Position numbers and translations under genes: made by a program. The notes under the pieces were generated by a model that searched no databases, was not told the origin of the DNA, and saw only the letters and a list, made by a program, of their open reading frames with translations. Shown here piece by piece: positions 1 through 42,317 of a stretch of 42,317 nt of DNA. The DNA is from a virus. How positions within the stretch are numbered: position 1 is the first letter of the stretch; each line of letters begins with the position of its first letter. The stretch lies in IMG/VR virus record IMGVR_UViG_3300045597_000107, positions 1-42,317 of that record. One strand, given 5' to 3'.

Positions 1-127
1 AGTAGCATTCCGTATCCCAAGCGACCAGGCTCAGGGCTCTCAACGACTCGTCCTCGTCCATCGGCTTTCAATGGATAAACGAATCGGGCAAGACGATGCT
101 CTACGTCCTCGTCGGGAACGTGAGAAT
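1..127. repeat. Terminal direct repeat: 1-127 is identical to 42191-42317 (circular genome / assembly overlap)
   Basis: Read base by base: agtagcattccgtatcccaagcgacc...gggaacgtgagaat occurs at both window ends. The window ends exactly where the copy ends. Confidence 0.95.
5..18 (+). repeat. Crossover site R1 (GCATTCCGTATCCC); same copy as 42195-42208
   Basis: 14-nt sequence shared with 159-172, 285-298, 486-499, 675-688 (+) and 1199-1212 (-). It follows the tail-fibre stop codon tag (3-5 = 42193-42195) directly. Confidence 0.9.
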
Positions 128-158
128 CTGGGGTGTAGAGGGAACGTTTCCCGCGTGA
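19..158 (+). other. Silent tail-fibre C-terminal cassette C1 (46 codons, no own start)
   Basis: Read in the site phase cat-tcc-gta-tcc-Caa, it gives QATRLRALNDSSSSIGFQWINESGKTMLYVLVGNVRIWGVEGTFPA. The stop tga at 156-158 lies 0 nt before site R2. Confidence 0.8.
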
Positions 159-172
159 GCATTCCGTATCCC
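159..172 (+). repeat. Crossover site R2 (GCATTCCGTATCCC)
   Basis: Exact 14-nt copy, or 15 nt with the preceding A. Confidence 0.9.
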
Positions 173-285
173 AGGTGAGCTACAACGGCAGAATCTCGTT
201 CTCTTGGACCAGCCCCGGAAGCGACCAGACGGCGGGGCTGTGGGCGACCGTGGACGAGAGCGAGTTCCTTCTGATGGCTCTTTAG
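173..285 (+). other. Silent tail-fibre C-terminal cassette C2 (37 codons)
   Basis: In phase with the site: QVSYNGRISFSWTSPGSDQTAGLWATVDESEFLLMAL. The stop tag at 283-285 overlaps the first base of R3. Confidence 0.8.
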
Positions 286-298
286 CATTCCGTATCCC
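285..298 (+). repeat. Crossover site R3 (GCATTCCGTATCCC)
   Basis: Exact 14-nt copy. Confidence 0.9.
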
Positions 299-483
299 AA
301 AGGGTTCCGCTGTCGGGCATCGACGCGAGGGTCTACCTCCCGGGCAACACCGGCATCGAGATGGGCATAGGCTTCACGGCGCGCGACGGCTCGAAGTGCG
401 CCGTCTACTTCTGGGGAGCGGGCTCAGACAAGCACGTGAGCATCTGGGACGTCACTCATTCCAAGGACCTGTGGTCCATCTAG
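299..483 (+). other. Silent tail-fibre C-terminal cassette C3 (61 codons)
   Basis: In phase: QRVPLSGIDARVYLPGNTGIEMGIGFTARDGSKCAVYFWGAGSDKHVSIWDVTHSKDLWSI. The stop tag at 481-483 lies 2 nt before R4. Confidence 0.8.
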
Positions 484-485
484 CA

Positions 486-499
486 GCATTCCGTATCCC
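486..499 (+). repeat. Crossover site R4 (GCATTCCGTATCCC)
   Basis: Exact 14-nt copy. Confidence 0.9.
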
Positions 500-675
500 G
501 CGTCCTCCCGCCCGCGAGGCTCCCCAAGGCGTACCTCGACGCTCTGTCGGGCGACTACCTGATGGTCAGGTTCTTCGTCAGCGACACCGACGAGTACCGG
601 CTGGAGATAGAGCCAAGCGGCATCTCCTACATACACTATCTGAACAACGTGGGAGCTCTCATCTGGAAGAAGTAG
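500..675 (+). other. Silent tail-fibre C-terminal cassette C4 (58 codons), paralogous to the expressed tip
   Basis: In phase: RVLPPARLPKAYLDALSGDYLMVRFFVSDTDEYRLEIEPSGISYIHYLNNVGALIWKK, stop tag at 673-675. It has the same length as the expressed tip and aligns colinearly with it (...YQLQI...HYVNN...IWSK). Confidence 0.85.
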
Positions 676-688
676 CATTCCGTATCCC
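675..688 (+). repeat. Crossover site R5 (GCATTCCGTATCCC)
   Basis: Exact 14-nt copy. Its first base is the last base of the C4 stop codon. Confidence 0.9.
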
Positions 689-954
689 GGGACACGCTCG
701 TCGACGCCAACGGTCTCAGAGTCTGGCGCTTCGGACCCGTCGTGACCATGAGCCTGTCAGGCTATGCGGTGGCGACATCAGACAGGACGAGCATATACAC
801 CCTCCCCGCCGGATGGCGCCCGATGGCGATTGTCTCAGAGACCACCGGGGACTCCGACGGGAAGCGGCGGCTCATGGTGTCCGCGAACGGGATAATCAAC
901 GTCGAGGGCGGCACCGCCTACTACGGGGGCCTAACCTTCGTGGCGACTGGCTAG
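689..954 (+). other. Silent tail-fibre C-terminal cassette C5 (88 codons)
   Basis: In phase: RDTLVDANGLRVWRFGPVVTMSLSGYAVATSDRTSIYTLPAGWRPMAIVSETTGDSDGKRRLMVSANGIINVEGGTAYYGGLTFVATG, stop tag at 952-954. It contains track ORF 742..954. Confidence 0.8.
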
Positions 955-1198
955 GCGAGCGCGAGCGACACCCACGCGGTCCAGGAGCCGTCGTTGGATG
1001 TGAGCGACCTCACCCAGACCCTGGACCTTGCGTCGAGCGTGTAGTTCGATATGGCCAGCTGCTCGACGTAGTCGCGGCTCGCGACCACGAGGACGACGCC
1101 CCAGACAGCCGCCGGGGCGTTCGTGGTCGTGTCGTAGAAGATGTAGCACCCGAAGCCCCTCGCGTCGTTCAGGTCGTCGACGGAGCCGTTGTCGAGCT
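951..1198 (-). other. Silent tail-fibre C-terminal cassette C6 (82 codons), the only inverted one
   Basis: The minus strand read from site R6 gives QLDNGSVDDLNDARGFGCYIFYDTTTNAPAAVWGVVLVVASRDYVEQLAISNYTLDARSRVWVRSLTSNDGSWTAWVSLALA. The stop is the complement of 951-953. This is the C-terminal tail of the spurious track ORF 951..1991. Confidence 0.8.
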
Positions 1199-1212
1199 GG
1201 GATACGGAATGC
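1199..1212 (-). repeat. Crossover site R6 (GCATTCCGTATCCC on the minus strand), the only inverted copy
   Basis: Plus strand reads gggatacggaatgc. The site lies 1 nt from the recombinase stop codon (complement of 1214-1216). Confidence 0.9.
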
Positions 1213-1213
1213 C

Positions 1214-2083
1214 CTACGACGCCGTCATGGCCCCCTCGTAGGCCCTCGTGGCGCGCCTCACCACCGTGCCGAACCCCATGAGGTAGTGCCTCCTGGCGGT
1301 GTCGATGGTGGTGTGGCCCAGCGCCACGGAGATGTCCTCGATCGCGCAGCCCGCGTCCAGGGAGATGGTGGCCCACGAGTGCCTCAGCTCCGTCATGGAC
1401 ACCCACGGCAGGCCGTGGGCGCGGCAGAAGCGGCGGAACCCCGCCGCCACCCGGTGCGGGGCGAGCGCGCAGACCCTGCCCGAGCGGCGGCACCCGCGCA
1501 GCCGCCTGAGCCTCGCCAGGGCGAAGCGCGGCAGGCGCAGCGTGCGCCTCGACAGCCTCGTCTTGCACGGCAGCTCGCGCTCCTCGCCGCCGACCCAGTG
1601 CAGCCCCCGGCGCACGCGGACGTCGCCCGTGCGCCAGTCGACGTCCTCCCACCTCACGCCGCACGCCTCGCAGCGCCTGAGGCCCAGGGCCGCCCCCAGC
1701 AGGACCGTCGCCTCCCACGGCTGGCCGGCGATGCCCCTGAGCGTCTCGCGCTCCTGGGAGGCGGTGAGCGTGCGCCTCTCGGGGCTCTCGCGGCGGGGCA
1801 GCTCCACCCCCTGCGTGGGGTCCCACAGCCTCAGCTGGTGTCGGCGCAGGGTCCAGCGCACGACCTGCCGGAGCGTCTTGTACGCCTTCTCCGCCGCCCC
1901 GGGGGTGGGTATGGAGTCCACCCACGACTGGACGCCCTCGCAGGTCACCTCGGCCACGTCGACCTCCCCCCAGCGCGGCAGGACGTGGCACCTGAGGGCC
2001 GAGCGGTAGCCCTCTATCGTCTCGGGGCTGAGCCTCCTCTCCTTGTCGGCCATGTACTCTTCGGCGGCCTCATTCAGGTTCAT
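1214..2083 (-). CDS. Tyrosine site-specific recombinase, candidate shufflon (Rci-like) recombinase
   Basis: Track ORF 1214..2095. Tyrosine-recombinase boxes: GLRRCEACGVRWEDVD (Arg), ELRHSWATISL, ALGHTTIDTARRHYL (His..Tyr). I prefer the ATG at 2083 (MNLNEAAEEY) because a GGAG lies 6 nt upstream; the track start at 2095 is a TTG. Confidence 0.85.
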   Translation of the reverse strand: MNLNEAAEEYMADKERRLSPETIEGYRSALRCHVLPRWGEVDVAEVTCEGVQSWVDSIPTPGAAEKAYKTLRQVVRWTLRRHQLRLWDPTQGVELPRRESPERRTLTASQERETLRGIAGQPWEATVLLGAALGLRRCEACGVRWEDVDWRTGDVRVRRGLHWVGGEERELPCKTRLSRRTLRLPRFALARLRRLRGCRRSGRVCALAPHRVAAGFRRFCRAHGLPWVSMTELRHSWATISLDAGCAIEDISVALGHTTIDTARRHYLMGFGTVVRRATRAYEGAMTAS

Positions 2084-2256
2084 TCCGGGCTCCAATCTTC
2101 GGCTTTTCGCGGGACAAATCCCAGAGCATCGTGCGCCCTATTCGCAGCGTGCCGGTCCGGGATTTTCTCGCCGCACGGGCGCGGGGGACGAGGGGGCGAG
2201 CATGGGCTGGGGAGGTCTCACGCGCACGCGACAATCCATTGAAGGGAGGCGGTGCC

Positions 2257-2595
2257 ATGGACCAGCCGGACCACGAGGGGCGCATACACGAGCTCGAGTC
2301 GCACGTGGGCACGCTCGACGATCGCGTCACGACGCACGGCAGGCAGATAGACCAGATGCACGAGGTCCTGACGCGCATGTCCGTGCGGGCAGACCTGCGC
2401 GAGGAGAAGCTCACCGAGATAAGCGACTCCATCAGCCGGCTCGACGGCAAGGTCGACGCGCAGAGGCAGGACCTGCTCGCGCAGACGCAGGGCAAGGCGG
2501 CGGCGCTGTGGGACAAGGCCGTGTGGGCGGTGGTGTACCTGCTCATCGGCTTCGCGCTCAGGGCGGTGCTCGACGCGCTCACCAGGCCGATGTAG
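2257..2595 (+). CDS. XhlA-like lysis-associated membrane protein (coiled coil plus C-terminal TM)
   Basis: Internal ATG of track ORF 2131..2595, preceded by gaagggagg. Sequence MDQPDHEGRIHELESHV... ends in the hydrophobic stretch AVWAVVYLLIGFALRAVL. It lies directly upstream of the holin and endolysin. Confidence 0.6.
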   Translation: MDQPDHEGRIHELESHVGTLDDRVTTHGRQIDQMHEVLTRMSVRADLREEKLTEISDSISRLDGKVDAQRQDLLAQTQGKAAALWDKAVWAVVYLLIGFALRAVLDALTRPM

Positions 2596-2632
2596 GCAGG
2601 CGGAAGAACATACGGATGGAAGGGACAAGAGG

Positions 2633-2869
2633 ATGAAGACGGAACTCAGGCAGTGGGCCACGGCGGCCCTGGTGCGCGCGGGCAAGACGGCGGCGCAGGC
2701 CGCGGTCGCGGCGTTCGGCGCGGCCACGGTCATGGAAGATGTGGACTGGCGGGTGGTGGCGTCCACGGCCGCGCTCGCGGCAATCCTGTCTGTGCTCATG
2801 AGCGTCGCGGGCGTGCCCGAGGTGTCGGAGGGCGCGAGCGTGGTCAAGATCAGGAAGGAGGGGGAGTGA
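2633..2869 (+). CDS. Holin (small, two hydrophobic segments)
   Basis: 78 aa with hydrophobic segments AAQAAVAAFGAA and VVASTAALAAILSVLMSVAGV and a charged C-terminus. Position is immediately before the endolysin. Confidence 0.65.
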   Translation: MKTELRQWATAALVRAGKTAAQAAVAAFGAATVMEDVDWRVVASTAALAAILSVLMSVAGVPEVSEGASVVKIRKEGE

Positions 2870-2871
2870 GC

Positions 2872-2985
2872 ATGGACGAGGTCACGGAAGAGACAAAGGC
2901 GCTCGTGGAGGCGCAGGACACGCAGGACCCCGAGGACGTCGCGGAGCCGATGGACCCCGCGACGCTCGGGCAGGGGGGCGAGTAG
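2872..2985 (+). CDS. Small acidic hypothetical protein (37 aa)
   Basis: ATG at 2872 preceded by ggagggggag. It fills the gap between holin and endolysin (MDEVTEETKALVEAQD...). Support is positional only. Confidence 0.35.
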   Translation: MDEVTEETKALVEAQDTQDPEDVAEPMDPATLGQGGE

Positions 2986-2987
2986 AC

Positions 2988-3875
2988 ATGGCGGACACCG
3001 CATCGGACGTCCTGTCCGTCGCGCGCGCTGAGATGGGCTACAGCCGCTACGCCGACCCGGAGGCCGGCACCAAGTACGGCAGGTGGTACGCCGAGGGGCA
3101 CGGAAGCTACTACGGGAGCACCGGCGTCCCCTACTGCGCCATGTTCGTGAGCTGGGTCTTCGCGCAGGCCGGGGCCACGTGCGACGGCGTCCCGGAGGCC
3201 TACTGCCCGTACATAGTCCAGAAGGCCCGCGCGGCGGGCTCGCTGCTCTCGGACAAGACGAGGGCGCAGGCGGGCGACGTCGTCCTCTTCGACTGGGGCT
3301 CGGACGGCGTCGCGGACCACGTGGGCCTCGTGGAGCTGAACCTCGGCTCCTGCGTCCAGACGGTCGAGGGAAACGTGAGCGGCACCGTGGCCCGGCGCAC
3401 CCGCGCGTGGTCCGACGTCTGCGCGGTCGTGCGACCGTCCTACGGCGGCTCCGCCGGCGCGGGCACGGCGTCGGGCGGCTCCACCTCGTCCTCGCCCACG
3501 GGGGCAAAGCTGCTCATGGACTGCGACGCGGGAGTCAGGACGTTCGCCGAGTGGGCCACGCAGCTCGGCCTGTCCGGCTCCGACGCGGACGGCTACGTCA
3601 GCTACCAGTACGCGCCCAACAAGGCGTACATGCGCAGCGTCTCGGCGGCCATCTACAACTGGGTCAAGGGGACGAGCGGGAGCCCCACGGTCAAGGCGAT
3701 ACAGACCCGCATCGGTTCGGCTAACGTGGACGGCGTCTGGGGCGCGGCGGACAGCCGCCAGCTGCACACGTACATGAACAGCACGTGGGGCTACCACATG
3801 GTCGTGGACGACGACTTCGGCCCGATAACCGCCTACAACGTCCAGGACTCGCTCAACAAGGGGCTGTGGCGCTAG
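2988..3875 (+). CDS. Endolysin: N-terminal CHAP amidase/peptidase plus C-terminal peptidoglycan-binding-like repeats
   Basis: CHAP Cys/His context: VPYCAMFVSWVF and ADHVGLVE. C-terminal repeats resemble PG_binding_1 (VKAIQTRIGSANVDGVWG; VVDDDFGPITAYNVQ). Confidence 0.85.
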   Translation: MADTASDVLSVARAEMGYSRYADPEAGTKYGRWYAEGHGSYYGSTGVPYCAMFVSWVFAQAGATCDGVPEAYCPYIVQKARAAGSLLSDKTRAQAGDVVLFDWGSDGVADHVGLVELNLGSCVQTVEGNVSGTVARRTRAWSDVCAVVRPSYGGSAGAGTASGGSTSSSPTGAKLLMDCDAGVRTFAEWATQLGLSGSDADGYVSYQYAPNKAYMRSVSAAIYNWVKGTSGSPTVKAIQTRIGSANVDGVWGAADSRQLHTYMNSTWGYHMVVDDDFGPITAYNVQDSLNKGLWR

Positions 3876-3904
3876 ACCAGCCGCTAGACCAATCAGTCCG
3901 GACG

Positions 3905-3935
3905 CGCCCCCTCCAGTGCCGAATTGGAGGGGGCG
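3905..3935 (+). terminator. Rho-independent terminator after the lysis cassette
   Basis: cgccccctcca-gtgccgaat-tggagggggcg forms a perfect 11-bp GC-rich stem, followed by actttgtt. Confidence 0.7.
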
Positions 3936-3942
3936 ACTTTGT

Positions 3943-4132
3943 TAGAATACTGCTCGAAAAACCGTGACCCTAATTAGACCCAAGTTCATGTAGATGTGAG
4001 AGAACTGGGAAGATGAAAATGAATAACCACAGGTGAAATAAACCTGTTGAAGATGCGAGAGATAAGCCCTATACTCATACGTTATAGCTCAAATCATAAA
4101 ACCGCAGGTAGATGCATATGTATAGCGGTTTT
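3943..4132. other. AT-rich intergenic region, candidate attP
   Basis: Markedly AT-rich in a GC-rich genome and directly downstream of the integrase gene. Small dyads: acaggt/acctgt (4029-4047) and aaaaccgc/gcggtttt (4098-4132). No core sequence can be identified without the host attB. Confidence 0.3.
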
Positions 4133-5290
4133 CTATCCCAGATTGTCCCAACTGTCCGCGAACGGGTGCTCCTTGTAGTGCACGCTGGCCTCCCTCACGA
4201 AGTCATCCACGATGGGCCTGTCGTAGTGCTGCCCCGTGACGCCTCCCACCGAGTGCCCCATCATCCGCTCGATCGTGGAGGGCCCTATCCTGAGCGTCCA
4301 GCGCGCTATCGTCTCCCAGGACGCGCGCAGCGTCATGGGCGGCAGGTCCTTGAGTCCCACTGACTGCGCGGCCCTTGACACGGCCCTGCGATACCTCATC
4401 TGCTCTATCTGGCTGCCCGTCTCGTCACCGGAGAGCCACGTGTAGCCGTCTCTCACCCTCGTCTCGGCAATGCCGCCGAGCCTCATGGCCATGGGTCCGC
4501 ACACGACCACGGGGCGCCTGCTGAACCTGTTCTTGAGCGTCTCAGAGTACCCGTCGCCCCGGTTGTCCACCTGCCTCTTGATGGGGGCCACGAACACGGG
4601 CACTCCGCACTCGGAGACCCCGAAGCGACACTCCTGCGCCCAGACGCCCAGGGACTCTCCCACGCGACACGACCCGAAGGCAGACAGCAGAAAGGCCGGC
4701 TCTGACGGTAGGCCTCTCATCGCCTCCCACATGCGCCTCAGCTCGTCGGGCTTGTAGCAGTCAGTCGAACGGATGGTCTTCTTGCTATCTGGCATCTCAT
4801 AGGTAGCTCTCATTGGGTTCACCCGCATCTCCACCTCGTTGAACTCGGCGATTCTGTAGATTCTCTTCATCACGGTCCTGCACTGCTTGGCAGTCGACCC
4901 AGACTTCGTGAGCAGCCAGTCCTGCACGTCAGCGGCGCGAACGTCCGTGAGCGGGACGGCTCCCCATGCGGGCTCGACGTGGTTCTTCCACGTGCTGTCG
5001 AACTGCTTGCGGGCGTTGTCGCTCATCCTGCCGCCCGCCTGGCGCCTGTCGGCCCACGGGACCCACCACAGATCGTGCGCCTGGGACACGGTGGGGGTGG
5101 GCCCGTCCCTGGAGTGCTCGATGCGCCGGAGCGTCAGGACCTCGTCCGCCTCCCTGCGGGTGCCCCTCACGGTCTCGGTGCGCCTGCGATAGCCTCTGCC
5201 GTCGTGGAGGTCCGCCCAGTACCTGATGCGCCTCTTGCCGGGACCGGCGGAATCGTTCGACCCCCACGTGGACCTCTGCCGTCGTGGCAT
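4133..5290 (-). CDS. int: Tyrosine integrase (phage integrase family)
   Basis: 385 aa. N-terminal SAM-like region, then C-terminal catalytic boxes TLRASWETIARW and MMGHSVGGVTGQHYDRP. It has the classic position next to the lysogeny module. Confidence 0.9.
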   Translation of the reverse strand: MPRRQRSTWGSNDSAGPGKRRIRYWADLHDGRGYRRRTETVRGTRREADEVLTLRRIEHSRDGPTPTVSQAHDLWWVPWADRRQAGGRMSDNARKQFDSTWKNHVEPAWGAVPLTDVRAADVQDWLLTKSGSTAKQCRTVMKRIYRIAEFNEVEMRVNPMRATYEMPDSKKTIRSTDCYKPDELRRMWEAMRGLPSEPAFLLSAFGSCRVGESLGVWAQECRFGVSECGVPVFVAPIKRQVDNRGDGYSETLKNRFSRRPVVVCGPMAMRLGGIAETRVRDGYTWLSGDETGSQIEQMRYRRAVSRAAQSVGLKDLPPMTLRASWETIARWTLRIGPSTIERMMGHSVGGVTGQHYDRPIVDDFVREASVHYKEHPFADSWDNLG

Positions 5291-5381
5291 AATGGTCTTG
5301 CCTCCAATCGTCTGGTTGCTGGCATGGCCCCGTCCCCCTCGCCGCCAAGCATGTGGGAGCGGGGCCTAACGTTGTCTAAAA

Positions 5382-6170
5382 CTAATTGATCACGACGCTA
5401 TCAGCCAGCAGAGCGGGAAGGGATATGCTCGCTCCCAATGTTGACTTGTACGTGTAGAGCCCTAGGCAGGTCCCGTAGACGGTCACGCTGTCGTCCTCGA
5501 GGACGCGGGTCCCGCCGAGAATGGACGGGTCATACCCGACATAGACGATGTCGTCATACTCCCCGTCGGTCGCAATGCGCAGGTCCGTTTCGCTTGACCC
5601 CTCGATGACCTGCAACACCCGACCCGTGAACGCCAGCTGCTGACCCTTGTAGTCATCGGGGTTGCGAGCGACGGACTCGTAGTCGACCAACTCGTATTCA
5701 TCCGGATCAAACGGTCTTTCCACCAGCGCCGACATAGTGTTGACGAGCTCGTCATGAGCTGAGTTGACCTCGTCCTGCGTTGCTTCATCGTCGCCGTCGA
5801 CGCTGCGCGCGGAGTCGAGCGCCGCCTGAAATGCCGCCCAGCTGTCATCGGTGTAATCGTCCGCGCTAAGACCTGCAGCCTTGGTGATGCTGCTGCTAAG
5901 CGCTGACTTCGTCACCGGTATCACCACCTCCTCCGTATCAGGCTTTTCTTCTGACGTGGTGCTCTTCGTCGCTGTCATGCCTGCTTCAGGAGTCTTCGTG
6001 GTGGATGATAAGTTACCGCCCCCTGCGACGCCGGCAATTACGAGCACAACGATTGCGCCGACCACCGCCCACATCGCCCAGTGACGTTTCTTCGGGGCCT
6101 CCTGCGGTTCCTGCTCCTGCGTGGGGTCCTGCGGCGTCTCGATTTCGTCAGGGCTGTCGTTGTCTGCCAT
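5382..6170 (-). CDS. Membrane-anchored extracytoplasmic protein (moron / possible superinfection-exclusion candidate)
   Basis: Acidic N-terminus, one TM segment (WAMWAVVGAIVVLVIAGVAGG), a Thr/Ser-rich linker, a FIVAR-like helix (DDSWAAFQAALDSARSV...) and a beta-rich C-terminal domain. GC is lower than its neighbours, and it sits between int and the repressor. Confidence 0.6.
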   Translation of the reverse strand: MADNDSPDEIETPQDPTQEQEPQEAPKKRHWAMWAVVGAIVVLVIAGVAGGGNLSSTTKTPEAGMTATKSTTSEEKPDTEEVVIPVTKSALSSSITKAAGLSADDYTDDSWAAFQAALDSARSVDGDDEATQDEVNSAHDELVNTMSALVERPFDPDEYELVDYESVARNPDDYKGQQLAFTGRVLQVIEGSSETDLRIATDGEYDDIVYVGYDPSILGGTRVLEDDSVTVYGTCLGLYTYKSTLGASISLPALLADSVVIN

Positions 6171-6309
6171 CTTCTCCTCCGTCTTTTTCCTTGCTTATAG
6201 GAATCTGAATCCTACTACGCATACAACTTGGCTCCATATGCCGTTTCCGTCACTGGGTGTGATAGGTTCGCGGGCGTTCCCACCAAAATCAAATTCGTAA
6301 AGTTCGAGG

Positions 6310-6954
6310 CTAGATTTCGATATCGAACGGAACCGTGTACCAGACTACGCGACCGATTATCGTAATCGTTTCCGTATCTGGGACGTTATTGTCAAATACC
6401 CTCATGTGGTAGGTAGGATCCAAAGAGTCCGGTTCCAGTCCTATCCCGTTTGCAAGCATTCTGATTCGCTTCACAGTTGCGTCGTAACCGTTTACGCATA
6501 CCGCATAGACCTGACCGCTCACGACGGGTTCCTTTAGGTCTGGGTCAACGAGCACAAGAGACTTATCCGGTATGACCCGGCTCATGCTCTCACCTTCGAT
6601 TTCAAGAAAGAATGCCTTCGGATGCCTCTTTATGAGGGTGGTAGGGCAGGGGAAGCCATAGTCCCCTTCCTCCATCTCAAGAGGAGTCCCCGCCGCTATC
6701 TTTCCATAGACCTTCGTCTCAACGCTCGAGTAGTCTTGGTCGTCCCTCATGGGGATGTACGGGAGAAAGAGCATGTGAACACTAACGTCAAGGTAGCTTG
6801 CTATCTGCTTGAGCTTTTTCCAGTCAGGAATGGTGTCCTTGGACTCCCATGCCCCGACAGTTCCCTTTGATATTCCGAGGTCTTCTGCCATGTCTCGTTG
6901 AGAAATCCCCTTCTCCGCTCGAAGTCTAGCTATGTTGTCCCCTAAGACGCTCAT
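6310..6954 (-). CDS. CI/LexA-like repressor (XRE HTH plus S24 peptidase domain)
   Basis: N-terminal HTH: NIARLRAEKGISQRDMAEDLGISKGTVGAWE. C-terminal S24 motifs: EIEGESMSRVI (Ser) and DATVKRIR (Lys). Confidence 0.9.
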   Translation of the reverse strand: MSVLGDNIARLRAEKGISQRDMAEDLGISKGTVGAWESKDTIPDWKKLKQIASYLDVSVHMLFLPYIPMRDDQDYSSVETKVYGKIAAGTPLEMEEGDYGFPCPTTLIKRHPKAFFLEIEGESMSRVIPDKSLVLVDPDLKEPVVSGQVYAVCVNGYDATVKRIRMLANGIGLEPDSLDPTYHMRVFDNNVPDTETITIIGRVVWYTVPFDIEI

Positions 6955-7104
6955 TAGACCTCCTTGGCAAATATTTCTTTATCGCTTGCTTGCATATTAT
7001 CCATTTTGCCAAATTATTTTTGGCAGATGGATTGACTGCTCAAAATAAATGACCTAGTATCCAAATCGGTCAAAATAATTGACCACCCACCTTGGAGGTG
7101 AAAA
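6955..7104. promoter_or_regulatory. Divergent repressor/cro control region with operator-like dyads and a sigma70-like promoter
   Basis: Dyads: tgccaaa-ttatt-tttggca (7007-7025) and ggtcaa-aataa-ttgacc (7068-7084), plus a ttggcaaa half-site near 6964. Promoter: ttgact (7032-7037), 17 nt spacer, tagtat (7055-7060), facing cro. Confidence 0.6.
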
Positions 7105-7308
7105 ATGAGTCCCAACATTCTAAAGGAGCTGCGGGAGAGGCGCGGGGAGACCCGTCGAGAGGTGTGCATGGACGTCGGCATCACCGAGTACACCCTCCTG
7201 AGCATCGAGACCGGCAGGACACCAAATCCCGGCGTCAAGACGATCAAGGCGCTCGCCGACCACTACGGCGTATCCATGGACGAGCTGTTCGACAGCTCAC
7301 CCAACTAA
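7105..7308 (+). CDS. Cro-like XRE-family HTH regulator
   Basis: 67 aa with HTH LRERRGETRREVCMDVGITEYTLLSIETG. It is divergent from the repressor. Confidence 0.85.
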   Translation: MSPNILKELRERRGETRREVCMDVGITEYTLLSIETGRTPNPGVKTIKALADHYGVSMDELFDSSPN

Positions 7309-7516
7309 ATCGTTAGCACCACCTCGTACCTTGACAAACGCCCGCGCCGATGGCTGACACCCACCGCCGTACGAGGCAGAAGAAATAGCACCAATCGCGT
7401 ACCTGCCACGGTGGCGGCTGAGCTGACCCTCCACCCTCTCCGGAGGAACCCAGCCCCCTCACAGCCGTCGCCATGGCGGGTACGCGAGATAGGCCGCATG
7501 CGTGCGGTATGAGAGA

Positions 7517-7592
7517 CGCCACGTAGCTCAGTGGACAGAGCGCCGCCCCCCTAAGGCGGGTGCCGTCCGTTCGAATCGGACCGTGGCGACCA
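7517..7592 (+). tRNA. tRNA-Arg (anticodon CCU) with encoded CCA
   Basis: Manual cloverleaf. Acceptor cgccacg/cgtggcg; D arm gctc-agtggaca-gagc; anticodon arm ccgcc-CCCCUAA-ggcgg; T arm gtccg-ttcgaat-cggac; discriminator A plus CCA. Position 33 reads C rather than the usual U. Confidence 0.75.
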
Positions 7593-7594
7593 TG

Positions 7595-7744
7595 AGGGAC
7601 GTAGCTCAGCTGGTAGAGCTTCCGGCGTTCCCGCTCCCCGGGGTTCGACTCCCTACAAAACCACCGGTAGGGGAGGTCGGGGTGACAGGCGCGTCACAGT
7701 GCGACGCACGGAGCGTGCGGGTTCGAGTCCCGCCGTCCCTCCCA
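7595..7744 (+). ncRNA. Non-canonical tRNA-like element of about 150 nt (interrupted or internally duplicated tRNA?)
   Basis: Canonical 5' acceptor plus D arm (agggacg-ta-gctc-agctggta-gagc, 7595-7619). Canonical T arm plus 3' acceptor plus CCA (gcggg-ttcgagt-cccgc-cgtccct-c-cca, 7717-7744). The acceptor pairs 7/7. The two halves are 97 nt apart, and I could not fold a standard anticodon arm. Confidence 0.35.
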
Positions 7745-7776
7745 TTTTCTACTCGATTCGAAACAAGGAGGACCAC

Positions 7777-7956
7777 ATGGTCATCCACACGACGTTCACG
7801 AGCCTGACCGTCAAGGGCGGCAAGACCGTCATTCAGCTCGAGCTCGACCAGAACGACCTAGACGCCATTCCCGAGCTCAGCACTCTGGTCGACCACTACG
7901 TGATCACGGACATCAGCACGGCCCAGTCCAGCCTCGAGTTCGAGAACGTCTCGTAG
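7777..7956 (+). CDS. Hypothetical protein (59 aa)
   Basis: ATG at 7777 preceded by aaggagg. It is an internal start within track ORF 7699..7956. Confidence 0.55.
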   Translation: MVIHTTFTSLTVKGGKTVIQLELDQNDLDAIPELSTLVDHYVITDISTAQSSLEFENVS

Positions 7957-8038
7957 GCGAAGACATGAGCGATAGACAAGAAGAAGGCCCCGTGAAGCTG
8001 GGATGCAGACGGGGCCAACGACCTAAGGAGGTCAACAG

Positions 8039-8188
8039 ATGATTCTATCCGATTTTGCGTGGTCGGCGCTTGACAGGCTCGGAGAGAGCGTCGACTCCGT
8101 GTTCGACTACGCCGCAGAGCACGCGTGGGCGGGGTGGCTTCTCGCCATCGCGCTCGTGATCGCGGGCTCGATCCAGGACGTGAGCTAG
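8039..8188 (+). CDS. Small membrane protein (49 aa), below the ORF-track size cutoff
   Basis: ATG at 8039 after ctaaggagg. Translates to MILSDFAWSALDRLGESVDSVFDYAAEHAWAGWLLAIALVIAGSIQDVS. The stop tag at 8186-8188 abuts the next ATG. Confidence 0.5.
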   Translation: MILSDFAWSALDRLGESVDSVFDYAAEHAWAGWLLAIALVIAGSIQDVS

Positions 8189-8515
8189 ATGGGCGCCGAC
8201 GAGCAGACGAGCGTGATGGCCGACTTCTTCGAGGGGGTCATGCAGCTCGCGGCTGACGCCAAGGAGAGGCTCTCGTGCCGACAGACGGTGCGCGGGCGCA
8301 GCTACGCGCTGTCAATGGCCGTCGATTGCGGCCTCAAGCCCCAGATGGCCTACTCGGTCGTGCAGACCTCGCGCTACACGGGTGTGCCCGTCTCGACCCT
8401 CTACCGGGAGCACGACGAGGGGCGCATCGAGTTCGTCAAGCCGAAGGACAAGAGGAGGGGCTTCCTCGTGCGCGTCGAGGAGGTCGACAGATGGATGGGA
8501 GAGAACGCCGAATGA
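8189..8515 (+). CDS. Excisionase-like / MerR-type HTH DNA-binding protein
   Basis: SVVQTSRYTGVPVSTLYREHDEGRIEFVKP...GFLVRVEEVDRWM resembles Xis/HTH_17-type domains. Confidence 0.55.
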   Translation: MGADEQTSVMADFFEGVMQLAADAKERLSCRQTVRGRSYALSMAVDCGLKPQMAYSVVQTSRYTGVPVSTLYREHDEGRIEFVKPKDKRRGFLVRVEEVDRWMGENAE

Positions 8516-9891
8516 GCGAAGAGAAGAAGGCGGGCCCGGTGACCATAGCGTCGCTTGAGCTCGAGAACGTGAAGCGGGTGCGGGCCATGACGCTCGCGCC
8601 GAAGCCGGACGGCCTGACCGTAATAGGGGGCCGCAACGGCCAGGGAAAGACGAGCGTGCTGGATGCCATCGCCTGGGCTCTGGGAGGCGAGAGGAAGCGC
8701 CCCGAGCGCCCCACCAGGGACGGGGCGGCGGTTCCCGCCCACCTGAAGGTGACGCTGTCCAACGGGCTGGTGGCCGAGCGCGGCGGCAAGAACGGCTCGC
8801 TCAAGGTGAGCGACCCCGAGGGCAAGAAGGCGGGCCAGCAGCTCATCAACGCGTTCGTGGGCGAGCTCGCGCTCGACCTGCCGAAGTTCATGGCCATGGG
8901 AGACCGCGAGAAGGCCGACGAGCTCCTGCGCATCATCGGCGTTGGAGACGAGCTGGCACGGCTGGACAAGAGGCTCGACGAGCTCACCGAGGAGCGCAAG
9001 AGCCTGGGACAGCAGAAGCGGGCAAAGCGCAAGGTCGCCGAGGACGCGCCGCGCTACGAGAGCGCGCCCGACGAGCTGGTGAGCGCCGCAGACCTGGTCA
9101 GGCAGCATGAGGAGATACTCGCCAGAAACGGCGAGAACCGCAGGCTGCGCGACAGGAAGGGTCAGCTCGAGGAGCGGTCGTCCCTGGTGGCCCGCGAGAT
9201 CGTGAGCCTCACCGACCAGATGAGGCAAATCAAGGAGCGCATCGACCAGAAGTCCGAGGAGGCCGACCAGATTGCCGCCGACCTCGAGACCGCCGCCAAG
9301 ACCGTCGAGCAGCTCGCCGACGAGTCAACCGAAGAGGTCGAGCGGGCACTGGCAGACGTGGACGCCACCAACGAGATGGTGCGCGCCAACCAGCGCCGAC
9401 ATGACATGGAGGAGGAGGCAGACGCCCTTGACGCCGAGTACGCGGAGGTCAACGAGGACGTCGAGTCGGTGAGGGGCGCCCGTGCGAGGCTCCTGGACGG
9501 GGCCGACCTGCCGCTCGAGGGGCTGTCCGTGGAGGACGGCAAGCTGGTCTACCACAAGGCCACGTGGAGCGAGATGAGCGGATCTGAGCAGCTCCGGGTC
9601 GCCACCGCCATCGTGCGCAGGCTCAAGCCCGAGTGCGGATTCGTTTTGGTGGACAAGCTCGAGCAGATGGACCCCCAGACGCTCGAGGAGTTCGGGGCGT
9701 GGTGCGCCGGAGAGGGCCTTCAGGTCATCGGCACCCGCGTGGCCACGGACGGCACCTGCTCGGTGGTAATCGAGGACGGGCGCGTCGCGGGCGACGAGAG
9801 GCCCGACCCGGCGCCGGAGCCCGAGGCGTTCGACTTCGACGGCGCACCCGAGGCAGAGGCAGCAGAACCCAAGAAGTGGAAGGAGCTCTGA
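8512..9891 (+). CDS. SMC/Rad50/RecF-like AAA ATPase with long coiled coil
   Basis: ATG at 8512 overlaps the upstream stop (aATGa). Walker A: GGRNGQGKTSVLDAIAWALGG. Central Glu/Arg/Leu-rich coiled coil. C-terminal FVLVDKLEQMD. The track ORF 8275..9891 over-extends upstream. Confidence 0.8.
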   Translation: MSEEKKAGPVTIASLELENVKRVRAMTLAPKPDGLTVIGGRNGQGKTSVLDAIAWALGGERKRPERPTRDGAAVPAHLKVTLSNGLVAERGGKNGSLKVSDPEGKKAGQQLINAFVGELALDLPKFMAMGDREKADELLRIIGVGDELARLDKRLDELTEERKSLGQQKRAKRKVAEDAPRYESAPDELVSAADLVRQHEEILARNGENRRLRDRKGQLEERSSLVAREIVSLTDQMRQIKERIDQKSEEADQIAADLETAAKTVEQLADESTEEVERALADVDATNEMVRANQRRHDMEEEADALDAEYAEVNEDVESVRGARARLLDGADLPLEGLSVEDGKLVYHKATWSEMSGSEQLRVATAIVRRLKPECGFVLVDKLEQMDPQTLEEFGAWCAGEGLQVIGTRVATDGTCSVVIEDGRVAGDERPDPAPEPEAFDFDGAPEAEAAEPKKWKEL

Positions 9892-10427
9892 TGGGAAAGT
9901 TCATCGACCTTTCTGAAAGAAGGTTTGGTCGGCTGACGGTCATCAAAAGAGTCGGAACGCAACTTGGTCACCCTGTCTGGCTATGCCGATGCGATTGCGG
10001 GAGGCTAACCAAGACCACGACACCATGTCTAAAAAGCGGAAAAACTCGTAGCTGCGGATGCCTGTCCGATGAGGCGAGGCGAGCAAACGGGCGCCTCTCT
10101 GGCGGCCCGAGGCCACGGCACGGGATGTGCGGGACTCGCCTCTACAGCATCTGGAAGGCAATGCGGCAGAGATGCAATAACCCAAACGATCGCTATTTTC
10201 AGGATTACGGAGGAAGAGGAATCCACGTCTGCAACGAGTGGAACGACTTCATTTTCTTTCATGACTGGGCGATGAATCACGGATACGACCAAGAAGCGTC
10301 CTTCGGCGTCTGCACTCTAGACCGCATAGACGTCAACGGACCCTACTCACCAAATAACTGCCGATTCGTTGACATGAAAGCTCAGGCCAATAACAGAAGG
10401 CCAAGAAGAAGGAAGGTAAACAAATGA
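9891..10427 (+). CDS. Cys-rich DNA-binding protein of the RLYSIW..M..RC..P....Y..YGGRGI.VC.EW type (homing-endonuclease-associated / AP2-like); lower-GC insert
   Basis: ATG at 9891 overlaps the upstream tga. Sequence: MGKFIDLSERRFGRLTVIKR...CRCDCG...SCGC...RLYSIWKAMRQRCNNPNDRYFQDYGGRGIHVCNEWNDF. The family assignment is from memory of similar phage proteins and is not verified. Confidence 0.6.
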   Translation: MGKFIDLSERRFGRLTVIKRVGTQLGHPVWLCRCDCGRLTKTTTPCLKSGKTRSCGCLSDEARRANGRLSGGPRPRHGMCGTRLYSIWKAMRQRCNNPNDRYFQDYGGRGIHVCNEWNDFIFFHDWAMNHGYDQEASFGVCTLDRIDVNGPYSPNNCRFVDMKAQANNRRPRRRKVNK

Positions 10428-11590
10428 GCAGGTACTCGCTCACCTGCGGGACGGTCGAGACGCCGCTCAAGGTGGCAATCTACGGTCATGAGGGCATCGG
10501 CAAGACGACCCTGGCGGCGAAGTTCCCTAATACCCTGTTCATCGACATCGAGAACGGCTCGAAGCAGCTGCCCGTGGCGCGCATGCCGCGTCCGACGAGC
10601 CTGACGATGCTCATGGATGAGATATTCGAGATCAAGAGGAACGCAAAGGACTACGGCTGCTCCACGCTCGTCATCGACACCATGGACGCGGCCGAACAGC
10701 TCTGCATCGCGTCAGTGCTCGCCGAGAAGGGCATCTCCGGCATGGAGGAGCTCGACTACGGCAAGGCCTACACCTTCGTGAACGAGAAGTTCGGCCGCAT
10801 GCTCGACGCCCTTTCCGAGGTGGTCGAGAGCGGCACCAACGTAGTTCTCCTCGGTCATACGACTTTGTCCAAGTTCGAGCGACCGGACGAGACGAGCGCA
10901 TACGACCGGTGGTCGCTCAAGCTCATCGACTCGAAGAAGGCCTCAAACGCCGCACTCGTGAAGGCGTGGGCGGACATGGTCTTCTTCGCCGACTACAAGA
11001 TCACGGTCATCAAGGACGCCAAGACCAAGAAGGCCAAGGGCACGGGCGGTGAGAGGGTGCTGAGGACCGAGCACTCCGCCACATGGGATGCCAAGAACCG
11101 CTTCGGACTGCCGGAGACCATGCCACTGAACGACGCCACGGCCGAGACCATCGCCGGGCTCATGACCGACCGCGTAGCGCAGTGGGCCAAGCAGGCACCC
11201 GTGAGCGCCCCTGAGCCTTCGAGGGCACCAGCACCCGCTCCCGCACCAGCGACGCCGCCCAAGCCCACGGCGAGCGTCTCAGAGGCCCGCAGCAGGGCCG
11301 ACGAGACGGTCGACAGACTCGCGGCACAGGTCGAGCAGCTCAAGATGGACGCCCCCGCCGGCAAGCCCCCCGCGAGGCCCGACTACCCCGAGCGCATGGG
11401 CGCCCTGGCCGACCTCATGGAGCGAGACGGGGTCACGGACGCCGAGTTGAGAAAGGCGGTTGCCGAGACGGGCAACTTTCCCGAGAATACTCCGGCCACG
11501 CAGTACGAGCAGGGGTTCGTTGACTACCTCGTGGCCGGCTGGGCCAAGATCCTCGACCGCGTGAAGGTCAACCGGACGGTGCCGTTCTAG
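10424..11590 (+). CDS. Sak4-like RecA-fold ATPase (AAA_24 family) with Pro/Ala-rich C-terminal extension
   Basis: Walker A: VAIYGHEGIGKTTLAAKFP. Walker B: STLVIDTMD. It has the typical position upstream of DUF669 and a helicase. Confidence 0.8.
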   Translation: MSRYSLTCGTVETPLKVAIYGHEGIGKTTLAAKFPNTLFIDIENGSKQLPVARMPRPTSLTMLMDEIFEIKRNAKDYGCSTLVIDTMDAAEQLCIASVLAEKGISGMEELDYGKAYTFVNEKFGRMLDALSEVVESGTNVVLLGHTTLSKFERPDETSAYDRWSLKLIDSKKASNAALVKAWADMVFFADYKITVIKDAKTKKAKGTGGERVLRTEHSATWDAKNRFGLPETMPLNDATAETIAGLMTDRVAQWAKQAPVSAPEPSRAPAPAPAPATPPKPTASVSEARSRADETVDRLAAQVEQLKMDAPAGKPPARPDYPERMGALADLMERDGVTDAELRKAVAETGNFPENTPATQYEQGFVDYLVAGWAKILDRVKVNRTVPF

Positions 11591-11649
11591 GGCGCTCGAT
11601 CGGATAGTCAAACAGTAAACAAGCAGCATACAAGCGAAGGGGTTTTTAA

Positions 11650-12093
11650 ATGGCAATCGAAAACGACGCGCTGGGCTGGGACGACCCCATCGAGGCGACC
11701 GACTCCGAGTTCGTGGTGCTCGAGCCGGGCACCTACACGTATCGCGTGGACGCCTTCGACCGCGAGCGGTTCGACGGCTCCGAGAAGATGGGGCCGTGCC
11801 CGATGGCGTCGCTCAGGCTCTCCGTGGCCAACTCGGCGGGTGCCGAGGGCACCATCACGACCAGGCTCTACCTGAACAAGAAGAGCCAGTGGAAGCTCAC
11901 CGCCTTCTTCAAGTCGGCGGGGCTCATCGCCGCCGACGCCCAGAGCACGACCATGCTGCCCTGGGACAAGGTCCTGGGCGCGACAGGCCAGGTCAAGATC
12001 TCCAACCACACCTACAACGGCAAGACCTACAACGACGCGGATTCCTTCATCACGCCAGCCGCCAGCGCCGCCCCGTCCTACAAGGGGCTGTAG
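11650..12093 (+). CDS. DUF669-family protein (phage ssDNA-binding-like)
   Basis: 147 aa starting MAIENDALGWDDPIEATDSEFVVLEPGTYTYRV... Matches the usual Sak4-DUF669-helicase synteny. Confidence 0.65.
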   Translation: MAIENDALGWDDPIEATDSEFVVLEPGTYTYRVDAFDRERFDGSEKMGPCPMASLRLSVANSAGAEGTITTRLYLNKKSQWKLTAFFKSAGLIAADAQSTTMLPWDKVLGATGQVKISNHTYNGKTYNDADSFITPAASAAPSYKGL

Positions 12094-14705
12094 TGGCGCT
12101 CGAGCTGCGCCCGTATCAGCAGGAGGCCGTCGAGGCCGTCTTCTCGGAGTGGGGTGCGGGCAGGTCCCGCACCCTGCTCGTCATGGCCACGGGCGTGGGC
12201 AAGACCGTCGTCTTCACCAGCGTGGCCGAGAGGGTGGCGACAGAAGGCGGAAGGGTGCTCGTCCTCGCGCACAGGGGAGAGCTTCTCGACCAGGCGGCGG
12301 ACAAGATACGGCGCGCCACGGGGCTCGAGTGCGCGGTCGAGAAGGCCGAGCAGACCTCGCTTGGGACGTGGAACCGCGTGACCGTGGGAAGCGTGCAGAC
12401 CCTGACGCGGGAGAGCAGGCTCGAGAGCTTCGACGCCGACCGCTTCGACGCCATAGTGGTCGACGAGGCCCACCACGGCGCGTCCGAGTCGTACGTGCGC
12501 ATCCTGGAGCACTTCACGGGCGCCCGCGTGCTGGGCGTGACCGCCACGCCCGACCGAGCCGACAGGAGAGACCTCGGCAAGGTGTTCGACTCCGTTGCAT
12601 ACGAGTACGGCATGGCCAAGGCCGTCCACGACGGTTGGCTCGTGCCCATACAGGCGCAGACCGTGCCCCTCAAGGTCGACATCTCCGGCGTGTCGACCCA
12701 GTCGGGCGACTACGCGGCAGGCGAGCTGGGGGACGCCCTGGACCCCTACCTCGACGCAATAGCTGACGAGATGGCCAACGTCTGCGCGGACAGGCGCACG
12801 GTCGTGTTCCTGCCGCTCGTGAGGACCGCCAAGGCCTTCGCCGAGCGCCTGCGCGAGCGCGGCATGACGGCCTGCGAGGTGGACGGCCAGAGCGAGGACC
12901 GAGACGAGGTGCTCGCCGACTTCGACGCGGGCAGGTACCAGGTCATCTGCAACTCCATGCTGCTCACGGAGGGCTGGGACAGCCCGGCGGTGGACTGCAT
13001 CGTCGTGCTCAGGCCCACCAAGTCAAGGAGCCTCTATTGCCTCGACGAGAAGACGGAGGTCCTCACGCGAGACGGGTGGAAAAGAGACGTTGAGGTCGGA
13101 GAATACGTTCTCGCGTTCGACATCGCTTCCGGCGAGACGAGGTTTGTGCCTGCCCTTGAAAAGGTTCGTCGTCCTCTCGATCAAGACGAGTTCTTCTGCT
13201 CCATTAAGGGACAGTCCTCTGACATAAGGGTTACCAATCACCACCGAATGGTTTACGACAACAAAAGGCGTCTCGGCTGGAAGGTCAAAGAGGCTCAGGA
13301 TCTTGCTGACATGAGGGATGGAGCTTACATCCCCGTGTGCGGCAACGGGAAGTTTGCGGGAATCCCGTTAAGCGATTCAGAACTCACCTTTATCGGATGG
13401 GTCATGACAGACGGGGGCATCAACAAGAAGAACGGTCAAATAACCATAACCCAGGGCGAGCAGCAGACAGATTACTGCGAAGAGATAGAGCGTTGCATCA
13501 GGGAATGCGGATTCAAGTTCGGGAGGTCCGTATCAAAGCGTACGGATATCCATTGGAATGCTCATGGAGATGTCGTCCGATGGACCATCTCTAGGGGAGC
13601 GCCGCGCGGCCGCGACAAGGATAAGACTGGTTGGGGGCGTCTCGAACCTTGGATCTCGAAAGATCTGAGCCCCAATCTCTTCGACATGACAGAGCGCCAG
13701 TTCGCTGTGATGCTCGAGGCAATTTATCACGGTGACGGAAACAAGCACTTCAAGACAAGCTATCACATCGGGAAAGGCAATAGGGCATTCATCGAGCGTC
13801 TTCAGGCCATGGCCGTGCAGCGCGGGTATCGAGCGAGTATCAGCGTCGAAAAAACTAACGAGGTCAGGCATTGCGACCTCTGGATGATTCATATCAAGAA
13901 GCAAAGATTTGTCAAGGTCGGTTCTACATCTGGCAAACATGCCAAGTGGATCAAAGAACCGCATACGAACGAGAGCTGCTGGTGCGTTCAGAACGAGCTC
14001 GGAACGCTCATCACACGGCGCAACGGCAAAGTGGCTGTTCTAGGAAATTGTCAAATGATCGGTCGTGGGACCCGCCTGTCCCCCGAGACCGGCAAGGACC
14101 ACCTGCTCCTGCTCGACTTCCTGTGGATGACCGGGCGCCACGAGCTGTGCCGCCCCGCCGCCCTGTTCGCCAAGCGCGACGAGGTCGCCGCCCGCATGAC
14201 CGAGATCTCGCAGGAGGCGGCGGGCCCCGTCGACCTCATGGAGGCGGAGGAGCAGGCCGAGACCGACGTGCAGGTGCAGCGCGAGGAGTCGCTCGCAGCC
14301 GAGCTGGAGCGCATGCGGCACAGGAAGGCGAAGCTGGTCGACCCGCTTCAGTTCGAGCTGTCCATCTGCGACCGCGACCTCCAGGACTACGAGCCGACCT
14401 TCGCCTTCGAGCTCGCCGACCCGACGGATAAGCAGAGGGCGGCGCTGGAGAAGTGGGGCGTGAACCCCGAGGGCATGGACGCGGGCAAGGCCTCGCTCAT
14501 GCTCGACCGGCTGTCCAAGAGAAAGGAGCTGGGCATGGCCACGCCCAAGCAGGTGCGCATGCTCGAGCGCAAGGGGTTCAGGCACGCGGGCACATGGTCG
14601 TTCGAGGACGCCACCTCGATGATGAGCCGACTGGCGCACAACCGCTGGATGGTCCCGCGCGACGTGGATCCCGCCACCTACGAGCCAGGCAAGGTGGTCG
14701 CATGA
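12093..14705 (+). CDS. SF2 DEAD/DEAH-box helicase interrupted by an intein
   Basis: GTG at 12093 overlaps the upstream tag by 1 nt. Motif I: LVMATGVGKT. Motif II: VVDEAHH. Motif VI (QMIGRGTR) appears only after the 337-codon insert. The track ORF 11796..14705 over-extends upstream. Confidence 0.85.
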   Translation: MALELRPYQQEAVEAVFSEWGAGRSRTLLVMATGVGKTVVFTSVAERVATEGGRVLVLAHRGELLDQAADKIRRATGLECAVEKAEQTSLGTWNRVTVGSVQTLTRESRLESFDADRFDAIVVDEAHHGASESYVRILEHFTGARVLGVTATPDRADRRDLGKVFDSVAYEYGMAKAVHDGWLVPIQAQTVPLKVDISGVSTQSGDYAAGELGDALDPYLDAIADEMANVCADRRTVVFLPLVRTAKAFAERLRERGMTACEVDGQSEDRDEVLADFDAGRYQVICNSMLLTEGWDSPAVDCIVVLRPTKSRSLYCLDEKTEVLTRDGWKRDVEVGEYVLAFDIASGETRFVPALEKVRRPLDQDEFFCSIKGQSSDIRVTNHHRMVYDNKRRLGWKVKEAQDLADMRDGAYIPVCGNGKFAGIPLSDSELTFIGWVMTDGGINKKNGQITITQGEQQTDYCEEIERCIRECGFKFGRSVSKRTDIHWNAHGDVVRWTISRGAPRGRDKDKTGWGRLEPWISKDLSPNLFDMTERQFAVMLEAIYHGDGNKHFKTSYHIGKGNRAFIERLQAMAVQRGYRASISVEKTNEVRHCDLWMIHIKKQRFVKVGSTSGKHAKWIKEPHTNESCWCVQNELGTLITRRNGKVAVLGNCQMIGRGTRLSPETGKDHLLLLDFLWMTGRHELCRPAALFAKRDEVAARMTEISQEAAGPVDLMEAEEQAETDVQVQREESLAAELERMRHRKAKLVDPLQFELSICDRDLQDYEPTFAFELADPTDKQRAALEKWGVNPEGMDAGKASLMLDRLSKRKELGMATPKQVRMLERKGFRHAGTWSFEDATSMMSRLAHNRWMVPRDVDPATYEPGKVVA
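13038..14048 (+). mobile_element. Intein with LAGLIDADG homing-endonuclease domain (337 codons) inside the helicase
   Basis: Starts with Cys (CLDEKTEVLTRDGW) and has block B VTNHH. LAGLIDADG motifs: LTFIGWVMTDGGI and AVMLEAIYHGDGN. Ends ...VAVLGN followed by Cys+1 (tgt 14049-14051). GC is visibly lower than the flanks. Confidence 0.8.
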
Positions 14706-14884
14706 GGTCCGGCCCCGAGGTCGGACAGACCCTGAGGGACAAGATGCTCCGCTGGGAGTACGAGGCGGTGCGCCGGTGCTCGATAGGCGGCGCGTCACCT
14801 GAAGAGACCGCCGACCTAATGGGCGTGACCGTGCCGACGGTCCGCAGATACGTGAAGAGATACCGACAGGAGGAAGAGTCATGA
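14702..14884 (+). CDS. Small HTH DNA-binding protein (60 aa)
   Basis: ATG at 14702 overlaps the helicase stop. ...SPEETADLMGVTVPTVRRYVKRYRQ is a sigma-r4/resolvase-type HTH. Confidence 0.6.
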   Translation: MRSGPEVGQTLRDKMLRWEYEAVRRCSIGGASPEETADLMGVTVPTVRRYVKRYRQEEES

Positions 14885-15090
14885 CAGACGAGTGCCCGTA
14901 CTGCCACGGCGGGGAGGACACGGTGGAGATGCTGCTATGCGAGGCAGATGTCGGAGGGCCCGAGCTGTGGGTCTCCGGAGGGGAGCGGGAAATCAAGGTC
15001 TACGTGCCAGAGACCGACATCCTGTACGGGCGCAGCATCTACTACTGCCCGCGATGCGGCAGGAGACTCACGGAGGAGGAGCAGTCATGA
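14881..15090 (+). CDS. Zinc-ribbon protein (CxxC...CxxC)
   Basis: 69 aa with CPYCHGG...YYCPRCG. The start overlaps the upstream stop (ATGA). Confidence 0.6.
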   Translation: MTDECPYCHGGEDTVEMLLCEADVGGPELWVSGGEREIKVYVPETDILYGRSIYYCPRCGRRLTEEEQS

Positions 15091-15287
15091 AGCAGCGAGA
15101 CGCGCTCTGCCCGCTGGCGACATGCACCAGTGCTGACATATTTGTCAGATGCAACCCTCGCGCGTGCATGTGGGCCGTGGAGTACGGGAGCGGCATGGCC
15201 TGCGCGCTCGCCGTCATGGCGGCGGAGCAGGACCCGCAGCGCATAGGGGTCAAGACCATAGACGACGAGGAGGACTCGGATGCGTAG
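15087..15287 (+). CDS. Hypothetical Cys-rich protein (66 aa)
   Basis: ATG at 15087 overlaps the upstream tga. It is an internal start of track ORF 14892..15287. Confidence 0.5.
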   Translation: MKQRDALCPLATCTSADIFVRCNPRACMWAVEYGSGMACALAVMAAEQDPQRIGVKTIDDEEDSDA

Positions 15288-15477
15288 CGCGAAGAAGATG
15301 GCGGCCGACCTTTTCGACCTGTACGAATGGCTGGGGGATGAGCGCGACAGGCACCGGGCGAAGGCCGCGAACGAGGGTGACGCGGTGAACAAGATCGTCT
15401 CGCTCGTGTCCGCCGACATCATCGACGGCGTGATGCGCGAGATCAAACGCACGTTTCCCGAGGAGGTGGGCGCATGA
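15280..15477 (+). CDS. Hypothetical protein (65 aa)
   Basis: Track ORF, translationally coupled to its neighbours. Confidence 0.5.
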   Translation: MRSAKKMAADLFDLYEWLGDERDRHRAKAANEGDAVNKIVSLVSADIIDGVMREIKRTFPEEVGA

Positions 15478-15719
15478 GCGCGGCTGACGTGGTCAACATC
15501 CTCGCGGCGCTCGTGGCGCTCTGCGTGGTCCCGTGCTACGCGATCAGCGCCCTGGTGAGGTCGCAGAGGCGCTGCGAGGAGCTGACGTCAAGATGCGAGA
15601 CGCTCAACGCCGCCCTGCTATCGGTGGCGGTCGAGATCGGGCTTGACCAAGAAGCTCACGAGTACACGGTCAAGGACGTGGTCCTGAGGACAAGGGAGGC
15701 CATGAGATGGGCGCGATGA
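15474..15719 (+). CDS. Hypothetical protein with N-terminal TM segment (81 aa)
   Basis: VVNILAALVALCVVPCYAISALV is hydrophobic. The start overlaps the upstream stop. Confidence 0.5.
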   Translation: MSAADVVNILAALVALCVVPCYAISALVRSQRRCEELTSRCETLNAALLSVAVEIGLDQEAHEYTVKDVVLRTREAMRWAR

Positions 15720-16081
15720 CGTCAGACGAGCTGGCCGAGCTGTGCCGGGACAACCCCGGGCTGCCGGTGTACCTGTGCATAACGGACGACGAGGGCGAGA
15801 CGCTACAGTGCTCGATCACGGGGGCGCGCGTCAGCAGCTTCGTGGGACCCCACGACAAGAGGAGCGCCGTCCTTATCGAAGCGACGCTCGAGCACCATAA
15901 GGGGGCAGGTGCCTGCGTGCGCACGTGCCACTTCTTGTCGGTTCCGGGGTCCTTTCGCACCGACTACCGTTCCGTGGGCCTCGTCTGCGACAAGTGCGGC
16001 AAGATGTGCCCGCGCGGCTTCGCGGGTGATGAAGTCCCGCAGTACTGCCCGCATTGCGGCAGGAGGGTGGTGGAGCCATGA
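15707..16081 (+). CDS. Hypothetical protein with C-terminal zinc ribbon (124 aa)
   Basis: CDKCGKMC...YCPHCG at the C-terminus. Track ORF. Confidence 0.5.
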   Translation: MGAMTSDELAELCRDNPGLPVYLCITDDEGETLQCSITGARVSSFVGPHDKRSAVLIEATLEHHKGAGACVRTCHFLSVPGSFRTDYRSVGLVCDKCGKMCPRGFAGDEVPQYCPHCGRRVVEP

Positions 16082-16320
16082 GCGATGAGCTGAAATGCCT
16101 CATGAGAACCGCGTCCGGGACCTTGCCCATCATCCCCAGCCTGCGGGGGGCGGTGCTCGCCGCGATCGACGCGGCCTGCGCCGAGGACCTGGCCAACGCC
16201 AACCGCAAGATCTATGGGGATGACCAGCCCTTCTTCCCACCCGTCACGAGTTCGGAGCACTTCCGCGCCGAGCTCAACGATACGCTCGGCAAGCTTAAGG
16301 AGTGGAACGCACATGACTAA
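16078..16320 (+). CDS. Hypothetical protein (80 aa)
   Basis: ATG at 16078 overlaps the upstream tga. It is an internal start of track ORF 16054..16320. Confidence 0.5.
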   Translation: MSDELKCLMRTASGTLPIIPSLRGAVLAAIDAACAEDLANANRKIYGDDQPFFPPVTSSEHFRAELNDTLGKLKEWNAHD

Positions 16321-16615
16321 CGACGAGACCCTGGACAAGCTCAGGAGCTGCGTCGAAATCTATGAGGACGCCGCAAACAAATCTAGAGAGATCCAGGAGC
16401 AAATGGAAGGCATGCTCGAGGACCTGAATTTTAGGAAGAGCGGCAACGTCGAGTACCTGCTCAACCTCCTGTTCGGCATCTCCCGGGAGATGGCGGCGGC
16501 TGCGCGCGACGGGAGCGTCACGCGCGACGACGCGGCCAGGTGGGCAGCTGACATTGACAGGATCACCGATGAGCTGTGCGGAGATCCTGATTACATGAGG
16601 AGGATACGGCTATGA
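16313..16615 (+). CDS. Hypothetical protein (100 aa)
   Basis: ATG at 16313 (MTNDETLDKLRS...). It is an internal start of track ORF 16214..16615. Confidence 0.5.
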   Translation: MTNDETLDKLRSCVEIYEDAANKSREIQEQMEGMLEDLNFRKSGNVEYLLNLLFGISREMAAAARDGSVTRDDAARWAADIDRITDELCGDPDYMRRIRL

Positions 16616-17541
16616 GCGAGAGCGTCAAGGACGCGCTGCGGGAGCTGCGCGACGTGCGGGACAGGCTCGAGGGTGAGTACAACGACGACATGGAAAACAA
16701 CGAGCTCGCCGACGCGCTGGGGGCCGACACCAACACCGCAAGGAGCTACGCCGCAGACACGGCGCACCGCCTCATCGACATCCTCACCGACGCCGTCGAC
16801 GCGTGGCAGCGCGAGCGGGACGCGCACGCGGTACCGCGCACCCAAGGCCCCGTCGAGCGGGCGCTGCGCGAGGAGTGGGCGAAGGAGGGGCACGGGAAGC
16901 TGGGTGAGAGTTCGGCGGTCATCAGTTCGTGGGCGGCAGATCTCTTCTTCGACGATGCAGTCACGGAACATAACGGCAGCACTGCGTCTTTTACCGGCGA
17001 CCTCATCGGCTCTCTCCTCGACGAGCTGGGCGAGCCGCAGCTGCGCGCCGACTACAACGACCGGCTCGCCGCAAACTACTTCGCGCTTCGCTCGCGCATC
17101 TGTGCCACGCTCGGGATGGAGCCCATTCCGAGCAACGACGAGATTATCTCCGCCCTGCGCTCGCGACTGCTGCCCGAGGGCTGCTCGTGGCCCACGTACG
17201 AGGGAGGCACGCGGGTCGAGTTCAAAGACGTGGTTGAGAGGCTTGGTGGGAGAAACCCAGAGATGGTCGGTCGAGTGGCCTTCTCGGCGGGAGTCTGGTC
17301 GCTGCTGAACGAGATGGGCGAGACCATCTCCCAGGGAGATGACACGATGCACCCCGCCCGCCACCAGGAGCCCGACAGCATCGAGCTGATACGCGTCGAC
17401 GCGACGTGCGACCCCGAGTGCTACTGCCACGACCACGGCATGGGTGAGCCGCGCGACGAGGGTGACTGGCGCTACTACGTCAGGTGCATGGCGCTGGACC
17501 TCGTCCGTCGCACGCAGGCCCTGGCGGGTGATGCCGAGTGA
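16612..17541 (+). CDS. Hypothetical protein (309 aa)
   Basis: Long ORF in the coding-looking frame, coupled to its neighbours. I recognise no motif. Confidence 0.6.
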   Translation: MSESVKDALRELRDVRDRLEGEYNDDMENNELADALGADTNTARSYAADTAHRLIDILTDAVDAWQRERDAHAVPRTQGPVERALREEWAKEGHGKLGESSAVISSWAADLFFDDAVTEHNGSTASFTGDLIGSLLDELGEPQLRADYNDRLAANYFALRSRICATLGMEPIPSNDEIISALRSRLLPEGCSWPTYEGGTRVEFKDVVERLGGRNPEMVGRVAFSAGVWSLLNEMGETISQGDDTMHPARHQEPDSIELIRVDATCDPECYCHDHGMGEPRDEGDWRYYVRCMALDLVRRTQALAGDAE

Positions 17542-17639
17542 TGGTCGTGTATCTCGTCGCCGCGCTGCTCGTGGTTGAGGTGGCGGCCCTCGTGGCCCTG
17601 CTCATGGCGGTGGCGTGGCTCATCGGGCAGGGGAGGTAG
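17541..17639 (+). CDS. Tiny hydrophobic peptide (32 aa), below the track cutoff
   Basis: The ATG shares its A with the upstream tga. Translates to MVVYLVAALLVVEVAALVALLMAVAWLIGQGR. Support is positional only. Confidence 0.35.
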   Translation: MVVYLVAALLVVEVAALVALLMAVAWLIGQGR

Positions 17640-17641
17640 CG

Positions 17642-17893
17642 ATGAGCGAGAAGGACCACGAGGCTGACCTGCGCCAGTCCATCAGGAAGATATTCGCCGA
17701 CCACACGAAGACCGAGGACGGCGAGCTGCTCATAAACGCCAAGGGGACGTTCCTGATAAAGGTCACGACCGCCCTCTTCACGCAGGCGCTCGGGGCGGCC
17801 CGCGTGACCGAGATCCTGTACGAGGAGTCGAGGAAGCTCTCGGGAATCGACTTCGGACACGTGGGAGAAGGAGAGACAGAGACCGATGAGTGA
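17642..17893 (+). CDS. Hypothetical protein (83 aa)
   Basis: ATG at 17642 after gggagg. It is an internal start of track ORF 17615..17893. Confidence 0.5.
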   Translation: MSEKDHEADLRQSIRKIFADHTKTEDGELLINAKGTFLIKVTTALFTQALGAARVTEILYEESRKLSGIDFGHVGEGETETDE

Positions 17894-18083
17894 CGAGATG
17901 GAATTCGACTCGGAAAAGTACCGGAAGTACAAGGAGATGTACGAGCTCGAGGAGAGGGCCGAGAGAGACAAGGTGAGAAAGGCCCTTGACGAGTTCCAGG
18001 GGCGCGTGAGGGACTACGTCGAGAAGTTCGGCGAGGACAAGGCGGCTCAGATGATGAGCCGGATGAGAAGAGAGATCTCGTGA
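17886..18083 (+). CDS. Hypothetical charged coiled-coil protein (65 aa)
   Basis: Track ORF, Glu/Lys/Arg-rich. Confidence 0.5.
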   Translation: MSDEMEFDSEKYRKYKEMYELEERAERDKVRKALDEFQGRVRDYVEKFGEDKAAQMMSRMRREIS

Positions 18084-20236
18084 CGCCATCGAGCCACGCG
18101 GACCTCGAGCAGGCTCTTGACTACGTCGACCCGGCCCGCTGCTCCTACGAGGAGTGGGTCGAGGTCGGCATGGCCCTGCACGACAGCGGCCTTCCCATGG
18201 AGGCCTGGGACGCGTGGAGCAGGGGTGACTCGGGCCGCTACCACGAGGGCGAGTGCGCCCGGAAGTGGAGGGGGTTCGGCAACAACTCGGGAGACGCCGT
18301 GCGAAGCGGCACGCTCGCCCGCATGGCCATGGAGCGCGGGTGGTCCGCGTCAGGATCCGACGAGGCGCTCGACTGGGACTCCCCAATCTTCATCTCCGAC
18401 GCCGCGTGGGCCGACGAGGAGGTGCCCGAGGGCACGGGGCAGACGCCGACGCAGATGCTGTCGGACTACATCGCGGCGCTGTTCGACGACGCCGACCACG
18501 TCTGCTACGTCTGCCAGAGCTGGGAGACTCCTGACGGCCGCAAGGTGCCCACCAAGGGACACTCCGACCGCACGGCGGGCGAGCTCCGGCAGGAGCTGGC
18601 AAAGACGTCAGACCTGGGCGCGGTCCTGGGGGACTACGACCCCGCCGTGGGCGCGTGGATCCGCTTCAACCCCCTCGACGGCAAGGGCGTGGGCAACGCC
18701 AACGTGACCGAGTACCGCTACGCGCTGGTCGAGTCGGACACGCTGCCCTACGAGAGGCAGCTCGGGACCATCCGCGCGATGAACCTGCCGTGCGCCGCCG
18801 TGGTCACGTCCGGCGGCAAGTCCGTCCACGCCGTCGTGCGCGTCGACGCGGGCACCGACTTCGACCTGTACCGCAGGCGCGTCGACGAGCTGTACGCCTA
18901 CTGCCGCAAGTCGGGCTTCGAGCCCGACACGCAGAACAAGAACCCGTCCAGGCTGTCGAGGCTGCCCGGCGCCACCAGGGGCGGCAGGCTCCAGGAGCTC
19001 GTGAGCACGTCGAGCGGCCCCGCGTCGTGGTCCGAGTGGGAGGAGTGGCGAGACGCCGAGCAGGACGACCTGCCGGAGATAGAGACCTTCGCCTCGACGC
19101 TGGACGACATGCCCGACCTCGCCCCGGTGCTCATCGGCACCGAGGAGCACGGCATCCTGCGCCAGGGCCACAAGGGCATGCTCGTGGGGCCGTCCAAGGC
19201 TGGGAAGTCCTTCCTGCTCGTGGAGCTGGGCTGCGCCATCGCCAACGGCACGCCGTGGCTGGGCTACGAGTGCCGCCGGGGGCGCGTGCTGTACGTCAAC
19301 CTCGAGATAGACTCCGCGAGCTTCGCACACCGCCTGGCCGACATCGCCGAGCGCAAGGCCTACGGCCGCGAGTGGGCCGAGCGCTTCGACGTCTTCAACC
19401 TGCGCGGGCACGCGGCGCCCCTTGACAGGCTCGCGCCCAAGATAATCAGGCGCTGCCTCAAGGCGGGCGGGGGCCAGTCCGGCCACTACTCGATGATCAT
19501 CATCGACCCGCTCTACAAGATCATCACCGGAGACGAGAACTCGGCGTCCGACATGGCGGAGTTCACCAGCCTGTTCGACCGCATCGCCCACGAGACGGGC
19601 GCGTCGACCATGGCCTGCCACCACCACAGCAAGGGGACGCAGGGCCAGAAGAGGTCCATGGACCGCGCGAGCGGCTCGGGGGTCTTCGCCCGCGACCCGG
19701 ACGCCCTCCTGGACGTGTCGCCGCTGGAGATACCCGAGAAGCGCAGGCACGAGCTCGACGGCGCCACAGCCTGGCGCATGGAGGCCACTCTGCGCGAGTT
19801 CAAGAGTCCCGACCCGCTGGACCTGCTCTTCGTGTACCCGACGCACGTCCTTGCTGGCTCCGAGGCCGCGCGCTGGCAGGTGGAGGGCGAGGACCCGTTC
19901 GCCAAGGGGAGAGAGGCGAAGAAGGAGAAGGACAGGCAGCGTCGGCAGGAGTACAGGGGGCTGCTGGAGGACGCCATAGACCGCTGCGTCGACGAGGGGA
20001 TAGAGAAGGTGTACCTCGCCGACCTCATGGACCACATGGGAGCGATGGAGGAGACAGGAGCGAAGCCCAACAAGAGGACTGTCCAAAGCTGGGCGAGTAG
20101 CGAGTGGAGCCCCATCGGGTGCAAGAAGGAGATCGGGAAGCGCATCAGCAAGAAGACCGGGGAGGTCGAGGAGTATGACACGAAGCACAACATCTTTTTC
20201 AAGATTGATGGAGACGAGGCGCTCGACTGGGATTAG
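18080..20236 (+). CDS. Replication primase/helicase (PriCT-2-like N-terminus, primase-like core, RepA/DnaB-like AAA_25 ATPase)
   Basis: N-terminus: YEEWVEVGMALHDSGLPMEAWDAWSRGDSGRY...KWRGF. Core: SGGKSVHAVVRV...NPSRLSRLPG. Walker A: GPSKAGKSFLLVELG. Walker B: MIIIDPLYK. Confidence 0.8.
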   Translation: MTPSSHADLEQALDYVDPARCSYEEWVEVGMALHDSGLPMEAWDAWSRGDSGRYHEGECARKWRGFGNNSGDAVRSGTLARMAMERGWSASGSDEALDWDSPIFISDAAWADEEVPEGTGQTPTQMLSDYIAALFDDADHVCYVCQSWETPDGRKVPTKGHSDRTAGELRQELAKTSDLGAVLGDYDPAVGAWIRFNPLDGKGVGNANVTEYRYALVESDTLPYERQLGTIRAMNLPCAAVVTSGGKSVHAVVRVDAGTDFDLYRRRVDELYAYCRKSGFEPDTQNKNPSRLSRLPGATRGGRLQELVSTSSGPASWSEWEEWRDAEQDDLPEIETFASTLDDMPDLAPVLIGTEEHGILRQGHKGMLVGPSKAGKSFLLVELGCAIANGTPWLGYECRRGRVLYVNLEIDSASFAHRLADIAERKAYGREWAERFDVFNLRGHAAPLDRLAPKIIRRCLKAGGGQSGHYSMIIIDPLYKIITGDENSASDMAEFTSLFDRIAHETGASTMACHHHSKGTQGQKRSMDRASGSGVFARDPDALLDVSPLEIPEKRRHELDGATAWRMEATLREFKSPDPLDLLFVYPTHVLAGSEAARWQVEGEDPFAKGREAKKEKDRQRRQEYRGLLEDAIDRCVDEGIEKVYLADLMDHMGAMEETGAKPNKRTVQSWASSEWSPIGCKKEIGKRISKKTGEVEEYDTKHNIFFKIDGDEALDWD

Positions 20237-20442
20237 CGGATGTATGCATCACTGCTGTCATGCACACATCACATGTGGATGTCCGCACCGACTTATATAT
20301 GTATATGCATACATACATCACCGGGGGGTGACGTTCCGGCCGCATTGCGTGCCAAAAGCGCGCACGCAAAGCTTGTGCGTGACCGCCACCGGACATCACC
20401 GCCCGGGGTGCTATGTAGAAACGCGCGAGGGGGTGTCTCGTC
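20237..20442. promoter_or_regulatory. Structured lower-GC intergenic region (candidate origin or middle/late promoter region)
   Basis: Alternating AT tract ttatatatgtatatgcatacatacat. Direct repeats acatcaccg..ggggtg at 20315-20332 and 20393-20410. Dyads gcgtgc/gcacgc and cacgca-aagctt-g-tgcgtg. Confidence 0.3.
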
Positions 20443-20868
20443 GTGGGTAATCAGATCAGGGGCTTCCTGCCGATGGTGCCGCCGACCACGACGCACAACG
20501 AGCTCGTCGCGGCGATGAGAAACGGCAAGCCCTACATCCACAAGAGCGACCGCCTCAGGCAGGCCGAGGACAGGATCATGTCGGCGGCGGCGCGCCTGAG
20601 GCCCTCTAAGCCTCTCGACGGGCCGTTGCGCCTAACGGTTAGGTGGTGCTTCCCCGAGGGCGGCAGGGGCGCTCACAGGGCAGGGGAGCCGCATGTGTCG
20701 AAGCCTGACATGTCGAACATGCTCAAGACCCTCGAGGACTGCCTCGTCCGCGTGGGGGTCATGAGTGATGACTCGCTCATATGCGAGGAGAGGCTCTCAA
20801 AGGGCTACGCGGAGGTGCCCGGAATCTTCGTGATAGTGGAGCAGCTGGGCGGGGGAGGGACGAAATAG
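20443..20868 (+). CDS. rusA: RusA-family Holliday-junction resolvase
   Basis: KPDMSNMLKTLEDCLVRVGVMSDDSLI matches the RusA D-x-D/N...K...D...DD signature. The start is uncertain: GTG at 20443 or ATG at 20473. Confidence 0.7.
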   Translation: MGNQIRGFLPMVPPTTTHNELVAAMRNGKPYIHKSDRLRQAEDRIMSAAARLRPSKPLDGPLRLTVRWCFPEGGRGAHRAGEPHVSKPDMSNMLKTLEDCLVRVGVMSDDSLICEERLSKGYAEVPGIFVIVEQLGGGGTK

Positions 20869-20912
20869 GGTGTCGACGGCAGGGAAGTTGTTCGTTTCGT
20901 GGAGGTCAGCCG

Positions 20913-21269
20913 ATGAAACCCATATGTTTCGCGGACGCCGCGCGACCGTGGACCACCGAGGAGGAGAGATACCTCGCCCGCCACAGGACCGACGGGGCGG
21001 ACCTGCTCGCCCACGTCCTGGGACGCAGCGTCCGGGCGGTGCGCGTCAAGGCGTCGAGGCTGGGGGTGTCGCTCGCGGCCAGGCCCGGCGAGGTCTGCCC
21101 CATGTGCGGCTGCTACGAGATCCGCGAGCACACCGAGGCGGCCAGGCACGGGCTGTGCCCGGTGTGCTGGGAGAGGAGGAAGGCGAAGGCCATGGAGGAG
21201 AGGCGCGCGACGCGCGCGGCCCAGCAGGGCTACGAGCGGGCCAAGAAGCGGGCGCAGTCCCGTGGCTAG
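20913..21269 (+). CDS. Putative DNA-binding protein (Myb/SANT-like helix plus zinc ribbon)
   Basis: ATG at 20913 after ggagg. Contains WTTEEERYLARH...VRAVRVKASRLGV and CPMCGC...CPVCW. Confidence 0.5.
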   Translation: MKPICFADAARPWTTEEERYLARHRTDGADLLAHVLGRSVRAVRVKASRLGVSLAARPGEVCPMCGCYEIREHTEAARHGLCPVCWERRKAKAMEERRATRAAQQGYERAKKRAQSRG

Positions 21270-21663
21270 GCTGTGCCCCAGCTGCGGGGCGCCCGTGAGG
21301 GGCTCGGTGTGCCCGAGGTGCGGCGCCGGGAGGTCCGGCTACGTGAGGAGCAAGAAGCAGGAGCGCGACAGGGCCTCCGAGACGTCGTCTCGCGCGCGCT
21401 ACTCGACGGCGGGCTACCGCAGGGCCTGCCAGGTCGCGCTGGGGCGCACGGGCGGGCTCTGCGCCGTCTGCGGGGCTCGTGTCGCCGACCTGGTGGGCGG
21501 CAGCAGGTGGGTGTTTCGACGGGGCGCGGGCGGGTGCCACCACATAAGGCCGATGCGAAGCGGCGGGACCGACTCGCCAGACAACCTCGCGCCCTTGTGC
21601 GTGAGGTGCCACAACCGCGTCGACGGAGAGCTGAGGAGAAGGGACCGTGAGAATGGCGGATGA
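21262..21663 (+). CDS. HNH endonuclease
   Basis: CHHIRPMRSGGTDSPDNLAPLCVRCHNRV plus N-terminal CxxC pairs. GTG start per the track. Confidence 0.85.
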   Translation: MARLCPSCGAPVRGSVCPRCGAGRSGYVRSKKQERDRASETSSRARYSTAGYRRACQVALGRTGGLCAVCGARVADLVGGSRWVFRRGAGGCHHIRPMRSGGTDSPDNLAPLCVRCHNRVDGELRRRDRENGG

Positions 21664-21886
21664 CGAAAAGGGCACGTCGACGAGGGGGGCTCTGAAGCCC
21701 CTCGTGGCGGCAATGGCGGTTATGGCGGTGGCGTGCGCTGCGCTGTCGTCGGTGGCGGTGGGCATCGCCCGGGGAGCCGTCGCCGGGCTCGCGCTCGCCT
21801 GCGCGTGGTGCGTGGCCTCGACGGCGTGCTGCGCCGTGGTGCTCGGGCAGTGGCTGCGGGTGCTGCGCGACAGGCGCGGCCGGTAG
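21653..21886 (+). CDS. Small membrane protein
   Basis: ATG at 21653 with two hydrophobic segments (LVAAMAVMAVACAALSSVAV; VAGLALACAWCVASTACCAVVL). Confidence 0.45.
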   Translation: MADDEKGTSTRGALKPLVAAMAVMAVACAALSSVAVGIARGAVAGLALACAWCVASTACCAVVLGQWLRVLRDRRGR

Positions 21887-21918
21887 GACTCGCCCGACCA
21901 AGGGGAGACGCACGAGAA

Positions 21919-21952
21919 AAGGCCCCCGCCAGGTCTGCCCGGCGAGGGCCTT
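21919..21952. terminator. Hairpin terminator between convergent transcription units
   Basis: aaggcccccgcc-aggtctgccc-ggcgagggcctt forms a 12-bp stem with 1 mismatch. The flanking gagaaaa gives a U-run for the minus-strand transcript. Confidence 0.55.
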
Positions 21953-21960
21953 AGTTCTGT

Positions 21961-22326
21961 CTAGCGTCTGGATCCTTTCGCCCTGGGCGGGGCGGGCTCG
22001 ACGTAGGGGCCTACCGTGCCCATCACGTCGGCGCCCAGCCAGGCCAGCGCCCACATGGTGGAGCTGCCCGGCTCGACGTGGTCGGGCGCGCTGTCCTGCG
22101 GCCTGTGGAGCCTAAGGCGGGCTAAGTCGGAGTCGCACACGCGGACGGTCCTTCGGTAGCTCACGTGGCGGGCCTCGTCGACGTCGAGCACGCGGGCCGA
22201 GTGGACGCGCCCGCCCGCCAGGTAGACCGCCAGGATCGCGCCCTCGTAGCCAGGGTATGGCAGGTCGTAGATCTCGACCGGCCACCCGTAGGCGGCGAAG
22301 CGGTGGGGCTGGGATACGCTGAGCAT
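21961..22326 (-). CDS. Hypothetical protein (121 aa), reverse-strand island
   Basis: ATG at 22326 (MLSVSQPHRFAAYGWPVEIYDL...) preceded by gggagg. The track ORF 21961..22449 over-extends. Confidence 0.55.
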   Translation of the reverse strand: MLSVSQPHRFAAYGWPVEIYDLPYPGYEGAILAVYLAGGRVHSARVLDVDEARHVSYRRTVRVCDSDLARLRLHRPQDSAPDHVEPGSSTMWALAWLGADVMGTVGPYVEPAPPRAKGSRR

Positions 22327-22423
22327 GGCTAGGACCTCCCGCTGATGTTGCCATAGGTGTAGGTCTCCATGATGGGTCCTCTCGTGTGGGCCGGCCCCGC
22401 AGGGCCGGCGCTGGTTGTGTGTA

Positions 22424-22882
22424 CTACGCGACGTCCAGCAGCTCGTCAACGTAGTCGGTAGTCTCGGTGCCGTCCAGGAGCTGCGCCCCGGCCATGTCGT
22501 AGCCGTCGGCCCCCAGGGCCTCGACCACGCGGCCGGCTTGCACGTGGAGACGCACGACCGGGACGCGGCCCTGCTCGGCGGTCTGGGCGGCGAAGCGGTC
22601 GAAGAGCCACTCGTCGGCGATGGGCTCCAGGGCGTGGACGTGACCCGACCTAGTGCCGTCGGCGTCGACCTCGACGGGGGCGTTTACGTGGCGGTACCAG
22701 ATGCCGCCGTAGACGTAGACGTTGTGCGGCTTGCGGCGCCTGACGCCGTAGTACCAGCGCGTCGTGAGGGCGGGCACGTCCTCGGTCAGGATCGCGTGGG
22801 ACGCTCCCGCCTTGTCGGTCTCGTAGCCGGTCAGGATGGGGATACGCCTGTGGCGGCGGTAGTAGCGGGCTGGTCTGCACAT
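22424..22882 (-). CDS. Hypothetical protein (152 aa), reverse-strand island
   Basis: ATG at 22882 (MCRPARYYRRHRRIPILTGYE...) preceded by gaggagg. The track ORF 22424..23071 over-extends. Confidence 0.55.
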   Translation of the reverse strand: MCRPARYYRRHRRIPILTGYETDKAGASHAILTEDVPALTTRWYYGVRRRKPHNVYVYGGIWYRHVNAPVEVDADGTRSGHVHALEPIADEWLFDRFAAQTAEQGRVPVVRLHVQAGRVVEALGADGYDMAGAQLLDGTETTDYVDELLDVA

Positions 22883-22884
22883 GG

Positions 22885-23163
22885 CTAGGCCTCCTCGAAG
22901 CGCTTGTGATCGGCGAGCGCCTGCCGCGCGTCCTCTATGAGCTGAGCGCGCGTGACCTTGCCGCAGTAGCGACCTACCAGCACGTGCGGCGTATACCATG
23001 CGTCGGCGGGTGTGTAGTCCCGCCCTATCTGCTCCACGCCCACTAGTCGCATTGCGTCGACGTCTAGCCATACCTCCTGCGTTAGGTCGCCTGGGTATCT
23101 GCCGATGGCGCTGGACTTGATGGACGCGATAAGGCCGCGCTCAATGGTGATGTGCTCTCTCAT
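22885..23163 (-). CDS. Hypothetical protein (92 aa), reverse-strand island
   Basis: Track ORF with the RBS aggagg upstream (complement of 23170-23175). Confidence 0.55.
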   Translation of the reverse strand: MREHITIERGLIASIKSSAIGRYPGDLTQEVWLDVDAMRLVGVEQIGRDYTPADAWYTPHVLVGRYCGKVTRAQLIEDARQALADHKRFEEA

Positions 23164-23249
23164 GGTGTAACCTCCTGTTGTCTTGCTGCTGTCGTGGTGG
23201 GACTGATGCGGCCGCCCGGGTGGGTCCAGGCGGCCGCGCTGCCTGTCGA

Positions 23250-23654
23250 TTACCTGTAGCGCTCCACAAAATGGACGGCCTGGAATACGACCCTGTAGGC
23301 CTGCTTGAGCGCCCGCGCCTGCATGTCTATTAGGTTTTCTCCGCCAAATGCCATTTCCGCATCGTGACCCGGGGCGTTATAGCGCTTGAGCTCGGAGGGC
23401 GTCATGTAGCGCTCTGCTATGTCGCCGTTGTAGACGAGCGCGCTACCGCCCCAGCTGTACTGATACCAGTCGCGGGCGTTGTTGAGCAGCTGCTCTTGTA
23501 GCTCCTCGGCGTGGCATCTCAGCGTGTCGTGGCCCTCGATGAGATCTAGGGCCTGCGCCTTGACGCCCCTCTCCCGCGCGCTGCGGCAGCCCCGCGTCCT
23601 TATCCTGTCGCGTACGTCCTGCGCTGATACGCGCCGCTCGGTGAGATTCTTCAT
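23250..23654 (-). CDS. Hypothetical protein (134 aa), reverse-strand island
   Basis: Track ORF: MKNLTERRVSAQDVRDRIRT...YSWGGSALVYNGDIAERYMTPSELK. I recognise no family with confidence. Confidence 0.55.
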   Translation of the reverse strand: MKNLTERRVSAQDVRDRIRTRGCRSARERGVKAQALDLIEGHDTLRCHAEELQEQLLNNARDWYQYSWGGSALVYNGDIAERYMTPSELKRYNAPGHDAEMAFGGENLIDMQARALKQAYRVVFQAVHFVERYR

Positions 23655-23741
23655 GGTGTCCTCTTCCTCTGGTATGATGTCGGTGTTACGTGGCGCGCGT
23701 CCGGGTATTGATGTCTAGTCGACCCGGGCGCGCGCCTCGCC

Positions 23742-23879
23742 TTACAGGGCCAGCAGCGCCACTATCAGCGCCGCGACCCAGCCCAGGACGAAGCCCCACA
23801 TAGTGGCGTCCATCTGGGCTTCGTGCTCCCGCCTCATCTGGCGGCCTACCGCGCGTGCCTCTGCTCTCGTCATGCTCAT
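23742..23879 (-). CDS. Small membrane protein (45 aa), first gene of the reverse-strand island, below the track cutoff
   Basis: The minus strand reads aaggaggtg-ATG, translating to MSMTRAEARAVGRQMRREHEAQMDATMWGFVLGWVAALIVALLAL, with stop taa (complement of 23742-23744). Confidence 0.5.
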   Translation of the reverse strand: MSMTRAEARAVGRQMRREHEAQMDATMWGFVLGWVAALIVALLAL

Positions 23880-23981
23880 CACCTCCTTTCGGGTTGTCCT
23901 GTCTACCTACCAGCGGCGGGCGCTGCCGGCTCCCCCGGTCTGCGTCACGCTGGCTATTCGGCTTTCAAGGTGCTTAGCAAA

Positions 23982-24087
23982 CTCAAACGATTGTTTTTGT
24001 TTGCTGGCTAGGACTATGCCCCACCGGCGCTAGTGACGCAAGCGATTGTTTGAGCCTACACACTTTCTACACAAACGAACGTTTGAG
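23982..24087. promoter_or_regulatory. Three operator-like dyad repeats (consensus CTCAAAC-N4-GTTTGAG) in a divergent intergenic region
   Basis: ctcaaacgattgtttttg (23982-23999), cgcaagcgattgtttgag (24037-24054) and cacaaacgaacgtttgag (24070-24087). They lie between the minus-strand island and the plus-strand gene at 24155. Confidence 0.55.
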
Positions 24088-24154
24088 AATAGTATCTAAT
24101 CCGTCGCTGGTAAGATGTGTTCACATACTCTGAGCAGCAAAGATGGAGGAGTTC

Positions 24155-24460
24155 ATGAGCTTCATAGATCCTCGCGAGCTGATCGCGGTAGTCCTGGCGT
24201 GGGCCGGCCTCACAAAGTGGGGGGGCTCTAAGGCCATGGGGCGAGCGGGGCAGTACCTCGATGCTATGGCGCGGCGCGGATCCATCCCCTCTATTGCCGT
24301 GGCGGCTGAGCTGTGCGACGTGTGCGGCTGTGATCTCGTAGTGCGCGACCGCGCGACGGGCGAGGACGTGGCGGTGGTGGCCCCGTCCGGGCGCGTCGCG
24401 TCCCAGGGCGCAGACGACGGCGAGGCTTCGGCTAGTAGCTCGCGCGTATCCATAGATTAG
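24155..24460 (+). CDS. Hypothetical protein, possible small DNA-binding regulator
   Basis: ATG at 24155 (MSFIDPRELIAVV...) lies 5 nt after ggagg; the track start at 24143 is also possible. ...ARRGSIPSIAVAAELCDVCGCDLVV looks HTH-like, but the call is weak. Confidence 0.45.
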   Translation: MSFIDPRELIAVVLAWAGLTKWGGSKAMGRAGQYLDAMARRGSIPSIAVAAELCDVCGCDLVVRDRATGEDVAVVAPSGRVASQGADDGEASASSSRVSID

Positions 24461-24666
24461 TAAATAGTTCTGTTTACTAGCTAATTTCAGAGATTCAGAG
24501 CATGCGCAGAGTTTCAGCAGCTCATAAGGGGTGGGGTTTCAGGACACCCCGCACGCTTCCATACCCAGCGGCCGACCTCATTTTTTTATCAACACGAAAT
24601 TGGAAAAATTGCGTTACGTAGCCCGAGGTTTCGGGGGAGTTCCGTAACAACCTCTCATCTGAGGAG
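24461..24666. other. Lower-GC structured region upstream of the packaging genes (candidate cos/pac region)
   Basis: Four TTCAG-containing repeats at 24485-24541 (aatttcagag, gattcagagc, gagtttcagc, ggtttcagga). Hairpins tagtaaa/tttacta and ggggtg/cacccc. An A/T tract: cattttttta...ggaaaaatt. Confidence 0.3.
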
Positions 24667-24681
24667 ATGGGAGGTCAGTCG

Positions 24682-24999
24682 ATGCTCAACAGGTGCGTCT
24701 GGTGCCATGAGGAGTTCGAGGCGCCCACGAAGCGGGCCAGGTTCTGCAGCGTCGCGTGCAAACAGGCGCACTGGCGGGCCGTCCACAACGGCGTCAGGCT
24801 CTCAGCGCCCCGACAGACGCCACCTCCTGAGTCCCCACAGATATCCGAGCGCGAGGTCAACAACGCCGTCAGGCAGCTGCGTGGCGCCGCCACCGTGCTT
24901 GACTCCGCCTCCCTGCACGGCCCTGTCAAGATGCGTTCCGCGTGCGCCCTCGTGGCCGACCACGTGCTGCTTGCGCTCGATGAGGCGGGGCTGCTGTGA
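24682..24999 (+). CDS. Zinc-finger protein upstream of terminase
   Basis: ATG at 24682 after gggagg. Sequence MLNRCVWCHEEFEAPTKRARFCSVACKQAHWR. Confidence 0.55.
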   Translation: MLNRCVWCHEEFEAPTKRARFCSVACKQAHWRAVHNGVRLSAPRQTPPPESPQISEREVNNAVRQLRGAATVLDSASLHGPVKMRSACALVADHVLLALDEAGLL

Positions 25000-25499
25000 G
25001 GGGGAGAAAGCCCAAGGCCAATGCGATTCGGCGCATGGACGACTCCGCGCAGCCGATGGAGGTCCTCGCCGAGGTCCCCACCGACGCGCTCAGGAAGCCC
25101 GCCTCCGTGGCTGACCACGCGGGCATGAGCGCCCTGTGGGACACGGTGGTGGGCACGGGCCGCTTCTTCAAGCCCGAGGACGGCCCCTTCGTCGAGCAGC
25201 TCGTGTTCCTGCTCGAGGAGGCCCGGCAGTGCCGCATGAACTGCGTCGACGACTACGGAAACATCCAACCCATGGTGGGCAAGGGCGAGCCCCTCGAGGA
25301 CGGGTCCTACCTCGACTACAAGGAGAACCCCTGGATGCGCGCCATGCGCGACGCTAACCAGCAGGCCCTGAAGCTCGCCGAGATGCTGGGGCTCACCCCC
25401 ATGGCCAGGGCGCGCCTGGGACTGACAGCCGCCACCGGCAAGACCATGCTCTCCATCGCCGACCAGATCGACTCCGCCATGAGGCGGGCCGAGAAGTGA
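24996..25499 (+). CDS. Terminase small subunit (P27 family-like)
   Basis: Starts MRGRKPKANAIRR...SALWDTVV...LVFLLEEARQCR. The GTG start overlaps the upstream tga, and the gene is directly upstream of the large subunit. Confidence 0.75.
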   Translation: MRGRKPKANAIRRMDDSAQPMEVLAEVPTDALRKPASVADHAGMSALWDTVVGTGRFFKPEDGPFVEQLVFLLEEARQCRMNCVDDYGNIQPMVGKGEPLEDGSYLDYKENPWMRAMRDANQQALKLAEMLGLTPMARARLGLTAATGKTMLSIADQIDSAMRRAEK

Positions 25500-26965
25500 G
25501 CTATCGGACTCCAACCGGGCGCCTGTCCAAGGAGGGCCTCAGGCAGGCCGCGCGCGCGGCCGTGTTCGCCGAGACCTACCTGACGTTCGCGGGGGAGTCC
25601 GACCTGTGCGGCGAGCCCTACGAGATATCAGACTGGATGCGCAGGAACGTCTGGAACCCCCTGTTCGCGACCGGTCACGTCGACAAGAGGACAGGGCGAT
25701 GGGTGCGCCGGTTCCGCCGTGCCCTCATAGGCGTGCACAGAGGGTACGGAAAGTCTCAGGTGGCCGCTGTCATCGTCATGACGGTGGCGACCATGGAGCC
25801 GCTCCCGAACGGCATGTACGGCATCGTGGCCGACTCCCGCGAGAACACGGCCATGGTCAAGAACTACATCAAGACCATGATCCGTGCGAACCGACAGCTT
25901 GCTGCCCAGTGGCACGTCTACAAGGACGTCATCAGAAACGACCAGACCGGCCAGGAGATCCACGTCTTCCCCTACAAGGAGGCGGCGCTTCAGGGCAAGC
26001 ACTTCCACGTCCTGGTGGGCGACGAGATTCACGTATGGCGAGACGAGACGGTCTGGAACGCCGCCGTCTCCGGCCAGGCGAAGGTAAGAAACGCCCTCAC
26101 CATCGGCATCACGACGGCCGGCCGAGACCGAGACGGCTTCCTGTTCAAGCTCTACCACAGGCTCAAGCGGGACAAGCGCGCCTTCGTCAGCTGGCTGGGA
26201 ATCTCCGACTCCGATGACCCCCGCGACCGCAGGTGCTGGAAGAAGATAATCGCCGCCGGGCGCATCACCATGGAGGAGCTCGAGGAGCAGTACGAGGCCC
26301 TGCCGCTCGACGAGTTCGTGCGCTACTACCTGAACCGCACGCCCATGGACGCCGACGAGAAGCCGTTCATGCGCCGGGCGGACGTGGAGGCCTGCCAGAG
26401 GGTGGAGCGCTCGCTCGACCGCTCACAGTGGTTCTCCGTGGGCATAGACGGGGCCGTATCGGGCGACACCCTGGCCGTGGTGGCCGCGCAGAGGCAGGGC
26501 GACGGCTGGGCCCTTTCGGAGTGGTGCTGGGAGCGCCCGGGGGAGATGGGCGTCTACGACCTCACAGACGTGGCCGACGTCCTGCAGGAGCTCGCTCGCG
26601 GGGCCAACCCGCTCATGTGCTGCGACCCGGCGCGCATGCAGTTCCTCAAGAACTGGCTCCAGCGAGAGCGCGGCATGGAGCTGTTCGACGTGGCACAGAC
26701 CCCCAAGGTCATGTGCCCCGCGTCCGAGCTGCTCGCACGAGCCGTCAGGACGCACGCGGCGGCGATGTCCGGGCTCGAGGTCCTGCCGCAACACTGCGTG
26801 AACGCGCGCTCCGACGAGTCCAAGGCCTACGGCAGGCGCCTGACCTCCTACAGGCACGGGCAGGGCTCCAAGCGCATCGACGCGGCCATAGCGGCCGCCA
26901 TGGCCATGTGGGCCTACGACAACAACGAGCCCGAGACCCCGGGCGTCTGGACCGTCGAGCTGTAG
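25496..26965 (+). CDS. Terminase large subunit
   Basis: 489 aa. Walker A-like GVHRGYGKSQVAA. Walker B HVLVGDEIHVW. C-terminal nuclease-like region. Confidence 0.85.
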   Translation: MSYRTPTGRLSKEGLRQAARAAVFAETYLTFAGESDLCGEPYEISDWMRRNVWNPLFATGHVDKRTGRWVRRFRRALIGVHRGYGKSQVAAVIVMTVATMEPLPNGMYGIVADSRENTAMVKNYIKTMIRANRQLAAQWHVYKDVIRNDQTGQEIHVFPYKEAALQGKHFHVLVGDEIHVWRDETVWNAAVSGQAKVRNALTIGITTAGRDRDGFLFKLYHRLKRDKRAFVSWLGISDSDDPRDRRCWKKIIAAGRITMEELEEQYEALPLDEFVRYYLNRTPMDADEKPFMRRADVEACQRVERSLDRSQWFSVGIDGAVSGDTLAVVAAQRQGDGWALSEWCWERPGEMGVYDLTDVADVLQELARGANPLMCCDPARMQFLKNWLQRERGMELFDVAQTPKVMCPASELLARAVRTHAAAMSGLEVLPQHCVNARSDESKAYGRRLTSYRHGQGSKRIDAAIAAAMAMWAYDNNEPETPGVWTVEL

Positions 26966-27012
26966 CAGCGGGGGAGCCACCCCGCACCATCGCATGTGGA
27001 GAAAGGGGAGCG

Positions 27013-28521
27013 ATGGGAAAGCTGCTCGACGGCATCTACGACGCGATATCCGGGCTCGACGCACCGGTCCGGGACGGGTCCGTCACCGTCTCTACGATGA
27101 ATCTTCCGCTCATAGACCTCAGGACCGGGGAGAAGCACTCCGTGGACGGGGCGCTCAAGTCGTACTACTCGAACGCCTTCCGGGCGTGCCTGCTCGCCAA
27201 GGCCAGGCCCATCGCGGCCCTGCCGATTGACGTCTACACCCGCGCGAACGGCGTCCGCGAGAAGGCCAACGGCCACATGGCCAAGCGCCTCTCGCGAATC
27301 CTGCGCCACCGCTGGAACCCGACGCTCACCAGCGCCGAGGGAATCCGGTGGACGATCATGACCAAGGACACGCTGGGAAACGCCTACGTGCGCGAGGAGT
27401 GGGGCGCAAACGGCCTCATAACGGCGCTGTGGCCCATGACGGGGGCGATGGAGGTCTCAGTGACCGGGGACGGGCGACCCGTGTTCGACTACTCGGGAGA
27501 CAGGCACACACCGGCCGGTAGATACCTGTCCCACGAGGTCATCTGGGTCAAGAGCCCGATAATCGACGATGACGGCCTCAAGGGGGTCTCGCTCGCCGGC
27601 CTCGCCGCCCGGGAGCTGGGACTCTCCATCGACCTCGAGCGCTTCTACGAGAAGCTCATCACCAACGGCAACCACTTCCCGCAATGGCTCGAGACCGACG
27701 CGTCTCTCCAGCAGTCTGACGTCGACAAGGTGGCCGCGCAGCTCTCCGACCACAAGGGCATCACCGCAGCCGGCGAGATGCGCATCTTCGATCACGGCAT
27801 GAAGGTCAGGCAGCAGCAGCTCTCCATCACGGACATGAGCCTGGTGGAGCAGGAGACCTGGATCCTTCAGCAGGTGTGCCGCACGCTGTCAGTACCTCCC
27901 CAGAAGGTGTTCGACCTGTCGCACGCCACCTACTCCAACGTGGAGCAGGGCGCCCTGGACTTCGCAAAGGACACGCTCACCCCCGAGTGCCGGACGCTCG
28001 AGCAGGCCTTCTCGGACCCCCTGTGGCTGGGCGGCTCGGAGGACGAGTACGTCCAGTTCAACATGGACGGCCTCATGCGCGGCGACTACCAGGGTCGCAT
28101 GAACGGCTACCGCACGAGCGTCCTGTCCGGGTGGATGACGATGAACCAGGTGTGCGAGAAGGAGGACCTGCCCCCGTTCGTGGGCGGCGACGTCCACATG
28201 ATCCCGTCCGCCTACTCGATCATCGACCCAGAGACCGGAGAGATAGCCCCGGGCACGGGGGCCGACGTTGGCGGCTCCGGAGAGGGCGTGGCGACCACCA
28301 CGGGAGAGCCCAACGGCAGGCCCGAGGACGCCCTCGTTCCCGTCCACGACGACATGGAGCATCGCGTCTCGCAGAGATTCGAGGACAAGGGCGACACCGA
28401 GCAGACCCGCGACTTCGCGAGGCGGGTGCTCGAGCCTTACCGCAGCGCGTGCGCCGGGGCTCACATCGAATACGACATGGAGCAGGACATCGAGAGGATG
28501 GCAGAAAATGCGCGACATTGA
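27013..28521 (+). CDS. Portal protein (HK97-type)
   Basis: ATG at 27013 after aaagggga; 502 aa. Supported by size, position after terminase and an acidic C-terminus. The track ORF 26233..28521 over-extends. Confidence 0.8.
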   Translation: MGKLLDGIYDAISGLDAPVRDGSVTVSTMNLPLIDLRTGEKHSVDGALKSYYSNAFRACLLAKARPIAALPIDVYTRANGVREKANGHMAKRLSRILRHRWNPTLTSAEGIRWTIMTKDTLGNAYVREEWGANGLITALWPMTGAMEVSVTGDGRPVFDYSGDRHTPAGRYLSHEVIWVKSPIIDDDGLKGVSLAGLAARELGLSIDLERFYEKLITNGNHFPQWLETDASLQQSDVDKVAAQLSDHKGITAAGEMRIFDHGMKVRQQQLSITDMSLVEQETWILQQVCRTLSVPPQKVFDLSHATYSNVEQGALDFAKDTLTPECRTLEQAFSDPLWLGGSEDEYVQFNMDGLMRGDYQGRMNGYRTSVLSGWMTMNQVCEKEDLPPFVGGDVHMIPSAYSIIDPETGEIAPGTGADVGGSGEGVATTTGEPNGRPEDALVPVHDDMEHRVSQRFEDKGDTEQTRDFARRVLEPYRSACAGAHIEYDMEQDIERMAENARH

Positions 28522-29248
28522 CGTCTACGGATACATCGGCGACAGCTGGTTCGACGACGACTGCGTCACGGCAAAGCAATTCGTGGACCAGCTGAGAGAC
28601 GCCGGGGACGAGGACGTGACCATCCACGTCAACTCATGCGGCGGCGACGTCTTCCACGCCCAGACCATGGCCGACGCCATCCGCTCCCACAAGGGGCACG
28701 TGACGGCATCCGTCGAGGGCATCGCGGCATCCGCAGCCTCCTTCTTCTGCCTCACCGCAGACGAGGTCGTCATGAATCCCTCGGCGCTCGTCATGGTGCA
28801 CAACCCGTCCTCGTCCGTCATGGGAGACGCCTCCGACATGCGCAAGGGGGCGGACACCCTCGACAAGGTTCGCTCCACCATCGTGCGCTCCTACGTGGCC
28901 AAGACCGGCCGCTCTGACGTGGAGGTGGGGCGCTGGATGGACGAGGAGACCTGGTTCGACGCCGACGAGGCGCTCGAGAGCGGCCTGGTCGACTCGCTGA
29001 CCGACGCCATGCCGGTCGCCGCGTGCCTCTCCAGGCACGCCCTGGACTCCTTCAGAAACGCCCCCGAGACGCTCGGGGCGAGCCTCGCGCCCGACGCCCC
29101 CACCAGCGCCGAGACGGGTGCGGGGGAGCCCGAGAAGACCATCTTCCACGACGAGAACGCCAGCGTTTCCGAGCCGGGAGCCGACGAGGAAGGGACGGGA
29201 GCCGCCCCCAAGGCAGTCTGCGTCACAGGAACATTCCTCAACGCATAG
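28508..29248 (+). CDS. ClpP-like (S14) prohead maturation protease
   Basis: VTIHVNSCGGDVFHAQTMADAIRSHKG...GIAASAASFFCLTADEVVMNPSALVMVHNP. ATG at 28508. Confidence 0.85.
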   Translation: MRDIDVYGYIGDSWFDDDCVTAKQFVDQLRDAGDEDVTIHVNSCGGDVFHAQTMADAIRSHKGHVTASVEGIAASAASFFCLTADEVVMNPSALVMVHNPSSSVMGDASDMRKGADTLDKVRSTIVRSYVAKTGRSDVEVGRWMDEETWFDADEALESGLVDSLTDAMPVAACLSRHALDSFRNAPETLGASLAPDAPTSAETGAGEPEKTIFHDENASVSEPGADEEGTGAAPKAVCVTGTFLNA

Positions 29249-29258
29249 GAGGCACCAC

Positions 29259-30473
29259 GTGAAGTCGTCCATCGAGATCCACAACGAGCTCACCGCAATC
29301 GAAGAGAAGATCACCCAGGCGTCCGACTCGTTCAACGCCGCAGAGGGGGACGCCAAGGACGCCTTCCGCGACTCCATCTGCGAGCTCAAGGGCCAGAAGA
29401 AGGCCCTGAACGACCAGCTCGGCGACGCGCTGTCCGAGGAGGACTCCATCCGTCGCGGCGGTGGCGTCCCCATGGCCGTCGAGAAGCCCAAGCCCCGAAC
29501 CATGAACCCGGCAGACGCCTTCCTCGGCACCCCCGAGGAGTTCAAGAGCCGTGGCGGCTCCATCATGGACGTCTACAAAAAGACTTCCATGAAGTTCCCC
29601 ATCACCGACGCGAGCGACCCGACCCACCAGTTCTACCTTCCCACCCCGACCAAGACCAGCTACGAGCTGCCCTCCAACGTCATCGAGATGCCGATGTCGT
29701 TCATCGACACCCTCTCCAAGGGCACGACCGACTCCAACATCGAGTACAAGGTGGCGGGCGAGTTCACCAACAACGCCGCCCTGTGGAAGCCCGGCCAGGT
29801 GAAGGCCGAGTCCGACGAGAAGTGGGGAGACGACTCCGCGAACCTGTTCACGGTCGCCCACCACGTCGTCATCTCCCGGCACACGGCCTACCACTACGGA
29901 CAGCTGCGCTCCCTCATCGGCAACGACCTCATGTACGGACTCAAGGTCCGCGCCGACGAGTACGCGCTTCGGCTCGATGACGGCCCCAACAAGCAGGGCG
30001 TGCTCAAGAAGGCCGGAATCCAGACCTACGTGGCCAAGAATGGCGAGAAGTTCTACGACTCCGCCCGCCGCATGAAGACCCTCTCGTGGATGTCCTCCGG
30101 CTTCCAGCCCACCTACATCGCGGTGCACCCCTACGTCTCCGAGCAGCTCGACCTCGAGAAGAGCACGGACGGCTACTACCTGCGTCTCACCGCAGACGGC
30201 AAGGTCTGGGGCATCCCCGTCGTGGAGGACATAAACCTGTTCGAGAACGCCGGGACCGACGAGGCGCCCGTCCTCACCTACGGCGCCCTCATGTACAACC
30301 CCATGTCCGCGACCTGGTACACCTCCGAGGCCGACGCTCTGTCCCTCGGCTTCGTCGATGACCAGTTCACGCGCAACGAGTTCACGCTCCTGGCCGAGGG
30401 CGAGCACCTCATCACCGTCCAGCGCCCGAAGTCGTTCGTGTACCTGCCCGACGCGATCGCAGCGGGCAAGTAG
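29259..30473 (+). CDS. Major capsid protein (HK97 fold) with N-terminal coiled-coil delta-like region
   Basis: GTG at 29259 after aggagg; 404 aa. Position is after the protease. N-terminal helix IHNELTAIEEKITQASDSF... Confidence 0.8.
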   Translation: MKSSIEIHNELTAIEEKITQASDSFNAAEGDAKDAFRDSICELKGQKKALNDQLGDALSEEDSIRRGGGVPMAVEKPKPRTMNPADAFLGTPEEFKSRGGSIMDVYKKTSMKFPITDASDPTHQFYLPTPTKTSYELPSNVIEMPMSFIDTLSKGTTDSNIEYKVAGEFTNNAALWKPGQVKAESDEKWGDDSANLFTVAHHVVISRHTAYHYGQLRSLIGNDLMYGLKVRADEYALRLDDGPNKQGVLKKAGIQTYVAKNGEKFYDSARRMKTLSWMSSGFQPTYIAVHPYVSEQLDLEKSTDGYYLRLTADGKVWGIPVVEDINLFENAGTDEAPVLTYGALMYNPMSATWYTSEADALSLGFVDDQFTRNEFTLLAEGEHLITVQRPKSFVYLPDAIAAGK

Positions 30474-31285
30474 TGCCCGCGCTCGCGCCAGACTCCCGCA
30501 CCAGGCTCTCCCCCACGGAGCTGCTCGGCGTGACCCTCTCGGGCACGCCGGGCGGCGCCGTCGTGCGCGACCTGGCCACCGACGAGCGGACGAGCGTGGA
30601 GCCGGGCGAGGGCGGCACGTTCGCCCTTCCGTGCTCGAGCGTGCCCGCGCTCCTCGAGGTCACGTGGGAGGACTCTGGCGTCAAGGTGTCCGCCCAGGCC
30701 GACGTCGTGGCCGTGCGCTACTGCGAGCTCTCCGACATCCTCGCGTACCGCGCAGACCAGTACGAGCTCAAGGCCTCCGAGGGCGACCTGTTCGCCGCCC
30801 GCGCCCGGGCCGAGCAGGTCATCGAGTCCTCGTGCGGACGCGCCCTGCAGCCGGTCATGCGCCTGGGGTTCGTCGACCGTGACTGCCCCGCCAAGACGAG
30901 GGGCATGGTGGCGGGCGAGGACGGCTACGATTCGTGCCTCATCCGCGTGGCCACGGCGCGTAGCTCCTCGGGAGACGAGGTCGAGCTTCGCGAGGTCGGA
31001 AGCGGGCCCTACGTCGACCTCACGCACGTGGGGTTCGGCGACGCCGCCCGCGTGGCCTACGTGACGGGGCTCGCCCACGTGCCGCCCGAGGCGAGGGGGG
31101 CGGTGTGCTCGCTCGCGGCGTGGTACCTCGCGCCCAGGACAGCTCCCGAGAACGCGACCTCCACCTCCACGGACGTGGGCGTCATGAGCTTCGTCATCGC
31201 GGGCGTCTCCGGGGCCGAGACCTCGCTTCCCGACGTAAACGCCCTCATATCGCGCTTCGGTCTCTCAAACCCTAAGGTTGGCTGA
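30473..31285 (+). CDS. Head-tail joining region protein (hypothetical, 270 aa)
   Basis: Track ORF whose GTG start overlaps the capsid stop. The function is inferred from position only. Confidence 0.5.
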   Translation: MPALAPDSRTRLSPTELLGVTLSGTPGGAVVRDLATDERTSVEPGEGGTFALPCSSVPALLEVTWEDSGVKVSAQADVVAVRYCELSDILAYRADQYELKASEGDLFAARARAEQVIESSCGRALQPVMRLGFVDRDCPAKTRGMVAGEDGYDSCLIRVATARSSSGDEVELREVGSGPYVDLTHVGFGDAARVAYVTGLAHVPPEARGAVCSLAAWYLAPRTAPENATSTSTDVGVMSFVIAGVSGAETSLPDVNALISRFGLSNPKVG

Positions 31286-31286
31286 C

Positions 31287-31772
31287 ATGGGCACCTCGCT
31301 TTACACCGCGTGCGCCCAGCGCGTGCTCGAGATCGCGCAGGAGGCCCTCGCCGAGGCAGAGCGCCCCATCGGACGCATCTCCATCGGAGGCAAGTCAGCC
31401 GTCCTTCCGTCCGAGGTCCTCGTGCGCGAGCTGCCGGGGAACGTGGAGGTCTCGGACCCTGTCACCTCGCGCGTCATGGGCCGCTCGGCGTGCGCGCCGC
31501 TCGCGGTCGAGTTCTCCGTCGCCGTCGAGATGTGGTCGGTGCGCGCCCAGCTCGCCGACGCCGCCGCTGACGTGGCCCTGTGGTGGGAGCTGGTGGCAGA
31601 CGCCGTCTCCCGCGACCGCACGCTCTCGGGACTGGCCATCCACGTGACCCCGTACTACTCAAAGGGAGGAACGGCGACTCGCGACTCCCAGTTCATCGCC
31701 GCAATAGACGGAGGGGTCCGCTGCAAGGCCGACCTGCCGCCCCATAACAAGGAGGAAGACCATGGCAATTAA
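31287..31772 (+). CDS. Head-tail joining region protein (hypothetical)
   Basis: ATG at 31287, 1 nt after the upstream tga. The track gives a TTG at 31278. Confidence 0.5.
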   Translation: MGTSLYTACAQRVLEIAQEALAEAERPIGRISIGGKSAVLPSEVLVRELPGNVEVSDPVTSRVMGRSACAPLAVEFSVAVEMWSVRAQLADAAADVALWWELVADAVSRDRTLSGLAIHVTPYYSKGGTATRDSQFIAAIDGGVRCKADLPPHNKEEDHGN

Positions 31773-32766
31773 CCCTTCCATCGGACTGGCCGGAATCGCC
31801 GTCCAGGCGGACCGCGACACGCCCGCCGCCGCGCCCGCCTACGTCAACGGTCTGACCGGTGGGACCCCGTTCGGGCTGTCCCGCTCCATCGCCAACACGC
31901 CCGTCGCGTGCGGCAACCGCGCCCCCTCCGACGCCCGCGTGGACTCCATCGAGGTCTCGCCCTCCGTGGAGTCGCTGTGCTACCCCGACGTCTTCGGCAT
32001 GTACCTCTACGCGGCCCTGGGAGCCGTTGAGTCGGCTCCCGTTGACGGCCACGACGGATACTTCAAGCACGTGTTCACCATGGGAGAGACCCTTCCGTTC
32101 GTGACGCTGTGGTCTCAGGTGGGAACCGACAACTTCACTCGCGCAGACGGATGCAAGTGCTCGCAGCTCCAGGTCAAGGCGACCGGCAACGAGCACCTCG
32201 CCATGACCGCCTCCTTCATGGGTATCGACGCCCAGGTCGGCATCGACGCCATCCCCGGAAACGTGGCCGCGAGCTGCTACAACGGCAAGTACACCACCAC
32301 CGACTGCGACTTCAAGCTCGACGCGTCCTCCGACGTGCCCACCGAGGCCCTCGTGGCCGACGCCACCTTCACGTTCGCCAACAGCATCTCCACCCAGACG
32401 TCGCTCGGCCGCGTGACGCCCAGGGACGTCTCCGACGGCAACCTCTCCGCAGGCTGCTCCGTGACCACCATCCCCGACGACATCGTCCAGTACAAGAAGA
32501 TGGTCACCGGCTCCGAGACCTCGACCTCCGTGGTCGGCAAGGTCGTCACGGGCAGCTCCTACGCCAAGTTCCTGCACACCGAGGACCCGAACATGACGCT
32601 CGAGCTCGAGTTCCGACACGTGCCGTTCACCGCCGACTACCCCAGCGTCGACCCGTCGGGCTCCGAGGGCACCATCCAGTTCACCAGCGACGCCGCGATC
32701 ATCACATCGCCGGGCGAGAGCCCCGTGACCGTGACGGTGGTCAACAAGGTCGCGTCCTACAAGTAG
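31762..32766 (+). CDS. Major tail (tube) protein
   Basis: 334 aa with a strong RBS (aaggagg). It lies immediately upstream of the chaperone pair and tape measure. Confidence 0.65.
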   Translation: MAINPSIGLAGIAVQADRDTPAAAPAYVNGLTGGTPFGLSRSIANTPVACGNRAPSDARVDSIEVSPSVESLCYPDVFGMYLYAALGAVESAPVDGHDGYFKHVFTMGETLPFVTLWSQVGTDNFTRADGCKCSQLQVKATGNEHLAMTASFMGIDAQVGIDAIPGNVAASCYNGKYTTTDCDFKLDASSDVPTEALVADATFTFANSISTQTSLGRVTPRDVSDGNLSAGCSVTTIPDDIVQYKKMVTGSETSTSVVGKVVTGSSYAKFLHTEDPNMTLELEFRHVPFTADYPSVDPSGSEGTIQFTSDAAIITSPGESPVTVTVVNKVASYK

Positions 32767-32788
32767 CCGCAAGACAGGGGAGAGAGAA

Positions 32789-33154
32789 ATGCAGACACCC
32801 GAGTTCCACGTCATGGCCATCACGGGCGGCAAGGAGATCGTGTTCCCCGCCCCGCAGGTAGCGGCCTTCGTCGCGCGCCGTCGCCTCATGGCCGACGAGC
32901 AGTACAAGGAGCTCTTGAAGAGCGAGGACAAGCGAGACGAGATCCTGGCGGGTATGCTCGCCAACGTCGCCCACTGCATCGAGTGCGCCCGCGTCCAGAA
33001 GGTCTCGGGCGTCTCCAAGCCGTCTGAGATCACGTTCGACACCTGCTACGACTTCTCCAACAGGTACTGGGTCGAGATCGTCTACCCGTCTACTGAGGAA
33101 GACGAGGGCCAGGCAGACGAAAACCCTACGGGTATGAAGCTCGTTCGTTCCTAG
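32789..33154 (+). CDS. Tail assembly chaperone (gpG-like)
   Basis: 121 aa with an acidic C-terminus. The position between tube and tape measure is canonical. Confidence 0.7.
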   Translation: MQTPEFHVMAITGGKEIVFPAPQVAAFVARRRLMADEQYKELLKSEDKRDEILAGMLANVAHCIECARVQKVSGVSKPSEITFDTCYDFSNRYWVEIVYPSTEEDEGQADENPTGMKLVRS

Positions 33155-33378
33155 CGCTGAGCCGCTACGCGGGGGCCTCCGTGCCGGAGCTCGTAAGCCT
33201 TGGCATGGACTACCCGGAGCTCCTCTACCAGATGTGGTGGGACATGGAGCTCGTCGGCGAGGACGCGCGCAAGAGCGGCCAGGAGCGCTCCTGGAAGAGG
33301 CGCGGGGAGAGCGCGAGCGCGGCCCGCGACAGGCTCAGGGCCGAGCGTCTCCTGGCGAGGAGCAGGGCCTTAAAGTAG
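32789..33378 (+). CDS. Tail assembly chaperone G-T fusion via candidate -1 frameshift at 33121-33127
   Basis: The -1 frame is open from 33097 to 33378 and overlaps the 3' end of the G ORF. A AAC CCT at 33121-33127 fits X XXY YYZ in the G frame (codons AAC 33122-33124, CCT 33125-33127). Confidence 0.4.
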
Positions 33379-33428
33379 CGGGGGAGACAGGGCGCACCAT
33401 CCACTCGAAGCGAAGTGGAGGTGCGCCC

Positions 33429-33860
33429 TTGTTCTCTGTCGAGGTCATAAATCTGGAGGAGACCATCGAGGTCCTGCACGACGTCGATGCGGGCATGGCC
33501 TCCATGCTCAAGTCTGAGATCAAGGAGCTTGCCAAGCCGACGCTCGCCAAGGCGAAGTCCTACGCGGGCGGTCTCGGCGCGAGCCCAACGGGCGCCTACG
33601 CGTCGTCGCTGTCCCTCTCCACCCGTGCCAACGGGGTCGTGCTCAAGTCGACCGACCCGGGCGGCGGCGTCATCGAGTTCGCGAACGTTGGCGCCACCAT
33701 CCTGACCGGTCCCCGGCGTGGGCGGCGTGCTGGGGTACCGCTCGGGTCGACACCGCCAAGGGCTCTCCTGCGGGCCGTCCTTGATGACGAGGAGACGCTC
33801 ATCGAGGATCTGAACGAGGCGGTTGGCCGCTACGTGGACGAGGTGGTCGACGTTGGGTAA
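33429..33860 (+). CDS. HK97 gp10-like tail/neck component (tentative)
   Basis: TTG at 33429 lies 7 nt after ggagg. ...AKSYAGGLGASPTGAYASSLSLSTRANGVVLKSTDPGGGVIEFAN resembles gp10-family motifs. The track ORF 33234..33860 over-extends. Confidence 0.4.
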   Translation: MFSVEVINLEETIEVLHDVDAGMASMLKSEIKELAKPTLAKAKSYAGGLGASPTGAYASSLSLSTRANGVVLKSTDPGGGVIEFANVGATILTGPRRGRRAGVPLGSTPPRALLRAVLDDEETLIEDLNEAVGRYVDEVVDVG

Positions 33861-36800
33861 GGCGTCCATCACCATCGCCATAAACGGCAAGTGGAACGGC
33901 AAAGGTGAGATAACAGCCGCCACGAGCGACCTGGGGCTGCTCAACAAGAGCGTCTCGGCCAACGCCCAGGACATGGCCAAGTACCTCACCCGCCAGGAGG
34001 ACAACGCCAAGCGCGTGAGCCGCCTGGCCGCAGCCACGTCGAAGTCCAACTCGGACTCCTTGGTCGCGTTCGGAAACAGCCTCGTTGAGCAGGGCGGCAG
34101 GATCTACCGATTCGGCGAGCAGGCGGCTGAGGTCGGGGACTCGCTCACCAAGAACGTGACCCTGCCCATGGTCGCGTTCGGCGCCCTGGCGGGCAAGTCC
34201 GCCGTTGACTACGACACCGCCATGGCAAACGTCCGAAAGACCACGGACATGACCGAGGCCGAGCTCAAGCAGCTCGGCGAGGCGGCGCTGGAGTCCTCGA
34301 AGAGCCAGCCCGTCACTGCTGAGGCCATCCTCAACGTAGAGGCCCTGGGCGCCCAGCTCGACGTGTCCGACGATAAGCTGCAGAGCTTCGCTCAGACCGT
34401 CAGCGGCCTCGACATCGCCACCAACATGGACGCCGACACCGCAGCCACCGACATGGCCCGATTCGCCAACATCGTGGGCATGAGCGAGGACGAGTACTCG
34501 AACTTCGGCTCCACCATCGTCGCCATCGGAAACAACATGGCCACCACGGAGTCTGAGGTCGCGAACATGAGCCTGCGCTTCGCCTCCGCCGGTCATCAGG
34601 CGGGGCTGTCGGAGTCTCAGATTCTCGGCATGAGCGCGGCCATGAGCTCCCTGGGCATCAAGTCGGAGATGGGCGGCTCGGCACTCTCCCAGATATTCGT
34701 CGACATCTCCAAGTCAGTGGCCCTGGGAGGTGAGTCGCTCGACGCCTACGCCAAGGCCGCCCACGTGAGCGCCGACGAGTTCGCGAGCGCGTGGAGGGAC
34801 GACGCGGCCGGGGCCTTCGTGGAGCTGCTCCAGGGCATCCAGGACTCCACCGCCGCCGGCGAGGACATGAACGTCATCCTGGGCGACCTCGGCATCACCC
34901 AGATCCGCCAGTCCGACGTCATGCGGCGCATGGCCGGCTCCGTGGGAGAGGTCACTGACGCGCTCGGGCTTTCCACCCAGGCGTGGCAGGACAACACGGC
35001 CCTCCAGGCGGAGGTGGACACCAGAAACGAGTCCATGGCCAGCCGCCTGCAGGTCCTCAAGAACCGCGCCGAGGCCCTCGGCATCCAGGTGGGCGGCCCC
35101 CTCGTCAACGCCCTCATCGACGTGCTCGACGAGTCCAACCCGCTCATCGGGACCGTCGAGACCCTCGTCCAGTCCTTCGCCGACGCCGACCAGGGCACGC
35201 AGCAGATGGTCATCGGGATGGCGGGCGTGGCCGCAGCGTCCGGCCCCGTGCTGTCCGTGGTGGGGCGGCTCACCGAGGGCATTGGCTCGCTCACCGCCTC
35301 GTTCGGCCACGCGGTGCAGGACGTGGGCGTCTACGAGGACGCCATGAGCACGGTGGACGGCTCGCAGATGCGCGTCTACGCCAGCGCCAAGACAACGGCC
35401 ACCAACATGGGCCTTCTCAAGAACAAGGTGGCTGAGGCGGCAGGAGGCGTGGACAGGTACGTCTCCACGTGGGAGGACTGGTACTCGGCGAGCGGCCAGG
35501 CCGAGAAGAAGACCGTGACGCTCAACAAGCTCGTGGAGAAGCAGACCGACCTGACGGGCAAGGCCGCGAGGAAGAACGCCGAGATGGTCGAATCCCTCAG
35601 AGGCGAGATCACGGGGCTCGAGGCCACGCGAGACGCCAACGCCGAGCTCATGGACGGCTGGAAGCAGACGGCCGGCGTCATGGACAGCGCTGGAAACAGC
35701 GTCACAACCAGCACGGGGCTTCTGACAAAGCTCAAGGACGGGGTGAAGCTGGCTGGTACCGAGGCTCTCGGCATGGTGGCCAACTTCGGGCTCATGATGG
35801 GCGTGTCGGCCGTCATAGGGCTCGTTGCCGCCGCAGTTGCGGACTACGCCGCCGAGGCCGCCGCGGCTCAGCAGCGCGCCGATGACCTCGCGAGCGCGTC
35901 GCGCGGCCTAGCCGACATAGAGGCCGACGCGGCCTCCGGTGCCACGTCCATGGCCGACGGCATCGGTGACGTCGGGGAGCGCGCCGAGAAGACCCTTCAG
36001 AACGTCATAGACCTCAACGACAAGTACGCCGAGACGTTCGGTGGCCTAGAGGTGTCGCGCGCCACGCTGTCAGACTACATCGGCACGATCGAGGAGCTTG
36101 CCGGGCAGACCGACCTCACGGCCTACCAGCAGGAGCGCCTCAAGCTCGCGGTCGAGGGCTACAACAGCATCACGGGCGACACCCTCGAAGTCACCGACGC
36201 CGTCAAGGGTGAGCTGTCCGAGTCCACCGACGAGATAAACCGCAACGCCGACGCCTGGGAGCGCAACGCTCGCTCGCAGGCCATGCAGGAGGCCGCGTCC
36301 GAGTACCTCAAGGAGGAGGCTCAGGCTCGTATCGAGCTCGAAGGGGCGACCGATGAGCTGAGCAAGCGTCAGGAACGTTACAACGAGCTGCATCAGAAGG
36401 CCATTGAAGCATCCAGCGGCGGAGCCGCTCTCACTAGGGAAGAGGCCGCAGAGCTACAGACCCTCTCGAACACCTCCAGTGACGCGGCGGGTTCGGTCGC
36501 GCAGGCGCAGGGCGCCGTGGACAGCGCAACAACGTCGCTCAACTCCGCTGCGCAGAGTTCGCAGTACGCCACCCAGGCCGCCAGCGAGCTGAATGACGCG
36601 TACGGGCAGTTCGCCTCCACCGCGAACGGCCAGACCCTCGAGAAGGCCGGGGTCAACGTCGACGACCTATCGGATCGACTGCGCGACCTAGGAGCCGACA
36701 CGGATGCTCTCAACGGTCTCACCAGCGACGATCTCAACGCAATGGTGGCAACCTACGGGACCTCGACTGACGGCATCATCAGGGGGCTCGAAGCCTACGG

Positions 36801-37563
36801 CGTGTCCATGGACCAGTCGGCCGCTCGTGCCGCCCAGATGGCGCGCTCGGTCGCATCTGACATCCAGTCGATGGACAACTCCGCTGCCACGTCCCTCAAC
36901 GGTGCCGGAATCGACGTCAACGAGTTCGCGCGCAAGATGGTCGCGGCCGGGGTCACGTCAGGGGACCTCAACAGAATCTCGACTTCGAGCTTCTCCAACA
37001 TGGCACAACGCTGCGGTGGAGACATGGATCAGCTCATCGGCATGATAAAGACCTATAACCAGCAGCCGCTGAACAACAAGTACGCCACCACCAGCGTCGA
37101 CTATTCGAGCCTGCGGGACGGCATCAACTACGCCGCGCAGTGGAACAACACCTACCTTAAGACGCTCACAGGCCGTGCGAACTACACCGCTCAGCACGTG
37201 GGCATGGCATCTGGCGGCCTGCGCTACCACGCCGACGGTGGAATCGTTGCGCGTTATCACGCGAACGGCGGCGCCATAGCGACCAGGGCAACCCCCATCG
37301 TCGACATCGTTGGCGAGGCTGGTGCCGAGGCGGTCATCCCCCTCACGAACAAGCGCTACGTGCGCCCCTTCGCCGCCACCGTGGCCGAGGAGATGGGCCG
37401 CTACAACGCGGAGGGCTCCAGGGCCCTGCCGCAGACGGTCAACTACAACTACTCTATTTCCATTGACGGGACCTCGCTTCAGGGCAACGCCCGAGCCAAC
37501 CGCGCCCTCGCGGAGCTCGTGGACGCCCTCGACACCGTGTCCCGCGCGGGGGTGAGCTACTGA
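33853..37563 (+). CDS. Tape measure protein
   Basis: About 1236 aa, Ala/Ser-rich and helical. C-terminal GGLRYHADGGIVARYHANGG...DIVGEAGAEAVIPL motif. The start is uncertain: TTG at 33853 or TTG at 33823. Confidence 0.85.
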   Translation: MGKASITIAINGKWNGKGEITAATSDLGLLNKSVSANAQDMAKYLTRQEDNAKRVSRLAAATSKSNSDSLVAFGNSLVEQGGRIYRFGEQAAEVGDSLTKNVTLPMVAFGALAGKSAVDYDTAMANVRKTTDMTEAELKQLGEAALESSKSQPVTAEAILNVEALGAQLDVSDDKLQSFAQTVSGLDIATNMDADTAATDMARFANIVGMSEDEYSNFGSTIVAIGNNMATTESEVANMSLRFASAGHQAGLSESQILGMSAAMSSLGIKSEMGGSALSQIFVDISKSVALGGESLDAYAKAAHVSADEFASAWRDDAAGAFVELLQGIQDSTAAGEDMNVILGDLGITQIRQSDVMRRMAGSVGEVTDALGLSTQAWQDNTALQAEVDTRNESMASRLQVLKNRAEALGIQVGGPLVNALIDVLDESNPLIGTVETLVQSFADADQGTQQMVIGMAGVAAASGPVLSVVGRLTEGIGSLTASFGHAVQDVGVYEDAMSTVDGSQMRVYASAKTTATNMGLLKNKVAEAAGGVDRYVSTWEDWYSASGQAEKKTVTLNKLVEKQTDLTGKAARKNAEMVESLRGEITGLEATRDANAELMDGWKQTAGVMDSAGNSVTTSTGLLTKLKDGVKLAGTEALGMVANFGLMMGVSAVIGLVAAAVADYAAEAAAAQQRADDLASASRGLADIEADAASGATSMADGIGDVGERAEKTLQNVIDLNDKYAETFGGLEVSRATLSDYIGTIEELAGQTDLTAYQQERLKLAVEGYNSITGDTLEVTDAVKGELSESTDEINRNADAWERNARSQAMQEAASEYLKEEAQARIELEGATDELSKRQERYNELHQKAIEASSGGAALTREEAAELQTLSNTSSDAAGSVAQAQGAVDSATTSLNSAAQSSQYATQAASELNDAYGQFASTANGQTLEKAGVNVDDLSDRLRDLGADTDALNGLTSDDLNAMVATYGTSTDGIIRGLEAYGVSMDQSAARAAQMARSVASDIQSMDNSAATSLNGAGIDVNEFARKMVAAGVTSGDLNRISTSSFSNMAQRCGGDMDQLIGMIKTYNQQPLNNKYATTSVDYSSLRDGINYAAQWNNTYLKTLTGRANYTAQHVGMASGGLRYHADGGIVARYHANGGAIATRATPIVDIVGEAGAEAVIPLTNKRYVRPFAATVAEEMGRYNAEGSRALPQTVNYNYSISIDGTSLQGNARANRALAELVDALDTVSRAGVSY

Positions 37564-39653
37564 TGTCGATAGTCTCCGCACCGAGACCGCCCAAGAACGT
37601 GGGCATCTACATCCCGTTCGGAATCCCGGTTTCCGGCGTCGAGAACGTGAACGTCTCGTGGGCGGTCGACACGGACGAGGAGCACCCGTGGAGCTCGGTC
37701 AAGTGCCAGATGCAGCTCAACGACGGGTCGTGGGTCGGCTTCAGCAACAGCATCATGAGCCCGACCGTCACCAGCTTCCAGCACGCGCAGCAGATGCGCG
37801 GCAACAAGCTCCGCTTCAGGCTGTGGTCGGAGAACTCGGCGGGCACGTCCGACTACGTCCTCACGGGCCCCGTCTACGGGCAGCCCCTGCCGCCCAAGAA
37901 CGTCAAGGTGACGAGGACCGACAGCACGAAGGTCACGGTGAGCGCGGAGGCCTCCTCGCCCTACTGGAACTACGTCGACATAGACATGCAGGAGGGCGAC
38001 GGCACCTGGAAGGACGTCACGCTCTCGAGCAAGCTCTCGAACACGCTGACCGCGACCTCCAATAGGCTAAGGGTCAGCCTCACGATGGACGTGTCCTCGG
38101 GGGGAGAAAACTCCCAGCCGAAGAGCTCGGACATGGTCGTGACGCCCTGGGTCTCGGGGGTGTGCGCGCCCCTGGCCCCGAGGGTGTCGGTGAGGTCTCA
38201 GGTCGTGAGCCTGAACGACACGAACGTCGTCTCGTGGGAGTCGAACCACCCCGACGCCACCGAGCAGTACTACGCGCAGGTCGAGCTCACGTCTCCTGAC
38301 GGCACCACGAGCGTCACCGACGTCGACAACGTGGTGGGGGGCGTGGAGGTTTCCGGCATCATGCTGCCGGCTTTTCCTATGCCCATCGAGGACAGCTCCC
38401 TCGAGACACCCGCCATCGCCCTCGTCGGGACCTACTCCGTTCGCGTCAGGACCAAGTCAAACGTCTCGGACCTGTGGGGCGCGTGGTCGTACGCCGATAC
38501 GTTTTTTGCCGGGACGCCACCCGTCGTCTCCATAACCTCCCCGTCCGAGGACGGCTCCGACGTGACCGGCGTCCCCGTGAGGGCGAGCTGGGAGGTCTCG
38601 AGCGACTCGGGCCTGTCCTACCAGCAGCCTCGGCTGGAGGACGAGGACGGAGAGGTCCTGAAGAGATGGGAGGTTGCCGTCTCGGCAAGGGACCTCTCGA
38701 TGTCCCTTGCCGACTTCAGATTCGTCGAGGGGACGACCTACGTCCTCGTCGTTGTCGCCACGAACGGCATAGGCCTTTCCGCGAGCGACACGAGAACTTT
38801 CACGCTTCACTACCCCAAGCCGCCCGAGCCCATGGCCGACGTCTACCAGGATGACGACCTCGCCGCCCACGTGTGGATCGCCAACGGCTCGGCAGAGCTG
38901 TGGGGGGTCGAGGACGACCCGACGTACGGAGTCGACCTCGTGGGCACGAACGTCCTGTCCGTCTCCGACGTCGGCATAGCCCTGTCGCCGAGGGACAACG
39001 ACTCGGTCACGCTCGACGGCTCGGTCGTGGGGCTTCCCGAGAGCGCCGGAGAACCCGAGATACCGTCCGTCTACCTCGCGGCCGAGCGCATCGACCCCGA
39101 CGGCTCCAGGACCCCCGTCGGCGGGCGCCTCTCCGAGGGACAGGAGGTCATAGACCCGCTCCCACCGCTGAACGTCGAGGTGACCTACCGCGTGACGGCC
39201 TTCTCCGCAGACGGGGCGCCCGCCTACGTCGACGTGGTCATCGTCGTGGGCTCCGGTGGCATGGAGGCCTACAACTTCGGTCCCGGGGCCTCCGAGGAGC
39301 TGTCGCTGGGCCTTGACGCGAGCGCGTCGGAGTCCGTCGCGCACACCGGCGAGACCTTCCGCTTCGCCCTCGGGGCGGACCAGGCCAACCTGCCGACCTT
39401 CTACCCGGACGGGGACATGGACGTCACCGGGTCGCGCTCCTACGTCGTGAGCCAGCTGTCCGTCTACAAGAGGCTGCGCGAGCTCGCGCGCGCCAGCGGC
39501 GGCGCCCTCGTGTGGTACCGCGACGCATGGGGCAACCGCGCCTTCGGGGTGGCGTCCGTGAGCCTGTCCTACGACGCGAAGCAGTACCGTCTGTGGGGGG
39601 CGCAGATAGGGTTCACCGAGTGCGTCTGGGAGGAGCCGAACCGTGGCCAGTGA
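37563..39653 (+). CDS. Distal tail protein (Dit) with large N-terminal/central extra domains
   Basis: 696 aa directly after the tape measure. N-terminal FN3-like repeats (PPKNV...VSW... occurs twice). C-terminal siphovirus tail-component-like region. Confidence 0.65.
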   Translation: MSIVSAPRPPKNVGIYIPFGIPVSGVENVNVSWAVDTDEEHPWSSVKCQMQLNDGSWVGFSNSIMSPTVTSFQHAQQMRGNKLRFRLWSENSAGTSDYVLTGPVYGQPLPPKNVKVTRTDSTKVTVSAEASSPYWNYVDIDMQEGDGTWKDVTLSSKLSNTLTATSNRLRVSLTMDVSSGGENSQPKSSDMVVTPWVSGVCAPLAPRVSVRSQVVSLNDTNVVSWESNHPDATEQYYAQVELTSPDGTTSVTDVDNVVGGVEVSGIMLPAFPMPIEDSSLETPAIALVGTYSVRVRTKSNVSDLWGAWSYADTFFAGTPPVVSITSPSEDGSDVTGVPVRASWEVSSDSGLSYQQPRLEDEDGEVLKRWEVAVSARDLSMSLADFRFVEGTTYVLVVVATNGIGLSASDTRTFTLHYPKPPEPMADVYQDDDLAAHVWIANGSAELWGVEDDPTYGVDLVGTNVLSVSDVGIALSPRDNDSVTLDGSVVGLPESAGEPEIPSVYLAAERIDPDGSRTPVGGRLSEGQEVIDPLPPLNVEVTYRVTAFSADGAPAYVDVVIVVGSGGMEAYNFGPGASEELSLGLDASASESVAHTGETFRFALGADQANLPTFYPDGDMDVTGSRSYVVSQLSVYKRLRELARASGGALVWYRDAWGNRAFGVASVSLSYDAKQYRLWGAQIGFTECVWEEPNRGQ

Positions 39654-40746
39654 CCAGAGGTGGCTCGAGAGGACCTCGTCCACGCGCTATAGGTTCATGC
39701 GCGTCTCCCGCTCCACCGGCTACGAGGTGGGGACCCTGTCGATGCTCAAGGGCGGCACCATCTCGCGCAACCTCGACGTGCGCGTCATGGAGACCTGCGA
39801 GACCGAGTGCGTCAGCCGCCTCGACGTGGGCCGAGACCTCGTGCGCGTCTACATGGACGTCTCGTGGCCGGACGGCGGGACGGCAAGCGAGTGCCTCGGG
39901 ACCTTCCTGCCGAGCGTCCCGTCGCGCAGGGTCATGGGGGGTTACTCGACCTCCACGGTCAAGATGTCGGGCAGGCTCCAGGAGCTGCTCGACGACTCCC
40001 CCAAGGGACCGCTCGTCGTGGAGAAGGGGGCCAACGCGGTCAACGTCGCCAAGAGCGTCTGCACGGGCATGGGCCTCGAGGTGGTGGCCGACGCGTCGAG
40101 CTACGTGACGAGCCGCGTGCGCACCTACGGCATCGGCGTCGAGCAGAACAACTCAGAGGTGGGGGAGACCAAGCTCGACATGGTGAACGACCTTCTGGGA
40201 CTCGCAGGATTCTGGGCGGCAAAGACCGACTCGAGGGGCCGCATCCTCATGAGGCGCTATGACGAGCTCGCCGACCGCGCGCCCGCGTGGGAGTACGTCG
40301 AGGGTCCCATGGCCAAGTTCGAGGCCCAGATGGAGGAGGAGCGAGACGTGAGCGGAGTGGCCAACCACGTCGTGTGCGTCTACTCGACCGACGACGCCAC
40401 CGTGGTGGGCGAGGCGTGGGACACCGACCCCGAAAGCGAGTTCTCGACCGTCTCGGTTGGCCGCACCATCACCAAGGGATACACCTACTCGGAGCTGCCG
40501 AGCGGGAACCCCACAGACCAGAGGGAGACGGCCGTCTCTCAGGCCAACAGGCTGCTCAGGCAGAACCAGAGCGTCATCAACCGCGTGAGCATGCGTGGGG
40601 TCTACGCGCCGGTGAGCGTGACCGAGGCCGTCAACCTCGACTACCCGTCGGGGAACTTGAGCGGCAAGTTCGAGATAAGGACGCAGGAGCTCTCGCTCAC
40701 GGCGGGATGCCCCACCCAGACCGAGCTCAGGAGGTTCACGAGATGA
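39643..40746 (+). CDS. Tail-associated / baseplate hub-like protein (Tal N-terminal-like)
   Basis: 367 aa following Dit; the GTG start overlaps the Dit end. The function is inferred from synteny. Confidence 0.55.
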   Translation: MASDQRWLERTSSTRYRFMRVSRSTGYEVGTLSMLKGGTISRNLDVRVMETCETECVSRLDVGRDLVRVYMDVSWPDGGTASECLGTFLPSVPSRRVMGGYSTSTVKMSGRLQELLDDSPKGPLVVEKGANAVNVAKSVCTGMGLEVVADASSYVTSRVRTYGIGVEQNNSEVGETKLDMVNDLLGLAGFWAAKTDSRGRILMRRYDELADRAPAWEYVEGPMAKFEAQMEEERDVSGVANHVVCVYSTDDATVVGEAWDTDPESEFSTVSVGRTITKGYTYSELPSGNPTDQRETAVSQANRLLRQNQSVINRVSMRGVYAPVSVTEAVNLDYPSGNLSGKFEIRTQELSLTAGCPTQTELRRFTR

Positions 40747-41033
40747 GCGGATACCCGATAGGCTCCTCGACCAGGAAGATAGCGGACGACCTCGCGCAAA
40801 GCGTGGCGCGAATCCTGAGGGGTAGCATGCCGCCCTCAATCAAGCGAGAAATCATGAGCGTGACCAGGAACAACGGGGACGGGACCCTCGACCTCGAGCG
40901 CGGCGACTCCGAGGCCTCGCAGCCGATGCAGGGGATACCGGCGCTAACCTCGTGCTCAGCCGCCAAGTCAGGTGACAGGGTGCTCGTGGACACCTGCAAC
41001 CACGTCAGCTACGTAATGGGGATACTCGCCTAG
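40743..41033 (+). CDS. Small tail/baseplate protein (96 aa)
   Basis: ATG at 40743 overlaps the upstream tga. It is an internal start of track ORF 40287..41033. Confidence 0.5.
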   Translation: MSGYPIGSSTRKIADDLAQSVARILRGSMPPSIKREIMSVTRNNGDGTLDLERGDSEASQPMQGIPALTSCSAAKSGDRVLVDTCNHVSYVMGILA

Positions 41034-41049
41034 CGCAAGGGAGAAAGAC

Positions 41050-42195
41050 ATGAGCGAGAACAACAACCAGATGCTCTACGACTCCGACAAGCAGATCTAC
41101 GCGGTCAAGGTGAAGGGCAAGACCTACGGCATCGCCGGAGCCGACGGCGCGGCCGAGAAGGCCCGCGTCGAGAGTGAGGCGGCACGAAAGACCTCCGAGA
41201 CGGCCCGCTCCAGCGCCGAGGGCACGCGCGACCAGAACGAGCAGGAGCGCCGCTCGAACGAGGCGATGCGCACGAGCTCAGAGGGTATGCGCAAAGCTAA
41301 TGAGGACACACGTGTCATGGAGGAGCAGGACCGCGTCTCGTCAGAGTCTGCACGAAAGGCCGCCGAGACCAACAGGGCATCGGCTGAGTCATCCCGCCAG
41401 ATCGCAGAGACGGCGCGCGTCGATTCCGAGGACTCTCGCCAGGCGGCGGAGTCCTCCAGGGCGTCCGCTGAGTCAGCTCGCGTCGCCGCTGACCAGCAGA
41501 GAGACTTCGACCAGGCCAAGAACAACAGCGACCAGGCTCTGAACAACGCGGCGGCGCAGGGCCTGCAGGTGGTCAAGCTCACCGAGGGCCAGTACGACCC
41601 GACCTCCGGCGAGCCCACCGTGGAGGGCCAGGTCGGCAAGCTCTACTTCGTGCCCACCAGCAACGGAGTCGGAGACGACCTCTACACCGAGTGGATGCTC
41701 ATCGACTCTGAGTGGGAGAAGGTCGGCTCCACCACGGCTAGCATCGACCCCATAGTCACCGACCAGATCGACGCCGTTTCGCTCGACCAGTCGCCGGTTG
41801 GCGGGCAGGTCCTCAACCTCACGGGGCTCTCCTACCTCTGGAACCGCATCAAGAGCGCCTTCGCCTACAAGTCCCACACGCACCCCGCCTCCGACGTCAC
41901 CTCCGGCACCCTCCCGCTCGCGCGCGGCGGCACCGGCTCCGGCGACGCGACCGCCGCGAGGGCGGCGCTCGGCGCGGCGTCGAGCCAGGAGGTGCAGGCG
42001 CTCCGGGATTCCGTATCCCCGAACCTTCCAATAGGCGACATCAACTACGCCAGGGCCACCATGTGGGTTGACGGCACGATCGTGCTGTTCTTCTCTCTGT
42101 CATCCACCGAGAACTATCAGCTGCAGATCAAGTCCAACAAGTTGGTGTGGGCGCACTACGTCAACAACTCGCCGACCGTCATCTGGAGCAAGTAG
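41050..42195 (+). CDS. Tail fibre / receptor-binding protein with exchangeable C-terminal tip
   Basis: 381 aa with 16 consecutive xxxExxR heptads (aa 40-151). The crossover site lies in frame at 42006-42019. The expressed 58-aa tip is PNLPIGDINYARATMWVDGTIVLFFSLSSTENYQLQIKSNKLVWAHYVNNSPTVIWSK. Confidence 0.85.
   Translation: MSENNNQMLYDSDKQIYAVKVKGKTYGIAGADGAAEKARVESEAARKTSETARSSAEGTRDQNEQERRSNEAMRTSSEGMRKANEDTRVMEEQDRVSSESARKAAETNRASAESSRQIAETARVDSEDSRQAAESSRASAESARVAADQQRDFDQAKNNSDQALNNAAAQGLQVVKLTEGQYDPTSGEPTVEGQVGKLYFVPTSNGVGDDLYTEWMLIDSEWEKVGSTTASIDPIVTDQIDAVSLDQSPVGGQVLNLTGLSYLWNRIKSAFAYKSHTHPASDVTSGTLPLARGGTGSGDATAARAALGAASSQEVQALRDSVSPNLPIGDINYARATMWVDGTIVLFFSLSSTENYQLQIKSNKLVWAHYVNNSPTVIWSK
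42006..42019 (+). repeat. Crossover site R0 inside the expressed tail-fibre gene (GGATTCCGTATCCC)
   Basis: The 12-nt core ATTCCGTATCCC (42008-42019) is identical to all six downstream sites. It is read gat-tcc-gta-tcc-C (D-S-V-S), the same phase as every cassette. Confidence 0.9.
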
Positions 42196-42317
42196 CATTC
42201 CGTATCCCAAGCGACCAGGCTCAGGGCTCTCAACGACTCGTCCTCGTCCATCGGCTTTCAATGGATAAACGAATCGGGCAAGACGATGCTCTACGTCCTC
42301 GTCGGGAACGTGAGAAT
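42191..42317. repeat. Second copy of the terminal overlap (= 1-127), containing site R1 at 42195-42208 and the first 109 nt of cassette C1
   Basis: Exact identity to 1-127. Confidence 0.95.

Follow-up and report, generated by a model that had tools for sequence, protein, structure and literature searches.

Seven alternative tail-fibre tips beside a tyrosine recombinase: a probable Rin-type shufflon in a phage genome

Why would a phage keep, directly behind the gene for its tail fibre, a row of open segments with no start codons of their own, each headed by the same short sequence, and next to them a gene for a recombinase? We address this question for the virus record IMGVR_UViG_3300045597_000107 of IMG/VR, analyzed here as one whole stretch of 42,317 nucleotides (the window). 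The locus is very probably a Rin-type shufflon, in which multiple inversions exchange the receptor-binding tip of the tail fibre.

The window ends in a 127-bp terminal direct repeat, and it is therefore a circular assembly. By the same overlap, the site at 5-18 and its copy at 42195-42208 are one single site, and the circular closure puts the silent cassettes directly 3' of the fibre gene. The order of the locus is Rc-S0-C0-S1-C1-S2-C2-S3-C3-S4-C4-S5-C5><C6-S6-rin, where Rc is the constant part of the fibre gene, S are the sites and C the tips. This amounts to seven sites and seven tips: the expressed C0, five direct silent tips, and one inverted silent tip. The first-pass annotation spoke of six cassettes, which is the right number of silent ones, but the expressed tip is also a cassette. 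The features are as follows.

33823-37563: tape-measure gene, upstream of the fibre gene, in the tail module
41050..42005, plus strand: Rc, the N-terminal shaft of the tail fibre, which stays constant; its 319 codons run up to the site of recombination
42006..42019, plus strand: S0, the site within the fibre gene, GGATTCCGTATCCC, in the phase gat-tcc-gta-tcc (D-S-V-S)
42020..42195, plus strand: C0, the tip expressed at present; 58 codons follow DSVS, and the TAG stop lies at 42193-42195
1..127, no strand: terminal direct repeat, identical to 42191-42317
5..18 (= 42195-42208), plus strand: S1, directly after the fibre stop codon
19..158, plus strand: C1, silent, 46 codons after HSVS, stop TGA at 156-158
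159..172, plus strand: S2, site heading C2
173..285, plus strand: C2, silent in the window, 37 codons, the fibre C-terminus in an isomer
285..298, plus strand: S3, sharing 1 nt with the TAG stop of C2
299..483, plus strand: C3, silent, 61 codons
486..499, plus strand: S4, site heading C4
500..675, plus strand: C4, silent, 58 codons, a paralogue of C0
675..688, plus strand: S5, site heading C5
689..954, plus strand: C5, silent, 88 codons, stop TAG at 952-954, tail-to-tail with C6
951..1198, minus strand: C6, silent, 82 codons, its stop the complement of 951-953
1199..1212, minus strand: S6, the sole inverted site, one base from the stop codon of the recombinase gene
1214..2083, minus strand: rin, tyrosine invertase, 289 aa (293 aa from a TTG at 2095)
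4133-5290, minus strand: lysogeny integrase, 385 aa, phrog_1 integrase
6310-6954: CI/LexA-like repressor gene, adjoining the integrase gene

Could so many copies of a short site occur by chance? The 12-nt core ATTCCGTATCCC is found at seven distinct places in the window, where about 0.35 would be expected by chance. Allowing for at most two mismatches there are 8 matches (vs. 0.35 expected), a number that none of 100 shuffles reached. The copies of GCATTCCGTATCCC described in the first-pass annotation are all present (plus strand at 5, 159, 285, 486, and 675; minus strand at 1199-1212), and so is their extension to AGCATTCCGTATCCC in all five plus-strand copies. The further claim, that the identical core sits in the identical phase inside the fibre gene, is right about the phase but not about the 14 nt, of which S0 matches 13; only the 12-mer is identical between S0 and the other copies. 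The internal fibre-gene site has the same form, GGGA+TTCCGTATCCC, in 40 related loci. Each tip starts straight after a copy of an asymmetric site, (T-A-G-C-A)TTCCGTATCCC, and is read in the phase (H/D)-S-V-S. The layout is that of the rix sites of Rin shufflons: one site inside the RBP gene, one just past its stop, and one ahead of each variable cassette. The overlap region is likely to be the 7 bp TTCCGTA, between GGGA and TCCC.

The segments behind the sites read as coding sequence. The open lengths proposed for the phase cat-tcc-gta-tcc (46, 37, 61, 58, 88, and 82 codons after HSVS) are borne out, and re-reading the cassettes finds all of the proposed stop codons correct. Nor do the cassette heads have a start codon, as had been proposed: none is in frame within the first five codons, and the sole early in-frame start is a GTG, the sixth codon of C2. 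Every cassette carries a coding signature in the phase of its site, with GC3 of 0.72-0.92 vs. GC2 of 0.37-0.54 (0.89 and 0.50 in the fibre gene). With heads that lack a start codon and a coding phase that is locked to the site, we can rule out that these are independent small genes. The stops of C5 and C6 overlap in the palindrome CTAG. A scan of positions 1-2400 for promoters and terminators returned no matches, and such a scan is uninformative for a high-GC actinobacterial phage.

What kind of protein ends are these? The tail module closes with the Rc gene, which comes behind those for the tape measure and the tail proteins. The PHROG matches of Rc include a tail fibre protein family, and the shaft segment just 5' of S0 matches the R2-pyocin tail fibre (6CT8/6CL6) with E ~1e-6. 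The tips are dissimilar to one another, with a pairwise identity of 15-41%, which we count as in keeping with the about 6-30% by which a Rin shufflon is recognized. Three of the tips (C3, C5, and C6) look like the C-terminal ends of other fibre proteins: over 56 aa, C3 is 43% identical to the very C-terminal end of the fibre homologue P0115, C5 resembles the C-terminus of P0060, and the domain of C6 recurs in fibre-like proteins. A Pfam search with the end of the shaft plus each tip returned nothing at E<=1, neither a receptor-binding domain nor an H-type lectin domain. For C6 alone, a word-based search returned no homologues, and a single-sequence AlphaFold2 (AF2) model had a pLDDT of 54.7, too poor for a fold comparison. 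The tips presumably set the host receptor specificity.

The gene at the other end of the array is convergent with the fibre gene, and its array-side end starts one base beyond S6. The claim of a tyrosine recombinase beside the array is well founded, as tyrosine recombinase domains are the only ones that Pfam matches in this protein (PF00589, 6.5e-10; PF14659, 1.7e-07). It has a SAM-like core-binding domain and a catalytic domain, the arm-binding domain is absent, and an alignment of the family shows no variation at R136/R137, K174, R234, H235, H257, and Y267. This is the small, armless, convergent tyrosine recombinase of a Rin shufflon, with 289 aa vs. 385 aa for the integrase of the same phage. 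That rin is itself the lysogeny integrase is ruled out by the separate lysogeny module of integrase and repressor, which spans 4133-6954. Rin is presumably the enzyme that acts on the sites.

Evidence of rearrangement comes from a natural isomer. The contig Ga0455833_0378 (L005/L016, JGI), found through an endolysin look-up, matches the window with 100% identity across 15.6 kb, except for two 1-nt insertions that frameshift its rin. Its order is Rc-S-C2-S3-C3-S4-C4-S5-C5-C6'-S'-C1'-S'-...-C0'-S', in which the shaft is joined in frame to C2 exactly at the site, while C1 and C0 are inverted. In the fibre ORF of this contig (P0001), a shaft with 100% identity leads into DSVSQVSYNGRISF...LLMAL. 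This supports the first-pass proposal that site-specific recombination fuses promoterless tips, in frame, to a shaft that stays constant. If we set aside an extra inverted copy of C3-C4, the state of this contig is that of the window after two inversions (S2 x S6, then S0 x S6). A G/C polymorphism 5' of ATTCC travels with the left flank, which places the crossover within ATTCCGTATCCC; natural isomers thus pin the exchange to the 12-bp core.

How often does the locus change? The window and L097, two independent assemblies, have the same all-direct arrangement, so that either any switching is rare or one state is selected. We infer that switching is infrequent, with one arrangement dominating two of the three assemblies. 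Among the called proteins we find the shaft fused to C0 (P0241, on two JGI contigs) and to C2 only; they include no fusion to C1, C3, C4, C5, or C6 from this exact phage. An exact look-up of the window recombinase, with both start codons, returned no further contigs of this exact phage. A 25/26-mer across the Rc-S0 junction had no match in viral_contigs or metagenome_contigs, and a search of metagenome_contigs with the fibre protein returned nothing; the relevant JGI samples are evidently not in these collections.

Can we trust a contig with repeated sites? The contig carries C3-C4 twice, in opposite orientations, and both of its ends terminate in a site, as a tangled graph can give rise to, and part of it may reflect how the assembler threaded a mixture. 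One could then argue that the isomers are mis-joins at the repeated sites, and that there is only one real arrangement. But the repeats are 14-16 bp, below the usual assembler k-mers, so each hybrid junction needs spanning reads, and the Rc-C2 junction is in frame and called as a gene. Moreover, site-bounded inversions appear in independent relatives from other samples. In L003, whose recombinase is 96% identical to that of the window, the expressed tip is the orthologue of C4 (82% aa identity), the orthologue of C5 (64%) is inverted and adjoins the recombinase gene, and that of C6 (51%) is in direct orientation, which means that the S5-S6 segment has flipped at its sites. Two loci with the identical recombinase P0170 (L008 vs. 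L011) differ by a site-bounded inversion of 436 bp. All of these, together with Rc-C2, are inversions bounded by sites that give alternative full-length RBP genes. A single switch of orientation, with varying numbers of sites per side, is the grammar obeyed by 45 of the 51 related loci that have arrays. We find it scarcely credible that the isomers are artefacts.

The family to which this recombinase belongs is large. The window's rin has 383 relatives in IMG/VR, and it is 60-70% identical to hundreds of protein clusters from gut metagenomes. Its identity is 42% over ~273 aa to IMG/VR recombinases flanking TTCCCTAACC arrays (L083, L085, L086, L090, L094), and 33% to its counterpart in Bifidobacterium phage PMBT6, where the array core is TTCCGTAACC. 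The arrays in the family have cores TTCCGTATCC, TTCCGTAACC, or TTCCCTAACC, the last being the published rix of Bifidobacterium (PMC6109161), and the core sequence shifts along with the divergence of the recombinase. Arrays have 2-11 sites (median 5, in the 51 loci). Counted over the 49 related loci with a first site in the orientation of the recombinase, that site lies at a median of 17 nt past the stop of rin, and 3-68 nt past it in 44 of them.

These family data also bear on whether the cassettes move at all. The array could be a static library, relics of duplication or horizontal exchange that are rearranged only over evolutionary time, with the recombinase acting elsewhere, in dimer resolution or in a second integration. 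The identical arrangement in two assemblies agrees with that, as do the frameshifts of rin in the sole rearranged contig and the best NCBIfam similarities of rin, to Xer-type recombinases, which are far below the cut-offs. Yet that contig is 100% identical in nucleotides in every segment and has its breakpoints exactly in the 12-bp core, and an identity of 12-16 bp is too short for a RecA-type exchange. The linkage of recombinase gene and array in hundreds of loci, with a core that changes as the recombinase diverges, is also against it, and so are the inversions at rix sites within the read sets of Bifidobacterium prophages (PMC6109161). A static library is thus very unlikely.

In the proposed shufflon mechanism, only the tip that is joined to Rc at S0 would be translated. 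Rin would recombine two oppositely oriented sites and invert all of the DNA between them, and with a crossover inside the 12 bp common to all sites, every product would again be shaft + DSVS + tip, in frame. In the state of the window, S6 would be the only possible partner for the six sites on the plus strand. A single inversion (S0 x S6) would then lead to the expression of C6, and any other tip would take two. The first-pass claim that recombination fuses the shaft to any cassette holds for the frame, but it overlooked orientation: five of the six silent cassettes are direct relative to the fibre site, where a single crossover is a deletion and not an inversion, and they need two inversions. 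By inversions alone 1440 arrangements can be reached (computed), and all seven tips can be expressed.

With six of the seven sites in direct repeat, could deletion be the main mode of switching? S0 would recombine with a direct site downstream and excise the tips between them, an irreversible choice of a new tip. In the family, L007 and L006, with an identical recombinase, differ by a precise site-to-site indel of one cassette (279 bp), and L003 is down to four tips. Still, the isomer that expresses C2 keeps C0 and C1, inverted between C6 and rin as inversion predicts, family arrays retain up to 11 sites, and the precedents, Rin (PMC6109161) and R64, are inversion systems. Deletion as the main mode is unlikely, and we keep to a shufflon that works by multiple inversion. 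The extra inverted C3-C4 copy lies beyond the reach of inversions alone. It is possible, if rather doubtful, that Rin-type recombinases occasionally join direct sites, or sites on two genome copies, so that cassettes are deleted, duplicated, or captured in an integron-like way; the extra C3-C4 would then be a real product, and the frameshifts in rin would lock that lineage on C2. If true, this would account for arrays that lengthen to 11 sites and shorten to 2.

Who is the host? The phage is temperate and probably from gut Coriobacteriia-like bacteria, and the closest named homologues of its fibre are from Collinsella and Eggerthellaceae. A recombinase search of genome_contigs gave only one Clostridiales match, at 19% identity, and thus no direct host assignment. 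The locus offers a clean, fully resolved case of a phage with seven alternative receptor-binding tips. Taken together, the relatives in IMG/VR and in metagenomes make the Rin system widespread in high-GC gut Actinomycetota phages; earlier descriptions were confined to a few prophages of Bifidobacterium and Eggerthella. This bears on the prediction of host range for gut phages, and on how we read assembly breaks and strain variation at fibre loci. For engineering, a 12-16-bp site and a 289-aa recombinase would be a compact tool for swapping tips.

How does the locus compare with known systems? Like the window, the pilV shufflon of R64/IncI1 has a tyrosine recombinase that performs multiple inversions at asymmetric sites, its gene adjoins the array, and the exchange concerns the C-terminal end of a single adhesin-like protein, PilV, which comes in seven versions. 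The sfx sites combine a spacer of 7 bp with a right arm of 12 bp whose R64 sequence is conserved. They are unrelated in sequence to the window site TAGCATTCCGTATCCC, and share with it only the asymmetry and possibly a 7-bp overlap, which would here be TTCCGTA. The target in R64 is a conjugative pilus adhesin and here a phage tail fibre, and the cassettes of the window, unlike those of R64, form two chains around one tail-to-tail pair. The parallel with R64 drawn in the first-pass annotation therefore stands for the manner of the shufflon but not for the enzyme. A tblastn of rin against 72,556 plasmids had no IncI/Rci match at E<=1e-3, and the R64/Rci family can be ruled out, with no homology beyond the superfamily and a best NCBIfam similarity that is Xer-like and sub-threshold.

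In Mu Gin, P1 Cin, and p15B Min, DNA inversion also exchanges the C-termini of tail fibres and alters host range, and Min is a multi-segment shufflon. These systems differ in using a serine recombinase, a Fis-dependent enhancer, and crossover sites (gix/cix) of ~26 bp, and in Mu and P1 a chaperone gene is co-inverted with the fibre segment. A serine-invertase switch is ruled out by the class of the enzyme, as rin matches only tyrosine recombinase in Pfam. An integron, with its IntI-type integrase (IntI-specific insertion) and attC-flanked cassettes, is ruled out as well: the integron-integrase model scores 27.7 bits vs. a cut-off of 265, and sites of 12-16 bp are not attC hairpins.

Another phage case is a BV01-like Phocaeicola phage. 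A 2026 preprint (PMC13596623) describes in it a recombinase-flanked inversion locus of multiple cassettes, overlapping a tail-fibre gene at its distal end, with all configurations seen in reads. Phage-encoded and at the distal end of the fibre gene, it is like the locus of the window, but as described there it has the motif TGGGAGAACT, three cassettes that yield six variants, and a Bacteroidota host.

The Rin shufflons come nearest. In clade 1 prophages of Eggerthella lenta, the Rin shufflon has the repeat ttccgtat (PMC8778435, 2022), 8 bp that lie inside the core of the window, and by description the Rc/Rv/Rin layout and the separate integrase are alike, as probably is the high-GC Coriobacteriia host. 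Many E. lenta Rv cassettes have H-type lectin domains (PMC8778435), whereas none were detected by Pfam in the window tips. The Rin shufflon was described in the Bifidobacterium prophages Bb423phi1, Bl30698phi1, and Bl157phi1, where reads showed the inversions (Mavrich et al. 2018, PMC6109161). As in the window, there is a constant N-terminal RBP/fibre gene (Rc) that contains one site and is followed, just past its stop, by another (PMC6109161), promoterless variable C-terminal cassettes (Rv) of low pairwise identity, each behind a short asymmetric site, and at the far end a convergent, armless, XerD-like tyrosine invertase distinct from the lysogeny integrase. The likeness of the recombinases, judged via the IMG/VR recombinases that flank TTCCCTAACC arrays, is 42% identity, and TTCCGTATCCC agrees with the published rix TTCCCTAACCC at 9 of 11 positions. 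The differences are five tips there vs. seven in the window, the two positions of the site, a host that in the window is probably of the Coriobacteriia, and the lineage of the shaft, which here has a pyocin-type fibre motif and a coiled-coil and there is a lactococcal 1358/TP901-1-like RBP. The logic of a shufflon is therefore not newly applied to phage tips, as the first-pass annotation had supposed, since the Bifidobacterium (PMC6109161) and E. lenta (PMC8778435) prophages already have it. The locus is a member of the Rin shufflon family, and no new category.

All positions given in the first-pass annotation for the 14-mer GCATTCCGTATCCC do carry it, and with up to 2 mismatches allowed it has 8 matches in the window against 0.35 expected, a number reached in 0 of 100 shuffles. 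The ends of the window are identical, 127 bp recurring exactly as a terminal direct repeat (1-127 = 42191-42317). The phage assembly is therefore closed into a circle, which puts the cassette array immediately after the fibre gene. Positions 5-18 and 42195-42208 are one site, immediately 3′ of the fibre stop codon, and the expressed fibre C-terminus (42020-42195) is also a cassette, with sites on both sides. The six tips originally counted thus become seven sites and seven tips once the terminal overlap and this expressed tip, C0, are included. With Rc for the constant fibre shaft (41050-42005), S for sites, C for tips and rin for the recombinase gene, the locus order is Rc-S0-C0-S1-C1-S2-C2-S3-C3-S4-C4-S5-C5><C6-S6-rin.

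The site within the fibre gene, S0, is GGATTCCGTATCCC. The earlier claim that its core is identical to the repeat holds for the 12-mer ATTCCGTATCCC, common to all seven sites, but over the 14-mer S0 matches GCATTCCGTATCCC at only 13 of 14 positions. The codon counts and stop codons of the cassettes proved exact on re-check, and their heads indeed lack a start, none being found in the first five codons of any cassette. In the reading phase set by the sites, all cassettes show a GC3 of 0.72-0.92 versus a GC2 of 0.37-0.54, an excess typical for genes of this 65%-GC genome. C5 and C6 stand tail-to-tail without an intervening site, their stop codons overlapping in the palindrome CTAG (951-954), and it is only at this pair that the array changes orientation.

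The window is a complete temperate siphovirus-type genome, with these features around the locus:

1214-2083 (-), rin, a tyrosine recombinase (Pfam Phage_integrase plus a SAM-like core-binding domain)
2131-2595, hemolysin/holin-like lysis gene, after the recombinase
2988-3875, endolysin, after the recombinase
4133-6954 (-), lysogeny module, including a 262-aa protein with Sie-like/FIVAR hits
4133-5290 (-), integrase of that module, 385 aa
6310-6954 (-), CI/LexA-type repressor, adjoining the integrase
25496-26965, terminase
29118-30473, major head protein
33823-37563, tape measure
up to 40746, tail proteins, the fibre gene coming next

At only 289 aa, Rin is without an arm-binding domain; the positions of its catalytic Arg, Lys, His and Tyr are invariant throughout the family alignment. 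The second, longer integrase beside the repressor indicates that lysogeny has its own enzyme, distinct from the one encoded in the shufflon. Immediately before S0, the shaft (...HTHPASDVTSGTLPLARGGTGSGDATAARAALGA...) gives a match (E ~1e-6) to two structures of the R2-pyocin tail fibre, 6CT8 and 6CL6, which confirms Rc as a fibre. The closest named homologues of the window's fibre, from Collinsella intestinalis and Eggerthellaceae, together with the GC content, point to a probable host among the Coriobacteriia.

Rin most likely acts on inverted site pairs, with strand exchange inside the common core, and each product would stay in frame (...ALR-DSVS-tip). S6 is the only inverted site in the window, so the first event must use it. 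One inversion is needed for C6 and two for each other tip, and by simulation 1440 arrangements can be reached by inversion alone.

One such rearrangement is seen in JGI sample 3300044212, on contig Ga0455833_0378. This contig encodes the best match to the fibre protein, P0001, which has the shaft residue for residue as in the window, followed by DSVS and the translated silent cassette C2. Segment by segment, the DNA of this contig (loci L005 and L016) shows 100% identity to the window, but the segments are ordered Rc-S-C2-S3-C3-S4-C4-S5-C5-C6'-S'-C1'-S'-[C4'-S'-C3'-S']-C0'-S', and its other end begins with a site and then rin. Without the bracketed copy, this is exactly what simulation gives from the window by two inversions, first S2 x S6 and next S0 x S6. 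The G peculiar to S0 (GGATTCC) remains on the Rc flank while C0 gains GCATTCC, which places the crossover within ATTCCGTATCCC. The second, inverted S-C4-S-C3 copy (390 bp, L005 8151-8556), found after C1' and before C0' while the direct one (L005 7085-7486) is also present, cannot be produced by inversions alone; either the DNA was truly duplicated, or the assembler traced its way across a mixture of isomers. Array order apart, the sole differences over 15.6 kb are two single-C insertions, both frameshifting rin (L016 442 and 701 = window 1639 and 1897), and two insertions would both fall in rin with a probability of ~0.003. Either the invertase of this lineage is dead and its array, partly duplicated, is fixed and may be locked, or the contig strings together members of a mixed population. 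By exact look-up among called proteins, shaft+C0 and shaft+C2 are present and fusions of the shaft to C1, C3, C4, C5 and C6 were not found. A second assembly, L097, has the same arrangement as the window.

Related phages also show rearrangements at the sites. In L003 (IMG/VR UViG 3300044569_000072), whose rin is 96% identical to that of the window, the expressed tip is a C4 orthologue (82% aa identity) and one tip is absent from the window. The C6 orthologue stands in direct orientation and the C5 orthologue, adjoining rin, is inverted, so compared with the window the S5-S6 segment is turned round, the breaks falling at sites. Exactly between these tail-to-tail orthologues L003 carries an IS256/Mutator-family transposase (6271-7587 (+); PF00872, E 1.3e-95). 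Another recombinase, P0170 (65% identical to Rin), occurs as an identical protein on ten contigs with the core as in the window. Two of these loci, L008 and L011 (96.6% identity), differ by a 436-bp inversion bounded by sites; L007 (4934-5213) and L006 (6470-6486) differ by a precise site-to-site indel of one cassette (279 bp), which suggests occasional recombination of directly oriented sites, by deletion or cassette capture.

The rin family comprises 392 clusters in the protein collection (E<=1e-10), mostly ~288 aa and 60-70% identical, and 383 relatives in IMG/VR. We fetched 80 loci and scored 51 arrays. In 49 of the 51 the first site shares the recombinase orientation, and in these it lies a median of 17 nt 3′ of the recombinase stop. 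Arrays have 2-11 sites (median 5), with at least 7 in 9/51. In 45/51, one block of sites in rin orientation is followed by one in fibre orientation, which matches the grammar of the window, two chains round one tail-to-tail pair. More than one switch is seen in L041, L069, L070 and L096, which may have two tail-to-tail pairs. The largest arrays, L018 and L065 (11 sites each), have 10 sites in recombinase orientation and one in fibre orientation, a mirror image of the window. Six loci with a rin homologue show no TTCCNTANCC array within 4.5 kb (L020, L037, L052, L055, L059, L082); their core may be another one, or the array may be gone. Among the scored loci, the core changes along with recombinase divergence:

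Core sequence and identity of the recombinase to window Rin
TTCCGTATCC, 46-96%
TTCCGTAACC, 40-44%, also in Bifidobacterium phage PMBT6 and Siphoviridae sp. ctl617
TTCCCTAACC, 42%

Over 234 unique family sites, the silent-site consensus is T-A-G-C-A + TTCCGTATCC + C, and internal fibre sites are GGGA + TTCCGTATCCC. The latter form a short dyad, GGGA/TCCC, flanking the asymmetric 7-mer TTCCGTA, which we infer to be the overlap region.

The tips would bind receptors, judging from their place at the extreme C-terminus of the fibre, the resemblance of C3, C5 and C6 to C-termini of other fibre proteins, and the recurrence of the C6-type domain in collagen-containing, fibre-like proteins. Nothing usable came from a Pfam search of the tips or from a single-sequence AlphaFold2 (AF2) model of C6. 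Proteins P0247-P0250 and P0257 are matches to the ~75-aa C6-type domain (tip C6, window 954-1211 (-)), which occurs in 4-7 tandem copies in metagenome proteins of 600-1050 aa, one of them with collagen repeats; two shorter matches have an adjoining DUF5648.

The isomer contig, the L003 flip and the inversion between P0170 loci support the proposed reading of the cassettes as a shufflon. The parallel drawn with R64 pilV stands for the mechanism, not for the family: the plasmid search found no IncI match to the recombinase at E<=1e-3 and NCBIfam gave only sub-threshold, Xer-like matches, so we reject an Rci-family identity. Nor is this a new kind of system. A design exactly like that of the window was described and named the Rin shufflon in Bifidobacterium prophages by Mavrich et al. 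2018 (PMC6109161), with Rc, variable Rv cassettes, a rix site of 11 bp (TTCCCTAACCC) and, besides the integrase, a tyrosine invertase that lacks the arm-binding domain; rix inversions were observed in prophage and virion reads, and Rin was presented as the first phage-encoded tyrosine invertase. Eggerthella lenta clade 1 prophages were reported in 2022 to have a Rin shufflon with the repeat ttccgtat (PMC8778435), which falls inside the window core, and for BV01-like Phocaeicola phages an analogous shufflon is described in a 2026 preprint (PMC13596623). With its seven tips well resolved, the locus belongs to the described Rin shufflon family; what goes beyond the literature is that a single phage has natural isomers, how broad the family is, the grammar of its arrays, and signs hinting that cassettes are gained and lost.

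Follow-up and report, generated by a model that had tools for sequence, protein, structure and literature searches.

The window, that is, the whole stretch of 42,317 nucleotides of viral DNA that was analysed, carries a 127-bp terminal overlap that stems from circular assembly, leaving a unit of 42,190 bp. Because of this overlap, the sites at positions 7 and 42197 represent one and the same site (R1), and the region 5..688 runs straight on from the tail-protein gene at the end of the window. Across this junction lie the constant part of a tail-protein gene, seven short cassettes (C0 to C6), seven copies of a 12-bp site (R0 to R6) and a tyrosine recombinase gene. Along the circle, the features are arranged as follows:

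41050..42007, plus strand: constant N-terminal part (319 aa) of a receptor-binding/baseplate (BppU-like) tail protein, as an ORF
42008..42019, plus strand: R0, crossover site inside the expressed gene, exact ATTCCGTATCCC
42020..42195, plus strand: C0, the cassette expressed in the window isomer, with a tip of 62 aa including the site-encoded DSVS
42191..42317, no strand: duplicate of bases 1-127, an assembly overlap due to circular assembly and not biology
7..18 (same as 42197-42208), plus strand: R1, direct site, exact ATTCCGTATCCC
19..158, plus strand: C1, silent and direct, 50 aa, stop at 156-158
161..172, plus strand: R2, direct site, exact ATTCCGTATCCC
173..285, plus strand: C2, silent and direct, 41 aa, joined to the constant part in protein P0001 of contig Ga0455833_0378
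287..298, plus strand: R3, direct site, exact ATTCCGTATCCC
299..483, plus strand: C3, silent and direct, 65 aa, open frame from R3
488..499, plus strand: R4, direct site, exact ATTCCGTATCCC, its last base being the end of the Logan contig L038
500..675, plus strand: C4, silent and direct, 62 aa; a C4-like cassette is expressed in the relative L003/L016 (recombinase 96%)
677..688, plus strand: R5, direct site at the left edge of the pivot block, exact ATTCCGTATCCC
689..954, plus strand: C5, silent and direct, 92 aa, left head of the pivot, open frame from R5
951..1198, minus strand: C6, silent and inverted, 86 aa, right head of the pivot, open frame from R6
1199..1210, minus strand: R6, the sole inverted site; the 3' end of the recombinase gene forms its flank on the outer (left-arm) side
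1214..2083, minus strand: Rin-type tyrosine recombinase, 289 aa from ATG, with Pfam Phage_integrase and a SAM-like N domain
4133..5290, minus strand: second tyrosine-recombinase-like ORF, 385 aa, with weak family matches, near a CI-type repressor at 6310-6954 (minus strand)

The full expressed ORF (41050..42195, plus strand) encodes 381 aa and sits downstream of the tape measure and other tail genes. Pfam gave no match on the expressed tail protein itself; the domain PF10651 (BppU_N) is present in many of its homologues, one of which is titled 'BppU family phage baseplate upper protein [Eggerthellaceae]'. The constant N-terminus of this receptor-binding protein (RBP) meets exchangeable, mutually dissimilar C-terminal cassettes in frame, which is a feature of Rin shufflons. 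Cassette sizes range from 114 to 265 bp and the sequences are unique; only C0 and C4 are visibly related to each other, with 31% identity. C5 (plus strand) and C6 (minus strand) are convergent, and their stop codons overlap in CTAG at 951-954.

Seven distinct exact copies of the 12-mer ATTCCGTATCCC are present, six on the plus strand and one on the minus strand. When up to two mismatches are allowed, eight matches are obtained where 1.66 are expected, a count that was reached in none of 100 shuffles. All sites are read in a common frame, xAT TCC GTA TCC, corresponding to D/H-S-V-S. Every core leads into an open in-frame cassette of 41 to 92 aa, and the stop is located 1 to 4 nt ahead of the next core. 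The recombinase is predicted to exchange DNA within this 12-bp core, which doubles as coding sequence, providing S-V-S at the joint.

In 42 sites of the family, TTCCGTATCCC never changes. On its left, four bases are partly conserved (R-G-S-A), on its right the adjoining base is A or G, and the rest is variable. The conserved block is thereby a compact one of about 15 nt, RGSA-TTCCGTATCCC-R. R0 together with its flank has the sequence GGGA-TTCCGTA-TCCC, in which the two halves of a perfect 4-bp dyad enclose an asymmetric centre of 7 bp, and the left arm of the silent sites is AGCA or similar. A preliminary description of this DNA had the sites conserved on one side only. Their asymmetry is retained here, but not a long one-sided arm, as the block is compact and both of its flanks vary.

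The recombinase comprises 293 aa if translation starts at the upstream TTG at 2095, and its stop codon lies 3 nt from R6. Its build is XerC/D-like, lacking an arm-binding N-domain as well as a C-terminal extension, and the protein ends approximately 25 residues past the region of the catalytic Tyr. The closest solved structure is the XerC-like 4a8e, and the match to IntI4 is marginal (E 7e-4). With the recombinase of Bifidobacterium phage PMBT6, which is not the named Rin of Bb423phi1, it shares 33% identity at 91% coverage (E 2e-37); the PMBT6 gene adjoins an array of like architecture with TTCCGTAACC sites. No Rci/IncI likeness of the recombinase was detected among 72,556 plasmids at E<=1e-5. 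Scans of metagenome and genome contigs with the recombinase returned distant integrases only, with 19-36% identity, and revealed neither a host nor further isomers. In a protein look-up, neither the exact recombinase product (289 or 293 aa) nor a 45-aa product of C6 had an entry, likely due to a truncated gene or to a GTG start recorded as M.

Regarding the arrangement of the sites, the preliminary description stated that the silent sites R1-R5 (5..688) are direct to R0 and that R6 alone is inverted, and the positions and strands listed above agree with this. It also considered this arrangement an anomaly. That label is not retained, as a one-headed cassette with the constant part on one side and the convergent C5/C6 block on the other has to be direct. 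Each site can be described by two sides. The C side consists of the core and a cassette start, while the L side is either the end of the constant part, or the stop codon of a cassette followed by GC, or the stop of the recombinase gene. In these terms, each of C0-C4 is a one-headed block, bounded by a C side and, at its opposite end, by an L side. C5/C6 is a two-headed convergent block, here named the pivot, bounded by two C sides. One L side each is supplied by the constant part and by the recombinase gene. Since each junction pairs an L side with a C side, the legal order is constant part, direct blocks, pivot, inverted blocks and recombinase. The pivot is last in the window, and therefore all five single blocks are direct. 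The layout with spare tips in the same direction is simply among the normal states of a system that has been described before.

The right-pointing sites are all located left of the pivot and the left-pointing sites all right of it, so that every allowed inversion spans the pivot. The orientation of the pivot therefore shows the parity (odd or even) of the inversion count. This polarity/pivot rule and the parity property were worked out here and are not found in PMC6109161 or PMC8778435. The possible states were enumerated breadth-first, the only moves allowed being inversions between oppositely oriented sites. All 1,440 formal states (5! x 6 x 2) are reached by inversions alone, in at most eight steps. 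Of these states, 240 (1/6), including the window, have the pivot in last place. From the window, C6 is expressed after one inversion (R0 x R6) and each other cassette after two, in agreement with the earlier proposal that an R0 x R6 inversion expresses C6 and leaves the rest one further inversion away.

Rearrangement of this array was traced in assembled contigs and proteins. A protein search led to P0001 (360 aa), which consists of exactly the 319-aa constant part, followed by D and then by C2; three short members of the P0001 cluster were dropped as unrelated junk. P0001 is encoded on contig Ga0455833_0378 (42,599 bp) of the JGI sample 3300044212. Upstream of R0, the contig matches the window over 10,958 bp at 100% identity, and for 5.4 kb past the recombinase the identity is 99.96%. 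Its array starts at the constant part, reads C2>C3>C4>[C5><C6]<C1<C4<C3<C0 and ends at the recombinase-side site. The array segments are all 100% identical to the window, and the joints all lie exactly at the 12-bp core. The new junctions are const/C2, the reciprocal C1end/C6, C4end/C1 and C0end/C3. Four cassettes, namely C0, C1, C3 and C4, are now inverted behind the pivot, as specified by the polarity rule. This second assembly, with its const/C2 joint, the reciprocal junction and the four inverted cassettes, supports the multi-step shufflon put forward in the preliminary description.

As C3-C4 is present twice, Ga0455833_0378 represents a walk through a mixed population. The doubled C3-C4 is due to an assembler walk (or a real duplication) and does not belong to one clean molecule. 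According to the enumeration, the contig is an overlay of a two-step isomer (state A: const/C2 C3 C4 [C5><C6] <C1 <C0/rin) and a four-step isomer (state B: const/C2 [C5><C6] <C1 <C4 <C3 <C0/rin). Both ends of the contig are located at the recombinase-side site and differ, with 'rin/core/A...' at one and 'GGC/core/C0' at the other, which indicates an isomer mixture.

Two Logan contigs of the same phage terminate with the final base of a core, L031 with that of R0 and L038, which carries const/C0 C1 C2 C3, with that of R4. Such contig ends at cores are branch points of the assembly graph. The window order was found again in L022 and in the stretch covered by L038, so that one isomer at a time dominates the populations. 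When the sub-ORFs of C5, C3, C4 and C0 were looked up, only the two JGI contigs and one Logan contig came back. Two of the seven isoforms are thus far on record, and the five other predicted full-length isoforms were absent from a collection of 15 billion proteins. Within this phage no flipped pivot was observed; the window, the two-step state and the four-step state all contain the pivot unflipped.

Related arrays were surveyed by pattern scans of IMG/VR and of two GenBank phages, which yielded 24 arrays anchored on a homologous recombinase. A run of right-pointing sites followed by a run of left-pointing sites accounts for 22 of them. The exceptions are L019 and L020, the latter containing two pivots split by a 27-bp double-L spacer. 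In L019, the extra '<' site was rejected as a chance 8-mer without CCC. The recombinase-side site is always left-pointing in the survey arrays, and R0 is always right-pointing. The layouts span a wide range. L066 is ><<<<<<, the textbook layout in which the silent cassettes are all inverted, L061 is >><<<<<<<<<, ctl617 (OY725605) is >><<<<<, L058 is >>><<<<<, PMBT6 (MK932884) and L016 are both >>><, and the window is >>>>>><. Layouts that are 'all direct' and 'all inverted' accordingly represent one machine in different states.

The pivot itself is flipped between relatives. L016, whose recombinase is 96% identical, contains [C6-like > IS < C5-like], compared with [C5><C6] in the window, and L012 contains [Cb><Ca], compared with [Ca><Cb] in L010. 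The cassette expressed in L016 is a homologue of C4. Related phages had been proposed earlier as a place to look for permuted cassette orders; this comparison was run, and permuted as well as flipped arrays were seen. An excess of arrays with the pivot in last position was also considered and discarded, as a hand tally of about 4/15 is near the uniform expectation.

The closest described system is the Rin shufflon of the Bifidobacterium prophages Bb423phi1, Bl157phi1 and Bl30698phi1 (Mavrich et al. 2018, PMC6109161). Its tyrosine invertase has no arm-binding domain, and the constant part, Rc, is accompanied by 'tandemly oriented' Rv cassettes, with an asymmetric 11-bp rix site, TTCCCTAACCC, ahead of each Rv cassette (PMC6109161). 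In the published model, inversions at internal sites change the tip and inversions at downstream sites 'prime' cassettes (PMC6109161). Clade-1 prophages of Eggerthella lenta likewise contain a Rin shufflon, with the repeat ttccgtat (PMC8778435). The core ATTCCGTATCCC has 9 of 11 positions in common with rix and includes the E. lenta repeat. Further likenesses to the window are a short armless recombinase at one end of the array and the constant RBP part at the other, small tandem C-terminal cassettes with a short asymmetric repeat before each, a separate integrase elsewhere in the genome, and the multi-step priming inversions of the model. The differences are the number of cassettes (five in Bb423phi1, seven here), the BppU-like nature of the RBP in the window and the host phage.

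The R64/IncI shufflon (Rci, sfx, pilV) resembles the locus in that multiple inversions by a tyrosine recombinase swap the C-terminal segments of an adhesin. Asymmetry of the sites is a further likeness, the centre being of an asymmetric 7-bp type and the right side the better conserved one, and direct and inverted sites normally occur together. In sfx, the centre is asymmetric, and of the two arms the right one is conserved and the left one degenerate (PMC11852207). In contrast to the window, sfx joins a conserved right arm of 12 bp to a core of 7 bp (19 in total), whereas the block found here is about 15 nt long and unrelated in sequence. Rci contains an extra C-terminal domain, which the window enzyme of 289 aa lacks; this domain is thought to enforce the inversion-only behaviour of Rci (PMC11852207). 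In addition, the R64 segments are mostly two-headed (A/A', B/B', C/C') and six of the seven window cassettes one-headed, and the product is a pilin rather than a phage tail protein.

Phage-encoded inversion also switches the C-termini of tail fibres in Min (p15B), Gin (Mu) and Cin (P1), of which Min is a multi-segment system too. Min, Gin and Cin are serine invertases, in which inversion is controlled via Fis and an enhancer. Unlike these serine-invertase switches (Gin/Cin/Min/Pin), the sole recombinase at the window locus is of the tyrosine type. Integrons (IntI/attC) share with the window a tyrosine recombinase beside unidirectional tandem promoter-less cassettes, whose expression is set by position. 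The cassettes of integrons are whole genes, whereas those of the window are in-frame fragments without starts. No attC-type imperfect palindromes are present at the window sites, which are 12-bp cores.

Taken together, the locus is very probably a Rin-type multiple-inversion shufflon that swaps the tip of the RBP, with inversion-only shuffling as the main mode. The earlier multi-step reading is further strengthened by the reachability of all 1,440 states, by the permuted and flipped relatives and by the published priming inversions (PMC6109161). We infer that the recombinase is the catalyst, that it acts only, or almost only, on inverted pairs, and that the exchanged tips change the host range.

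Direct-repeat recombination as a significant mode was the second reading of the preliminary description. Blocks would be excised as circles and reinserted in an integron-like manner, or would be lost or duplicated. The observed states can be described in these terms, as [C0 C1] crosses the pivot between the window and state A and [C3 C4] does so between A and B, and excision plus reintegration gives the same junctions. The unflipped pivot in all three observed states also fits this reading, and so does a recombinase without an Rci-type C-terminal domain. Regarding gains and losses, C3-C4 is doubled in Ga0455833_0378, and the cassette number differs between relatives (seven compared with four at 96% recombinase identity), with L008 lacking the cassette Cd of L010. 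The mixed-isomer assembler walk, however, yields the C3-C4 duplication and the L008/L010 difference as well. L008 starts 176 bp from R0, and its missing Cd was therefore rejected as proof of a deletion, the mixed-isomer walk being an equally good explanation.

Several observations speak against a major contribution of such events. All seven cassettes are kept in both full assemblies, and a non-replicating circle would need an unlikely intermolecular reinsertion. The pivot flips between close relatives require inversion. Read-level work on Rin found variants arising by inversions at rix sites only (PMC6109161). No attC-like structure, no IntI-type enzyme and no evidence of circular cassettes was found in support of a direct-repeat mode. 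Positive support for the earlier proposal did not emerge, and the retention of all seven cassettes argues against it. Direct-repeat recombination is thus considered improbable as a significant mode. If true, the action of an armless Rin recombinase on direct sites would represent a hybrid of a shufflon and an integron-like cassette system.

Very improbable is the proposal that the array is a static relic of past duplications that no longer rearranges. The recurrence of the window order in L022 and partly in L038, together with the small number of isoforms on record, could be read in this way. Yet a different arrangement with joints exactly at the core is found in a genome that is essentially identical elsewhere, and contig ends fall precisely on cores. 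The seven cores also do not differ from one another, all cassettes have open frames, and the gene of the recombinase is intact. The preliminary description had associated such a fossil with one fixed order and orientation in all genomes, and both order and orientation were found to vary. Equally hard to sustain is an assembly artefact, in which the assembler would have collapsed or threaded the 12-bp repeats into the direct (or an alternative) layout: Ga0455833_0378, with C3-C4 twice, is certainly no single-molecule path and the window is a k=127-style circular contig, but the cassettes are unique, the 12-bp repeat is far shorter than the assembly k-mers, so that every junction must be spanned by real k-mers, and L022 and L038 gave the window order independently.

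As a Rin-type inversion system, the locus adds a clean case with seven cassettes to a little-studied shufflon family, whose name, 'Rin shufflon', occurs in just two papers of the library that was searched. Mavrich et al. (2018) raised the question of how deletion between direct sites is avoided (PMC6109161), and the parity property bears directly on deletion avoidance by an armless tyrosine recombinase. For annotators, the polarity/pivot rule provides a simple reading of such arrays and flags mis-assemblies. This is of practical use, as shufflon loci break short-read assemblies and yield chimeric contigs.

The phage that carries the array is temperate, encoding a CI/S24 repressor and the second tyrosine-recombinase-like ORF. 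The latter (385 aa) is probably the phage integrase, distinct from the invertase. A megablast search of 12 kb against GenBank phages gave no nucleotide match. The window has a G+C content of 65%, and the RBP homologues are named from Collinsella and Eggerthellaceae; on these grounds of composition and homology, a host in the Coriobacteriia is likely. The Rin-type family is abundant in gut phages of Actinobacteria. In total, 398 homologues of the recombinase were found, and some of the arrays contain at least 11 cassettes.

The first 127 bases of the window (1-127) are identical to 42191-42317, a direct overlap at the termini; the window is an assembly closed as a circle (k=127 style). R1 and the beginning of C1 are each present twice in it because of this terminal overlap.

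In the same-phage contig L021 (Ga0455833_0378), C3-C4 occurs in two copies, one direct and one inverted, at 11097-11474 and 12163-12540, and the contig exceeds the genome unit by about 390 bp. Most likely, the two copies reflect an assembler walk through two isomers, while a genuine duplication via recombination between isomers is possible. A cassette is absent or present in a pair of related contigs. The array of L008, a contig starting 176 bp before R0, consists of the constant part of the tail protein, the pivot [Ca><Cb], the inverted cassette <Cc and the recombinase. L010 has the same order with a single direct cassette, Cd>, between constant part and pivot, its boundaries lying exactly at sites. 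Behind this difference lies either an assembly walk or the deletion or insertion of Cd between direct sites.

L003 (IMGVR_UViG_3300044569_000072) is a close relative of the window, with recombinases 96% identical, and carries an IS256/mutator-type transposase (PF00872; 429-438 aa) between the two convergent pivot cassettes, both of which are left uninterrupted by the insertion. The transposase genes are located as follows:

L003, 1318..2634, minus strand
L044, 1253-2542

Two convergent pivots are found in some relatives, namely L020 (1086-1128) and L068 (736-765), separated by a tiny spacer of 27 or 14 bp with two divergent sites flanking. These relatives are nearer to the R64 layout, and their arrangement permits inversions spanning less than the whole array.

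In three relatives the arrays are very large, with cassette numbers from 9 up to 11 or more; some of these arrays are cut by the end of the contig. Nearly all of these cassettes are inverted relative to the expressed gene.

L059, 3513-6061, large array
L062, 71-1949, large array
L061, 9095-11467, large array

In the Bifidobacterium phage PMBT6 (MK932884; >>><), the sole inverted site (4832-4841) carries one mismatch (TTCCGTAATC), adjoins the recombinase annotated as 'integrase' and opens a cassette of 26 aa only. This array may be decaying or locked.

The tail protein of the window contains four diverged tandem repeats of 84 nt (28 aa) each at 41155-41453, in its Ala/Glu/Arg/Ser-rich N-terminal portion. 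Nucleotide 498 of the tail protein gene is a break point shared by the Logan contigs L030 and L033.

Lysis and lysogeny genes are encoded in the window beyond the recombinase, the holin call being made in corresponding contigs and mapped to the window:

2633..2869, plus strand, r1t-type holin
2988..3875, plus strand, CHAP-domain endolysin, a little past the recombinase
4133..5290, minus strand, integrase-like ORF of 385 aa, lysogeny context
6310..6954, minus strand, CI/Peptidase_S24 repressor, lysogeny context
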